Shown here piece after piece: positions 1-21,528 of a DNA stretch of 21,528 bases. The translations under genes were made by a program, and so were the position numbers. The stretch comes from a virus. Lineage: Duplodnaviria > Heunggongvirae > Uroviricota > Caudoviricetes. Under the pieces are notes generated by a model. That model was not told the origin of the DNA and did not search any database. It worked only from the letters and a program-made list of their open reading frames with translations. How positions within the stretch are numbered: the first letter of the stretch is position 1; the number at the start of each line of letters is the position of its first letter. The DNA lies in IMG/VR virus record IMGVR_UViG_2526164668_000015, one strand, 5' to 3'.

Positions 1-202
1 TACTGATAAGTTCCAGATCCTCCTGGCAACTTGCACAAGTCCGACAACCCTGAACGACCAGGCGTCTTCGTTCATCTATGGGATCGCCACACTCACAACA
101 ATGAGTGGCGGATATAGTCTGGTAGTTCAGACGACGCATTTTTATTGCTGTATTGCGCTGTAATTCTTCAATTTCTGATGCTGAATCAATGATGTCCGCC
201 AT
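1..202 (-). CDS. DksA/TraR-family C4 zinc-finger protein (lambda Orf73-like); 3' end lies outside the window
   Basis: Minus-strand ORF starting at ATG 202..200, translating MADIIDSASEIEELQRNTAIKMRRLNYQTISATHCCECGDPIDERRRLVVQGCRTCASCQEDLELIS. It contains two CxxC pairs typical of TraR/DksA zinc ribbons. The ORF runs off the window edge. Confidence 0.6.
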   Translation of the reverse strand, partial: MADIIDSASEIEELQRNTAIKMRRLNYQTISATHCCECGDPIDERRRLVVQGCRTCASCQEDLELIS

Positions 203-429
203 CTTTCATTAATCCCTGAATTGTTGGTTAATACGCTTGAGGGTAAATGCGAATAATAAAAAAGGAGCCTGTAGCTCCCTGATGATTTTGCTTTTCATGT
301 TCACCGTTCCTTAAAAACGCCGTTTAACATGCCGATTGCCAGGCTTAAAATGAGTCGGTGTGAATCCCATCAGCGTTACCGTTTCGCGGTGCTTCTTCAG
401 TACGCTACGGCAAAATGTCATCGACGTTT

Positions 430-615
430 TTATTCCGGAAACTGCTGTCTGGCTTTTTTGATTTCAGAATTAGCCTGACGGGCAATGCTGCGAAGGGCGT
501 TTTCCTGCTGAGGTGTCACTGAACAAGCCCCATGTCGGCAAGCATAAGCACACAGAATATGAAGCCCGCTGCCAGAAAAATGCATTCAGTGGTTGTCATA
601 CCTGGTCTCTTTCAT
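430..615 (-). pseudogene. lambda orf61-like reading frame with an in-frame TGA at codon 10
   Basis: ATG at 615 gives MKETRYDNH, then TGA, then the same frame continues MHFSGSGLHILCAYACRHGACSVTPQQENALRSIARQANSEIKKARQQFPE to TAA at 430. The total of 61 codons matches lambda orf61 length and position relative to orf63. The stop is seen directly in the sequence. Confidence 0.4.
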
Positions 616-787
616 CTGCTTCTGCTTTCGCCACCATCATTTCCAGCTTTTGTGAAAGGGATGTGGCTAACGTATGAAATTCTTCGTCTGTTTCTACTGG
701 TATTGGCACAAACCTGACTCCAATTTGAGCAAGGCTATGTGCCATCTCAATACTCGTTCTTAACTCAACAGGAGATGCTTTGTGCAT
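596..787 (-). CDS. lambda Orf63-like small protein
   Basis: 63-aa ORF at the position and length of lambda orf63, downstream of exo in the pL operon. It overlaps orf60a and orf61 as in lambda. Confidence 0.65.
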   Translation of the reverse strand: MHKASPVELRTSIEMAHSLAQIGVRFVPIPVETDEEFHTLATSLSQKLEMMVAKAEADERDQV

Positions 788-942
788 ACCGCCTCCCGTT
801 TATTATTTATCTTCTCAGCCAGCCGCTGTGCTTTCAGTGGATTTCTGATAACAGAAAGGCCGGGAAATACCCAGCCTCGCTTTGTAACGGAGTAGACGAA
901 AGTGATCGCGCCTACCCGGATATTATCGTGAGGATGCGTCAT
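760..942 (-). CDS. lambda Orf60a-like small protein
   Basis: ORF immediately downstream of exo on the minus strand, 60 aa from the second in-frame Met. Position and length are as in lambda. Confidence 0.6.
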
Positions 943-1619
943 CGCCATTGCTCCCCAAATACAAAACCAATTTCAGCCAGTGCCTCGTCCATTTTTTCGA
1001 TGAACTCCGGCACCATCTCGTCAAAACTCGCCATGTACTTTTCATTCCGCTCAATCACGACATAATGCAGTCCTTCACGCTTCATACGCGGGTCATAGTT
1101 GGCAAAGTACCAGGCATCTTTTCGTGTCACCCACATGCTGTACTGCACCTGGGCCATGTAGGCCGATTTTATGGCCTCGAAACCACCGAGCCGGAATTTC
1201 ATGAAATCCCGGGAGGTAAACGGGCATTTCAGTTCAAGGCCGTTGCCGTCACTGCATAAACCATCCGGAGAGCAGGCGGTGCGCATACTTTCGTCGCGAT
1301 AGATGATCGGGGATTCAGTAACATTCACGCCGGAAGTAAACTCAAACAGGGCTCTGGCGTCGTTTTCGTACTGTTTTCCCCAGGCCAGCGCTTTAGCGTT
1401 AACTTCCGGAGCCACACCGGTGCAAACCTCAGCAAGCAGGGTGTGGAAGTAGGACATTTTCATGTCAGGCCACTTTTTTCCGGAGCGGGGTTTTGCTATT
1501 ACATTATGAACTTCTGACGCTGTGATGACACCGAGCCGTAATTTGTGCCACGCATCATCCCCCTGTTCGACAGCTCTCACGTCGATCCCGGTACGCTGCA
1601 GGATAATGTCCGGTGTCAT
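939..1619 (-). CDS. exo: lambda exonuclease (Red-alpha, 5'-3' dsDNA exonuclease)
   Basis: 226-aa translation [65 protein letters not shown]... ending ...[11 protein letters not shown] matches lambda Exo in length and sequence as recalled. Confidence 0.97.
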
Positions 1620-2403
1620 GCTGCCACCTTCTGCTCTGCGGCTTTCTGTTTCAGGAATCCAAGAGCTTTCACTGCTTCGGCCTGTGTCAGTTCTGACGAT
1701 GCGCGAATGTCGCGGCGAAATATCTGGGAACAGAGCGGCAATAAGTCGTCATCCCATGTTTTATCCAGGGCGATCAGCAGAGTGTTAATCTCCTGCATGG
1801 TTTCATCGTTTACCGGAGTGATGTCGCGTTCCGGCTGGCGTTTCTGCAGTGTATGCAGTATTTTTCGACAATGCGCTCGGCTTCATCCTTGTCATAGATA
1901 CCAGCAAATCCGAAGGCCAGACGGGCACACTGAATCATAGCTTTATGCCGTAACATCCGTTTAGGATGCGACTGCCACGGCCCCGTGATTTCTCTGCCTT
2001 CGCGGGTTTTGAATGGTTCGCGGCGGCATTCATCCATCCATTCGGTAACGCAGATCGGATGATTACGGTCCTTGCGGTAAATCCGGCATGTACAGGATTC
2101 ATTGTCCTGCTCAAAGTCCATGCCATCAAACTGCTGGTTTTCATTGATGATGCGGGACCAGCCATCAACGCCCACCACCGGAACGATGCCGTTCTGCTTA
2201 TCAGGGAAGGCGTAAATTTCTTTCGTCCACGGATTAAGGCCGTACTGGTTGGCGACGATCAACAATGCGATGAACTGCGCATCGCTGGCATCGCCTTTAA
2301 ATGCCGTCTGGCGAAGAGTGGTGATCAGTTCCTGTGGGTCGACAGAATCCATGCCGACACGTTCAGCCAGCTTCCCTGCCAGCGTTGCGAGTGCTGTACT
2401 CAT
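1616..2403 (-). pseudogene. bet: bet (Red-beta single-strand annealing protein) disrupted by frameshift
   Basis: The N-terminal 187 aa (MSTALATLAGKLAERVGMDSV...DKDEAERIVE) match lambda Bet, then the frame changes to KYCIHCRNASRNATSLR-stop. The Bet C-terminus ([18 protein letters not shown]...[11 protein letters not shown]) continues in another frame at 1616..1798. Two extra A residues relative to the lambda codons, in the runs gtcgaaaaatact and gcagaaacgcc near 1830-1860, account for the net +2 shift. Confidence 0.9.
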
Positions 2404-2408
2404 CCGTT

Positions 2409-2825
2409 TTATACCTCTGAATCAATATCAACCTGATGGTGAGCAATGGTTTCAACCATGTACCGGATGTGTTCTGCCATGCGCTCCTGAAACTCAACAT
2501 CGTCATCAAACGCACGGGTAATGGCTTTTTTGCTGGCCCCGTGGCGTTGCAAATGACCGATGCATAGCGATTCAAACAGGTGCTGGGGCAGGCCTTTTTC
2601 CATGTCGTCTGCCAGTTCTGCCTCTTTCTCTTCACGGGCTATCTGCTGGTAGTGACGCGCCCAGCTCTGAGCCTCAAGACGATCCTGAATGTAATAAGCG
2701 TTCATGGCCGAACTCCTGAAATAGCTGTGAAAATATCGCCCGCGAAATGCCGGGCTGATTAGGAAAACAGGAAAGGGGGTTAGTGAATGCTTTTGCTTGA
2801 TCTCAGTTTCAGTATTAATATCCAT
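2409..2825 (-). CDS. gam: Gam, RecBCD inhibitor
   Basis: 138-aa translation [61 protein letters not shown]... matches lambda Gam. Confidence 0.97.
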
Positions 2826-2923
2826 TTTTTATAAGCGTCGACGGCCTCACGAAACATCTTTTCATCGCCAATAAAAGTGGCGATAGTGAATTTAGTCTGG
2901 ATAGCCATAATTGTTTGATCCAT
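2780..2923 (-). CDS. kil: Kil (host killing, FtsZ-targeting) protein
   Basis: 47-codon [50 protein letters not shown], overlapping gam and cIII as in lambda. Confidence 0.85.
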
Positions 2924-3056
2924 TTTTTTGGACTCCTGGCTGATTAAGTATGTCGATAAGGCGTTTCCATCCGTCACGTAATTTACGGGTGATTCGTTCA
3001 AGTAAAGATTCGGAAGGGCAGCCAGCAACAGGCCACCCTGCAATGGCATATTGCAT
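2892..3056 (-). CDS. cIII: CIII, FtsH protease inhibitor that stabilises CII
   Basis: 54-aa translation [54 protein letters not shown] from ATG at 3056. This is below the 60-aa ORF-track cutoff and was found by hand. Confidence 0.9.
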   Translation of the reverse strand: MQYAIAGWPVAGCPSESLLERITRKLRDGWKRLIDILNQPGVQKNGSNNYGYPD

Positions 3057-3128
3057 GGTGTGCTCCTTATTTATACATAACGAAAAACGCCTCGAGTGAA
3101 GCGTAATTGGTATGCGGTAACGCCGCGC

Positions 3129-3497
3129 TCAGGCGGCCTTGATAGTCATATCATCTGAATCAAATATTCCTGATGTATCGATATCGGTAATTCTTATTCC
3201 TTCACTACCATCCATTGGAGGCCATCCTTCCTGACCATTTCCATCATTCCAGTCGAACTCACACACAACACCATATGCATTTAAGTCGCTTGAAATTGCT
3301 ATAAGCAGAGCATGTTGCGCCAGCATGATTAATACAGCATTTAATACAGAGCCGTGTTTATTGAGTCGGTATTCAGAGTCTGACCAGAAATTATTAATCT
3401 GGTGAAGTTTTTCCTCTGTCATTACGTCATGGTCGATTTCAATTTCTATTGATGCTTTCCAGTCGTAATCAATGATGTATTTTTTGATGTTTGACAT
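3129..3497 (-). CDS. ea10: Ea10 (Ssb-like early protein)
   Basis: 122-aa ORF MSNIKKYIIDYDWKASIEIEIDHDVMTEEKLHQINNFW... at the lambda ea10 position between cIII and the N-proximal region. Confidence 0.88.
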   Translation of the reverse strand: MSNIKKYIIDYDWKASIEIEIDHDVMTEEKLHQINNFWSDSEYRLNKHGSVLNAVLIMLAQHALLIAISSDLNAYGVVCEFDWNDGNGQEGWPPMDGSEGIRITDIDTSGIFDSDDMTIKAA

Positions 3498-3514
3498 CTG
3501 TTCATATCCTCACA

Positions 3515-3543
3515 GATAAAAAATCGCCCTCATCTTGGAGGGC
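3515..3543 (-). terminator. candidate intrinsic terminator (minus-strand tL-type) upstream of ea10
   Basis: On the minus strand GCCCTC-caagat-GAGGGC is followed by GATTTTTTAT: a 6-bp GC stem, 6-nt loop and U6 tract. Confidence 0.4.
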
Positions 3544-3685
3544 AAAGAAGATTTCCAATAATCAGAACAAGTCGGCTCCTGTTTAGTTACGAGCGACATT
3601 GCTCCGTGTATTCACTCGTTGGAATGAATACACAGCGCTGTGTTTATTCTGTTGTTTGCGTGAAAATGAAATCCGCCTGAGCGGG

Positions 3686-4567
3686 TTATGACCACTTTTT
3701 GTTTGGGTTTCGTTGGTGAGCGTGGTTTACAGGATTATTTGATATACCCCATAACTCTGACTCGCTTATCTCTACACGAGAGAAAGACCTGCTTTCTTTC
3801 AGTTCTTTTATAAACCTAGAACCTAAGATGACATCTATTGTACCAGAAAGTTCTTGTAAAAGATCTATGTTTTTTCTGAGGAAGAAAATATCTTCTTTAT
3901 ATTTAATTTTTACATAGAATTTATTCTGTATTTTTAATATATCAAAGCATGGCAGATATCTATATCCCTCATATTTTCGCCACTGCTTAACAATTATAAC
4001 ATCTTTTTCATTTACTGCATTAATCAGCCCAAGACCAAGTACAGGTATGAATATTCTATTGTCTGCCGAAAGCGTACAATTATCACCACCAGGCAAATAT
4101 GTATAAATCATGTCGGAATTTTTATACGCATCAACGAATGCACGTAAGAAGCGTACATATTTTTGCCATCCGTTTATACCGAATTTACCATATAAGTATT
4201 CTTTATTTGTTAGAAGAAAACTATTTGTATCAGGATCCTTATCTACAGACCTGTCGATAAGATCTCCAACTACGTTTACAAAGTCAAAGACAGAGTTTAA
4301 TAAGAACAATTGTCTTTCAGTAGGGCGAATTTCAATTATGTAGCCAGGATGAAGACGATATTGCATCTGCTTACGAAGTATACCGAACGCTTGGGTCCGA
4401 GCATCTGAAAGCAACTTCTTGTCGCCATCGCCGTGAGCATTGTTTCTAATAAAACTGATATAATTTGCTAATTTTTCAGCCTCTTTTTTGTGTTTTTTTC
4501 GCTCTGATGCTGAGTCTATTGGTTTTGGTATGGACTTGTAATCAATCTTCTTCATTACGTACCTCAT
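3686..4567 (-). CDS. hypothetical 293-aa protein, AT-rich, translationally coupled to N; function unknown
   Basis: Long minus-strand ORF whose ATG (4567..4565) overlaps the N stop codon (4566..4564) in an ATGA arrangement. It occupies the lambda ral/sieB interval between N and ea10, but the translation (MRYVMKKIDYKSIPKPIDSASERKKHKKEAEKLANYISFIRNN...) resembles neither. Base composition is visibly more AT-rich than the flanking lambda-like genes. Confidence 0.8.
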   Translation of the reverse strand: MRYVMKKIDYKSIPKPIDSASERKKHKKEAEKLANYISFIRNNAHGDGDKKLLSDARTQAFGILRKQMQYRLHPGYIIEIRPTERQLFLLNSVFDFVNVVGDLIDRSVDKDPDTNSFLLTNKEYLYGKFGINGWQKYVRFLRAFVDAYKNSDMIYTYLPGGDNCTLSADNRIFIPVLGLGLINAVNEKDVIIVKQWRKYEGYRYLPCFDILKIQNKFYVKIKYKEDIFFLRKNIDLLQELSGTIDVILGSRFIKELKESRSFSRVEISESELWGISNNPVNHAHQRNPNKKWS

Positions 4568-4887
4568 GCCAATGGAATGGATTCCCCTTTAACCTTTTGT
4601 CTTCCTTGACAAGTTATACCGAACTCACCTGGCTTGCTATACCAAACTCGATGATTCTTGCGCTCAATACGTTGCAGGTTGCTTTCAATCTGTTCGTGGT
4701 ATTCAGCCAGCACCGTAAGGTCTATCGGATTCAGTGCGCTTTCTACTCGTGATTTCGGTTTGCGATTCAGCGAGAGAATAGGGCGGTTAACTGGTTTAGC
4801 GCTTACCCCAACCAACAGGGGATTTGCTGCTTTCCATTGAGCCTGTTTCTCTGCGCGACGTTCGCGGCGGCGTGTTTGTGCATCCAT
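4564..4887 (-). CDS. N: N transcription antiterminator
   Basis: 107-aa translation from ATG 4887: MDAQTRRRERRAEKQAQWKAANPLLVGVSAKPVNRPILSLNRKPKSRVESALNPIDLTVLAEYHEQIESNLQRIERKNHRVWYSKPGEFGITCQGRQKVKGESIPLA. The N-terminal arginine-rich motif matches lambda N as recalled; the C-terminal third carries several substitutions. Confidence 0.95.
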   Translation of the reverse strand: MDAQTRRRERRAEKQAQWKAANPLLVGVSAKPVNRPILSLNRKPKSRVESALNPIDLTVLAEYHEQIESNLQRIERKNHRVWYSKPGEFGITCQGRQKVKGESIPLA

Positions 4888-5044
4888 CTGGATTCTCCTG
4901 TCAGTTAGCTTTGGTTGTGTGTGGGAGTCGTAGTCCTGAACGAAAACACCCCGCAATGGCACATTGGCAGCTAATCCGGATTCGCACTTCCGGCCAATGC
5001 TTCGTTTCGTATCACACACACCAAAGCCTTCTGCTTTGAATGCT

Positions 5045-5075
5045 GCCCTTCTTCAGGGCTTAATTTTTAAGAGCC
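5045..5075 (-). promoter_or_regulatory. nutL (boxA-like plus boxB hairpin)
   Basis: On the minus strand: GGCTCTTAAAAATTAAGCCCTGAAGAAGGGC. BoxB GCCCTGAAGAAGGGC is the exact lambda nutL boxB; the boxA-like element reads GGCTCTTA rather than the recalled lambda CGCTCTTA. Confidence 0.75.
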
Positions 5076-5120
5076 TCACCTTCAATGGTGGTCAGTGCGT
5101 CCTGCTGATGGCTTAAAATT

Positions 5121-5188
5121 ACAAGGAAGATTGTATGTTGTAAACAAGAAATATTGTAAAAAGGGGCGTGAAAAACAAACTCCATTGT
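5121..5188. promoter_or_regulatory. oL operators (434-type 14-mers) with pL
   Basis: Three 14-bp sites with ACAA...TTGT ends: ACAAGGAAGATTGT (5121-5134), ACAAGAAATATTGT (5144-5157), ACAAACTCCATTGT (5175-5188). They are of the 434 operator class and sit upstream of the N leader. Confidence 0.85.
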
Positions 5189-5238
5189 TTTTAAACGGAA
5201 AATAGTTTGTTTTTTTGTTATCGAGATTGAGGTGGGGA

Positions 5239-6591
<1,353 letters not shown>

Positions 6592-6599
6592 GACATTCC

Positions 6600-6631
6600 C
6601 GCTCTTACACATCCCAGCCCTGAAAAAGGGC
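6600..6631 (+). promoter_or_regulatory. nutR (boxA CGCTCTTAC plus boxB GCCCTGAAAAAGGGC)
   Basis: Exact lambda nutR boxA (6600-6608) and boxB hairpin (6617-6631) lie between cro and cII. Confidence 0.85.
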
Positions 6632-6710
6632 ATCAAAATAAACCACACCTATGGTGTATGCATTTATTTGCATACATTCAATCAATTGTTATCTAAGGAA
6701 ATACTTACAT

Positions 6711-7004
6711 ATGGTTCGTGCAAACAAACGCAACGAGGCTCTACGAATCGAGAGTGCGTTGCTTAACAAAATCGCAATGCTTGGAACTGAGAAGACAGCG
6801 GAAGCTGTGGGAGTTGATAAGTCGCAGATCAGCAGGTGGAAGAGGGATTGGATTCCAAAGTTCTCAATGCTGCTTGCTGTTCTTGAATGGGGTGTCGTCG
6901 ACGACGACATGGCTCGATTGGCACGACAAGTTGCTTCGATTCTCACCAATAAAAAACGCCCGGCGGCAACCGAGCGTTCTGAACAAATCCAGATGGAATT
7001 CTGA
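6711..7004 (+). CDS. cII: CII transcriptional activator
   Basis: 97-aa translation MVRANKRNEALRIESALLNKIAMLGTEKTAEAVGVDKSQISRWKRDWIPKFSMLLAVLEWGVVDDDMARLARQVASILTNKKRPAATERSEQIQMEF matches lambda CII. Confidence 0.95.
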   Translation: MVRANKRNEALRIESALLNKIAMLGTEKTAEAVGVDKSQISRWKRDWIPKFSMLLAVLEWGVVDDDMARLARQVASILTNKKRPAATERSEQIQMEF

Positions 7005-7026
7005 GGTTATTACTGGAACTATCAAC
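6950..7026 (-). ncRNA. oop: oop antisense RNA (overlaps 3' end of cII)
   Basis: Minus strand GTTGATAGTTCCAGTAATAACCTCAGAATTCCATCTGGATTTGTTCAGAACGCTCGGTTGCCGCCGGGCGTTTTTTATT matches the recalled lambda oop RNA with a few substitutions. It ends in a GC-rich hairpin plus U-tract. Confidence 0.7.
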
Positions 7027-7036
7027 AGGAGTCATT

Positions 7037-7936
7037 ATGACAAATACAGCAAAAATACTCAACTTCGGCAGAGGTAACTTTGCCGGACAGGAGCGTAATG
7101 TGGCAGATCTCGATGATGGTTACGCCAGACTATCAAATATGCTGCTTGAGGCTTATTCAGGCGCAGATCTGACCAAGCGACAGTTTAAAGTGCTGCTTGC
7201 CATTCTGCGTAAAACCTATGGGTGGAATAAACCAATGGACAGAATCACCGATTCTCAACTTAGCGAGATTACAAAGTTACCTGTCAAACGGTGCAATGAA
7301 GCCAAGTTAGAACTCGTCAGAATGAATATTATCAAGCAGCAAGGCGGCATGTTTGGACCAAATAAAAACATCTCAGAATGGTGTATCCCTCAAAACGAGG
7401 GAAAATCCCCTAAAACGAGGGATAAAACATCCCTCAAATTGGGGGATTGCTATCCCTCAAAACAGGGGAACACAAAAGACACTAATACAAAAGAAAATAG
7501 AAAAGATTATTCGTCAGAGAATTCTGGCGAATCCTCTGACCAGCCAGAAAACGACCTTTCTGTGGTGAAACCTGATGCTGCAATTCAGAGCGGCAGCAAA
7601 TGGGGGACAGCAGAAGACCTGACCGCCGCAGAGTGGATGTTTGACATGGTGAAGACTATCGCGCCATCAGCCAGAAAACCGAATTTTGCAGGGTGGGCTA
7701 ACGATATCCGCCTGATGCGTGAACGTGACGGACGTAACCACCGCGATATGTGTGTGCTGTTCCGCTGGGCCTGCCAGGACAACTTCTGGTCCGGTAATGT
7801 GCTGAGCCCGGCCAAACTCCGCGACAAGTGGACCCAGCTCGAAATCAACCGTAACAAGCAACAGGCAGTCGTGACAGCCAGCAAACCAAAACTCGACCTG
7901 ACAAACACAGACTGGATTTACGGGGTGGATTTATGA
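7037..7936 (+). CDS. O: O replication initiator
   Basis: 299-aa translation MTNTAKILNFGRGNFAGQERNVADLDDGYARLSNMLLEAYSGADLTKRQFKVLL... matches lambda O and contains the origin iterons. Confidence 0.97.
   Translation: MTNTAKILNFGRGNFAGQERNVADLDDGYARLSNMLLEAYSGADLTKRQFKVLLAILRKTYGWNKPMDRITDSQLSEITKLPVKRCNEAKLELVRMNIIKQQGGMFGPNKNISEWCIPQNEGKSPKTRDKTSLKLGDCYPSKQGNTKDTNTKENRKDYSSENSGESSDQPENDLSVVKPDAAIQSGSKWGTAEDLTAAEWMFDMVKTIAPSARKPNFAGWANDIRLMRERDGRNHRDMCVLFRWACQDNFWSGNVLSPAKLRDKWTQLEINRNKQQAVVTASKPKLDLTNTDWIYGVDL
7385..7530 (+). repeat. lambda-type origin: four ~18-bp O-binding iterons plus AT-rich unwinding region
   Basis: ATCCCTCAAAACGAGGGA, ATCCCCTAAAACGAGGGA, ATCCCTCAAATTGGGGGA and ATCCCTCAAAACAGGGGA in tandem, followed by an AT-rich stretch, all inside O. 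Confidence 0.85.
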
Positions 7937-8634
7937 AAAACATCGCCGCACAGATGGTTAACTTTGACCGTGAGCAGATGCGTCGGATCGCCAACAACAT
8001 GCCGGAACAGTACGACGAAAAGCCTCAGGTACAGCAGGTAGCGCAGATCATCAACGGTGTGTTCAGCCAGTTACTGGCAACTTTCCCGGCGAGCCTGGCT
8101 AACCGTGACCAGAACGAACTGAACGAAATCCGCCGCCAGTGGGTTCTGGCTTTCCGGGAAAACGGGATCACCACAATGGAACAGGTTAACGCAGGAATGC
8201 GCGTAGCCCGTCGGCAGAATCGACCATTTCTGCCATCACCCGGGCAGTTTGTTGCATGGTGCCGGGAAGAAGCATCCGTTATCGCCGGACTGCCAAACGT
8301 CAGCGAGCTGGTTGATATGGTTTACGAGTATTGCCGGAAGCGAGGCCTGTATCCGGATGCGGAGTCTTATCCGTGGAAATCAAACGCGCACTACTGGCTG
8401 GTTACCAACCTGTATCAGAACATGCGGGCCAATGCGCTTACTGATGCGGAATTACGGCGCAAGGCTGCCGATGAACTGTCCTGTATGACCGCACGAATTA
8501 ACCGTGGTGAGGCTATACCTGAACCAGTAAAACAACTTCCTGTCATGGGCGGTAGACCTCTAAATCGTGCACAGGCTCTGGCGAAGATCGCAGAAATCAA
8601 AGCTAAGTTTGGGCTGAAAGGAGCAAGTGTATGA
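7933..8634 (+). CDS. P: P replication protein (DnaB helicase loader)
   Basis: 233-aa translation MKNIAAQMVNFDREQMRRIANNMPEQYDEKPQVQQVAQIINGVFSQLLATFPAS... matches lambda P. The start overlaps the O stop. Confidence 0.97.
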   Translation: MKNIAAQMVNFDREQMRRIANNMPEQYDEKPQVQQVAQIINGVFSQLLATFPASLANRDQNELNEIRRQWVLAFRENGITTMEQVNAGMRVARRQNRPFLPSPGQFVAWCREEASVIAGLPNVSELVDMVYEYCRKRGLYPDAESYPWKSNAHYWLVTNLYQNMRANALTDAELRRKAADELSCMTARINRGEAIPEPVKQLPVMGGRPLNRAQALAKIAEIKAKFGLKGASV

Positions 8635-8921
8635 CGGGCAAAGAGGCAATTATTCATTACCTGGGGACGCATAATAGCTTCTGTGCGCCGGACGTTGCCG
8701 CGTTAACAGGCGCAACAGTAACCAGCATAAATCAGGCCGCGGCTAAAATGGCACGGGCAGGTCTTCTGGTTATCGAAGGTAAGGTCTGGCGAACGGTGTA
8801 TTACCGGTTCGCTACTAGGGAAGAACGGGAAGGAAAGATGAGCACGAACCTGATTTTTAAGGAGTGTCGCCAGAGTGCCGCGATGAAACGGGTATTGGCG
8901 GTATATGGAGTTAAAAGATGA
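8631..8921 (+). CDS. ren: Ren (protects against Rex exclusion)
   Basis: 96-aa ORF MTGKEAIIHYLGTHNSFCAPDVAALTGATVTSINQAAAKMARAGLLVIEGK... matches lambda Ren and is coupled to P. Confidence 0.9.
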   Translation: MTGKEAIIHYLGTHNSFCAPDVAALTGATVTSINQAAAKMARAGLLVIEGKVWRTVYYRFATREEREGKMSTNLIFKECRQSAAMKRVLAVYGVKR

Positions 8922-8994
8922 CCATCTACATCACTGAGCTAATAACAGGCCTGCTGGTAATCGCAGGCCTTTTTATTTGGGGGAGAGGGAAGTC

Positions 8995-9435
8995 ATGAAA
9001 AAACTAACCTTTGAAATTCGATCTCCAGCACATCAGCAAAACGCTATTCACGCAGTACAGCAAATCCTTCCAGACCCAACCAAACCAATCGTAGTAACCA
9101 TTCAGGAACGCAACCGCAGCTTAGACCAAAACAGGAAGCTATGGGCCTGCTTAGGTGACGTCTCTCGTCAGGTTGAATGGCATGGTCGCTGGCTGGATGC
9201 AGAAAGCTGGAAGTGTGTGTTTACCGCAGCATTAAAGCAGCAGGATGTTGTTCCTAACCTTGCCGGGAATGGCTTTGTGGTAATAGGCCAGCCAACCAGC
9301 AGGATGCGTGTAAGCGAATTTGCGGAGCTATTAGAGCTTATACAGGCATTCGGTACAGAGCGTGGCGTTAAGTGGTCAGACGAAGCGCGACTGGCTCTCG
9401 AATGGAAAGCGCGATGGGGAGATCGGGCTGCATGA
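8995..9435 (+). CDS. ninB: NinB (Orf recombination mediator)
   Basis: 146-aa ORF MKKLTFEIRSPAHQQNAIHAVQQILPDPTKPIVVTIQERNRSLDQNRKLWACLGDV... matches lambda NinB. Confidence 0.9.
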   Translation: MKKLTFEIRSPAHQQNAIHAVQQILPDPTKPIVVTIQERNRSLDQNRKLWACLGDVSRQVEWHGRWLDAESWKCVFTAALKQQDVVPNLAGNGFVVIGQPTSRMRVSEFAELLELIQAFGTERGVKWSDEARLALEWKARWGDRAA

Positions 9436-9959
9436 CTATCAAATCAAATACGCCAGCACACGACAAGGACTGCTGGCAAACGCCGCTTTGGCTTTTTGAT
9501 GCACTGGATATTGAGTTTGGATTCTGGCTGGATTCGGCAGCGAGCGACAAAAACGCTCTGTGCGCTCACTGGCTAACTGAGGCTGACGACGCGCTAAATT
9601 CTGAGTGGATAAGCCACGGTGCAATCTGGAATAACCCACCGTACAGCAATATCAGGCCGTGGGTGGAAAAAGCCGCTGAGCAGTGCATACAACAGCGACA
9701 GACGGTAGTGATGCTTGTGCCAGAGGATATGTCTGTCGGATGGTTCAGCAAGGCTCTGGAGAGTGTTGACGAAGTTCGTATTATCACTGATGGACGGATT
9801 AATTTTATCGAACCATCGACAGGGCTGGAGAAGAAGGGAAACAGCAAAGGCTCCATGCTGCTGATTTGGCGACCGTTCATTAGTCCTCGACGGATGTTTA
9901 CTATCGTATCCAAAGCGGCATTGATGGCGATCGGGCAGGGCGTCAGGAGGGCGACATGA
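9432..9959 (+). CDS. phage Dam-family DNA N6-adenine methyltransferase (orphan MTase)
   Basis: 175-aa [51 protein letters not shown]...[21 protein letters not shown]... with the (D/N)PPY catalytic motif. It is ATGA-coupled to ninB on one side and ninE on the other, in the position of lambda ninC/ninD. Confidence 0.8.
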
Positions 9960-10138
9960 GGCGACAACGACGAAGTTTCACCGACATCATCTGCGAAAAC
10001 TGCAAATACCTTCCAACGAAACGCTCCAGAAATAAACGCAAGCCAATCCCAAAAGAATCTGACGTAAAAACCTTCAACTACACGGCTCACCTGTGGGATA
10101 TCCGGTGGCTAAGACATCGTGCGAGGAATACAAGGTGA
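9956..10138 (+). CDS. ninE: NinE
   Basis: 60-aa [63 protein letters not shown], lambda NinE-like. Confidence 0.8.
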
Positions 10139-10305
10139 TTGACCCAAATCGAAGTTACGAACAAGAAAGCGTCGAGCGGGCTTTAACGTGCGCTAATTGC
10201 GGTCAGAAGCTGCATGTGCTGGAAGTTCACGTGTGTGAGCACTGCTGTGCAGAGCTGATGAGCGATTCGAATAGCTCGATGCACGAGGAAGAAGATGATG
10301 GCTAA
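10135..10305 (+). CDS. ninF: NinF (Cys-rich small protein), probable GTG start
   Basis: [56 protein letters not shown] matches lambda NinF. The GTG at 10135 overlaps the ninE stop. Confidence 0.75.
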
Positions 10306-10909
10306 ACCAGCGCGAAGACGATGTAAAAACGATGAATGTCGGGAATGGTTTCACCCTGCATTCGCTAATCAGTGGTGGTGCTCTCCAGAGTGTGGAACCA
10401 AGATAGCACTCGAACGACGAAGTAAAGAACGCGAAAAAGCGGAAAAAGCAGCAGAGAAGAAACGACGACGAGAGGAGCAGAAACAGAAAGATAAACTTAA
10501 GATTCGAAAACTCGCCTTAAAGCCCCGCAGTTACTGGATTAAACAAGCCCAACAAGCCGTAAACGCCTTCATCAGAGAAAGAGACCGCGACTTACCATGT
10601 ATCTCGTGCGGAACGCTCACGTCTGCTCAGTGGGATGCCGGACATTACCGGACAACTGCTGCGGCACCTCAACTCCGATTTGATGAACGCAATATTCACA
10701 AGCAATGCGTGGTGTGCAACCAGCACAAAAGCGGAAATCTCGTTCCGTATCGCGTCGAACTGATTAGCCGCATCGGGCAGGAAGCAGTAGACGAAATCGA
10801 ATCAAACCATAACCGCCATCGCTGGACTGTCGAAGAGTGCAAGGCGATCAAGGCAGAGTACCAACAGAAACTCAAAGACCTGCGAAACAGCAGAAGTGAG
10901 GCTGCATGA
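10295..10909 (+). CDS. ninG: NinG (Rap) recombination-associated endonuclease
   Basis: 204-aa [54 protein letters not shown]... matches lambda NinG. Confidence 0.9.
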
Positions 10910-11571
10910 ATATCTACGAAAGAATTGATGGCAGCAAATACCGAAATATTTGGGTAGCTGGCGACCTGCACGGATGCTACACGAACCTGATGAACAAACT
11001 GGATACGATTGGATTCGACACCAAAAAAGACCTGCTCATCTCGGTTGGCGATTTGGTTGATCGCGGTACAGAGAACGTCGAATGTCTGGAATTAATCACA
11101 TTCCCCTGGTTCAGAGCTGTGCGTGGAAACCATGAGCAAATGATGATTGATGGCTTATCAGAGCGTGGAAACGTTAATCACTGGCTGCTTAATGGCGGTG
11201 GCTGGTTCTTTAATCTCGATTACGACAAAGAGACTCTGGCTAAAGTTCTTGCCCATAAAGCAGAAGAACTTCCGTTAATCATCGAACTGGTGAGCAAAGA
11301 TAAAAAATATGTCATTTGCCACGCCGATTATCCTTGTGATAAATACGAGTTTGGAAAGCCAGTTGATCATCAGCAGGTAATCTGGAACCGCGAACGAATC
11401 AGCAACTCACAAGACGGGATCGTGAAAGAAATCAAAGGCGCGGACACGTTCATCTTTGGTCATACGCCAGCAGTGAAACCACTCAAATTTGCCAACCAGA
11501 TGTATATCGATACTGGCGCAGTGTTCTGCGGAAACCTCACATTGATTCAGGTACAGGGAGAAGGCGCATGA
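10906..11571 (+). CDS. ninI: NinI Ser/Thr protein phosphatase (lambda PPase)
   Basis: 221-aa ORF with calcineurin-like metallophosphatase motifs GDLHG, GDLVDRG and GNHE. It matches lambda NinI and follows ninG directly with no ninH. Confidence 0.9.
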
Positions 11572-11657
11572 GACTCGAAAGCGTAGCTAAATTTCATTCG
11601 CCAAAAAGCCCGATGATGAGCGACTCACTACTGGCCACAGTTTATTGGTTTTCGTAA
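11568..11657 (+). pseudogene. Q: truncated remnant of lambda Q antiterminator (29 codons)
   Basis: ATG overlapping the ninI stop encodes [20 protein letters not shown], identical to the lambda Q N-terminus as recalled. It then diverges (LLATVYWFS) and stops at 11655-11657. Confidence 0.7.
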
Positions 11658-11700
11658 CTGAGTCATTTTATTATTTTATTGCAACTTTTAATCTTTTATA

Positions 11701-11747
11701 GTGCGAAATAAATGGAGCTGGCATTCATTTCGCACTTTATGTTTTTG
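11701..11747. terminator. hairpin plus T-tract between convergent genes (candidate bidirectional terminator)
   Basis: GTGCGAAAT (11701-11709) pairs with ATTTCGCAC (11727-11735) as a 9-bp stem around a 17-nt loop, followed by TTTATGTTTTTG. It lies between the Q remnant (+) and the convergent outer-membrane gene (-). Confidence 0.45.
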
Positions 11748-11782
11748 TTGGACTTATGTTATTTTGATTGAATTCAATTCAG

Positions 11783-12742
11783 TTAAAAAAAGAAGGTGAT
11801 TGCTCCATTTATAAATGAATAGTCATCCCCTGTCTTGAATTCTGATGTTACTTTATTAAATGCTAGTGTGAAGGCTACAGGTGCATACCCAATTGTTGCG
11901 CCAACTTGATATTCATCAACAGTTTTGTTTAGCGATACTGTTGTTTGTTTCGTCTGTATTGTTTTTCCTTCGAGAGTATAGTTGCGATTGACATCTCGTC
12001 TTTCCATACCTGCAAAAATCTTGTATTTGAATCCGCTTGTATCGGACATATGCATTAAACCACGGGGAGCCAGCAGACCAAAGCCATTATCCGAATTGAA
12101 GGTTTTATCATTACCAATGGCAATGGTTGCGCCATATGCTACATATTGAAATAAGTTTCCAGTAACAGCAGAAACTTCAGGGTATAATCCAACATTAGCA
12201 CCTAAAATATCCATACTTGGTGTCATGGATAGCATCCCTTTTACAGTATAACCGTAGCGATTCTCTATTTGATCATCCCATGCATGATATTTTTCTGCCC
12301 CAATAATCTCATGAGCTTTATTTTGTACTTTCTGACCGCCTGCGTCGGGGCCAACAACACCTATGTCAGTACCTAATCGATAGCGAATCCAGTCATTCGC
12401 AAGGGAGTTCCATTCAATACCAGTGTGAGTGTATGCACTAAAAGCTCTGTCTCCAGTTACAGCTGTGTTGTGTCTTTTATTACTGCCTGATGGAGAGTAA
12501 ATATCTTGCGCAATATGGAGAGATAATTGGCTCGAGTCTGAGATATCGTGGCTATATCCCAGAAATAAGCCTTGTGAGTAATCATCTCTGTTTTCATGTT
12601 TATTGCCATAAATATCATTAAGTATTGGTTGAAACTTCCCTGCATCATCATTTGCTAATGATAATGCAAGGCTGTTCGCGATAGCTGAACACGTGGTAAA
12701 TGACAGAGCAATAAAGACGCCAGCGATGACACTTTTTTTCAT
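11783..12742 (-). CDS. outer-membrane beta-barrel protein; size and architecture compatible with an LpxR-type lipid A 3'-O-deacylase (unverified)
   Basis: 319-aa ORF with signal peptide MKKSVIAGVFIALSFTTCSAIA and C-terminal aromatic beta-signal ...INGAITFFF. It is AT-rich with a long AT-rich upstream region (12743-13130). The LpxR assignment rests only on length, OMP architecture and a recalled prophage-encoded LpxR in pathogenic E. coli. Confidence 0.8.
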   Translation of the reverse strand: MKKSVIAGVFIALSFTTCSAIANSLALSLANDDAGKFQPILNDIYGNKHENRDDYSQGLFLGYSHDISDSSQLSLHIAQDIYSPSGSNKRHNTAVTGDRAFSAYTHTGIEWNSLANDWIRYRLGTDIGVVGPDAGGQKVQNKAHEIIGAEKYHAWDDQIENRYGYTVKGMLSMTPSMDILGANVGLYPEVSAVTGNLFQYVAYGATIAIGNDKTFNSDNGFGLLAPRGLMHMSDTSGFKYKIFAGMERRDVNRNYTLEGKTIQTKQTTVSLNKTVDEYQVGATIGYAPVAFTLAFNKVTSEFKTGDDYSFINGAITFFF

Positions 12743-13216
12743 ATGTTATTGTCTTCCTTTTTTTTGAATGGTGCGCGTATTTTACATACATGAGTTTGTA
12801 ATACAAGGTGCGTAATCAATATGATGTTTTATAATTGCGTGAGACAATTGATTTATTCGTTTTTTATTGCGGTTTTTATTATCTTTTAATGTAACGGTGT
12901 TTTTATTAAGTGTGTTTGCGTGGTGTTTTATGTTTTTTATAATTTTTATTTTATTAAATTTAAATGCATTAGTAATGGCTATTCTATATAGCAATATAAG
13001 AACTGTTACAAAAAAAGGGGGGCAATTACAGGTAGTTATGGATGATGAGTGAAACAGATATTGGAGAACCGGGGAATGAATGATGTCTGAGTCTTATATA
13101 TCAGAACTCCTTCGCTGTCGCTGGGGGCTCCTGTGCTTATGTCGTTTCCCCGATTCGGTTTTGAACGATTACCGAATGTTGAAGAATTATGCCAAAATAT
13201 AGAAAGGATTTACTGC

Positions 13217-13906
13217 ATGAATACCCAATATTTACAGTATGTTCGTGAGCAACTTATGGCAGCTACTGCTGACTTGAACGGAGCAACGAAAGGCCAGCTC
13301 GAAGCCTGGCAGGAGCATGCACAATTTGATACTGGTACATACAAACGAAAGAAGCTGCGCATTCTGGATGTGGTAACTGGCAAGATGATTACGCTGGATA
13401 ATACGCCGACTTCCGGTAAGCAGTCGTACGCAAAAGGTTCATCCATTGCTTTGGTCAGCCCGGTTGAATTCTCAACCTCTTCATGGCGCCGCGCGGTTTT
13501 GTCTCTCGATGAACATCAGAAAGCATGGTTGCTTTGGTGTTACAGCGAAAGCGTTCGATGGGGGCATCAGGTCACCATAACGCAATGGGCATGGAGCGAG
13601 TTTAAAGATTTGTTAAGTAACAGAAAAATTGCAGGTAAGACACTGGATCGCCTGAAGACGTTAATCTGGCTGGCTGCACAGGATGTGAAGAGCGAACTTG
13701 CAGGGCGTGAGGCCTATGAATACCAGACACTGGCATCATTGGTGGGAGTGACAACAAAAAACTGGTCCGAGACATTTACTGAACGCTGGGTTGCAATGAA
13801 GCACATTTTTCTACAGCTTGATAGTGATGCTTTATTGCTTGTGACGAGAACACGTTCAAAACAAAAGGCAGCATTTTTACAGCAAAATATTGCAAAACTG
13901 GATTAA
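13217..13906 (+). CDS. putative late-gene antiterminator (Q-like, non-lambda family), 229 aa; alternative start at 13133
   Basis: ORF with an AAAGGA Shine-Dalgarno before ATG 13217. It sits where Q is expected, after the nin genes and the Q remnant, and is immediately followed by a sigma70 promoter plus short-transcript terminator. There is no recognisable similarity to lambda Q, so the assignment is by position and context only. Confidence 0.5.
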   Translation: MNTQYLQYVREQLMAATADLNGATKGQLEAWQEHAQFDTGTYKRKKLRILDVVTGKMITLDNTPTSGKQSYAKGSSIALVSPVEFSTSSWRRAVLSLDEHQKAWLLWCYSESVRWGHQVTITQWAWSEFKDLLSNRKIAGKTLDRLKTLIWLAAQDVKSELAGREAYEYQTLASLVGVTTKNWSETFTERWVAMKHIFLQLDSDALLLVTRTRSKQKAAFLQQNIAKLD

Positions 13907-13918
13907 AAGCCATATACT
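13890..13918 (+). promoter_or_regulatory. candidate late promoter (pR'-like): TTGCAA-N17-TATACT
   Basis: -35 TTGCAA (13890-13895), 17-nt spacer, -10 TATACT (13913-13918), directly downstream of the Q-like ORF stop. Confidence 0.5.
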
Positions 13919-13951
13919 TCATGCAAATTTGGTATGTTGTAAAAAATGTAT

Positions 13952-13978
13952 AAACCCGCTGCCGAGTGGGTTTTTTTT
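13952..13978 (+). terminator. intrinsic terminator (tR'-like) about 30-50 nt downstream of the candidate late promoter
   Basis: AAACCCGC-tgccga-GTGGGTTT followed by TTTTTTTT: an 8-bp stem (one G-U pair), 6-nt loop and T8 tract. Confidence 0.65.
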
Positions 13979-14247
13979 ATGCCCTGAGTTGTACTTGTAC
14001 GGTAAACATGCTGGCTGCTATGTAATAGAGTTTTTTTAGCCTGTAACCTCTTGACGGCATTGAATTGCTTTTGTTATGAGTTGTAAGCCAATGTTATCAT
14101 CTTGTATTGGGGTGGTTATGAAGGATGGTGCGCTGCTCAGGAGTTCTTCACTTTTTATTGCCTACATGGGATGCCTTGGATGGGGGAGTGCTTATTTCTA
14201 TGGATGGGGTACTTCTTTTTACTACGGCTTCCCATGGTGGATTGTAG

Positions 14248-14595
14248 GTGCAGGTGTTGATGATGTTGCCAGAAGTTTATTTTTTTGCAGTTATCGTCAT
14301 TGCTATATTTCTTATCGGTTGGGGTATTGGTGTTGTATTCTTTTTCGCAGTGAAAAGAAAACATTCTATGCAAGAGCTAAATGTATTTCGCCTTTATTTT
14401 GCTGTGGAATTATTGTTTGTGCCGGCAATTATTGAGTTTTCTATATTGAGACAGAAGATTCAGGTACCTCTTTTGCTACTGTCAGCAGCGATTGCGCTGG
14501 CGGTTACAATTTCGATAAGATCTTATGGGCGATTTTTATCGGTATCATGCTTCTATGATAAGCCATTTATAAAAAACATTTTTTTGAGATTGTGA
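14248..14595 (+). CDS. small integral membrane protein (about 3 TM helices), AT-rich cargo gene
   Basis: Translation ...LPEVYFFAVIVIAIFLIGWGIGVVFFFAVKRKHSMQELNVFRLYFAVELLFVPAIIEFSILRQKIQVPLLLLSAAIALAVTISI... has three hydrophobic segments. The start is ambiguous (GTG 14248, ATG 14260 or 14263). An overlapping upstream ORF (14076-14435) may be its frameshifted N-terminus. Confidence 0.5.
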   Translation: MQVLMMLPEVYFFAVIVIAIFLIGWGIGVVFFFAVKRKHSMQELNVFRLYFAVELLFVPAIIEFSILRQKIQVPLLLLSAAIALAVTISIRSYGRFLSVSCFYDKPFIKNIFLRL

Positions 14596-14834
14596 TGATT
14601 GCTTTTGTGGCATATTTTTGGCTTTTTTCATTTCTGACAGGATATTACAAACCACAGTTTAAGAAAGAATATGAAATGATTAATTATAATGATGGTTGGT
14701 ATTATGTTCTTGCTCGTTATGATAATTGTCTGGTTTTGTCTACTTCTTTCAATGCAGGTAGTAAAAGGTTTGTCATTTATCAATCAGCACAAGATAAGAA
14801 TCTTCAGGTTGATATTGTAAGGACCAGAATTTAA
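14592..14834 (+). CDS. small protein with N-terminal TM helix, coupled to the preceding membrane protein
   Basis: MMIAFVAYFWLFSFLTGYYKPQFKKEYEMINYNDGWYYVLARYDNCLVLSTSFNAGSKRFVIYQSAQDKNLQVDIVRTRI. The ATG overlaps the upstream TGA stop (ATGA). Confidence 0.5.
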   Translation: MMIAFVAYFWLFSFLTGYYKPQFKKEYEMINYNDGWYYVLARYDNCLVLSTSFNAGSKRFVIYQSAQDKNLQVDIVRTRI

Positions 14835-15124
14835 TTGGCTGCATAAATAATATTTTAAGTTGCAAGTTGGCTATTCGTAGGAATAGAACCTTAGGCATGC
14901 TGAATGCGTTTTCTGAACATTGTTTTATAAACTGTGTCTGCTTGCTGTTGTGATCCTGCTTTTAGTGATGGTGATGATGGATTTCACCAGCAGGATAATG
15001 TTGGTACTGACTGATGGCGCTCTGGTCTGCGGCATTGTGGTATTGCTGTGGCCGATGATGAAAGAACAGGTGATGCTGCCAACTTACTGATTTAGTGTAT
15101 GATGGTGTTTTTTGAGGTGCTCCA

Positions 15125-15400
15125 GTGGCTTCTGTTTCTATCAGCTGTCCCTCCTGTTCAGCTACTGACGGGGTGGTGCGTAACGGCAAAAGCACCGCCG
15201 GACATCAGCGCTATCTCTGCTCTCACTGCCGTAAAACATGGCAACTGCAGTTCACTTACACCGCTTCTCAACCCGGTACGCACCAGAAAATCATTGATAT
15301 GGCCATGAATGGCGTTGGATGCCGGGCAACTGCCCGCATTATGGGCGTTGGCCTCAACACGATTTTACGTCACTTAAAAAACTCAGGCCGCAGTCGGTAA
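15125..15400 (+). CDS. insA: IS1 InsA
   Basis: 91-aa translation [91 protein letters not shown]. Confidence 0.95.
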
Positions 15401-15822
15401 CCTCGCGCATACAGCCGGGCAGTGACGTCATCGTCTGCGCGGAAATGGACGAACAGTGGGGCTATGTCGGGGCTAAATCGCGCCAGCGCTGGCTGTTTTA
15501 CGCGTATGACAGTCTCCGGAAGACGGTTGTTGCGCACGTATTCGGTGAACGCACTATGGCGACGCTGGGGCGTCTTATGAGCCTGCTGTCACCCTTTGAC
15601 GTGGTGATATGGATGACGGATGGCTGGCCGCTGTATGAATCCCGCCTGAAGGGAAAGCTGCACGTAATCAGCAAGCGATATACGCAGCGAATTGAGCGGC
15701 ATAACCTGAATCTGAGGCAGCACCTGGCACGGCTGGGACGGAAGTCGCTGTCGTTCTCAAAATCGGTGGAGCTGCATGACAAAGTCATCGGGCATTATCT
15801 GAACATAAAACACTATCAATAA
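15319..15822 (+). CDS. insB: IS1 InsB (transposase produced as InsAB' by frameshift)
   Basis: 167-aa ORF ...[72 protein letters not shown] overlapping insA in the -1 frame. Confidence 0.95.
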
Positions 15823-16581
15823 GTTGGAGTCATTACCAGTACCTTGTAGCCTTTATTTGCAGGATATAAAGGTAAAAACTCGGTTAATAATGGGTCAGGA
15901 CCTTTAATAGTTGTAAACTTGAACAAAATGACGTTAATATTATTAACGTAGATGATATTATCAGAACAACCTTCTTGCCATCCATTTTATCGCATTCAAA
16001 CATTATAAATGTACTTAGTATTATTCATAAATGATATCAAGATGGCACCTTAACCTTCACCCAAACGACGTTAACCAAATAAAAGAAAGTTAAGATGCCA
16101 TCGAAATATCATTAATTGCTGCATATCCTTTATCATACAATAACAAATGTTCTCCTTATTGTTTTTTTGTGCATCCCTGCTTTTAATATTTACATGCAAT
16201 GGAAAAACAGTATATGGAGAGAACTTTTCCGCAAAACATTTTCATATCCTACGCTCCTGAAATATAACAGATCCACTCAGACATAAATCGCAAAAAATTC
16301 AAGGTTAACGTAAAATGTAAAAAACTTAGCGTAACTAATATTGGTTTACCTTCGTTACTGTAAATACGCCAACATAGCATAGATAATCAATGAGGTATAG
16401 TCTGTTTATGAGAATTAATTTATAAAAACAAGTGAATAACAATGGAGAATTAATCCTTGCAGCTTATGAGTTTGTGAAGCAATTGGGAAAGAAAAATATA
16501 AATGATGTGAAAAAAAATAATTATTCGTCTTACCAATGCACTCGAGACTACTGATCCTACCCACGTAATGTGGACACGGCC

Positions 16582-17435
16582 CTAAGCGAGATTATGGTTT
16601 TCAAATTGTTCCGGGCTGAGACCGCCACAGGCACTGTGACGACGCCAGCGATTGTAATCACACTCGATATAATTAAACACCGTTGCCCGCATTATTTCCC
16701 GGCTGCTAAAGCGTTCCCCGTGGATACATTCCACCTTCAGCGAATGAAAGAAGCTTTCCACACAGGCATTGTATAACAGTAGCCTTTCGCACTCATACTG
16801 CCACGCAGGTTGTGTCGCTTCAGCAGCGCCTGATAATCCCCTGAACAGTATTGACCACCACGGTCCGTATGAACAATGACGCTTTCCGGGCGTCTTCTCC
16901 GCCACAACGCCATTTGCAGTGCATCACAGGCCAGTTGTGCTGTCATTCGCGGTGACATCGACCAGCCAATAACGGCGCGTGACCACAGGTCGATGACTAC
17001 TGCGAGATACAACCAGCCCTCATCGGTACGCAAGTACGTGATGTCACCCGCCCACTTCTGGTTCGGGCCGCTGGCGCTGAAGTCCTGCTCCAGCAGATTC
17101 TCCAATACGGGCAGGCCATGTGCACGGTAGCTGACCGGGCTGAACTTCCGGCTGGCTTTCGCCCGCAGCCCCTGACGACGCAGGCTGGCGGCAATGGTTT
17201 TAATATTGAACTCCGGCAGTTCGTCAGCAAGGCGGGGAGCACCGTATCGCTGCTTTGCCTCAAAGAATGCCTTATGGACAGCGGCATCGCAGGTGAGCCG
17301 AAACTGTTGGCGCAGGCTCATCTGGTGACGACGCCTGAGCCAGACATACCAGCCGCTGCGGGCAACCCGAAGTACACGACACATCGCTTTGATGCTGAAC
17401 TCTGCCCGATGATTTTCGATGAAGACATACTTCAT
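16582..17435 (-). pseudogene. IS3-family transposase OrfB (InsF-like DDE) with an internal frameshift
   Basis: InsF-like sequence [30 protein letters not shown]...[30 protein letters not shown] runs to about 16775 and then stops ([14 protein letters not shown]-stop). The InsF C-terminus ([19 protein letters not shown]...[14 protein letters not shown]) continues in another frame at 16582-16773. This is consistent with a 1-nt deletion near TGTTATACAATGCC, where IS3 as recalled has TGTTATGACAATGCC. Confidence 0.8.
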
Positions 17436-17731
17436 TTCAGGCGCTTCGCGAAGTATGTCGCGGCCTTTTGGAGGATGGCCAGTTCCTCAGCCTGCTCCGC
17501 CAGTTGTCGTTTAAGGCGGACATTTTCAGCGGCCAGTTCGCTTTCGCGCTCTGACGAACTCATTTGTTGCTGCTGTTTACTGCGCCAGGCATAAAGCTGG
17601 GATTCATACAGGCTGAGTTCACGGGCTGCGGCGGCCACACCGATGCGTTCAGCGAGTTTCAGGGCTTCGTTACGAAATTCAGGCGTATGTTGTTTACGGG
17701 GCTTCTTGCTGATTGATACTGGTTTTGTCAT
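17432..17731 (-). CDS. IS3-family transposase OrfA (InsE-like, HTH)
   Basis: 99-aa [102 protein letters not shown]. Confidence 0.9.
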
Positions 17732-18049
17732 GAGTCACCTCTGGTTGAGAGTTTACTCACTTAGTCCTGTGTCCACTATTGGTGGGTAAGATCATAAATA
17801 CCCATTCAATACGCTGTATGGCCGCTGAAAGAACATTTTCTTCCGCTATGACTTTTTGTGTACCTCTCATACATAGCCCTGATAAAGCATTCTGATTTAA
17901 CTTTCTGTCAAATACGAGGCAACCAGTCCGTAATCAACCACACAACAAACCAGAACCCCATCATCAGAATCAAATACTCCATGATGACTGAAATACTTAT
18001 TTTCATATCATTACCGCACCCTGATAATATTCAGTACAGAATTATCCCA

Positions 18050-18847
18050 TTACTGATACTCAATACTCACTGGCAGGGACACATTCCAGCGTTCTGTTTT
18101 ATCTCCCCACAGATGTAATTCGCCGGTGTCAGCAATAGTCCGGGCACCATAAACACCTTCAATCTGGCGAAGAGCAGTATCGCTGAAATGGCTTACGCCT
18201 GTCTCTGAACTTACTGACATCGTCGGCAACCACCCCGGACCTTCACCATCAAACATTGACTGCAGTAATCCGGGAATCTGCTCTGTGTTCAGAACATGGG
18301 ACTTATCAGGCAGACCGTTTCCCCCTACATCATCATATATACTGGTATAAGTAACCTGACCGTTACTTACATGCCGCATAAGTCCTGCCGCCTGCATACG
18401 AAACGTAAAATGACCAATCCGATGGCTATCTTCCCCCGTAACAGGCAATGTAACATCTGCAACTCCTGGTGTGGCCCACACCAGAGAAAAATCCTCAATA
18501 CCTTTTCCGAATATAATTCGGGGAGCCAGCCCCTCACGTCCGGCAGGTGTGGTAAGAACTGTTTTTCCCAGTACAAGATTCATGGCAGGCAAAGAAACAG
18601 GAACCACCGTATCTCCACTACGTGAAACCGGAGAATGTTTGACATTCAGGTTTGACTTCCCTTCTCCTATCTTCCACACCCAGGGATTACGGGTACTGGT
18701 TACTGGACCGCCCAGTTTAAGTTCACCACTGAAATCCTGACCGGGTGTATTCCAGGCCAGAACACTGAATGGAAAAAAACAAACAATCAGAAATAACAAA
18801 ACAGAATTCTTCACATTTTTCTCCACTATTGTTTCCCTGCCATTCAT
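18050..18847 (-). CDS. secreted protein, paralog C of a three-member family (pilus/adhesin-like?)
   Basis: ATG at 18847 overlaps the stop of the upstream gene (ATGA). Signal peptide [31 protein letters not shown], motif [12 protein letters not shown] shared with the upstream paralogs, and a C-terminal beta-strand ...[11 protein letters not shown]. Confidence 0.7.
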
Positions 18848-19620
18848 TGCACAGTAACCGTAACATTCAGTTTTGCCTGCCACTGAGCAGGTGTCCCTTC
18901 TGCCGGAAGGTGTAATTCAAAATCAGACACAGAAGATGCATAAGCAGCGGCAAGATTTTTGACTCTGCCATCCGCAAGAATCCCCTGACTGATAACCTGC
19001 CCGTTATCCACTGCGCTCATTCCACCACCAAATTTCTGATTCATCAGCAACAATGAAGATAAACGGTTCTTCAGTTCTTGAGGTAAACTACCGGACTGAA
19101 CATTCGTCACACTCTGTCCACTAACCAGTGACATCCCCGCAGGTACCGATACGCCATCCTCCTGGACACCAGTACTGACAGCCATCCCCTGATCAAGGGT
19201 AAAATAAAGTTGCCCTGTCACCTGACCATTTTCAGGATCACTTACCGGGACAGAAGCACGAAAATGTTGTGCAGTGGCACTGTTTCCGTCTGTTACCGTA
19301 AAAGGCTGACCATTACTACTGAACGTGATAAAAGGCGTAAAACCAGGACCACCGCGCTCTGCCACTTCGAACAGATGCCCCTCAAGAAATGGTAATGAAC
19401 CTTTATCATGCAAATCAAAAATAAGCTGCCCATTCTCTGTTAGGGCATCAGCTGTATCCACGGCCCAAGTCTGTCCGGATGAACCTATCTGCCAAGTCCA
19501 TTTAGGTGCCTCATCAGTAACAAAACCATGAAACTGGATTTCACCACCATCAAGGCGCTCAGCATATAATTTCATTGAACATAAAAGAACACATCCAAAA
19601 AGAAAAAAGAATAACAACAA
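18844..19620 (-). CDS. secreted protein, paralog B
   Basis: ORF beginning with TTG at 19620 in the ORF track ([19 protein letters not shown]|ERLDGG...). It contains [13 protein letters not shown] and ends ...[10 protein letters not shown]. An ATG at 19634 in another frame upstream of a T-run suggests either a TTG start or a homopolymer indel in the signal-peptide region. Confidence 0.65.
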
Positions 19621-19686
19621 CGAACTAAATTCATGCTATTTACTCCTCATCCTTTAAAACAGAAGTCGGATGTATCGTTTTTGGAA

Positions 19687-19719
19687 TAACACTCTCACTA
19701 TAAAACAGTGAGAGTGTTA
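19687..19719. promoter_or_regulatory. perfect 13-bp stem-loop between paralog A and paralog B genes
   Basis: TAACACTCTCACT-ataaaac-AGTGAGAGTGTTA: 13-bp perfect inverted repeat with a 7-nt loop, in the 137-bp intergenic gap. No U-tract follows on the coding (minus) strand. Confidence 0.5.
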
Positions 19720-19758
19720 CAAATAATAAATGGTTTCTACTTATTTAAGTTCTGTGCA

Positions 19759-20622
19759 TTAATTGTATGCAACAGTAACATTAAGTGGAATTGACCAATT
19801 GGTTGTATGAGTGACTTTCTGTGTAAAGGTTAAATCAATTTTACTTCCGTTGACTAAACCGAACCCCATACCTGTAGCTGCAGTTGACATTTTTTCAATA
19901 TTAAATCTACTGTTCGCCTCATTTGGGGTTAAAGATTGCATCCATCCCTGATCAGCCCAGTTAGTAACTTGACCTACTCGTCCTTGGAGCTCAGAAACCA
20001 AATCAGACATTCCTAATTGGTTAAGAATATCTTCGGCTGTATCAATATCTGTAGCCTGGTGATTTCCACCAACAAGTCCCGCATATAACGAAGTAGAAAC
20101 ATTGTAATTATCAGAAACGACCAATTTAATACCAGTATCACCACTATCTGGAGTACCATACATCACACCTGCTACACGCGCATCTGTAATTTTTGCCGTA
20201 CCAACAGCTTGGCTATCAGCGTAAACTGGCACACTAAAATCAAACCCTCCATTGTTATTCCAGTTAGTACGAGAGATTTGAATACCATCACCACCACTAA
20301 CAACTACACTCGGCATAACACCTTTAGAATAACTATCAGCAGAATAAATCCCCTTAGTTTTTATAGCCAGAACAGGAATAGCTTCCTGAACAGGCAAAGA
20401 TAATTCGTTACCATTTACCAAGTCGGTACCATTATTAGCGAAATTAGTATAACCACTCCCTGTGGCAACCAGCCATACAGGAGTATCATCTACAGTAATT
20501 GTACCTCCAATAGAAACGGATCCTCCTGCAGAATTTTCCTCCCAAGCACCTAAACCAGCCATAGCAGAACCGGATACCGCAGTAGAGGCAACTACCGCAA
20601 GTGCAATCAACGTCTTTTTCAT
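19759..20622 (-). CDS. secreted protein, paralog A (candidate major structural subunit)
   Basis: 287-aa ORF with signal peptide MKKTLIALAVVASTAVSGSAMA, motif TPVWLVATGSG and C-terminal strand ...SIPLNVTVAYN. The mature protein has no Cys. It has its own AT-rich upstream region and is followed by a strong hairpin. Confidence 0.75.
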   Translation of the reverse strand: MKKTLIALAVVASTAVSGSAMAGLGAWEENSAGGSVSIGGTITVDDTPVWLVATGSGYTNFANNGTDLVNGNELSLPVQEAIPVLAIKTKGIYSADSYSKGVMPSVVVSGGDGIQISRTNWNNNGGFDFSVPVYADSQAVGTAKITDARVAGVMYGTPDSGDTGIKLVVSDNYNVSTSLYAGLVGGNHQATDIDTAEDILNQLGMSDLVSELQGRVGQVTNWADQGWMQSLTPNEANSRFNIEKMSTAATGMGFGLVNGSKIDLTFTQKVTHTTNWSIPLNVTVAYN

Positions 20623-20843
20623 AAGTTTAATTCCTTCCAGTATATATATTTTATATAGCTGGTAACCCCGTCACAGAATTACCGCAAACCCATCCCTGAA
20701 CAATATATATAAATGTTGCCACATGTATGAATAGTGCAAAACAGAATGGGTTTACGTTATTCCCGTAAAAGCCAACCCTTTACCGCGAAATTATTCAGCG
20801 GACTTCAGTGAATTTATAAAACACAGAATGCAAATACTGATTT

Positions 20844-21335
20844 TTAATTAACGCCCTCCACCTGTAATGCAATCTGAATATTTCCGCGATAATTCACGGG
20901 AATTTCCAGGTCAGCCGGCACATCTGAACGTAACTCAACCTGTTTTTGTGCGTCCGGCACCGTTATCAGAACATCCTCGCCCTGCTGACTGGCATTCAGT
21001 ACAGCCTTTTGCCCATCCACCACCAGGGACGTTTTCAGGGTGATTCTGGCTTCCTGGTTATCCGGTAATACCTGCTTTACTGTGATATAAGCCATACCAC
21101 CGGATGCCGGACGGACTTCTGCATCACGAACCCGTAACTGTACCGGCAATGCATCATCACTCCGGTACAGTACCGGGTCAGTGGGGGTCCGGGTGACTTT
21201 CACCACGCTGTTCCCCACCACCTGACCATTCACCACCCCCAGATATTGCGTTTTCTCACTGTATTCATTTGCATGAACCCCCTGAAAACCGAATGCAGTA
21301 AACAGCAGGCCAGCTATCATCATTTTCTTTTTCAT
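20844..21335 (-). CDS. secreted 163-aa protein of unknown function
   Basis: Signal peptide MKKKMMIAGLLFTAFGFQGVHA|NEYSEK. It lies 45 nt downstream of a partial upstream gene on the same strand. Confidence 0.7.
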   Translation of the reverse strand: MKKKMMIAGLLFTAFGFQGVHANEYSEKTQYLGVVNGQVVGNSVVKVTRTPTDPVLYRSDDALPVQLRVRDAEVRPASGGMAYITVKQVLPDNQEARITLKTSLVVDGQKAVLNASQQGEDVLITVPDAQKQVELRSDVPADLEIPVNYRGNIQIALQVEGVN

Positions 21336-21377
21336 TTAACTCCCCTTCTGTTCTGTACTCCGGTACGGCGGGATTGA

Positions 21378-21528
21378 TTACGCTGCACTTTTCTGAGGTT
21401 GGACATTTTCATCAACGTTCGTCCCTGCCGTGGATTTCTTCTGATTAATCGTCCAGGTTTTCAGGTCACCATAATCATCCAGGGATTCCACTTTCACCAC
21501 ATTTCCCTTCACCTGCACTTCATCTCCT
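21378..21528 (-). CDS. 3' end of an upstream gene of the same operon (5' portion outside the window)
   Basis: Open frame on the minus strand running off the window edge, ending ...GDEVQVKGNVVKVESLDDYGDLKTWTINQKKSTAGTNVDENVQPQKSAA with stop at 21380-21378. Confidence 0.5.
   Translation of the reverse strand, partial: GDEVQVKGNVVKVESLDDYGDLKTWTINQKKSTAGTNVDENVQPQKSAA

Follow-up and report, generated by a model that had tools for sequence, protein, structure and literature searches.

The bet gene of a lambdoid prophage in Escherichia coli DEC11A has been deposited with two one-base insertions that divide its reading frame, while the neighbouring exo and gam genes are complete. Has the Red recombination module of this prophage been inactivated, or is the sequence in error? 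The stretch of DNA analysed here (the window) is the whole of contig AIGV01000021.1, 21,528 nt in length, from the E. coli DEC11A draft whole-genome shotgun assembly GCA_000250115.2. A preliminary description of this DNA offered both answers, inactivation of Red or homopolymer sequencing errors, and our comparisons point to the latter, in that the insertions are private to the contig, they form part of a contig-wide and clustered set of similar changes, and bet carries no other sign of decay.

The bet gene as deposited

When aligned with the bet genes of lambda (NC_001416) and E. coli A1, the bet gene of the window differs in length at only two sites, each with an extra A (the extended A5 and A3 runs lie at gene positions 539-543 and 561-563; Table 1). 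The preliminary description had correctly reported one additional A in each of two A-runs; the distance between the runs is 22 nt rather than the approximately 25 nt that it gave, and the frame change that it placed after residue 187 is the second of two. The first shift occurs after codon 180 (E180, with N181 changed to K), residues 181-187 (NTAYTAE) can be read in the second frame, and the authentic C-terminus continues, as had been described, in another frame, the third. The product of the initial frame (frame 0) is 197 amino acids (aa) in length, comprising 180 authentic Bet residues followed by 17 out-of-frame residues.

Removal of the two A's restores a gene that is identical to that of strain A1 at 786/786 nucleotides, with no substitutions, and that encodes a protein identical to lambda Bet at 261/261 residues. 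All 16 nucleotide differences between the repaired gene and lambda bet are synonymous, which indicates strong purifying selection on Bet in this lineage. Repaired Bet is 100% identical to its lambda counterpart and Exo and Gam each depart from theirs by a few residues (Table 1), suggesting that the constraint on Bet is unusually strong.

The RecT annealing domain is present in the deposited sequence (PF03837, residues 24-180, E=2e-33), and residues 1-178 match PDB 7UJL (E=2e-122). Solved structures of Bet cover the N-terminal annealing domain (1-178, 7UJL) and the C-terminal domain (182-261, 8TFU; 194-260, 6M9K), and the first shift, after residue 180, falls in the linker between them. In-frame fusion of the C-terminal domain (residues ~182-261) to the annealing domain is absent from the sequence as deposited and is restored by deletion of both A's.

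Table 1. Positions of the bet insertions, the Red genes and the other one-base changes discussed in the text (window coordinates)
Feature	Position	Strand	Description
bet (lambda Red-beta, RecT family)	1616-2403	minus	788 nt as deposited; 786 nt in lambda and relatives
First extra A	1861-1865	minus	A5; A4 in lambda and seven relatives (GAAAAT to GAAAAAT)
Second extra A	1841-1843	minus	A3; A2 in lambda and seven relatives (CAGAAC to CAGAAAC)
Bet residues 188-261 and stop codon	1616-1840	minus	third frame; C-terminal domain binding Exo/SSB
Premature TAA of bet frame 0	1812-1810	minus	ends the 197-aa product
exo (lambda exonuclease, YqaJ family)	939-1619	minus	intact, 226 aa; 4 aa differences from lambda
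gam	2409-2825	minus	intact, 138-aa ORF (98 aa annotated in relatives); 3 aa differences from lambda
71-aa hypothetical (WP_000188870 in relatives)	301-519	minus	private +1 at 347, 412 and 433
247-aa hypothetical (WP_001302581 in relatives)	14091-14834	plus	private +T at 14280 (T6 to T7); -A at 14570
Intergenic G7 to G6	13016		shared with strain Trh52
T6 run in IS1 end	15103-15108		T5 in the C7 plasmid copy and in at least 120 viral-contig copies
Loss of one base from an A run (vs. C7 plasmid A)	19602		intergenic, upstream of faeH

The Red module and its surroundings

Both exo and gam are full-length, as previously noted, and Pfam identifies RecT in the bet product, YqaJ in the exo product, and Gam in the gam product. 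The gam-bet-exo synteny is present, and the start codon of exo overlaps the stop codon of bet (ATGA, within GCATGA at 1616-1619). The left 15 kb of the window corresponds to the early region of a lambdoid prophage: exo, bet, gam, kil/cIII, and a DUF2528 gene are encoded on the minus strand, and these are followed by N, a cI-like repressor gene, cro/cII, O, P, ren, nin genes, an LpxR gene, and Q.

Two genes in this region are observations apart from the question of bet. A gene encoding 289-293 aa (3686-4567, minus strand) lies between N and the DUF2528 gene and is kept in all relatives. It is AT-rich (34.7% GC, against 45% for the prophage), and neither it nor a gene for a 103-aa protein has a match in Pfam or PADLOC. 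Exclusion and accessory genes occupy this position in lambda. The gene is a candidate for an accessory or superinfection-exclusion function. An LpxR-family lipid A deacylase is encoded between the nin region and Q (11783-12742, minus strand); its gene adjoins what is left of an antitermination gene, which is annotated as partial in the relatives, and appears to be host-modifying cargo within the prophage.

Indel spectrum relative to related prophages

Many complete E. coli genomes carry the prophage portion of the window used for comparison (1-15069), with identities of 99.5-99.9%, and seven of them, mutually independent, were aligned (A1, OkiPb01675, JB2, 12A, Trh52, C7, and UTAK-6). The preliminary description had proposed a comparison with the same prophage in other isolates; both bet insertions are missing from 7/7 of these relatives. 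Relative to A1, the nearest of them, the 15,069 nt segment has two substitutions and eight single-base indels, all of the latter in homopolymers. Six indels are private to the window (at 347, 412, 433, 1841, 1861, and 14280), and every one of them is a +1 change that lengthens an A/T run. There is a single private substitution, a synonymous transition in exo. The two other indels, at 13016 and 14570, are each found in one relative (the latter, A7 to A6, in strain 12A) and may be true polymorphisms.

This private spectrum is a gross outlier, since six indels to one substitution in the window compare with seven small indels to 96 substitution columns among the seven relatives (Fisher p of approximately 5e-6; binomial 6e-7). 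Each relative has only 0-2 private single-base indels, and any two relatives are 1-71 substitutions and 0-4 small indels apart. By contrast, the window differs from every comparator by 6-10 small indels, even from those that are just one or two substitutions away.

The placement of the private insertions is also unusual. In the reference sequences, the runs in which they occur are 3, 3, 1, 2, 4, and 6 nt in length, while the region has 32 A/T runs of at least 6 nt; this choice of short runs over long ones is unlike replication slippage, which is expected to favour the long. The insertions at 347, 412, and 433 fall within 87 nt and those at 1841 and 1861 within 20 nt, and three adjacent gaps of 100 nt or less have a probability of about 3e-4 under uniform placement. 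Five of the six lie no more than 1,861 nt from the left contig end, for which the probability under uniform placement is likewise about 3e-4. Such clustering would be expected of a stretch that is locally thin or of low quality.

Other genes and segments with one-base indels

Thirty genes are annotated in the corresponding region of A1, and 25 of these are intact in the window, with identical proteins. Two of the remaining five are cut (one by the contig end and one by the IS1 junction), and three are broken by indels: bet with its two insertions, a 71-aa hypothetical gene with three insertions, and a 247-aa hypothetical gene with one insertion and one deletion. Counting those in the two hypothetical genes, eight one-base homopolymer indel sites are found in the window outside of bet, and the complete 21.5 kb has ten homopolymer indels and two substitutions (~0.46 indels/kb).

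The run changes in the 71-aa gene are A3 to A4, A3 to A4, and T1 to T2. Their net effect is +3 within 87 nt, such that the frame is regained after ~29 scrambled codons; this gene is labelled ZapA-like in some records, and it carries the same error signature as bet. The 247-aa gene, which is located downstream of Q, contains the T6 and A7 runs. In the independent complete genomes of JB2, 12A, OkiPb01675, and C7 its annotation records a frameshift, an observation that counts against a sequencing error in bet; the gene is either genuinely length-variable or subject to a recurrent long-read homopolymer error. A comparable case is found in the complete genome of UTAK-6, where the annotated frameshift is in exo instead of bet and the exo gene has one extra base (retrieved locus 1436-2117), so that isolated one-base frameshifts of the Red module in other assemblies merit equal scepticism.

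Positions 15070-21528, on the right of the contig, are plasmid-like DNA unrelated to the prophage, with IS1, ISEc16, and F4-like fimbrial genes. Compared with its closest match, plasmid A of strain C7, this segment has no substitutions and two homopolymer indels (Table 1). The T6 form of the run at the IS1 end has no match among viral contigs and two among metagenome contigs, and is thus rare, although not unique. At the junction (15069/15070), the chromosomal lambdoid prophage is joined directly to IS1, cutting off the last codons of a DUF3927 gene. The F4(K88)-like fimbrial genes and ISEc16 beyond IS1 are located on plasmids in strains C3, C7, and OkiPb01716, and in the C7 chromosome the prophage runs on past the junction point without an IS1. 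The contig may be a chimeric join over a collapsed IS1 repeat or may reflect an IS1 insertion or rearrangement specific to DEC11A.

Occurrence of the interrupted allele

An exact look-up of the 197-aa product returned a single contig, AIGV01000021.1 (protein record EHW96933.1), and the products of the other aberrant open reading frames (ORFs) are on record either for DEC11A only or nowhere. The double-insertion bet string has no exact match in the collections of genome, viral, and metagenome contigs, nor do the single-insertion strings have any match in these collections. The wild-type string, used as a positive control, was found in 42 viral contigs, which indicates that the string search works. 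Among complete E. coli genomes, 3,250 carry bet, and in all of the best 60 of these the gene spans 786 nt. Two further observations count against a sequencing error: truncated Bet products are present on many contigs of the protein collection, and the bet insertions persist in version 2 of the DEC11A assembly.

Origin of the insertions

The two insertions are present in the deposit, are private to it, and form part of a clustered, insertion-biased excess of indels in A/T runs. Throughout the contig the indels are confined to homopolymers and far exceed substitutions (8 vs. 2 in 15 kb of prophage; 2 vs. 0 in the remaining 6.5 kb), the private ones belong to this single assembly, and the changes are spread over three genes, the IS1 end, and intergenic positions, with local clustering. 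These features, together with the lack of any other decay in bet, favour error, and we consider it highly probable (approximately 0.85) that the two extra A's are homopolymer base-calling or consensus errors in the 2012-era DEC11A draft. From the spectrum of changes, we infer that the excess of indels was born in sequencing or assembly and not in the cell. The errors would be one-base over-calls of A/T runs gathered near a contig end, where the consensus would be weakest. DEC11A itself would then possess a normal 261-codon bet gene whose product matches lambda Bet exactly, within a gam-bet-exo module that is otherwise pristine. The earlier statement of a broken bet beside intact exo and gam holds for the deposited sequence and is probably wrong for the organism; judged from these sequence comparisons, the frameshift is most likely not a real biological feature.

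The contrary reading is that DEC11A truly gained two +1 insertions, perhaps as a slippage-prone or mismatch-repair-defective lineage, leaving a strain-specific bet pseudogene from which the cell would make only the annealing domain (Bet 1-180), lacking the Exo- and SSB-binding C-terminal domain. We regard this as unlikely, even though both insertions are there in the deposited sequence. Inactivation of prophage genes is common, and the relatives have frameshifted genes of their own, but this lesion is not inherited: it is missing from the seven closest relatives and from the best 60 of the 3,250 bet-carrying genomes, and both the allele and its single-step intermediates are missing from the genome, viral, and metagenome collections searched. 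The sole private substitution, being a transition, would fit a mutator lineage; such an origin is nevertheless disfavoured, as indels outnumber substitutions 6:1, the reverse of the natural 7:96 in the same region, and occur in short runs despite the many long ones, tightly clustered by the contig end. A shift in the inter-domain linker makes a stable truncated product conceivable, yet the relaxed constraint to be expected of a pseudogene is not seen, with no accompanying substitution in the 786 nt shared with A1. A real lesion would also leave bet and 25 other genes without any amino acid change, and the same signature is found in the unrelated IS1 and plasmid-like segment.

A full-length Bet might instead be obtained by recoding, if the ribosome made two programmed +1 frameshifts or if transcription slipped at the A runs. 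Both changes do lie in A runs, which is the extent of the support for this idea. Two independent +1 events would be required 22 nt apart, neither site has the slow or stop codon of prfB-type +1 shifting, and runs of A5 and A3 are far shorter than those known to give RNA polymerase slippage. Nor is the site conserved: bet is read in a single frame in the seven relatives and lambda, and in the best 60 of 3,250 genomes its length is constant and its annotation is that of an ordinary gene. Given an unconserved site, short runs, and the need for two events, recoding is not credible.

If the insertions were real, published work already predicts what would follow, and the effect would be modest. C-terminally truncated Red-beta can anneal DNA but is inactive in recombination in vivo (PMC5052646). 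Lambda Exo and the host SSB are binding partners of the C-terminal domain (PMC6393309); with this domain missing, Red recombination would be lost. Translation of exo would presumably also be uncoupled from that of bet, as the premature stop lies ~190 nt upstream of the bet-stop/exo-start overlap. It is very improbable that DEC11A has a split Red-beta, consisting of the annealing domain (1-180) with its 17-aa tail and possibly a separate C-terminal fragment (60 aa from M202, ORF 1616-1798), but if it did, the prophage would be a natural experiment on the role of a lone annealing domain.

The main value of this locus is as a lesson in data quality, in that bet, which appeared to be selectively inactivated, is one of several genes with the same one-base homopolymer insertions in a single draft contig. 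Apparent pseudogenes in draft assemblies could be screened routinely by the ratio of indels to substitutions relative to the nearest independent genomes, the comparison that exposed the pattern here.

Comparison with known systems

Errors in homopolymer length, seen as indels in draft assemblies, are well known from flow-based and single-molecule sequencing. The indels of the window resemble those of error-containing drafts in being single-base, biased toward insertions and A/T, private, clustered, spread over multiple genes, and far more numerous than substitutions. They differ from pure homopolymer miscalls in that several of the affected runs are only 1-3 nt in length, which is more typical of a low-coverage consensus.

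In decayed cryptic lambdoid recombination modules, as in the window, a prophage recombination gene has an interrupted frame. Where decay is real, related strains would be expected to inherit it, and substitutions and larger deletions to accompany it. In contrast, the lesion in the window is private, and 25/30 proteins are identical to those of its closest relative.

The deposited product is also similar to Red-beta truncations constructed in the laboratory (e.g. 1-177; PDB 7UJL; PMC9512822, PMC5052646), since its authentic portion (1-180) approximates the annealing domain. Those proteins were engineered, whereas the version in the window ends in 17 out-of-frame residues and is unlikely to be a real protein.

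Among the closest known systems is lambda itself. The window and lambda are alike in the RecT domain of Bet, the gam-bet-exo gene order, the 4-nt overlap between bet and exo, and the identity of the repaired protein, and in relative A1 the prophage adjoins ybhC, the lambda attachment region. The bet gene of the window is unlike that of lambda in its 16 synonymous differences and in a reading frame that the deposited sequence breaks at codons 180 and 187, giving three pieces.

Follow-up and report, generated by a model that had tools for sequence, protein, structure and literature searches.

Nun is the textbook example of a phage protein that stops the transcription of a rival by jamming RNA polymerase and, to our knowledge, it has so far been treated as a lone curiosity of phage HK022 aimed at lambda. 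In classic Nun, an arginine-rich motif (ARM) at the N-terminus tethers the protein to the boxB of nascent lambda nut RNA, and residues H93 and R94 are upstream DNA contacts. Lambda itself carries between N and ea10 the genes of Ral, which is involved in restriction alleviation, and SieB, which is involved in abortive exclusion, both accessory and conflict-related functions. A previous study demonstrated that Nun residues 87–109 carry all known arrest determinants, that residues 102–109 lodge in a pocket that already exists beside the rudder of RNA polymerase, and that N103 makes no important contact (PMC5386594). Additionally, the specificity of Nun was found to rest on a tuned low concentration, and at saturating concentration the protein also arrests elongation complexes devoid of nut (PMC5386594).

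The window analysed here, a stretch of 21,528 nucleotides recovered as IMG/VR record IMGVR_UViG_2526164668_000015 (Caudoviricetes), is 99.4–99.9% identical to phage 434; for the CDS, the identity to OL657226 is 99.7–99.9%. As described in a first-pass annotation, an uninterrupted ORF at 3686–4567 of the minus strand, with 293 codons when counted from the first ATG in the ORF list, occupies the space that separates N from ea10 (DUF2528), and lambda homology breaks at its borders, since the blastn match stops at 3657 and resumes at 4574, an exact replacement of lambda ral-orf28-sieB. Among annotated phages, the exact gene was found in phage 434, where the 289-aa CDS (CPT_434_48, UMO75312.1) differs solely by K227I and is named only for its end, as "Nun C-terminal peptide-containing protein" in GenBank. 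The second ATG (4555) is the likely start of this gene, hereafter the 434 gene: the Shine-Dalgarno sequence GAGG (4565–4562) lies 6 nt 5' of it, and this codon is also where the GenBank CDS and every homologue start, as does PHROG 12139 with its 289 positions. The overlap with N on which translational coupling had been proposed is indeed present, the first ATG (4567–4565) overlapping the N stop codon TGA (4566–4564) to form ATGA; however, divergent relatives start 1–8 nt past the N stop without such an overlap, and with a probable start at 4555 it is probably incidental, the MRYV codons probably not being translated as part of the 434 protein. The phrog_12139 profile matched over its full length (E=8e-206), with all 289 profile positions aligned to residues 5–293 of the 293-aa reading; phrog_12139 is a family of unknown function. 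The gene is markedly AT-rich, as had been remarked, with a GC content of 0.347 (34.7%) and a GC3 of 0.30, compared with 0.496 in the N ORF interval (4564–5019) and 0.452 in the whole window. Its pN of 0.19–0.41 against a saturated pS of 0.83–0.89 (NG86, three homologues) shows that 3686–4555 is a real gene under purifying selection (Table 1).

Table 1. Features of the 434 gene and its surroundings, in coordinates of the window
Feature	Position	Strand	Evidence and remarks
CDS, 289-aa protein	3686..4555	-	Stop codon 3688-3686 included; ORF list, annotated CDS, phrog_12139, NG86
Shine-Dalgarno GAGG	4562..4565	-	Sequence GGCATGAGGTACGTAATGAA; overlaps N stop codon; RBS annotated in the same place in OL657226
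Extra in-frame codons MRYV (n=4), from first ATG	4556..4567	-	Neither the homologues nor the PHROG profile include them at the start
Lambda-type antiterminator N, 107 aa	4564..4887	-	Pfam N36, E=2.8e-26; GenBank annotation; translation; directly upstream
Basic two-helix hairpin, residues 1-68	4352..4555	-	pI 10.05; AF2 helices 16-38 and 43-65, pLDDT 83-95
Conserved core, residues 69-220	3896..4351	-	AF2 pLDDT mostly 80-95; Foldseek; hhalign
Long helix 221-258, motif and linker, residues 221-275	3731..3895	-	AF2
Nun arrest peptide VNHAHQRNPNKKWS, residues 276-289	3689..3730	-	Identical to HK022 Nun 96-109
GC hairpin and U-rich run CCGCUCAGGCGGAUUUCAUUUU	3658..3685	-	Just past stop codon; alignment, fold; short, weak terminator-like
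Intrinsic terminator, tL2a-like	3524..3545	-	Terminator scan; annotated in OL657226 and O276

Because the two genes leave no space for an intervening terminator, the 434 gene would be co-transcribed with N from pL as an immediate-early product, and the same conclusion had been reached by the first-pass annotation. On its 3' side, the hairpin that follows the stop codon was not flagged by the terminator scan and is common to the 3' end of HK022-type nun, not to lambda; the first strong terminator is the tL2a-like one, and the 3' UTR folds strongly (z = -4.7), being ordinary tL2 sequence common to lambda. No Rfam match was found in or around the 434 gene, nor in the loci L003 and L005. A consensus scan of the minus strand from 4567 to 5019, within N, gave no sigma-70-like promoter match, although such a scan could miss a weak promoter. 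With no promoter-like site seen there, expression in the lysogen, on which classic exclusion depends, would be putative, and the action of the gene may be confined to an early phase, upon infection or induction.

The first-pass annotation had recognised no family in the protein, a view that is contradicted by its C-terminal end, where 14/14 residues are those of the HK022 Nun C-terminus, including N97, H98, H100, R102, K106, K107 and W108. This match was recovered with phrog_5632 (E=7e-5), BLASTP (E=3e-8) and PDB 6ALG chain N (E=9.5e-4), and the Nun tail was the sole match when PDB sequences were searched with phmmer/hmmsearch. BLASTP against Nun revealed no similarity of the 434 protein beyond the tail, and the equivalents of Nun H93 and R94 are not conserved in it. 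Across the family, the V, N, H, A, H, R, K, K and W of the tail are invariant, the positions that vary include N103, and homologues that are 68, 47, 42 and 38% identical all retain the tail. In fact, it was verified that the last 14 codons have a pN of 0.11–0.13 with a pS of at least 0.84 (NG86), a nonsynonymous divergence of about one third of the gene average, and that in the L003 homologue the tail codons carry synonymous differences and the DNA past them is unrelated.

It could be argued that the tail is irrelevant, having been inherited by lambdoid mosaic recombination at the nun 3' end, and that the folded domain alone acts, perhaps as a regulator that binds DNA or RNA. Upstream, the DNA of 434 bears no relation to that of the HK022-like O276, but from the tail codons into the 3' UTR the two are 95% identical, a pattern typical of mosaic junctions, with a blastn match to O276 at 3619–3731 and a lambda match ending at 3657; a recent recombination at the tail codons did therefore occur in the 434 lineage. 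Moreover, distant relatives bear the core with a wholly different tail. However, the tail is under selection and not a recombination scar, because it is kept at 42% identity, and even at 38%, with synonymous sites saturated and unrelated DNA downstream, and its low nonsynonymous divergence points the same way. A mere scar was rejected on this conservation and on pN/pS, and an irrelevant tail is considered improbable.

Compared with HK022 Nun (UniProt P18683; PDB 6ALG chain N; phrog_5632), the 434 system shares the arrest tail, the location at the head of the pL operon (after pL/putL or immediately after N) and the 3' UTR hairpin, and presumably a common logic in which a targeting part is followed by a flexible linker and the arrest tail. 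On the other hand, the 434 protein is larger (289 aa vs 109 aa) and, unlike Nun, has no boxB-binding ARM but a folded module of ~220 residues, its N-terminus showing no arginine-rich stretch but a Lys-rich, predicted helical hairpin; the gene also differs from nun in that no promoter of its own was detected, and phage 434 itself uses lambda-type N/nut. For this last reason, lambda nut cannot be the target of the 434 protein, and a lambda-boxB ARM could not be used by it without self-harm.

The tail was found to be widespread. It is borne by many distinct proteins of 67–123 aa with lambda-like, phi21-like and other arginine-rich motifs (IMG/VR L034–L152; E. coli L030/L031), which usually sit in the same slot right after N; classic nun and the other Nun-tailed ARM proteins lie 1–7 nt 3' of an N with a different ARM in E. 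coli prophages and IMG/VR contigs, being apparently heterotypic to the adjoining N. Among these Nun-tailed proteins, the 434 type is the sole architecture seen with a large folded domain, and on such comparisons the arrest tail is a portable module. A lambda-type N precedes the 434-type gene in 23/25 cases; in L003, a homologue of 290 aa follows an HK022-type pL-putL without N, which is exactly the nun position, and this putL is ~95% identical to that of O276. The 434-type gene is carried intact by 83/5426 E. coli genomes (~1.5% of complete genomes), including in defective prophages; a tblastn search of 50,697 phage records matched just the two 434 records, and no 434-type relative was detected in a scan of GTDB representative genomes.

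Two other uses of the arrest peptide can be considered. One is a general shut-off or hijack of host transcription, in which the protein would be produced in quantity along with N from pL and its Nun tail would arrest host complexes indiscriminately, the phage's own N-modified complexes being spared or outcompeting, and the folded domain would contribute to stability, to docking on RNA polymerase or to regulation and not to target choice. The nut-independent arrest by saturating Nun (PMC5386594) is consistent with it, as are the immediate-early position, the tight linkage to N and the lack of a visible lysogenic promoter. However, lambdoid phages need host RNA polymerase throughout, including for Q-modified late transcription, the L003 homologue sits in a put-type phage without N, the core of ~150 residues common to relatives without the Nun tail argues for specific binding, and the gene is kept intact in the genomes counted above, defective prophages included. 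Host shut-off is thus held to be unlikely; the first-pass annotation's host-takeover alternative survives insofar as it overlaps with it, and is judged less likely than rival exclusion. The other is autoregulation of 434 early transcription, in which pL (or pR) transcripts would be arrested or terminated at specific sites, so as to time or limit the expression of kil, cIII and other downstream genes. The 434 gene is the second of the pL operon and is directly coupled to N, and the phage's own transcripts could provide both the pause sites and the tether that arrest of the Nun type requires; nevertheless, lambda and lambda imm434, the latter carrying ral/sieB there, manage without the gene, and homologues are found in both N-type and put-type early-region architectures, which leaves autoregulation with little probability.

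The remainder of the protein was modelled with AF2 on a 27-sequence alignment (pLDDT 78.5), an alignment of 5 sequences having given an unusable model (pLDDT 48.7), and it consists of an N-terminal part that is folded, followed by a long helix and then a tail of low confidence. The N-terminal hairpin is present in the Nun-tailed subfamily and missing from most distant relatives (alignment A4). The core contains the motifs IIEIRPTERQ..L...F (73–92), CTLSADNRIFIPVLGLGLI (160–178) and GYRYLPCFDILKIQNKFYVKIKY (197–219), and the helix that follows runs into a family-wide motif, ESRSFSRVEISE (254–265), whose pattern S-x-S-[YF]-[SA]-R-V-[DE] is also present in distant relatives; the low-confidence stretch after it is probably a flexible linker. 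The top Foldseek matches of the core were Cas12f/Cas12l/Cas12k/Cas12p, giant-virus TnpB 'transposases' were matched with prob 0.93, and hhalign against 10 TnpBs gave a collinear alignment over 144 columns (P=0.0088); a P-x3-Q-x3-L-x3-F-G motif is common to the 434 family and TnpB, and no TnpB similarity was detectable by HMMER. The likeness to TnpB/Cas12f (IS200/IS605 OrfB) lies in what is probably a WED beta-barrel interrupted by inserted REC helices, with the same element order, and the family alignment goes no further than the TnpB column at the beginning of GIDLG (RuvC-I), giving way to the helix, the linker and the tail. Residues 69–220 are therefore modelled as what is probably a TnpB/Cas12-like module of WED (beta-barrel) and REC (helical) parts, the link remaining tentative. 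The profile and structure searches suggested by the first-pass annotation have thus yielded the Nun tail and this tentative core, and no Pfam, NCBIfam or PADLOC match.

The RuvC domain (D-E-D) and the Zn-ribbon/TNB are absent, with no Pfam match to OrfB_IS605 or OrfB_Zn_ribbon. Likewise, no guide or omega RNA was found: 434, L003 and L009 have no conserved non-coding DNA in common at their flanks, Rfam gave no match, and the BREX-linked relatives described below have intergenic gaps of just 22–34 nt. An RNA-guided mechanism with a cis-encoded guide was rejected, no guide RNA locus having been found. TldR proteins and exapted Cas12f homologues provide precedents for phage-encoded transcription regulators derived from TnpB, but TldR proteins keep an inactivated RuvC and a guide RNA, whereas the 434 protein has neither the RuvC/Zn-ribbon half nor a detected guide locus; moreover, TldR/dCas12f act by guide-directed promoter occlusion and the nucleases by cleavage, while the 434 protein is proposed to act on elongating polymerase through a peptide tail.

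A PD-(D/E)xK nuclease or an abortive-infection toxin had also been suggested, the sole support being a D...E-x-K arrangement in IDVILGSRFIKELK (residues 240–253 of 289). This segment is a helix predicted with modest confidence, its D is replaced by E and its E-x-K is lost in P0004/P0006 and in all distant relatives, no nuclease appears among the sequence or fold matches, and the TnpB-like part lacks a whole RuvC domain. The nuclease was rejected and the toxin fails on conservation and fold, so that either activity is very improbable.

The first-pass annotation had favoured an anti-defence function, that of an occupant of the ral slot that inhibits host restriction or defence early in infection. 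Exact replacement of ral/sieB and early expression would suit such a role, and distant relatives of the core (P0010–P0044; 24/27 members are detected by phrog_12139) lie within BREX-like operons of bacteria, flanked by BrxC and PglX, or in other defence islands, not in phage pL operons, so that there is some link to defence biology. They share with the 434 protein the core (434 residues ~73–227) and, ahead of the tail, the motif S-x-x-Y-S-R-V-D-F; the N-terminal hairpin is absent from most of them, and their own conserved tail is another one, ...GGLPSLGKRR, for which no PDB match was found; PADLOC and Pfam scans of these distant relatives returned nothing useful. However, they look like components of defence operons and not like phage inhibitors. 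The 434 protein does not resemble Ral, Ocr or ArdA, nor did it match any anti-defence, PADLOC, Pfam or NCBIfam profile, and the conserved element that looks like an effector is a peptide for RNA-polymerase arrest. Specifically, PHROG and Pfam gave no match beyond phrog_12139 and the Nun tail, and none to Ral or SieB, to which no structural similarity was found either; a Ral/SieB analogue was rejected, there being no sequence match and the lambda DNA match stopping at the module borders. Anti-restriction is thus regarded as a poor candidate, and the gene is more likely an anti-rival weapon of transcription arrest, at least on sequence grounds. The wider suggestion of an accessory, moron-like replacement, for which a conflict function is the most plausible, is retained.

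Taken together, the explanation that we favour, with somewhat better than even confidence, is that the 434 gene encodes a Nun-type transcription-elongation arrest and exclusion factor with an unusual targeting domain. The extreme C-terminal Nun peptide would be the effector, wedging into elongating RNA polymerase, and the folded module of ~220 residues (basic hairpin and probable WED/REC) would replace the Nun ARM, recognising a nucleic-acid signal such as structured nascent RNA or DNA. Joined to the tail by the helix and flexible linker, it would by this recognition raise the local tail concentration at particular elongation complexes. The transcription of competing phages or mobile elements could in this manner be arrested, in superinfection exclusion or in competition during co-infection or induction. 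The arrest peptide points to RNA polymerase as the probable target, with Nun-like exclusion preferred and host shut-off less likely. As to origin, it is conceivable, though rather doubtful, that a RuvC-less WED/REC descended from TnpB/Cas12 was exapted to provide a Nun-type blocker of RNA-polymerase translocation with its targeting domain, a sister clade with GGLPSLGKRR having been fixed in a BREX-like operon.

Literature searches for the 434 gene, for Nun homologues and for a TnpB–Nun link returned nothing relevant, and the 434 genome announcement is silent on the gene. Most classical '434' experiments were performed with lambda imm434, which carries ral/sieB and lacks the 434 gene, and this accounts for its having been overlooked. 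The present comparison shows that the Nun arrest peptide is spread over many lambdoid prophages on varied targeting parts, typically with a heterotypic N, and that in one lineage, that of phage 434, it is fused to a folded domain of possible TnpB/Cas12 origin. Should the fold link be true, it would connect TnpB exaptation with the control of transcription elongation and suggest a compact design for targeted elongation arrest. The defence-island relatives of the core represent a further lead for BREX biology. Finally, if the exaptation reading is true, TnpB would have been exapted in a third way, beside nucleases and the promoter-occluding TldR/dCas12f factors, unrecognised until now in classical phage 434.

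The last 14 residues of the 289-aa protein (VNHAHQRNPNKKWS, residues 276-289) are identical to residues 96-109 of Nun, the 109-aa transcription arrest factor of phage HK022, which overturns the statement in the first-pass annotation that the sequence resembles no recognised family. The tail was matched by phrog_5632 (E=7e-5), by Nun as translated from O276, an HK022-like phage, and by BLASTP against Nun (E=3e-8), and the only significant PDB match was chain N of 6ALG (E=9.5e-4). A cryo-EM study reported order for only residues 87-109 of Nun within the elongation complex, and all known arrest determinants lie in this stretch (PMC5386594). The peptide runs past the zipper, lid and rudder of beta'. 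Contacts with the rudder, the template strand and RNA are made by N97, H98 and H100, a pocket lying between the downstream duplex and the hybrid is filled by residues 102-109 (R102, K106, K107 and W108 among them), and N103 makes no important contact (PMC5386594). The contact residues N97, H98, H100, R102, K106, K107 and W108 (Nun numbering) are all present in the phage 434 protein, from which Nun H93 and R94 are absent. In GenBank, the gene is CPT_434_48 (UMO75312.1), a 'Nun C-terminal peptide-containing protein' with the remark 'BLASTp similarity to phage HK022 transcription termination factor Nun'. The tail had already been flagged by the annotators. The 434 genome announcement (PMC9119081) does not discuss CPT_434_48, and the literature search returned no paper on the 434 gene or on Nun homologues.

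The tail is found in every full-length relative (P0003, 68% identity; P0035, 47%; P0005, 46%; P0004, 42%; P0006, 38%), where residues V, N, H, A, H, R, K, K and W are invariant and the variable positions are Q101, N103, P104 and N105 (Nun numbering). The 434 and O276 DNAs, unrelated upstream, share 95% identity over window 3619-3731, which runs from the tail codons to the 3' UTR hairpin inclusive; the 434 lineage therefore has a mosaic junction there. The tail is nonetheless no passive scar, and the rival reading of a functionless tail is made unlikely by conservation down to 38% identity, by synonymous change in the tail codons of the homologue loci L003, L005 and L009, with unrelated downstream DNA in L003, and by a pN of 0.11-0.13 over the last 14 codons, roughly one third of that for the whole gene.

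The 293-codon ORF itself (3686-4567, minus strand) is a genuine gene and evolves under purifying selection, since homologue comparisons gave pN of 0.19-0.41 against saturated pS (0.83-0.89). Its AT-richness, noted earlier, was confirmed, with a GC content of 0.347 (GC3 0.30) versus 0.496 in the N ORF interval (4564-5019) and 0.452 in the window. Lambda homology stops at 3657 (98.3%) and restarts at 4574 (92.4%), by which the 434-specific module 3658-4573 is seen to substitute exactly for lambda ral-orf28-sieB, in keeping with the ral/sieB slot assigned earlier. The first ATG does overlap the N stop codon as ATGA, as first annotated, but the second ATG, at 4555, is the likelier start: it has GAGG 6 nt upstream, the equivalent Met is the first residue in all homologues, and PHROG 12139 has 289 positions, its alignment beginning at residue 5 of the 293-aa reading. 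Among the divergent loci, the distance from the N stop to the start of the gene is 8 nt in L005 and 1 nt in L009; in L003 the gene comes after putL. Because there is no space for a terminator between N and the gene, its immediate-early co-transcription with N, previously put forward as a pL product, can soundly be inferred; the first terminator-like elements downstream are a weak hairpin (3658-3685) and then a tL2a-like terminator (3524-3545), and no promoter-like site was found upstream of the gene within N.

Escherichia phage 434 (OL657226/OL657227) is 99.9% identical to window 3500-4700 and 99.4% identical to window 1-15069. The right-hand 30% (15070-21528) has no phage 434 match at megablast level, and the window is therefore a 434-like mosaic and not 434 itself. 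The sole amino-acid difference between the 289-aa protein of the window and that of 434 is at residue 227 (window 3875-3877), Ile (RKNIDLL) in the former and Lys (RKNKDLL) in 434 and in the homologues P0001, P0003, P0004 and P0005. The immunity region is imm434, with 434 cI and cro. A minus-strand 158-aa ORF (5239-5715) overlapping the 3' end of cI is Hex, the 'repressor protection protein', which matches phrog_2651 (unknown function); its GenBank CDS is shorter (405 nt), with the remark that the published start codon is wrong. Compared with 434, bet (minus strand) differs within window 1780-1880 by one substitution and by a single A inserted into each of two homopolymer runs (GAAAAAT for GAAAAT; CAGAAAC for CAGAAC). 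These changes split it into ORFs of 197 and 60 aa and reflect either a defective copy or a sequencing error. Among 5426 complete E. coli genomes, 83 carry the gene at full length, in each case on the chromosome and under the name 'hypothetical protein'. GTDB species representatives lack it, and so does lambda imm434, where ral/sieB is found instead. The E. coli carriers include a defective prophage with truncated N (L032 3265-4370), where the intact gene lies beside an N gene lacking its N-terminus and promoter region. The P0008 cluster (96 aa), a deletion derivative, is a fusion in which the first 23 residues of Bet precede the C-terminal 73 of the protein.

In L003, a metagenomic prophage, a 290-aa homologue follows a cI-like repressor and HK022-type pL-putL without an N gene, exactly the position of nun in HK022, for which it substitutes. 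The pL and putL antiterminator RNA (2860-3110) are about 95% identical to those of O276, putL having been recognised only by alignment, since Rfam has no put family. In 434, L005 and L009, the gene comes after a lambda-type N. A degenerate DNA pattern for the tail matched at least 120 IMG/VR loci, encoding classic Nun (112 aa when read from its first ATG), the long 434 type (25 loci among the matches listed) and many other proteins of 67-123 aa, the small ones having N-termini with different arginine-rich motifs (ARMs), some like those of lambda N or phi21 N. As a rule, a Nun-tailed gene sits 1-7 nt after an N gene with an ARM unlike its own, giving pairs of N and a heterotypic Nun, in IMG/VR (L034-L152, e.g. 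L064, L038, L132, L048 and L074) and in E. coli (e.g. L030 1893-2539). At least 30 loci have classic lambda-boxB Nun behind a phi21-type N, a protein with a phi21-like ARM comes after lambda-type N, those with lambda-like ARMs come after other N types, and lambda-type N precedes 23 of the 25 434-type genes among the matches listed. These arrangements indicate that the site directly after N is a general 'nun slot' and the tail a portable effector on interchangeable targeting parts. The N-Nun pairs suggest a widespread family of nut-specific exclusion factors, of which no description was found in the literature searched. The sequence evidence shows that the 289-aa protein ends in the Nun arrest peptide, that this peptide is under selection and that the gene occupies the nun slot.

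Few close relatives of the 289-aa protein were found. A profile search of 1.84 billion representatives returned 25 proteins, and phrog_12139 recognised 24 of the 27 family members. In the distant relatives (213-326 aa), residues ~73-227 are shared, as is the motif S-x-x-Y-S-R-V-D-F; the first 70 residues are mostly missing, and the conserved C-terminal tail is a different one, GGLPSLGKRR. The AF2 model from the 27-sequence alignment reached a pLDDT of 78.5 (core mostly 80-95). Among the top 12 Foldseek matches in the PDB, 10 were Cas12f, Cas12-lambda, Cas12k and Cas12p (E 0.027-0.34, prob up to 0.72), and in BFVD giant-virus TnpB-type 'transposases' were matched (E 0.003, prob 0.93). Additionally, the family pattern I-E-L-x-P-x3-Q-x3-L-x3-F-G fits the TnpB N-terminus, and when the family was compared by hhalign with ten phage TnpBs, residues 69-221 aligned collinearly with TnpB 2-170 (144 columns, P = 0.0088), stopping at the start of the RuvC-I motif GIDLG. 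Reversed controls gave P of about 0.2, and only 1 of 80 block-shuffles reached the score, none exceeding 91 aligned columns. The distant subfamily alone gave the same alignment (P=0.03), and the Nun-tailed subfamily alone matched only the first strand and helix of TnpB (P=0.078). Taken together, the structural matches, the N-terminal pattern and hhalign make it probable, short of established, that the core is a TnpB/Cas12-like WED/REC module without RuvC. A cis-encoded guide RNA for this putative module is unlikely, since flanking DNA comparison and Rfam revealed no conserved flanking non-coding RNA and the intergenic gaps of bacterial relatives are 22-34 nt.

Elements of the AF2 model, genes of core-domain relatives and AT-rich islands
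Feature	Position	Source or remark
Helical hairpin	residues 16-65	AF2
Strand	residues 72-77	AF2
Three helices	residues 80-145	AF2
Five strands and a helix	residues 152-217	AF2
Long helix	residues 221-258	AF2
Low-confidence tail	C-terminal of long helix	AF2
Core relatives in BREX-like operons	8001-8831/8867; L011 4390-5256	L006, L007, L010, L011, L012
Other core relatives, island-like contexts	L008 2153-2992; L015 8001-8660; L016 8001-8783	
Strongly AT-rich islands	about 11600-13200, 14000-15000, 15800-16600	window

Core relatives with the GGLPSLGKRR tail (P0028, P0032, P0033) are a fixed gene of a BREX-like operon that comprises, in this order, a 259-276-aa protein, BrxB, a BrxC-like protein (1152 aa), the core-domain family, a PglX-like methyltransferase, proteins of 376 and 423 aa, an HSP70-like protein (610 aa) and a second PglX-like gene, with a WYL/WCX regulator and an ADP-ribosylglycohydrolase upstream; PADLOC gave no match for any of these core relatives. 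As for the island-like contexts, one relative lies between ParB_N and NYN/OST-HTH, near genes for a 1003-aa RelA_SpoT protein, PLDc_2 and MZB/helicase, a second has type I R-M genes as neighbours on a Crenobacter contig that is plasmid-like, and a third shares an integrase island with an SNF2 helicase.

The 434 protein is best read as a Nun-type transcription-arrest (exclusion) factor whose targeting domain is new and probably TnpB-like. Less likely rivals are untargeted host shut-off, a functionless tail, anti-defence (favoured in the first-pass annotation), autoregulation and a nuclease toxin. The peptide would enter the elongation complex like Nun and block translocation, the folded module would take the place of the ARM and, through a nucleic-acid signal that it binds, deliver the tail to particular complexes, and the helix and linker would give the tail its reach. 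The computed pI is 10.05 for the basic hairpin and 8.96 for the WED/REC-like core of this module. A lambda-boxB ARM would be self-destructive in 434, because its own N and nut are of lambda type, which makes a different targeting part understandable.

Follow-up and report, generated by a model that had tools for sequence, protein, structure and literature searches.

The open reading frame at 9432-9959 (plus strand) of the window, by which we mean the whole 21,528-nucleotide stretch of viral DNA analysed here, encodes phage Dam, a small and well-known DNA adenine methyltransferase that phage 434 shares with the Shiga-toxin (Stx) phages. The gene, hereafter dam, is already known, widely annotated and ordinary, its product is almost certainly GATC-specific, and it is of little importance as a discovery. 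Taken as a whole, our data are best explained by a solitary, SAM-dependent lambdoid 'Dam' of the PF05869/TIGR01712 family that forms m6A at GATC, is expressed from an N-dependent operon and has a predicted protective role, a reading in which we place high confidence.

A profile search, which a preliminary description of this DNA had named as a way in which its methyltransferase assignment could fail, placed the product firmly in a methyltransferase family. The match to PF05869 ('Dam'; 1.5e-64) reached 217.2 bits against a cut-off of 28.1 and covered profile positions 1-167 of 169, and TIGR01712, the NCBIfam equivalog for 'phage N-6-adenine-methyltransferase', was matched over its full length (positions 1-165 of 165; 8.8e-79) with 262.8 bits, where 97.05 bits is the cut-off. 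As judged from both E-values, the reading frame is far beyond chance. The product also matched phrog_111 'DNA methyltransferase' (3.4e-87) and was called an orphan methyltransferase by PADLOC.

The closest relative is found in phage 434, the genome of which has been described (PMC9119081). Positions 1-15069 of the window are 99.4% identical to positions 28093-43148 of the 434 record OL657226, and the two diverge only beyond 15069, where the window continues with IS1 and fimbrial genes of plasmid type. The dam product is 100% identical to CPT_434_59 (UMO75323.1) over 174 of 175 residues; the gene itself shows no difference, and its neighbours and overlaps are the same in both. In OL657226 the coding sequence is annotated as 'DNA adenine methyltransferase' and lies between the 'recombination mediator' NinB and NinE. 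A literature search for the phage 434 methyltransferase together with ninB returned no match.

A second close relative is M.EcoVT2Dam, the 175-aa product of orf32 of phage VT2-Sakai (NP_050531), with which 172 of 174 residues are identical. Its gene likewise sits between ninB and ninE with 4-nt overlaps, although the VT2-Sakai nin region is otherwise unlike that of the window (ant, roi, ninH and a different Q). Both substitutions (I60V and I158T) fall outside the conserved motifs and the invariant columns of a 37-sequence alignment. To judge from its citations in later work, the VT-2 enzyme was cloned and characterised in 2001 (Radlinska & Bujnicki, cited in PMC6602927, PMC7139368 and PMC7556043). 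Genes of the M.EcoVT2Dam type also occur in Phi24B, in 933W-type phages and in many further Stx phages. At a nucleotide identity of at least 95%, dam is present in 1566 of 5426 complete E. coli genomes (~29%), with up to five copies per genome, and 244 phage records, many of them of Stx phages, carry it at a protein identity of at least 95%. Annotated collections hold thousands of copies, and the wider family comprises 8717 50%-identity clusters at E<=1e-3 in a library of 1.8 billion proteins.

Gene context and expression of dam

The dam gene runs from an ATG at 9432 to a TGA at 9957-9959 and comprises 528 nt or 175 codons. It is preceded by ninB (8995-9435, plus strand; 146 aa), which encodes the Orf recombination mediator as judged by PF05772 (1e-53) and the 434 annotation, and followed by ninE (9956-10138, plus strand; 60 aa; PF05322, 1.3e-42). 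Further downstream, profile matches identified NinF, NinG/Rap and a NinI-type phosphatase. Coordinates, neighbour profiles and an NPPY motif at residues 68-71 thus all agree with the reading frame that had been described between ninB and ninE. A Shine-Dalgarno-like GGGGAG for dam is located within the 3' end of ninB (9416-9421, plus strand), where an RBS is annotated in phage 434, and an AGGAGG Shine-Dalgarno for ninE is located within the 3' end of dam (9945-9950, plus strand), 5 nt before the ninE ATG and again in agreement with the 434 RBS annotation. An in-frame GTG at 9372, which would yield a protein of 195 aa, was rejected as the start because the 175-aa form is used throughout the homologues and in the 434, VT2-Sakai and RefSeq annotations. 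The TIGR01712 match begins at residue 2 of the dam product.

The ATGA overlaps that had been claimed for both ends of dam are present. At the upstream junction (GCTGCATGACT), the ninB TGA (9433-9435) is overlapped by the dam ATG (9432-9434), and at the downstream junction (GCGACATGAGG), the dam TGA (9957-9959) is overlapped by the ninE ATG (9956-9958). Along the chain of O, P, ren, orf26, ninB, dam, ninE, ninF, ninG, ninI and a Q fragment (7037-11657, plus strand), such 4-nt ATGA/GTGA overlaps were found at nine of the ten successive junctions; GTGA occurs once, and the sole exception is an 11-nt overlap at ninF/ninG. ATGA overlaps are therefore the rule for the whole operon and no distinguishing mark of dam. 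Casjens and co-workers describe them as general for nin regions (PMC8022706). Translational coupling of ninB, dam and ninE is plausible: judging from the position of the junctions, ribosomes ending ninB at its TGA would start dam at the overlapping ATG, and those ending dam would start ninE likewise.

Just upstream of ninB, inside the 26-codon orf26, we located a tR2-type intrinsic terminator (8947-8980, plus strand; 8947-8970 plus the T-run) with an 8-bp GC-rich stem and a TTTTATTT tail, which was identified by a terminator scan and is annotated in OL657226. As dam lies downstream of tR2, it is a delayed-early and N-dependent gene, and its earlier description as delivered 'early from pR' has to be qualified in this sense. 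From the arrangement of the region, N-modified pR transcripts would be expected to read through tR2 into the nin region after infection or induction. For the identical gene of Phi24B, a significant change of expression on prophage induction has been reported (PMC3342100).

An alignment with phage lambda delimits the slot in which dam resides. Homology stops exactly at the ninB stop (GCTGCATGA) and resumes at approximately codon 3 of ninE, which shows that the dam cassette replaces ninC and ninD, as had been proposed. In lambda, this slot (41081-42123 of NC_001416) holds ninC (PAPS-reductase-like, 290 aa) and ninD, which are unrelated to dam in sequence and function, and the cassette measures 1047 nt compared to 528 nt in the window. 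The lambda ninB/ninC junction is nevertheless formed by ATGA like the ninB/dam junction, and the flanking DNA is nearly identical. Exchange at gene boundaries is textbook lambdoid mosaicism. In other lambdoid phages the same slot holds dam and ninX. The window also differs from lambda in that ninH is missing.

Architecture of the dam product and its relation to E. coli and T4 Dam

We inspected the dam product by means of an alignment of 37 homologues and an AlphaFold model (pLDDT 88.6, pTM 0.86). The NPPY motif (N68-P-P-Y71; 9633-9644, plus strand), i.e. catalytic motif IV, is placed at the end of strand E64-68 in the model, and N68, P69, P70 and Y71 are all invariant. Invariant columns number about 45, with D34, T17-P18 and 40 other positions unchanged besides NPPY, and the catalytic residues are intact. 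A motif-X-like element is formed by W15-Q-T17-P18 (9474-9485, plus strand), an assignment made by analogy to M.TaqI-type enzymes; T17 and P18 are invariant, and 'TP' is the expected SAM-contacting motif of gamma-type amino-methyltransferases. The stretch F31-W-L33-D34-S-A36-A-S38 (9522-9545, plus strand) would correspond to a motif-I-like SAM-binding element in the first β-strand (E31-36 in the model), and its residues F31, L33, D34 and A36 are invariant.

In a structure comparison, 133-148 of the 175 residues aligned among the top matches, which leaves no room for a target-recognition domain (TRD). The protein is a small single-domain Rossmann-fold methyltransferase that lacks a separate TRD. 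Model and sequence suggest a minimal Rossmann-fold catalytic domain with the gamma-like order W-Q-T-P, F-x-L-D-x-A-A-S and NPPY.

The assignment to the 'Dam family' made in the preliminary description is correct with respect to the naming of PF05869, but it does not extend to a sequence relationship with the Dam proteins of E. coli and T4. Neither PF02086 nor PF01555 matched the dam product even at E<=10, and PF05869 alone was reported. A phmmer search against all PDB chains returned no methyltransferase at E<=1 (the two matches obtained, with E-values of 0.18 and 0.71, were insignificant and to non-methyltransferases), and a solved relative is therefore not detectable by sequence. On the structural level, E. 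coli Dam (7.9), DpnM (7.2) and T4 Dam (7.1) superpose with just 103-107 residues on the model. These alpha-class enzymes (PF02086) share the reaction and the reported target, Gm6ATC, with the phage protein. However, their TRD is inserted between motif I and DPPY, whereas the motifs of the dam product are contiguous and gamma-like, and the alpha-class order of motif I, TRD and C-terminal DPPY is not found in it. 'Dam' is a functional name for the phage protein, which has converged with E. coli Dam in function, as has been described for phage and host Dam enzymes (PMC7139368).

Target specificity and possible role

The preliminary description held that the target of the methyltransferase cannot be read from its sequence. 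Our comparison leads to a different view, as GATC can be inferred from the near-identity to M.EcoVT2Dam, which is reported to be GATC-specific, and from T1 Dam, a member of the same Pfam family. M.EcoVT2Dam is referred to as 'known to target' 5'-GATC-3' in a study that cites Radlinska & Bujnicki 2001 for this (PMC6602927). Publications of its cloning laboratory, as far as they bear on this point, count VT-2 among the phages with demonstrated Dam-like activity (PMC7139368, PMC7556043), in one case alongside P1 and the T-even coliphages (PMC7139368). T1 Dam has been studied biochemically and is described as modifying DNA to Gm6ATC (PMC4996451). This protein (M.EcoT1Dam; NC_005833, 39024-39737) matches PF05869 at 1.7e-70, shares 33% identity with the dam product over 158 residues and shows the same motif order including NPPY. 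At 237 aa it is longer, with 48 additional residues at the N terminus and an insertion of 14 residues, and it derives from a virulent siphovirus, in which the gene is not part of a nin region.

The window contains no gene for a restriction endonuclease, as judged from profiles, the 434 annotation and PADLOC. The genes surrounding dam (ren, ninB, ninE, ninF, ninG/Rap, the ninI phosphatase, LpxR and Q) were all identified as lambdoid genes and none is an adjacent endonuclease that would make dam part of a Type II restriction-modification system. Thus, together with the PADLOC call, our data substantiate the proposal of an orphan methyltransferase. The anti-restriction or epigenetic role that had been suggested for it is plausible but unproven, and the researchers who cloned the VT-2 enzyme themselves describe what phage Dam enzymes do as 'still not well understood' (PMC7556043).

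Virion DNA of lambda and P22 is under-methylated by the host Dam (PMC3299994, PMC8022706), presumably as replication outruns the host enzyme. Most likely, although this is the least secure part of our reading, the phage Dam would top up GATC methylation during lytic replication, such that progeny DNA is packaged in a fully Gm6ATC-modified form. Full methylation would guard this DNA from GATC-directed, methylation-sensitive restriction. It would also avert nicking by MutH and binding of SeqA at hemimethylated or unmethylated GATC sites, dam-poor hosts included.

We counted GATC sites in the window and found 43 where about 84 are expected from trinucleotide frequencies, i.e. an approximately twofold depletion. 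Nearly all enterobacterial hosts are already Dam+. Together, the Dam+ hosts and the depletion of GATC weaken a simple anti-restriction story, and the field's own reserve about the function (PMC7556043) weighs in the same direction. Among 4-bp palindromes in the window, GATC is the second most depleted after CTAG (3 observed, 15 expected), despite the GATC methylase encoded here; GATC avoidance in enterobacterial phages is an old observation.

Two questions stand behind these considerations, namely why so many lambdoid and Stx phages of Dam+ hosts carry a second GATC methylase, and how a 175-aa enzyme achieves sequence specificity without a recognition domain. Both are known gaps in the field and not findings of this window. 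A more novel reading, which we regard as possible but on balance unlikely, is that GATC is read in an unconventional manner, for example by two subunits that span the palindrome as a dimer, or by way of the hairpin at residues 126-140, which is poorly modelled, and that the selective value in Dam+ hosts lies in something other than anti-restriction, for example in escape from MutH and SeqA at hemimethylated replicating phage DNA, or in countering a defence that senses unmethylated GATC.

We further considered that dam might act as an epigenetic regulator of phage or host through GATC sites in promoters, affecting the stability of lysogeny or lytic timing instead of protecting DNA. According to Murphy et al. 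2008, as cited in PMC3342100, lysogens of the Stx2 phage 933W need host Dam for their stability. The authors of the Phi24B study suggest that phage Dam may supplement this function and detected its product with a lysogen-specific antiserum (PMC3342100). However, the gene belongs to the N-dependent delayed-early operon behind tR2 and should therefore be off in a repressed prophage, and the change of dam expression with induction in Phi24B also speaks against this view. Moreover, lysogens are already supplied with host Dam, and no specific GATC-containing regulatory site was found in the window. We therefore consider a regulatory function improbable. The GATC sites nearest to dam are located 11 nt upstream of its ATG (9421) and 27 nt before its stop (9929); nothing suggests that their positions are due to more than chance.

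The predicted GATC-methylating enzyme may be less than strict in its choice of sites. M.Btr190III, a relative of T1 Dam, methylates GATC but showed substantial off-target methylation when cloned (PMC4996451), and strict GATC specificity in vivo is therefore not guaranteed for the dam product. In its extreme form, this would make dam a relaxed or non-specific adenine methyltransferase that confers broad anti-restriction protection like M.EcoGII or Hia5. The missing TRD and the behaviour of M.Btr190III would be compatible with such an activity, and non-specific adenine methyltransferases are borne by prophages of E. coli and Haemophilus (PMC5778455, PMC3299994). Nevertheless, the 99%-identical M.EcoVT2Dam is reported to be GATC-specific in the later accounts of it (PMC6602927, PMC7139368). 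The architectures described for M.EcoGII, a 349-aa beta-class enzyme, and for the alpha-class Hia5, both of which have TRDs (PMC5778455), set these proteins apart from the dam product, as does their Pfam content. Membership in the M.EcoGI/GII (beta) or Hia5 (alpha) type was accordingly rejected on the basis of size (175 vs ~350 aa), class (the beta-class order being DPPY...TRD...FxGxG) and the lack of PF01555 and PF02086. In addition, STEC strains with copies of M.EcoVT2Dam yielded only the motifs GATC, CTGCAG and CRARCAG; the last was attributed to a Type IIG enzyme, and lysogens may not express the prophage genes (PMC6602927). Judging from this evidence, a relaxed specificity is very unlikely. 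That adenines in mRNA or rRNA are the substrate instead of DNA can be dismissed almost entirely, as the N6-adenine methyltransferase catalytic domain is generic and common to all, the DNA methyltransferases M.BseCI, M.TaqI, MmeI, HsdM and CamA score nearly equally, and both the 99%-identical enzyme, according to later accounts, and T1 Dam are reported to methylate GATC in DNA.

Other features of the window

The left 9 kb of the window carry exo-bet-gam-kil-cIII-ea10, a Nun-like gene, N, hex, cI, cro, cII, O, P and ren, and on the right side of dam follow ninE-F-G-I, the Q fragment, LpxR, ylcG and a Q82-type antiterminator, and then IS1, an IS3-family element and F4/K88-type fimbrial genes.

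Identity to phage 434 ends at 15069, near the 3' end of a tciB-like gene. Beyond this point we found the insA/insB reading frames of IS1 (15099-15822), an IS3-family ISEc16 transposase (16737-17435, minus strand), three F4/K88-type fimbrial subunit genes (18050-20622, minus strand) and a DUF5462 gene (20844-21335). This 6.5-kb block (15069-21528) is 100% identical to plasmids of the bovine E. coli strains C7 and C3, which indicates that the prophage is either cut short at IS1 or fused there to plasmid-type DNA. Either a genuine rearrangement mediated by IS1 or a join made during assembly could account for this. No lysis or structural genes lie to the right of the prophage break. With the prophage broken by IS1 at 15069/15070, a productive lytic cycle in which this particular copy of dam is expressed may never take place.

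Downstream of ninI, and overlapping it by ATGA, a 29-codon N-terminal fragment of a lambda-type Q is located at 11568-11657; the 434 annotation names it an antiterminator-like fragment, and RefSeq lists it among pseudogenes. A separate Q82-type gene at 13133-13906 (PF06323, 1.1e-91), 1.5 kb downstream of the fragment, is the functional late activator. Between the two lies lpxR (11783-12742, minus strand), which encodes a 319-aa outer-membrane lipid A deacylase (PF09982, 6.8e-40) and represents a moron-type insertion that phage 434 has too. On the pL side, directly downstream of N, the 434 record has an annotated gene of 870 nt (31773-32642) whose product is named 'Nun C-terminal peptide-containing protein'; it corresponds to approximately 3686-4555 (minus strand) of the window. 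Phages of the 434 type would accordingly combine an N antiterminator with a Nun-like terminator-factor motif.

Follow-up and report, generated by a model that had tools for sequence, protein, structure and literature searches.

The question raised by this locus is what became of the late-gene regulator in a lambdoid prophage whose early right operon follows that of lambda through ninI and whose lambda-type Q gene breaks off after its first codons. The initial annotation of the window (the whole stretch of DNA analysed here, 21,528 nucleotides) proposed that the late-regulation module had been replaced and that an envelope-modifying moron had been acquired. This reading is supported by our sequence comparisons and agrees with the annotation given to phage 434 by its depositors: the convergent gene proved to encode LpxR, and the Q gene downstream of it belongs to a different family (PF06323) from that of the Q gene from which the stub derives (PF03589). 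The feature is real and ordinary: it is the junction at the late regulator that phage 434 shares with related prophages, and it had been annotated before now. We consider it about 90% probable that the best overall explanation is the nin-to-Q junction of a phage-434-type lambdoid prophage, a mosaic of a lambda-type operon with its stub, an lpxR moron and an 82-type module. All elements named in the initial annotation were recovered at or near their proposed positions, and its interpretation held; what had to be revised was the start of Q, a ylcG-like ORF that it had overlooked and the exact boundaries of the modules.

According to this explanation, the first piece would consist of the lambda-type early right operon through ninI, together with the first ~71-76 bases of a lambda-type Q. 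The second would be a 1.43-kb low-GC moron in which lpxR is encoded on the opposite strand, preceded by an AT-rich upstream region of its own and followed by a hairpin at its 3' end. The third would be a phage-82-type late-control module composed of the ylcG-like ORF, a 229-aa Q82-type antiterminator, the cognate late promoter together with its sigma-70 pause element, and a terminator. Table 1 collects the features.

Table 1. Features of the nin-to-Q junction, with positions counted from the first nucleotide of the window.
Feature	Position	Strand	Description
ninI	10906-11571	+	Lambda-type Ser/Thr phosphatase; Pfam Metallophos, E 3.4e-16; 96% nucleotide identity with lambda ninI
Q stub	11568-11657	+	29 codons; codons 1-20 as in lambda Q, remainder unrelated, then stop
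Foreign segment (moron)	11644-13070		~1.43 kb; left limit, end of lambda homology; right limit, start of phage-82 homology
Hairpin with T-rich tail	11700-11749	+	From RNA folding; terminator-like, facing rightward early transcription
lpxR	11783-12742	-	Lipid A 3'-O-deacylase, outer membrane; 319 aa including a signal peptide of ~22 aa; PF09982
AT-rich upstream region of lpxR	12743-13070	-	28% GC; presumed promoter/regulatory region
ylcG-like mini-ORF	13080-13202	+	40 codons; homologue of phage 82 orf45 and DLP12 ylcG; first gene of the 82-type module
Q (Q82-type late-gene antiterminator)	13217-13906	+	229 aa; PF06323
Late promoter (pR'-like)	13890-13918	+	From promoter scan; -35 TTGCAA 13890-13895, 17-nt spacer, -10 TATACT 13913-13918
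Extended -10-like element TGgTATGTT	13930-13938	+	In the early transcribed region; candidate sigma-70 pause inducer
Intrinsic terminator (tR'-like)	13952-13981	+	From terminator scan; 9-bp stem with 4 GC pairs, then T8

Escherichia phage 434 (GenBank OL657226; Feiss et al. 2022, Microbiol Resour Announc, PMC9119081) shares 99.7% nucleotide identity with the window over 10900-14100, and its genes CPT_434_63 to CPT_434_67 show the same order, i.e., ninI, an N-terminal fragment of Q, LpxR on the opposite strand, a YlcG-like gene and a Q82-like gene, followed by a terminator. The labels used there include 'outer membrane beta-barrel lipid A deacylase LpxR' and a 'Q82-like' antiterminator. A search for papers linking 'phage 434' with 'LpxR' returned none, and the link is made in the GenBank annotation only. 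The window retains cI, cro, O and P, like 434. It differs from 434 by an 8-bp duplication (ATTTTATT twice, 11665-11680), which is absent in 434 and present in O157:H7, and, further downstream, by an IS1 element at ~15070 and a first late gene whose frame is shifted at two homopolymers. Since the prophage in the window is cut by this IS1, its late module may no longer matter biologically.

The limits of the lpxR-bearing foreign segment were set as in Table 1 because the homology to phage 82 begins at 13071. The GC content of the insert (28-39%) departs from the 47% of the phage backbone, and its placement is that of a moron: lambda has ninI next to Q, phage 82 has rus, orf45 and Q as neighbours, and the insert of deviant GC lies between. 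Among 50,697 phage records, only 434 and 434B carry the segment. In E. coli, 620 genomes have it at an identity of at least 99%, and the arrangement occurs in ~620 of 5,426 complete E. coli genomes, O157:H7 included.

The right end of the window is plasmid-like. A plasmid-borne locus was considered on that account and rejected, as none of the PLSDB plasmids has the stub-lpxR-Q arrangement.

The arrangement may have originated in one replacement or in two steps. A history of two or more steps, in which a swap between lambda-like and 82-like Q modules came first and lpxR was inserted at the joint later, seems to us rather unlikely, if conceivable. The two junctions lie in unrelated sequences, the left one at codon 21-25 of Q and the right one at the 3' end of rus, and lpxR exists independently of phages: an allele 81% identical is present on E. 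coli plasmids, where the match comprises the coding sequence and 46 bp only, and a scan of genome contigs for LpxR relatives gave a single locus, in Citrobacter, with 73% identity and a chromosomal position beside phoPQ. The flanks of the Citrobacter locus showed no homology to the window, and the donor of the moron was not traced. Against a stepwise history, no intermediate was found, and all 618-620 E. coli copies as well as phage 434 have both junctions at an identity of at least 99%.

On its right-hand side, the window becomes homologous to the rus-orf45-Q region of phage 82 (X92588) within the last codons of rus, and the homology continues through orf45 into Q; on the upstream side, phage 82 has rus, whereas the window has lpxR and the lambda nin region. 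The mini-ORF at the start of the 82-type module lies between lpxR and Q and was missing from the initial annotation. It is annotated as YlcG family by PGAP and as 'YlcG-like protein' in phage 434, and it matched no Pfam family.

The ORF in the Q position had been described as encoding 229-257 aa and as Q-like. Its product matches PF06323 with an E-value of 1.1e-91 and 306.9 bits (cut-off 25), and 202 of its 229 residues (88%) are identical to phage 82 Q in an alignment free of gaps. Pfam assigns lambda Q to PF03589, phage 82 Q and the Q of the window to PF06323, and DLP12 QuuD to PF06530. A PDB sequence search with Q found no relative, giving only a chance match to ClbS (E 0.42). The family is settled by the identity to Q82, and on these comparisons the 229-aa ORF is a Q82-type antiterminator; the HMM check proposed with the initial annotation thus came out in its favour. 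The part of the earlier description that did not stand is the longer product. Although the frame is open from GTG 13133, it is very unlikely that the true Q is the 257-aa form initiated there, as the match to the Pfam profile begins only at residue 32 of the 257-aa reading, equivalent to residue 4 of the shorter one, the start of phage 82 Q corresponds to 13217, with all 229 aa of each protein aligned over the whole length, and the extension would overlap the ylcG-like ORF in a different frame. In addition, a GAAAGGA motif sits upstream of ATG 13217, and both PGAP and the depositors of 434 chose the downstream start. We therefore take ATG 13217 as the real start.

A promoter-terminator pair after Q had been noted from the sequence, and both parts were recovered by the scans (Table 1). 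The -35 hexamer overlaps the end of Q, and transcription would start near 13925. The -35, the -10 and the downstream TGnTAT are conserved in four Q82-type phages, and the sequence past 13939 diverges. In phage 82, a sigma-70-dependent pause occurs at +25 of PR' (PMC3326312), and Q-dependent readthrough of terminators by phage 82 Q is known (PMC3326312, PMC4914094). The terminator lies ~30-57 nt after the probable start and is annotated as a terminator in phage 434. Each of the Q82-type relatives has its own hairpin-plus-T terminator at a similar distance. The terminator of the window would be the substrate of antitermination by Q. From 13940 onward, the terminator included, the sequence of the window is not of the 82 type and is common to phage 2B8. 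The new Q appears to have brought exactly its own promoter and pause element, and nothing further. The depositors of 434 also marked a CII-site motif, TTGYN6TTGY, at the end of Q (13882-13895, - strand); we gave it no weight, as the window contains six such motifs as compared with 5.95 expected, which is the chance level.

At the left-hand junction, ninI is the last intact gene of the lambda-like nin region, and it is labelled as a phosphatase in phage 434 and in RefSeq prophages. The window is 100% identical to lambda (NC_001416) from at least 11540 to 11628, which covers Q codons 1-20; three mismatches follow up to 11639, and homology is gone after ~11643 in the alignment, the BLAST match ending at 11638. 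The start of the stub overlaps the stop of ninI (ATGA), and the ribosome-binding site of lambda is intact in the alignment. Beyond codon 20, the similarity to lambda Q is partial and extends to codon 25 at most, and the last nine codons are unrelated. The alignment thus shows exactly what had been proposed from the sequence, namely 20 intact lambda Q codons coupled to ninI, then decay and a stop after 29 codons. The stub lacks the PF03589 Antiterm domain, which spans residues 113-199 in lambda Q. By these alignments it is a remnant rather than a member of that family, and it is called partial by PGAP and 'antiterminator Protein Q, N-terminal fragment' in phage 434.

The stub would be a non-functional recombination scar. 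We give slightly less credence than to the 257-aa Q to a function of the 29-aa peptide or of its translation, for instance in ribosome coupling from ninI or as a small protein. The intact ribosome-binding site, the overlap with ninI and the presence of the stub in all copies would fit such a role; on the other side, the antiterminator domain is wholly absent, and the unrelated codons simply run to the first stop. Moreover, the copies are at least 99% identical across the entire 3 kb, so retention of the stub reflects recent common descent and not selection.

The convergent gene had been described as an outer-membrane beta-barrel gene, 'possibly LpxR-like'. Its product matches PF09982 with an E-value of 6.8e-40 and 137.4 bits (cut-off 26), residues 10-318 aligning with profile positions 2-320 of 323, and no Pfam family besides LpxR, including those of PagL, porins and adhesins, matches the protein at an E-value of up to 0.01. 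For LpxR, Q and NinG, no model was returned from NCBIfam. Residues 24-319 align with positions 2-296 of the chain of PDB 3FID (E 3.6e-153; 74% identity, one 1-residue gap), and a hydrophobic stretch of 22 residues at the N-terminus, closing with AIA, can be read from the sequence as a signal peptide. The catalytic residues N9, D10, S34, Q118 and H122 of the mature protein (N31, D32, S56, Q140 and H144 of the precursor) are all present; in Yersinia LpxR, deacylation is lost when these residues are replaced by alanine (PMC3486919). The gene is 100% identical at the nucleotide level with the locus encoding WP_000750155.1, an accession annotated in O157:H7 SS52. By these comparisons, the 319-aa protein is a full-length LpxR, a lipid A 3'-O-deacylase.

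The lpxR gene of enterohaemorrhagic E. coli O157:H7 is reportedly the subject of Ogawa et al. 2018 (Cell Microbiol 20:e12806). In articles that cite Ogawa 2018, EHEC lpxR is credited with 3'-O-deacylase activity (PMC6393859, PMC7649339) and is described as controlled (activated) by Ler and Pch (PMC6393859, PMC9263587). That the protein might be another outer-membrane protein (a porin, an adhesin or a PagL-type deacylase) or an inactive relic of LpxR, for which we found no support beyond its beta-barrel nature, is hardly credible, given the sole Pfam match, the full-length alignment with 3FID, the five conserved residues whose loss abolishes activity and an accession shared with O157:H7, whose lpxR is reported to be active in the articles cited above. 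As shown for close homologues, the LpxR of the window would insert in the outer membrane and remove the 3'-acyloxyacyl group of lipid A, a loss that would lower innate immune recognition, and in EHEC the gene is reported to be switched on by Ler and Pch alongside the LEE virulence genes.

The initial annotation listed a hairpin terminator after the stub. On the + strand, 11700-11736 pairs in a 14-bp stem, interrupted by a single internal mismatch, ahead of TTATGTTTTTGTT, and folds at -16.4 kcal/mol (z = -3.0). Read on the - strand, where it lies at the lpxR 3' end, the hairpin folds at -19.1 kcal/mol (z = -5.1), with a perfect 15-pair stem and no U tract. The strict terminator scan did not flag this hairpin because of the mismatch in the stem, and the hairpin was assessed by folding energies rather than by that scan. 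It is identical in phage 434 and O157:H7, and from its fold and tail it looks like an intrinsic terminator on the + strand.

The long AT-rich region upstream of lpxR was also as described, and it presumably holds the lpxR promoter. It contains a single weak match to the promoter consensus, on the - strand at 13009-12981, which is at the level of chance; in the region scanned, seven consensus matches were found as compared with 8.1 expected. When the whole window was compared with Rfam, with E-values of up to 1 admitted, no RNA family was found within 11500-14100; elsewhere, the scan returned only the lambda cIII thermoregulator (3011-3069) and, weakly, an IS3 frameshift pseudoknot. Neither the terminated pR' transcript nor the intergenic regions thus match a curated small RNA, STnc100 included.

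How Q would be expressed across the insert can be outlined from the order of the signals. During lytic growth, N-modified, termination-resistant transcription from pR would have to cross the stub, the hairpin terminator and lpxR, 1 kb in antisense, on its rightward way to ylcG and Q. An N gene is annotated in a near-identical prophage, and expression of Q would be expected to depend on N-mediated readthrough of the lpxR cassette, although a separate ylcG-Q promoter may lie inside 12743-13079. Q would then load onto RNA polymerase paused just past the late promoter, and the Q-loaded polymerase would pass the terminator at the start of the late transcript into the late genes.

With the early operon on one side and the sole functional Q gene on the other, the convergent lpxR cassette could also have a role beyond that of cargo, gating the lytic programme, an idea that we put forward as speculative and quite unlikely. 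In that case, the + strand terminator, complexes of H-NS or Ler on the AT-rich region and head-on lpxR transcription could delay or throttle Q. If this were true, the timing of late genes in the prophage would be coupled to the virulence regulon of the host, and induction would shut lpxR off through antisense transcription.

Returning to the mosaic reading, the locus carries little weight as a discovery, as its pieces are annotated in the published genome of phage 434 and, for hundreds of E. coli genomes, by RefSeq; the enzyme, too, has been studied in EHEC. Its value is that of a clean textbook example of lambdoid mosaicism, with one breakpoint inside a gene (the Q stub) and one at the end of a gene (rus). 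The virulence-associated lpxR of EHEC and EPEC is the very gene that 434, a classic laboratory phage, carries, so that a lysogen of K-12 with 434 would offer a simple system for studying the regulation of lpxR and any effect on late-gene timing.

The prophage of O157:H7 shares with the window the same LpxR accession and the flanking stub, ylcG and Q. There, lpxR sits in a prophage remnant beside integrase and excisionase genes; in strain SS52 the immunity and replication region is lost, and a partial bet is fused next to ninE, whereas the window keeps that region as in 434.

The LpxR of Salmonella Typhimurium and its structure 3FID are said to go back to Reynolds 2006 and Rutten 2009. The lpxR genes of Salmonella and Yersinia are chromosomal, whereas lpxR here is in a prophage. 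The enzymes of Salmonella Typhimurium (3FID) and Yersinia enterocolitica (PMC3486919) share with the present one the fold family and the active-site residues N9, D10, S/T34, Q118 and H122. The Salmonella enzyme has Gly at position 31, in contrast to the Asp found here and in Yersinia, where D31 blocks action on aminoarabinose-modified lipid A (PMC3486919). A lesser idea, as speculative and unlikely as the gate, is that the Asp31 shared with Yersinia renders the present enzyme inactive on lipid A so modified, in which case its activity would follow PmrA status.

The comparison can be extended to other cargo genes of this phage group. The moron concept is due to Hendrix and colleagues, and lom and bor of lambda are lambdoid examples. 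Like these, the insert is an extra, independently oriented low-GC gene with putative flanking signals of its own, located between genes that are adjacent in relatives, and lpxR would be expected to act in the lysogen. The difference is that the insertion here goes together with an exchange of the essential regulator next to it and has left the stub of a gene behind, and that the insert stands in the path of early transcription towards Q.

The window carries, from position 1 to about 15069, a lambdoid prophage whose gene order (N, a 210-aa repressor, cro, cII, O, P, ren, ninB, methylase, ninE, ninF, ninG and ninI) is that of Escherichia phage 434. A full-length match to the cIII thermoregulator RNA of lambda (Rfam RF01804; 88.5 bits, E 1e-20) was also found at 3011-3069 on the minus strand. 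The initial annotation had proposed that the late-regulation module was replaced and an envelope-modifying moron acquired, and our analysis supported this reading with small corrections. The window is identical to lambda from at least 11540 to 11628, including Q codons 1-20, shows three mismatches up to 11639, and loses similarity after about 11643 (the BLAST match ends at 11638), in agreement with the claim that lambda Q is cut to a stub of 29 codons, the first 20 of them intact and coupled to ninI. Since the PF03589 domain of lambda Q (207 aa) lies at residues 113-199, the stub is a remnant without the functional part of the protein. PGAP labels it a partial antitermination protein in the E. 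coli genomes with this arrangement.

Features of the late-regulation region and of the sequences compared with it
Feature	Position	Strand	Size	Basis or detail
ninI	10906-11571			end in ATGA overlap with 29-codon ORF
Q stub	11568-11657		29 codons	lambda alignment
hairpin	11700-11736	plus		then TTATGTTTTTGTT; RNA fold -16.4 kcal/mol, z = -3.0
lpxR	11783-12742	minus	319 aa	Pfam LpxR, E 6.8e-40
ylcG-like ORF	13080-13202		40 codons	counterpart of phage 82 orf45 and DLP12 ylcG
Q82-type Q	13217 (ATG)-13906		229 aa	PF06323, E 1.1e-91
late promoter	13890-13918			TTGCAA-17-TATACT, overlaps Q end; promoter scan
terminator	13952-13973			hairpin, then T8; terminator scan, RNA fold
IS1	InsA 15125-15400, InsB 15319-15822			directly past prophage end
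IS3-family element, F4/K88-type fimbrial genes	3' of IS1			
plasmid lpxR allele	NZ_AP019857.1 48931-49935; NZ_AP045065.1 48957-49961			

Homology to phage 82 (X92588) starts at 13071, at GGGGAATGAATGATG, which contains the last rus codons and the orf45 start of that phage. Since lambda homology ends on the left and phage 82 homology begins on the right, the foreign piece of about 1.43 kb was placed at 11644-13070. With 28% GC on either side of the coding part and 39% within it, this piece is poorer in GC than the phage sequence to the left (47%). The hairpin proposed as a terminator after the stub is present and followed by TTATGTTTTTGTT; it was absent from the list of the strict terminator scan because of one mismatch in the plus-strand stem. 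Read from the minus strand, the same sequence folds into a perfect stem of 15 pairs (-19.1 kcal/mol, z = -5.1) without a U tract after it. ATTTTATT stands as two tandem copies in the window (11665-11680), likewise in O157:H7 SS52, and as a single copy in phage 434, and this duplication is the sole length difference between the window and phage 434 in the stub-to-lpxR spacer.

The 319-aa outer-membrane gene, previously suspected to be LpxR-like, matched LpxR as its only Pfam family, and its residues 24-319 aligned to the Salmonella LpxR crystal chain (3FID) with 74% identity (E 3.6e-153). Replacement of N9, D10, S34, Q118 or H122 abolishes deacylation (PMC3486919, citing also Rutten 2009); the alignment shows all of these residues kept, along with the docking-cavity residues Q16, K67 and Y130. 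Mature position 31 (precursor 53; window 12584-12586) is Asp here and in Yersinia LpxR, whereas it is Gly in Salmonella. Asp31 hinders the action of the Yersinia enzyme on aminoarabinose-modified lipid A (PMC3486919), and because of this shared residue the E. coli/phage 434 LpxR may, by analogy, be latent when lipid A bears aminoarabinose. The lpxR segment has 100% nucleotide identity to the locus encoding WP_000750155.1, an accession also annotated in O157:H7 SS52. Removal of the 3'-acyloxyacyl group from lipid A has been shown for Salmonella and Yersinia LpxR; papers citing Ogawa 2018 report the same deacylation for EHEC lpxR, including by mass spectrometry, and secondary sources describe this gene as activated by Ler and Pch and co-expressed with LEE genes.

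The ORF in the Q position, given earlier as 229-257 aa, is a Q antiterminator (PF06323), but its 257-aa form was not retained. The gene starts at the ATG at 13217, since the PF06323 alignment sets in only with residue 32 of the 257-aa form, phage 82 Q aligns end to end (229 vs 229 residues, 88% identity, no gaps), GAAAGGA stands before this ATG, and PGAP and the phage 434 depositors both choose it. The elements that the initial annotation listed in 11568-13906 are present, but it missed the ylcG-like ORF, which was overlooked because it lies in another frame inside the 257-aa reading. Pfam splits Q proteins into three kinds, namely lambda Q (PF03589), phage 82 and window Q (PF06323), and DLP12 QuuD (PF06530). 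A sequence search of solved structures, run at E up to 1, found no relative of window Q; ClbS (E 0.42), the sole hit, is a chance match.

The promoter-terminator pair described after Q was recovered. Given an inferred start near 13925, TGgTATGTT, an extended -10-like element, lies at about +6 to +14 and is followed by an A/T-rich run. The sigma-70-dependent pause at phage 82 PR' is at +25 (PMC3326312), a position that in the window would fall in the A/T-rich run, just before the terminator hairpin. An alignment of four phages with the Q82-type (PF06323) antiterminator showed that the -35, -10 and TGnTAT are conserved and that past 13939 the phages diverge, yet all have a hairpin-plus-T terminator of their own at about the same distance. 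A further mosaic joint is seen at 13939-13953, with likeness to these phages stopping just past the pause-like element. Phage 2B8 matches the window from 13953 onward, beginning at the terminator, whereas its antiterminator gene after ninI (579 bp, 192 codons) differs from that of the window. The end of Q82-type conservation at 13939 and the start of the 2B8 match at 13953 show that the exchangeable unit is Q, its promoter and the pause-like element, and nothing more. TTGCAATATTTTGC, at 13882-13895 on the minus strand, fits the CII-site consensus, overlaps the late-promoter -35 and is annotated as paQ in the phage 434 record; such motifs in the window showed no excess over chance (6 found vs 5.95 expected).

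In the lysogen, LpxR would most likely be expressed from the region upstream of its gene and would then take the 3'-acyloxyacyl group off lipid A. By analogy with lambda, N-modified pR transcription would have to cross the stub, the plus-strand hairpin terminator and lpxR in antisense to reach ylcG and Q, which would then work at the late promoter. Alternatively, ylcG and Q are possibly served by a separate promoter. Modulation of late-gene timing by the head-on lpxR cassette between the early operon and Q is unlikely. As for history, the arrangement may have arisen by one replacement or in several steps; no intermediate arrangement was found among the phage records, complete E. coli genomes and plasmids searched.

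The first gene past the late terminator (14091-14834) is a 744-bp putative membrane protein gene in phage 434 and RefSeq prophages. The window has this gene split into three frames, by one T gained within a T run and one A lost from an A run (at about 14280 and about 14571), reflecting either true decay of the gene or sequencing error in homopolymers. Prophage homology ends at 15069, and the rest of the window matches 62-83 kb plasmids of bovine E. coli, such as NZ_CP010120.1, at 100% identity. The prophage-plasmid junction, which occurred in no complete genome or plasmid of the collections searched, reflects either cointegrate formation mediated by IS1 or a chimeric assembly at the IS1 repeat.

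The lpxR gene also exists outside phages. Plasmids of about 100 kb in E. coli carry a second allele, of 81% nucleotide identity, without phage context; homology there is confined to the coding sequence and a further 46 bp. Citrobacter sp. ANG330 has a chromosomal lpxR between purB and phoPQ (L008, 4001-4957; 73% amino-acid identity), whose flanks showed no likeness to the window in a flank comparison. Among 50,697 phage records the lpxR segment was found only in phages 434 and 434B, while 622 of 5,426 complete E. coli genomes contain it (620 at at least 99% identity) and 620 have the arrangement over all of 11300-14300; the matches listed include genomes of serotypes O157:H7, O55:H7, O103, O111, O145 and O127:H6. 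In a 2026 preprint about Pas sRNAs, LpxR and a phage Q protein are given as the conserved neighbours of PasD, an Hfq-binding sRNA placed just upstream of a sialate esterase gene and syntenic with lpxR and Q; the PasD stretch is probably absent from the window, beyond the IS1 break (compare L001, 11860-12101). Phage 434 (OL657226), whose genome was published in 2022 (PMC9119081), is 99.7% identical over 10900-14100, and its record gives lambda Q (N-terminal fragment) for the stub, LpxR, a lipid A deacylase, for the outer-membrane gene, a YlcG-like product for the small ORF and a Q82-like one for Q, and marks the terminator too. In 434B, the Q-to-lysis region has been replaced by DLP12 sequence via a crossover in ylcG (PMC9119081). 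From these records and annotations, the stub-lpxR-Q feature is already known.

Follow-up and report, generated by a model that had tools for sequence, protein, structure and literature searches.

The window analysed here, a stretch of 21,528 nucleotides, contains a 714-bp fragment (15838-16551) that is exactly bounded by an IS1 element on its left side (15069-15837) and by an IS3-family element on its right side (16552-17794). The GC content of the fragment is 30.8%, compared with 51-60% in the two flanking elements. The initial annotation had pointed out this AT-rich stretch and its strong dyad symmetries, and its boundaries and composition are as described there. The locus raises the question whether such an island is a regulatory region or a small-RNA locus that is still at work, or the remainder of something larger. 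The fragment is very probably a passive relic, corresponding to the left ~0.7 kb of a ~2.5-kb islet on a few IncF-type plasmids of livestock E. coli. In the present window, it almost certainly has no function.

The left border is formed by the right end of IS1 (position 15837). This element lies on the + strand (insA at 15125-15400, insB' at 15319-15822), comprises ~768 bp starting at 15069/70 and has the ends GGTGATGCTGCC…/…GGAGTCATTACC. It is 99.4-99.6% identical to annotated IS1 copies in the related loci L004-L006. The 9-bp target duplication is absent, the flanks being GAAAGAACA on the left and AGTACCTTG on the right. The IS3-family element is located on the - strand and shows an orfA/orfB layout. 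It starts with TGATCCTACCC… (TGATCC…) at 16552, ends with …AAGATCA at 17794 and is 82% identical to IS3. An identical copy in E. coli C3 plasmid A (NZ_CP010120), which also carries the truncated fragment, is called an ISEc16-family frameshifted pseudogene by PGAP. Here, a 3-bp target duplication is absent as well (flanks tac and taa). Since both elements lack target duplications, the junctions most likely arose through recombination or deletion mediated by IS copies rather than through simple insertion. In the ISEc16-like element, the transposase gene orfB (16582-17435, - strand) is split over two frames (ORFs 16582-16905 and 16737-17435). As its transposase is frameshifted, the element is probably immobile.

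Two copies of the locus are available that lack the IS elements of the window, CP043735 (L006) and a 3.4-kb Logan contig (L007, ERR15157074_676938). The fragment aligns to positions 6001-6713 of L006 with 99.6% identity and to positions 456-1173 of L007 with 96.8% identity, and both sequences run on uninterrupted on either side. The 714 bp represent the left end of a parent islet of ~2.5 kb with a GC content of ~30%. From left to right, this islet consists of an IS66 remnant, ~570 bp of non-coding DNA, a gene on the + strand (hereafter orf247), a convergent AraC-type gene on the - strand and an IS3 remnant. Six PLSDB plasmids cover at least 80% of a 3.1-kb islet query taken from L006, and the same order is found in independent contigs, e.g. 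L002 and L007. Thus, it is unlikely that L006 and L007 are both assembly artefacts. The fragment was found only on plasmids (22 PLSDB records; 16 of 5,426 complete E. coli genomes), and most of the records carrying it originate from cattle, pigs and sheep.

Comparison with the intact copies divides the fragment into two parts. Its first 570 bp (15838-16407, 31% GC) are colinear with L006 6001-6570 and L007 456-1030; they constitute the left end of the islet and the native 5' flank of orf247. The last 144 bp (16408-16551, + strand) are the first 48 codons of orf247 itself. The initial annotation had found no convincing ORF and had interpreted the island as a regulatory region or small-RNA locus orphaned from its gene by the two insertions. 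An intact ORF is indeed absent, and most of the fragment is indeed upstream non-coding DNA isolated by IS elements, as synteny with L006 and L007 demonstrates. On the other hand, positions 16408-16551 are a recognisable 5' end of a pseudogene, so the upstream region is still joined to the beginning of its gene. The alternative that the fragment is simply the interior of a disrupted known gene holds for the last 144 bp only, the remainder being non-coding DNA upstream of it.

To the left of the islet, the IS66 tnpA-like remnant (- strand) is truncated at residue 61 and ends at most 8 bp from the L006 equivalent of position 15838. The left ~190 bp of the fragment were considered as the missing 5' end of this remnant, which was rejected because in tblastn the remnant stops at residue 61, left of the fragment. 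Within the non-coding part, positions 16251-16300 are hypervariable between haplotypes (several substitutions and a 4-5-nt indel), whereas the flanking non-coding DNA differs by 1-2%.

Across the plasmids, the linkage of tpx, orf247 and the AraC-type gene is constant and the adhesin neighbour varies. The islet is usually found near adhesin loci, separated from them by IS elements; these loci are K88-like, AIDA-I or another chaperone-usher operon. In most records, the plasmid tpx gene (WP_024185287) is found ~0.5 kb to the left of the islet (L006 4969-5478, L002 6976-7482, L003 5863-6369). Its product appears to resemble the chromosomal Tpx of E. coli K-12, and it may be a captured chromosomal gene.

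The AraC-family protein of the islet comprises 239 residues and is intact in L007 (1881-2600, - strand), where its gene is convergent with orf247. The gene is frameshifted in CP043735 (L006 7423-8053, - strand) and in CP043823. The protein matches HTH_AraC/HTH_18, has its best model matches in YdeO and GadX and is 50% identical to the product of a plasmid gene annotated as appY. Its score is 121 bits against an NCBIfam equivalog cut-off of 348 for YdeO; with scores so far below the equivalog cut-offs, it is no orthologue of a named regulator. With its low GC content (~30%) and its AraC-family protein, the parent islet resembles horizontally acquired AT-rich islets with regulators of the AppY/YdeO/GadX class. 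It differs from these in the sub-cut-off scores, and in the window the regulator gene is missing.

The intact product of orf247 (P0001) has 247 residues and is encoded on the + strand of L007 (1031-1774), where the ORF begins with MRINLEKQVNNNGELILAAYEF. In the window, the corresponding ATG is located at 16408, and position 16390 offers an alternative ATG in the same frame. Three lesions, read directly from the alignment and the window sequence, inactivate the stub. Codon 6 is TAA (16423-16425) in place of the GAA found in L007 and L002. A run of eight A residues (16510-16517), compared with seven in L006, causes a +1 frameshift, so that the stub reads …DVKKNNYSSYQCTRDY* where the sequence otherwise continues as …DVKKIIIRLTNALETT…. 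Finally, the IS3-like element cuts the gene after codon 48, at 16551. Given the TAA codon and the frameshift, nothing in the fragment can be expressed as a protein. The orf247 of L006 carries the same TAA and a later frameshift, and in complete plasmids retaining more of the gene its products have 80-147 residues. Since orf247 is also broken in these plasmids, decay of the islet is general.

A word-indexed search with orf247 retrieved near-identical fragments only. An exhaustive HMMER scan of 1.84 billion representatives yielded 120 relatives at E <= 1e-3, of which 95 reached E <= 1e-10. Most of the relatives share a C-terminal domain of ~85 residues with the pattern …EGINY.A.RLAAAFNHGF.DK…VRMIL.AKE.L…DGLSGEYAE…. 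The N-terminal ~60 residues, the part encoded in the window, are also common to P0007, P0107 and P0110. The protein matches PHROG 614 (E 1.3e-23) as well as PHROGs 14548 and 368, all of which have no assigned function. Relatives found by tblastn on phage-plasmids are named 'ead/Ea22-like family protein' by PGAP. The homologue P0007 belongs to a prophage and lies between cIII/ERF/SSB and xis/int, tightly packed against its neighbours; this location corresponds to the exo-xis position of lambda ea22. The ea22 gene has been described as sequence-diverse, modular and pro-lysogenic (PMC7093339, PMC10834534), and a structure of the C-terminal domain of lambda Ea22 has been reported (PMC10834534).

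Judged by these similarities, orf247 is a diverged member of the mosaic prophage ead/Ea22-like family and not an ea22 orthologue. It shares the C-terminal domain with this family (40-55% identity), the N-terminus with some members, the PHROG matches and the genomic position of P0007, and it fits the sequence-diverse, modular character of the family and of lambda Ea22 (PMC7093339, PMC10834534). Assignment as an ea22 orthologue was not made because Pfam PF13935 (Ead_Ea22) was not detected in P0001 and no PDB sequence matched it at E <= 1, in a copy of the PDB that may lack the C-terminal domain structure of lambda Ea22 (PMC10834534). The relative P0016 contains PF13935 (E 2.2e-27) in an N-terminal part that is absent from orf247. 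In contrast to Ead/Ea22-like prophage genes, orf247 is not part of a phage operon: it is plasmid-borne, has a GC content of ~32% and stands alone behind a 570-bp AT-rich leader, beside an AraC-type gene. Furthermore, the copy in the window is a dead stub of 48 codons.

No orf247-related loci were found in GTDB. The nearest diverged homologue, P0006, is encoded in the Logan contig L009 (SRR10988543, 5601-6336) with 38-56% amino acid identity and is split into ORFs of 91 and 111 residues. It adjoins genes for a ShlB-type two-partner-secretion transporter, an HMW1C-type glycosyltransferase and an EAL-domain protein and lies beside a Tn3-family transposon. As a second example, L009 shows a gene of phage type that has ended up on mobile DNA other than a phage, close to an adhesin locus. 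Its upstream DNA shares nothing with the fragment.

The 570 bp of non-coding DNA were inspected for genes and signals. Ten small ORFs (at least 27 codons, both strands, copies from the window or L007) gave no match to PHROGs; hence a hidden pseudogene is absent from this part. A hydrophobic 37-residue ORF (16147-16260) was evaluated as a type I toxin or lipoprotein and was rejected: it lacks a Shine-Dalgarno sequence, and all four differences from L007 change the amino acid. Scanning against Rfam 15 (E <= 10) returned sub-threshold eukaryotic models only, the best being a plant microRNA model with 23 bits (gathering threshold 85). No terminator-like site was found in 15700-16700. The number of promoter-like sites (six, with 4.0 ± 1.9 expected by chance) is not above chance. 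The proposal in the initial annotation that the island is a small-RNA locus finds no support in these results.

The palindrome reported earlier, with its 9-bp arms, is present and perfect (ACGTTAATA-t-TATTAACGT, 19 bp, 15931-15949). Perfect arms of at least 9 bp with a spacer of 0-3 nt occurred in 3.4% of 1000 dinucleotide-preserving shuffles (p ~0.034), so the palindrome is marginally unusual for the composition of the fragment. Both of its arms contain the heptamer ACGTTAA, which is the most over-represented 7-mer (four copies, 0.14 expected). The copies are located at 15931, 15943 (reverse), 16068 (in the loop of the hairpin described below) and 16305 (reverse). A 7-mer at least equally surprising was found in 5% of the shuffles, which corresponds to p ~0.05 after correction for all 7-mers. 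The excess of ACGTTAA over expectation could point to a binding site.

The 14-nt inverted repeat noted at 16041-16054 and 16089-16102 (13 of 14 matches, 34-nt spacer) was likewise confirmed exactly. Inverted 14-mer pairs with at most one mismatch within 60 nt occurred in 11 of 300 shuffles. The repeat is the core of a longer imperfect inverted repeat (16027-16116) formed by positions 16027-16058 and 16085-16116, i.e. 32-nt arms with 81% complementarity around a 26-nt loop. Folded as RNA, this hairpin has a predicted energy of -25.5 kcal/mol for the + strand (z -6.7) and of -36.4 kcal/mol for the - strand (z -7.2), and none of 200 shuffles matched its stability on either strand. Thus, the 88-nt hairpin is genuine and not a product of chance. 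At three positions where the + strand has a C·A mismatch, the - strand has a G·U pair. The only substitution in the stem among the variants, T>C at 16090 (L002), likewise leaves a G·U pair in the - strand. This pattern is suggestive of an RNA read from the - strand; a strand bias of three out of three transition mismatches has a probability of ~0.25 by chance. The sequence directly after the hairpin reads AATTGCTGC on the + strand and TATGAATAA on the - strand. Interpretation as an intrinsic (Rho-independent) terminator was rejected, because a U-tract is absent on both strands and the scan found no terminator-like site.

Diverged copies of the hairpin were sought as a source of covariation in E. 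coli genomes, phages, GTDB representatives, JGI metagenomes and IMG/VR, and only copies from the same islet with at least 93.8% identity were obtained. Among these, no covariation is seen, and the hairpin is conserved no better than its surroundings. At this level of identity among all copies, conservation could reflect either function or a recent common ancestor.

The strongest competing explanation is that the non-coding part has retained a function as a cis-regulatory or small-RNA element. Either the hairpin would then be transcribed, from the - strand or at the 5' end of a + strand leader that begins near 16031, or the dyads and ACGTTAA repeats would bind a regulator, with the AraC-type protein of the islet or H-NS as candidates. 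The extreme fold stability (z -6.7 and -7.2) agrees with this, and so does the preference of the three transition mismatches and of T>C at 16090 for G·U pairs on the - strand. A promoter-like sequence (TTCAAA-18-TATTAT, 15995-16024) is placed such that a + strand transcript would begin at the base of the hairpin, and the four ACGTTAA copies would provide binding sites. Several observations oppose it, however. The best Rfam score of 23 bits, far from the required 85, belongs to a plant microRNA, a terminator-like site is lacking and promoter-like sites are at chance level. The strand bias is expected in about a quarter of cases, and the shuffles leave the heptamer at p ~0.05 and the palindrome at p ~0.03. 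Conservation of the hairpin does not exceed that of its surroundings. The only gene in the window on which such an element could act is inactivated, and the gene for the AraC-type regulator is missing. Ongoing function is considered unlikely. A more specific version, in which the hairpin and the four ACGTTAA copies would be a functional - strand RNA or an operator of an undescribed Ea22-like/AppY-YdeO-like plasmid module, is a long shot. If true, a phage Ea22-like gene and an AppY/YdeO-like regulator would be controlled together, and the element would survive by acting in cis on neighbouring DNA.

Two further explanations concern the surroundings of the fragment and the origin of the hairpin. 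The initial annotation had also suggested that the island is the original upstream region of the adjacent secreted-protein operon, i.e. a displaced promoter region of the K88/F4-like fimbrial genes. Physical closeness speaks for this, as does the location of the islet near adhesin loci across IS elements in several plasmids. The orientation is wrong, however: every fimbrial gene lies on the - strand, with the last ending at 18050, so that the fragment lies beyond the 3' end of the operon. In L001, the regulators of the operon (a PapB/FocB-type protein and an HTH protein) are encoded at its far 5' end, and it is tpx-orf247-AraC that stays constant while K88-like, AIDA-I and other chaperone-usher neighbours alternate. 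A fimbrial promoter is hence extremely improbable. The hairpin might alternatively be a MITE or have formed when the two ends of an IS element were fused by its deletion, given 32-nt terminal inverted arms around a short loop amid IS debris. A flanking direct repeat is not evident, and a second copy outside the islet is missing. No such copy was detected by distant blastn in 5,426 complete E. coli genomes, an exact scan for the two-arm pattern had no match in the GTDB species representatives, and matches of the pattern in JGI metagenomes and IMG/VR were the same islet only. A dispersed repeat of the MITE, REP or ERIC type was rejected, since this islet, present in 16 of the 5,426 E. coli genomes, is its sole location. 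An origin from a MITE or deleted IS is thus very unlikely. A reading of the fragment as purely 'junk', on the other hand, leaves the existence of an over-stable hairpin unexplained. Our best guess is that the hairpin was once a 5'-leader or operator-type element of orf247 and is now left with no target gene.

The history of the passive relic may be outlined as follows. IS1 lies at the left edge of the islet, and the ISEc16-like element interrupts orf247 after codon 48, the rest of the gene and the regulator being lost from the right side. The present junctions would have resulted from IS-mediated recombination or deletion. Besides its truncation, the stub is damaged by the premature TAA and the +1 frameshift. 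The hairpin is inherited from the upstream region of orf247 in the islet. This AT-rich DNA attracts insertions: IS1 and IS3-family elements have arrived in it independently in other plasmids. In L002, an IS1 with a perfect 9-bp duplication (GTAAACTTG) is inserted at the equivalent of 15913-15921. In L014 and L004, IS1 is flanked by the perfect 9-bp duplication TAAATGTAC at the equivalent of 16006-16014. An IS3-family junction at ~16342-16345 is found in L003, L005 and L013 (AIDA-I plasmids of pig ETEC and a metagenome contig). The 714-bp fragment is therefore a recurrent, independently hit AT-rich target of IS elements. IS1 prefers AT-rich targets, and the repeated hits fit this preference.

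In these properties the locus corresponds to the IS 'graveyards' of IncF virulence plasmids of E. coli. Common features are a short unique segment between IS1 and an IS3-family element, junctions without duplications, a truncated pseudogene, an adjoining adhesin operon and the occurrence of the same segment in varied IS contexts on related plasmids. There is no essential difference; one unusual detail is that IS1 of the window joins the fragment to a chromosomal lambdoid prophage instead of plasmid DNA. Positions 1-15068 belong to this prophage (bet/exo, O/P, nin genes, LpxR, Q and DUF3927), whereas the sequence from 15069 to the end of the window is 99.97% identical to E. coli C3 plasmid A. 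The prophage-IS1-plasmid junction is present in none of the 5,426 complete E. coli genomes. Either IS1 mediated the integration of a plasmid segment into the prophage, or the assembly is chimeric at the IS1 repeat. Within the prophage, a gene for a 319-residue LpxR-family lipid A deacylase (11783-12742, - strand) forms an AT-rich moron (35-41% GC) between the nin region and Q. Stx phages carry stx between Q and the DUF3927 gene; in this prophage, stx is missing from that interval.

For the biology of these plasmids, the finding means that the apparent 'regulatory island' is very probably an IS-trapped scrap of a decaying plasmid islet, which takes it off the list of candidate small-RNA or regulatory loci. 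The prophage-IS1-plasmid junction within the window is flagged at the same time. The locus also provides a clear example of AT-rich DNA that has been hit repeatedly and independently by IS1 and IS3-family elements. Furthermore, the parent islet adds a previously unannotated, plasmid-borne and highly diverged relative of the prophage Ea22-like family, paired with an AppY/YdeO-like regulator.

Follow-up and report, generated by a model that had tools for sequence, protein, structure and literature searches.

The DNA analysed here, called the window below, is a stretch of 21,528 nucleotides, and the section of interest, positions 18050-21528, is found at its far end. Five minus-strand reading frames were confirmed in this section. 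They are listed below in the order of transcription together with two non-coding features, under the gene names of the K88 (F4) fimbrial operon.

21379..21528, minus strand: 3' end of the chaperone gene faeE, the last 49 codons and the stop codon (GDEVQVKGNVV...QPQKSAA*), running off the end of the window
20844..21335, minus strand: faeF-like gene of a minor fimbrial subunit, 163 residues (DUF5462), with the signal peptide MKKKMMIAGLLFTAFGFQGVHA
20623..20843, minus strand: conserved faeF-faeG intergenic leader, 221 nt, with a GGAAGGA Shine-Dalgarno sequence at its end, before the faeG ATG
19759..20622, minus strand: faeG-like gene of the major subunit and presumed adhesin (PF02432), 287 residues (265 in the mature protein, no Cys)
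19686..19720, minus strand: perfect 16 bp stem-loop 3' of faeG (-22 kcal/mol, z = -8.6), with no U-tract
18844..19634, minus strand: faeH, minor subunit (PF02432), with a conserved native ATG at 19634 and a GAGGAG Shine-Dalgarno sequence
18050..18814, minus strand: faeI-like gene of a minor subunit, 254 residues (PF02432), with a GTG start at 18814, GGAG 6 nt upstream and a signal peptide

The three consecutive genes of the faeG, faeH and faeI type encode proteins of 254-287 amino acid residues, all of which belong to the Pfam family PF02432 (Fimbrial_K88). The E-values are 1.5e-28, 3.7e-74 and 2.7e-69, respectively, and the corresponding bit scores of 100, 250 and 234 are each far above the cut-off of 26.2 bits, so that the proteins are true paralogs, as the preliminary description of this locus had proposed. 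Pairwise identity among them is only about 20-24%, with BLASTP E-values of 4e-4 to 0.02. The faeF-like protein matches DUF5462 with 213.6 bits (cut-off 25; E 1.2e-63). A search of NCBIfam with the four subunit proteins gave zero matches, and the Pfam matches were decisive instead. The lack of a conserved disulfide in the mature proteins, also noted in the preliminary description, extends to a complete absence of Cys in the mature F, G, H and I proteins. It is a trait of the K88 family, since K88 FaeG is likewise without Cys; the FaeC-like tip subunit has two.

The preliminary description had seen no chaperone in the window, which is incorrect, and had placed a secreted protein of 163 residues and the tail of another gene upstream of the paralogs, which are the FaeF homologue and the C-terminus of FaeE. 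The 49 residues of this FaeE tail are 100% identical to FaeE of plasmid NZ_CP010120 and, over 28 residues, 86% identical to K88 FaeE. The full-length FaeE of the plasmid matches PapD_N with an E-value of 2.1e-30. Upstream of the shared stretch, NZ_CP010120 carries faeE, the faeD usher gene, a gene of a faeC-like tip subunit and regulators. Its FaeD matches the Usher family (1.4e-92) as well as PapC_N; the window breaks off within faeE, and the usher and the tip subunit are seen in the public copies and not in the window. In this otherwise identical plasmid the E, D and C proteins are 91%, 85% and 80% identical to those of K88, respectively. Ten contigs encode the exact major subunit, and all ten have the same complete operon of an AraC-type regulator, K88_fimbrial_pA (FaeC-like), usher (PapC_N/Usher/PapC_C), chaperone (PapD_N), DUF5462 and three Fimbrial_K88 genes. 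The chaperone and usher that had been suggested as objects of a search beyond position 21528 are therefore present there in the public copies, together with a tip subunit. The FaeF-like protein itself is 71.6% identical to K88 FaeF over 162 residues.

The best match of each window gene is the K88 gene at the same operon position. Because Pfam places every gene and the gene order is that of faeE-F-G-H-I of K88, the section 18050-21528 can be assigned to the kappa-class, K88/F4-type fimbriae; it is almost certainly the promoter-distal half of a plasmid-type chaperone-usher operon of the K88 (F4) family, faeE'-faeF-faeG-faeH-faeI. Operons of the kappa class have a single major adhesin gene in mid-operon (PMC12050912), and the roles of the K88 operon genes have been described (PMC3174951). 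Nothing that was found contradicts membership in the K88 family.

The major subunit matches the sequence of the FaeG crystal structure 2j6r over its full length (E 5.6e-16). An AF2 model of this protein was obtained with a pLDDT of 90.2 and a pTM of 0.85, and comparison of the model with the PDB by Foldseek, a check proposed in the preliminary description, gave FaeG structures only: the top 18 matches are all FaeG (E 4e-17 to 5e-14, TM 0.64-0.83), among them FaeE-FaeG chaperone complexes and donor-strand-complemented FaeG, while the match that follows this set has an E-value of 0.03 and a TM of 0.19. The modelled major subunit has the fold of FaeG, in which a subdomain is inserted into an incomplete Ig-like core. 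In the PDB sequence search FaeH had no match and FaeI had a marginal match only. The identity of these two proteins is settled by their Pfam scores and by the 62-76% identity to FaeI and FaeH of K88.

The faeH gene carries a deletion of one nucleotide in the T-run 19602-19608, which is T6 in the window, whereas each of the 11 public copies examined has T7. This T6 takes the conserved ATG 19634 out of the reading frame. A signal peptide, which had been described for all three paralogs, is therefore doubtful for the second gene in the window. The frame that is in phase in the window begins at TTG 19620 and has 258 codons. With T7 the product has 263 residues, the mature part beginning with ERLDGG..., and aligns with the 263-residue FaeH of the DEC9B locus; the identity to K88 FaeH is 76%. 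For faeI the start is most likely GTG 18814, giving 254 residues and not the 277 of the longest frame, and the size range of 260-290 residues given earlier for the paralogs does not hold for this third gene. The FaeI-like protein is 62% identical to K88 FaeI over all 254 residues, with equal length, and 254 residues is also the length in the public annotation. A 32-residue ORF downstream of faeI has no match in Pfam or NCBIfam.

The first paralog had been described as a major subunit with its own upstream region and a strong hairpin behind it, and all three statements are supported by the present comparison. The 221-nt leader is near-identical among loci that have no more than 31-60% identity in FaeG, has conserved blocks in common with K88 and is predicted to be structured (z = -3.6). 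An independent promoter, however, is not supported by the scan, in which promoter-like sites numbered 4, compared with 7.7 in shuffled sequence. The sole site of this kind within the leader is a weak 9/12 match at 20731..20702, which is at chance level. A scan for terminators around faeG found nothing, and the stem-loop fails the pattern of an intrinsic terminator. The DEC9B, F41-type and K88 operons each have a stable stem-loop at this point as well, which in the F41-type and K88 operons is unrelated in sequence. The stem-loop after faeG probably increases the amount of major relative to minor subunit, by partial termination or by stabilisation of the mRNA.

It is useful to compare the locus with K88 (F4) of porcine ETEC, the faeA-J operon with pUMNK88_K88 (NC_017639) as prototype. 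The gene order C-D-E-F-G-H-I and the Pfam families are the same in both, FaeC, D, E, F, H and I are 62-91% identical, and the FaeG fold is shared. The two systems also have in common the cysteine-free subunits, the N-terminal donor-strand motif, the conserved C-terminal strand, the stem-loop after the major-subunit gene, and a plasmid-borne, IS1-flanked locus. However, K88 proper, with its serotypes ab, ac and ad, was ruled out: the major subunit is only 29.7% identical to K88 FaeG, there is no faeJ homologue, and beside the faeC-like gene lies a divergent regulator of AraC/GyrI-like type, with a PapB-like ORF further upstream, in place of the compact faeA/faeB of K88. The hosts are also different, cattle here and pigs for K88.

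Two other plasmid loci come nearest to that of the window. The first, on pDEC9B-1 (NZ_CP074761), is 86% identical in nucleotide sequence along the full 3.5 kb and has the nearest relative of the major subunit. The counterparts of FaeF, H and I are 96%, 93% and 89% identical, respectively, and the intergenic leader and the hairpin are shared. This operon also ends at gene I without faeJ, has the same AraC-type regulator and encodes an identical FaeC-like protein (WP_061316188). Its major subunit, in contrast, is only 59.7% identical. The pDEC9B-1 locus is probably Lda (locus for diffuse adherence, ldaA-I) of atypical EPEC O26:H11, since its 161-kb plasmid with hlyCABD and AIDA-I matches the plasmids of O26:H11 described as 'hlyA, AidAI, lda' (PMC5592225). 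The second, the F41-type locus of pF2_407_2_2-1 (NZ_CP074757, major subunit annotated 'F41 fimbrial protein'), has 91% nucleotide identity outside the major-subunit gene, counterparts of FaeF, H and I with 96%, 83% and 90% identity, and the same regulator and faeC-like gene. The difference is in the major subunit, which appears as a replaced cassette with breakpoints in the region coding for the signal peptide and after the stop codon; the hairpin that follows it has another sequence. Assignment of the window locus to F41 fimbriae was ruled out, its major subunit and the one annotated as F41 being 30.6% identical. Minor subunits that are 83-96% identical across these loci, against 31-60% for the major subunit, show that the major subunit has been exchanged within a conserved scaffold. 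The kappa chaperone-usher class also includes F4(O169)/Fay of human ETEC, Klf of the Salmonella Infantis plasmid pESI, and Ral (PMC12050912), which share its Pfam family and whose major subunits are only distantly related.

The N-proximal motif that had been noticed in the three paralogs contains a W; both it and the W...V strand at the C-terminus stay in register when the paralogs are aligned with one another and with FaeG, FaeH and FaeI of K88. The invariant positions of this alignment are G34, G40, W50, W276 and V282. The monomer model shows the first 27 residues of the mature major subunit without secondary structure, and the donor-strand-complemented constructs in the PDB align only from query residue 50. 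By analogy with the K88 family, the donor strand would be the N-terminal extension with its alternating hydrophobic residues, and the C-terminal strand would belong to the acceptor side. Strand complementation, as anticipated in the preliminary description, is thus retained, and the role of donor assigned there to the C-terminal strand is not.

The assembly mechanism of the window locus can be proposed by orthology with the K88 system. The subunits would be exported by Sec and captured in the periplasm by the chaperone FaeE, which would lend a β-strand beside the C-terminal strand of the subunit and so complete its incomplete Ig-like fold. The subunit would then be handed to the outer-membrane usher FaeD, where the N-terminal extension of the incoming subunit is expected to displace the chaperone strand by donor-strand exchange. 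In the window the putative extensions are GGSVSIGGTITV and those of the H and I proteins. The product would be a thin fibre in which the FaeG-like major subunit predominates; in the K88 family this subunit doubles as the adhesin. The low-copy subunits of the shaft and of biogenesis might be FaeF and FaeH, with FaeI as an accessory paralog.

The preliminary description had proposed a pilus or adhesin operon, which is confirmed by Pfam and by synteny with K88, and had regarded it as non-canonical, without a classical chaperone and usher and outside any known family. Three observations speak for this second proposal. No chaperone or usher gene is complete within the window, the subunits have no disulfide of the kind found in type 1 and P pilins, and the paralogs are too diverged for convincing BLASTP links. 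Cysteine-free and strongly diverged pilin paralogs in a partial view of an operon look novel by eye, and a single Pfam search resolves the matter. The proposal is nevertheless hardly tenable: the last 150 nt of the window encode the C-terminus of the FaeE chaperone, every otherwise identical copy that was inspected has the usher and the full chaperone immediately upstream, all genes fall into Pfam families of the K88 operon, and both the modelled fold and the absence of cysteine are those of FaeG. An equally improbable reading makes the proteins soluble, non-polymerising periplasmic or stress proteins. The signal peptides speak for it and nothing else; no periplasmic-binding or stress family was matched in Pfam or NCBIfam, and all matches of sequence and structure are to fimbrial subunits. 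Homology to a well-characterised family other than pili had been named as an argument against a pilus; the well-characterised family that was matched is one of pilus proteins. Classical pilins of the gamma/pi type (type 1 and P pili) were ruled out as well, in view of the mature proteins without Cys, the lack of a PF00419 (Fimbrial) match, and FimA and SafA structures appearing only at E > 0.1.

A further reading accepts the K88-family operon and takes the window copy as its decaying, non-functional remnant, marked by the faeH frameshift, the IS elements and a relocation beside a prophage. It is unlikely, though far less so than the two readings above. Among 12 copies the faeH deletion is found only in the window. 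Past a conserved spacer of 254 bp the locus is followed by an IS3-family element, whose orfB reading frame has only 232 codons and looks truncated. IS1 also lies downstream, and it is at the IS1 end that a lambdoid prophage joins the locus. The prophage-IS1-fae junction was absent from the complete E. coli genomes searched, which means that the source contig could be rearranged or chimeric; an exact junction search of the GTDB representative genomes, which is weakly informative with one genome per species, gave no match. On the other hand, faeF, faeG and faeI are intact in the window and 100% identical to the plasmid copies, and the same IS3 and IS1 elements border intact plasmid copies, so that they are not specific to the window. 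The difference of a single base in a homopolymer may be a sequencing error, and K88 fimbriae could still be purified from a mutant with a stop codon in FaeH (PMC3174951). The function of the window copy is uncertain, its native faeH start being frameshifted, and the assignment of the locus to the K88 family applies in either case.

Five complete E. coli plasmids, NZ_CP010120 among them, differ from the section 18050-21528 by one indel of 1 base. Four of the five have a cattle or farm source and none is recorded for the other; their matching genes are annotated as faeE, DUF5462, faeH, and fimbrial or F4 family subunit. The carriers of the major subunit are IncF plasmids of cattle-associated E. 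coli, and the exact sequence occurs in 251 blocks of the public collection (protein index). A literature search for this variant or for the matching plasmid accessions found no relevant publication. For a divergent allele of the major subunit in a conserved scaffold, its own antigenic type and receptor specificity would be expected. It may be tentatively suggested, at somewhat less than even chances, that the 287-residue protein defines a kappa-class fimbria of a new type, in antigenicity as well as in receptor specificity, and that it could act as an unnamed bovine colonisation factor made by a swap of the major-subunit cassette in the Lda/F41 scaffold.

Textbooks already cover the K88-family fimbriae, from the assembly pathway and the fold to the logic of the operon, and the locus carries little weight for basic biology. 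Its value is modest, epidemiological and applied: it illustrates the cassette-like exchange of an adhesin gene, and the variant, widespread and unnamed on plasmids of cattle E. coli, is a candidate colonisation factor and a candidate antigen for typing or vaccines. FaeG-like proteins of Salmonella plasmids are 28.6% identical to this major subunit.

The fimbrial locus at positions 18050-21528 is a canonical, already annotated chaperone-usher operon of the K88/F4 family. It contains five reading frames on the minus strand:

21379-21528, minus strand: 3' end of faeE, a gene running off the window; its final 49 codons match the plasmid FaeE at 100% identity
20844-21335, minus strand: 163-aa faeF-like reading frame; Pfam DUF5462, E 1.2e-63
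19759-20622, minus strand: 287-aa faeG-like reading frame, the first paralog and major subunit; PF02432, E 1.5e-28
18844-19620, minus strand: 258-aa reading frame with a TTG start, the second paralog, faeH; PF02432, E 3.7e-74
ending at 18050, minus strand: the third paralog, faeI, of 277 aa in its longest form (GTG at 18883) or 254 aa (GTG at 18814); PF02432, E 2.7e-69

A single Pfam scan is enough to assign all the subunit proteins. All three paralogs match PF02432, which Pfam names "Fimbrial, major and minor subunit" of K88. The preliminary description was largely correct in its observations but wrong in reading them as a non-canonical system that could not be placed in a known family. An alignment of all three paralogs and related sequences bears out the motifs reported there: the N-proximal W and the C-terminal W...V strand do not vary. 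The mature proteins do lack the disulfide of classical pilins, having no cysteine at all, but this is a trait of the family rather than a departure from it, because K88 FaeG is also free of cysteine. The "tail of another gene", beside which no chaperone had been seen, is itself the C-terminus of the FaeE chaperone.

One indel is all that separates the whole 3.5-kb stretch from its counterparts in five complete E. coli plasmids (NZ_CP010120, NZ_CP010241, CP057474, NZ_CP128583 and NZ_AP042702). Four of these come from a cow, pooled cattle faeces, bovine faeces or a farm environment, and no host is recorded for NZ_CP010120. Across the plasmid records the genes are annotated as faeE, DUF5462, hypothetical protein or F4 family fimbrial subunit, faeH and fimbrial subunit. 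In NZ_CP010120 the operon extends upstream past the end of the window: the remainder of faeE is joined by the usher gene faeD, by a gene for a FaeC-like subunit of 168 aa and by a divergent regulator of AraC/GyrI-like type. The same complete architecture is present in all ten contigs encoding the exact 287-aa protein, most of them with a PapB-like reading frame further upstream; the index of the public collection has this protein in 251 blocks. One draft contig (GCA_039864785.1; L006:16659-20864) carries the locus at a distance of about 4 kb from genes for type VI secretion (PAAR, VgrG-like, TssG and TssF), which suggests that it occurs in other genomic contexts too.

Every protein has an orthologue in the K88 prototype, for which pUMNK88_K88 served as the reference. 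The identities are 72% for FaeF, 76% for FaeH and 62% for FaeI (254 aa in both), and 91%, 85% and 80% for full-length FaeE, FaeD and FaeC taken from the plasmid copy. The identity of the major subunit is 30%. The locus ends without faeJ and is followed by a small conserved reading frame, an IS3-family element and IS1; the J gene is likewise absent from lda, where the gene set is A-I (PMC10657854).

The uncharacterised variant of the major subunit is the sole unexplored element of the operon, and a literature search found no publication on it. Its nearest relatives in a protein search are "hypothetical" or "F4 family fimbrial subunit" entries with 47-58% identity, the remaining matches being at about 30% or lower. 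In a search of PDB sequences the protein matches FaeG over its full length (E 5.6e-16). An AlphaFold2 model built with 72 homologues as input (pLDDT 90.2) was used in the structure search that had been suggested, and this predicted fold retrieved FaeG structures alone from the PDB. The top 18 matches (E 4e-17 to 5e-14, TM 0.64-0.83) include FaeE-FaeG complexes and donor-strand-complemented FaeG, and the next match drops to E 0.03 and TM 0.19.

Two further plasmid loci have the scaffold in common with the window. The pDEC9B-1 locus (NZ_CP074761) has 86% nucleotide identity; at the protein level the identity is 96% for F, 93% for H and 89% for I, and only 60% for the major subunit. The F41-type locus of pF2_407_2_2-1 (NZ_CP074757) has 91% nucleotide identity outside the major-subunit gene, with F, H and I proteins at 96%, 83% and 90%, and a major subunit at only 31%. 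The faeF-faeG leader and the region coding for the signal peptide are nearly identical in all three loci. Given the divergent major subunits, the major-subunit gene has thus been swapped as a cassette within a shared scaffold. The 161-kb pDEC9B-1 also carries hlyCABD, the AIDA-I autotransporter with its heptosyltransferase, and OmpP, along with the K88-like locus (L003; wider region L015, NZ_CP074761 95000-136000). Plasmids with "hlyA, AidAI, lda" have been described in O26:H11 strains (PMC5592225). The K88-like locus of pDEC9B-1 is thus probably lda, judged from plasmid gene content.

In K88, FaeG serves as both major subunit and adhesin, with FaeC at the tip, FaeD as usher and FaeE as chaperone; the shaft has FaeF and FaeH as minor subunits, and no role has been defined for FaeI or FaeJ (PMC3174951). 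The next subunit displaces the chaperone strand with its own N-terminal strand (PMC3411772). By homology, the same roles and donor-strand exchange would apply to the present locus. Three features fit an N-terminal donor strand. The alignment with N-terminally deleted, donor-strand-complemented engineered PDB chains begins only at query residue 50, the first 27 mature residues of the major subunit are predicted to be unstructured in the monomer model, and an alternating-hydrophobic segment directly precedes the N-proximal W motif in all three paralogs. The C-terminal strand, proposed earlier as the donor, would on this N-terminal evidence be an acceptor-side strand instead.

The strong hairpin noted after the first paralog is a perfect 16-bp stem-loop (19686-19720; -22 kcal/mol, z = -8.6). 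It has no U-tract and was not called in a terminator scan. A stable stem-loop directly follows the major-subunit gene in all four K88-family operons compared: the one in the window, that of pDEC9B-1 (L003:7600-7716) and two others (L002:5690-5803 and L004:7287-7430). The stem-loop sequences of the F41-type and K88 loci are unrelated, so that the architecture is conserved and the sequence is not. This position suggests that the stem-loop has a conserved function, namely to set how much major subunit is made relative to the minor ones. The conserved 221-nt faeF-faeG leader (20623-20843) is predicted to form structure (z = -3.6). It hardly differs between loci with major subunits of only 31-60% identity, and blocks of it are conserved in K88 as well. 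A promoter scan of the leader gave a promoter-like site at chance level only, and the first paralog is not shown to have a promoter of its own.

At the 5' end of faeH (minus strand), the run of Ts at 19602-19608 has six bases (T6) in the window, whereas every one of the 11 public copies checked has T7. When the run is T7, translation from the conserved ATG at 19634, which follows the Shine-Dalgarno sequence GAGGAG, yields a FaeH of 263 aa that includes a signal peptide. With T6, the frame from this ATG reaches a stop after 20 codons, and the sole in-phase start is a TTG without a ribosome-binding site. The T6 run reflects either an error in sequencing a homopolymer or a genuine frameshift lesion.

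On the downstream side the following features are found:

about 16500-17795, minus strand: IS3-family element directly downstream of the fimbrial locus, also in the plasmid copies
1-15068: lambdoid prophage beyond the IS1 end, with bet/exo, rexA and replication genes
13133-13906: Q antiterminator, in the prophage part
11783-12742: LpxR, in the prophage part

The orfA of the IS3-family element (17432-17731) is intact, and orfB looks truncated or frameshifted (232-aa rve fragment, 16737-17435). Identity to the fae plasmids ends exactly at the IS1 terminal repeat, at 15069. Among the complete E. coli genomes in RefSeq, none crosses the prophage-IS1-fae junction, so it arose either by rearrangement through IS1 or as a chimera of the assembly. 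A very hydrophobic 32-aa reading frame (MKISISVIMEYLILMMGFWFVVWLITDWLPRI; 17908-18006, minus strand) lies 44 bp 3' of faeI. It has no Pfam or NCBIfam match, and in the DEC9B and F41-type loci a single residue is changed. The 257 bp at 17796-18052 are about 97% identical across the three loci and are conserved better than the fae genes.

Follow-up and report, generated by a model that had tools for sequence, protein, structure and literature searches.

The locus lies within a fimbrial operon whose genes are all carried on the minus strand of the window (the whole 21,528-nt stretch of DNA that was analysed), in the order DUF5462/FaeF, a 287-aa Fimbrial_K88 protein, FaeH-like and FaeI-like. These genes are referred to below as F, G, H and I, and their positions are collected in Table 1. 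Pfam places the 287-aa protein and the two proteins encoded after it in Fimbrial_K88, in agreement with their description as paralogs in an earlier reading made from the DNA letters (the sequence-only reading), and a search of NCBIfam gave no matches for the four fimbrial proteins. The 287-aa protein is 31% identical to FaeG of K88 and is named 'F4 family fimbrial subunit' in some sources; from gene order and homology it is presumed to be the major subunit. A 3.7-kb segment corresponds to sequence in four IncF plasmids of E. coli from cattle or farms, with a single-base indel in a T run as the sole difference, and the neighbouring genes in the matching plasmids are annotated faeD, faeE and faeH. 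The G-H spacer measures 124 nt up to the conserved SD and ATG start at 19634. The gap of 137 bp to the next paralog given by the sequence-only reading is reproduced only when counting from a TTG at 19620 (~137–138 nt). The H-I gap is 29 nt. A hairpin lies in the G-H spacer, starting 39 nt past the TAA of the G gene and ending 52 nt short of the ATG of the FaeH-like gene. Beyond the operon, an IS3-family element (16582–17731) lies ~320 nt downstream of the FaeI-like gene and its transposase orfB is seemingly split (ORFs 16737–17435 and 16582–16905). A faeJ homologue is absent between the FaeI-like gene and this element, while true K88 and several relatives have faeJ.

Table 1. Positions of the fimbrial genes and of the parts of the G-H spacer hairpin in the window.
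Feature	Coordinates	Strand	Basis or remarks
FaeF-position gene (DUF5462), upstream of G gene	20844..21335	-	Pfam
287-aa FaeG-position gene	19759..20622	-	Pfam Fimbrial_K88; TAA stop 19759–19761
Full RNA stem-loop	19686..19720	-	16 pairs, -21.5 kcal/mol
mRNA 5' arm UAACACUCUCACU	19707..19719	-	12/13 same in p12A2; single C>U giving U.G pair
Loop GUUUUAU	19700..19706	-	3/7 conserved; 5 nt in p12A2
mRNA 3' arm AGUGAGAGUGUUA	19687..19699	-	13/13 same in p12A2
Spacer from hairpin to FaeH-like start	19635..19686	-	unstructured, poorly conserved; SD GAGGAG 19643–19648; ATG 19632–19634
FaeH-like minor-subunit gene, next cistron	18844..19634	-	Pfam Fimbrial_K88
FaeI-like minor-subunit gene, last fimbrial gene before IS3-family element	18050..18814	-	Pfam Fimbrial_K88

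The hairpin is built on a perfect inverted repeat with 13-nt arms at 19687–19699 (TAACACTCTCACT) and 19707–19719 (AGTGAGAGTGTTA), which are 100% complementary and separated by 7 nt, exactly as first described. It is the longest perfect hairpin of the 21.5-kb window and the sole perfect stem of at least 13 bp with a loop of 3–10 nt. Perfect stems of at least 13 bp are expected by chance at 0.003 per 21.5-kb window (analytic estimate for loops of 3–10 nt), and 13 bp was attained in one of 200 dinucleotide-preserving shuffles of the window. When the minus-strand RNA is folded, the structure extends to 35 nt, the 13 Watson-Crick pairs being supplemented by a closing G.U pair and by two pairs derived from the loop (one G.U and one U-A) so that a UUU loop remains; the stem is accordingly 13–16 bp and the loop 3–7 nt. 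The stem is 38% G+C, with G-C in five of the 13 core pairs. The folding energy of the hairpin corresponds to z = -9 against the shuffled spacer, and that of the 155-nt region around it to z = -4.55. The hairpin is real and non-random. On the coding strand it is followed by the tail UUCCAAAAAC, which contains two U's (in a longer reading, UUCCAAAAACG), such that a U-tract is absent, as the sequence-only reading had noted; a terminator consensus scan of 17700–21528 likewise returned no terminator-like site, and a promoter consensus scan found no promoter-like site near the hairpin. A search of 19300–20100 against Rfam at a permissive E-value produced only sub-threshold chance matches and none to any sRNA, the best being rnk_leader at 25.6 bits, where the gathering score is 50.

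The closest diverged operon lies on plasmid p12A2 (L002), where the same operon has a diverged G cassette, and its comparison with the window is the most informative one. Identity is 96.8% in the F gene and 94.6% in the F-G spacer, falls to 66.8% in the G coding sequence (60% at the amino-acid level) and to 48.7% between the G stop codon and the hairpin, is 35.6% between the hairpin and the SD, and returns to 93% in the H gene body. Within this trough the two hairpin arms are together identical at 25 of 26 positions, against 36–49% in the flanking spacer, and thus form a sharply bounded conserved island where divergence of the locus is greatest. The sole change in the arms is a C>U on the coding strand, which keeps a U.G pair in the mRNA, would produce an A.C mismatch in RNA of the other strand, and disrupts the dyad symmetry of the DNA. 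Retention of the arms together with freedom in the length of the loop is the pattern expected from selection on the stem. The p12A2 hairpin has 15 pairs and, on the coding strand, receives a terminator-like call with the tail TATATTTC (also given as UUUAUAUUUCU); the sequence 3' of it reads UAUAUUUCU.

The G coding sequence and the G-H spacer, to ~25 nt before the H start, form the sole strongly diverged segment between the two plasmids (window 19759–20622 compared with L002 4967–5830), the remaining operon being 93–97% identical. This arrangement is consistent with cassette replacement or with diversifying selection on the adhesin. The F-G spacer (20623–20843, minus strand, 221 nt) is kept in p12A2 right beside the 67%-identical G gene. 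It contains an AT-rich inverted repeat (20641–20650 / 20702–20711) and, on the minus strand, a pair of sigma-70-like hexamers (20731–20702), and its structure is modest (z = -2.2). An internal promoter may lie here, or else, as in papBA, an element for 5' processing or stabilisation of the G cistron.

The exact hairpin was found in four of 5426 complete E. coli genomes, in one copy each and always within this operon, and the variant form in two more (p12A2 and pDEC9B-1); no other plasmid locations were found for the sequence. These are the only two sequence variants of the hairpin in the databases searched, and a double compensatory change is not among them. Alignment scans of metagenome and genome contigs recovered G-like genes that were distant only (28–46% identity), and in the variants of the 90% cluster the spacer was identical throughout.

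We compared the spacer with those of 16 further F4-like operons from plasmids of E. coli, E. albertii, Shigella and Salmonella, including true K88 (L008) and the pESI Klf type of Salmonella Infantis (L011). Each G-H spacer examined contains one to three strong hairpins that start 10–75 nt past the G stop codon. The hairpin sequences of the other lineages are unrelated to one another and their architectures vary, comprising single perfect stems, long stems with inner hairpins and sets of two or three tandem hairpins; homology to the other lineages resumes only ~25 nt before the H start. The minimum folding energy over 70 nt is nevertheless below that of shuffled sequences in all 17 of the G-H spacers, with z from -2.0 to -7.7 and mostly between -4 and -6 (K88, z = -5.7 with a hairpin of -28.5 kcal/mol; pESI type, z = -4.8). 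Control F-G spacers of similar length from the same operons are mostly unstructured, with z > -1.3 in 8 of 12. Further lineages, from metagenomes and from Edwardsiella hoshinae, have G-H spacers that are likewise structured. On these comparisons a stem-loop after the major-subunit gene is a feature conserved across the operon family, despite its location in a hypervariable cassette; within the Klf type, KlfG is highly diverse and the remaining Klf proteins are conserved (PMC5560535). One metagenome contig (L020, OJJY01000534.1, 1501–3223) has two tandem G-like genes 19 nt apart with no hairpin between them.

When tails were read directly from the sequences, the main helix was found to be followed by a U-rich tail in about half of the lineages: ATTTTT in L003, CTTTTTTT in L006, ATTTTAAT in L009, TTCTTTTC in L010, TCCTTTATTTT in L011, TTTATTTT in L012, TTTTCAGT in L014 and TTTTTTT in L024. 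Lineages without such a tail include the window, K88 itself, L004, L007 and L018. The tails were read in this way because the terminator scan is uninformative on the other lineages, most of whose loops are long or branched and fall outside its 3–8 nt loop rule, and an automated count of tails on the outermost domain is noisy because the tails are absorbed by weak outer pairs.

Several features assign the element to the coding-strand RNA, namely the substitution to a U.G pair in p12A2, the coding-strand U-tails of the relatives and the position after the stop codon. The U-tails and the terminator-like p12A2 copy also tie this class of element to the 3' ends of coding-strand transcripts. Folding energies are of less help. 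The sense strand forms the more stable local structure in 15 of 17 G-H spacers, and after correction with shuffled sequences a residual sense/antisense difference of ~ -1.6 kcal/mol is left (Wilcoxon p = 0.02, n = 13 independent lineages), which is negligible for the window itself. The energy asymmetry was therefore rejected as proof of an RNA-level element, since it mostly reflects the G+T-rich composition of the sense strand.

Taken together, these comparisons suggest that the hairpin is probably a cis-acting mRNA stem-loop which protects the 3' end of the major-subunit message, weakly attenuates read-through into the genes beyond it, or does both. A stable stem-loop stands directly 3' of the cistron whose product is presumed to be required in excess and before the minor-subunit genes, and structure is kept at the same position in the orthologous operons (17/17, z <= -2). 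The preference of the sequence-only reading for an RNA-level stabiliser, processing site or attenuator over a simple terminator thus gains support from comparison: the hairpin comes after the gene in the FaeG position of an F4/K88-like operon, its arms form a conserved island in which the sole substitution preserves coding-strand pairing, a hairpin of unrelated sequence occurs at the same position in every related operon examined, and the U-tract is absent.

Transcription would proceed from the upstream fae-like genes through G and into the minor-subunit genes H and I, and the hairpin would form in the mRNA far enough past the G stop codon to be clear of the area that a terminating ribosome covers. 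Cleavage by an endonuclease, or termination that is Rho-dependent or inefficient, would first act downstream, after which the hairpin would stop 3'-to-5' exonucleases (PNPase, RNase II) and the G segment would outlive the H-I segment. The hairpin may also pause RNA polymerase or end a minority of transcripts, an effect expected to be weak without a U-tract. The net result would be more major-subunit mRNA than minor-subunit mRNA. We infer three elements of this scheme from sequence: inclusion of the hairpin in the transcribed operon mRNA, accumulation of 3' ends at its base, and how strongly stoichiometry would be affected.

The general mechanism is known from other systems. In malEFG, differential decay is brought about by a 3' protective structure that halts PNPase and RNase II after endonucleolytic cleavage downstream (PMC5927463). 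The malE-malF hairpin resembles ours in being a stable stem-loop in the spacer directly after a cistron needed in excess, and differs in that the mal element is a REP sequence with hundreds of copies per genome whereas the hairpin described here is single-copy and confined to this operon type. A functional parallel is offered by papBA, from the P pili of uropathogenic E. coli, also a chaperone-usher operon in which the major-subunit segment carries a 3' hairpin. There, the papA mRNA segment is commoner than its neighbours and is guarded by structures at both ends, the one at the 3' end being RNase-resistant (PMC5927463). The two systems differ in several respects, however: the 3' element of pap is described as a terminator while the hairpin here has no U-tract, pap has an RNase E cleavage site upstream of papA and a 5' hairpin, and there is no sequence similarity, the proteins here being of the Fimbrial_K88 type as opposed to PapA-type pilins. 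The pap and CFA/I fimbrial operons are both listed under selective RNA processing and stabilisation in PMC4423207. CFA/I is an ETEC plasmid fimbrial operon, and differential RNA decay is stated there to control the relative expression of its subunits (PMC4423207, citing Jordi et al. 1993); its fimbriae are of another class. Finally, E. coli 3' ends that arise from Rho-dependent termination typically carry stem-loops without U-tracts (PMC13613805). The nearest counterparts by position are the G-H hairpins of true K88/F4 and of the other F4-like operons (Klf of pESI; plasmids of E. coli, Shigella and Salmonella), which share the orthologous site and strong structure with the window hairpin, but are unrelated to it in sequence, vary in architecture and, in about half of them, have a U-rich tail.

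The principal competitor to a protective stem-loop is a leaky intrinsic (Rho-independent) terminator or attenuator, in which the hairpin would stop some polymerases and termination, as opposed to decay, would set the ratio of G to H and I. Position and strand suit a terminator of the G cistron, the window hairpin shares with canonical intrinsic terminators a stem-loop with a 3–7 nt loop on the coding strand downstream of a stop codon, the orthologous p12A2 hairpin satisfies a simple terminator consensus on that strand, and T-rich tails are present in L003, L006, L012 and L024. The window copy departs from the canonical form, which requires a U-tract of 7–9 nt right after a GC-rich hairpin (PMC3993855): its tail has only two U's, its stem is low in G+C, and the scan of the surrounding region made no call. 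On account of the missing U-tract and the 38% G+C of the stem, we rank a stabiliser above a leaky terminator and regard the latter as rather unlikely for the window copy. The two roles are compatible and not cleanly separable, and the class of element clearly spans both. Conservation of the arm sequence itself would equally be expected of a site recognised by its sequence, and two further explanations draw on it. By analogy with FimR2, the hairpin might be the core of a small RNA of ~35–40 nt that is freed from the G 3'UTR by RNase E and acts in trans or binds a specific RNA-binding protein. FimR2, a 35-nt sRNA, is annotated in the K-12 fimA-fimI spacer and so likewise follows a major fimbrial subunit gene and precedes the next fimbrial gene; the extended hairpin is of the same length, and a small RNA would explain conservation of the arm sequence beyond what pairing demands. 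FimR2 acts in trans, is cut from the fimAICDFGH mRNA by RNase E and depends on its stem-loop to remain stable (PMC9723502). The two differ in that FimR2 combines a single-stranded part with a CsrA-binding stem-loop, while the loop here has no CsrA-type GGA motif and the conserved island is fully base-paired, leaving no single-stranded seed. The hairpin has no sequence similarity to FimR2, or sequence or Rfam similarity to any sRNA, the fimA-fimI spacer has an ordinary folding energy (z = 0.03), and the unrelated sequences of the sister-lineage hairpins fit a generic structural role. We consider a small RNA very doubtful; were it correct, each antigenic type of G cassette would have a private small RNA of its own.

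The other explanation that draws on the arm sequence places the function in the DNA, as the site of a dimeric regulator or recombinase or as a patch of identity for crossover of the G cassette, and thereby includes the protein-binding palindrome allowed for in the sequence-only reading. A perfect 13-bp palindrome whose arms are preserved between operons with 67%-identical G genes, in the hypervariable cassette of these operons (PMC5560535), could be taken in this sense. A dimeric DNA-binding site is nonetheless awkward because it would need a fixed spacing of half-sites, which here is 7 nt in one variant and 5 nt in the other, and the sole substitution spoils DNA symmetry and keeps RNA pairing. 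Moreover, the hairpins at the same place in other lineages are unrelated in sequence, the site is present in one copy per plasmid and is otherwise absent from the 5426 E. coli genomes, no promoter-like site is nearby, it is situated within the variable segment and not at its edge, and its ends misfit integron attC core motifs by eye. A role at the DNA level is highly improbable on this evidence. That the repeat is a chance or neutral one without function is scarcely credible: shuffling does yield a stem of at least 13 bp once in 200 windows, but the expected number is far below one, the arms stand out as an island against p12A2, and equivalent hairpins are present in every one of the related operons as against mostly none in the control spacers. 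Two more specific candidates were rejected. The hairpin is not a repeated element of the REP, BIME or MITE type, being single-copy and operon-specific, nor is it an integron attC-like site, as its ends (TTGTAAC ... GTTATTC) misfit RYYYAAC/GTTRRRY by eye and nothing similar is found in other lineages. An RNase III processing site is unlikely because the maximum of 16 pairs, G.U included, is below substrate length. RNase III substrates consist of about two helical turns (~20 bp or more) of near-continuous double-stranded RNA.

A cis-acting mRNA stem-loop after the G gene would be a local instance of a design principle shared by chaperone-usher fimbrial operons, in which a stem-loop placed after the gene that is needed in hundreds of copies per fibre uncouples the mRNA level of that gene from those of the minor subunits. 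The hairpin is in this respect an uncharacterised example of a well-known device and opens no new mechanism. What is new is comparative: the hypervariable G cassette of F4/K88-like operons always brings a hairpin with it, whereas the sequence of that hairpin and its U-tail vary. The literature searched contained no characterisation of any G-H hairpin of F4-like operons, and nothing on a faeG-faeH hairpin, on terminators of K88 or K99 or on fae transcript levels. The observation has relevance for FaeG-type vaccine antigens and expression cassettes, which should retain their native 3' hairpin, and for the annotation of these plasmids.

The FaeH-like gene that follows the hairpin differs in the window from all the other copies compared (four complete plasmids and four draft assemblies). 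In the region encoding the signal peptide the window has a run of six T's (19603–19608) where the other copies have seven. From the ATG at 19634, the longer run (T7) gives an ORF of 263 aa that begins with a normal signal peptide, whereas with the shorter one (T6) the frame ends after 20 codons and the body of the gene is out of frame. Either the T6 run represents a true frameshift allele, or the homopolymer was misread when the source of the window was sequenced. A true frameshift at the T homopolymer would be compatible with on/off switching of the minor subunit as a possible consequence, and control of subunit stoichiometry is perhaps moot in the window copy because its FaeH-like gene is frameshifted.

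Annotation of this gene is uneven across the public records. In L001 (NZ_CP010120.1, 9045–9776), FaeH is annotated from an internal ATG as a protein of 243 aa without a signal peptide, and this internal start is used even in T7 records with the open 263-aa ORF. Gene callers accordingly differ at otherwise identical loci, giving 243 or 263 aa (L027/L029 versus L028/L030).

Other inverted repeats were seen in the window. The coding sequence of the FaeF-position (DUF5462) gene holds a 22-nt inverted repeat that is 82% complementary (21125–21183), and protective mRNA structures within coding regions are known in E. coli operons. Outside the fimbrial operon, imperfect inverted repeats are present at 11697–11739 (18 nt, 89%, 7-nt loop) and at 3596–3643 (22 nt, 77%, 4-nt loop).
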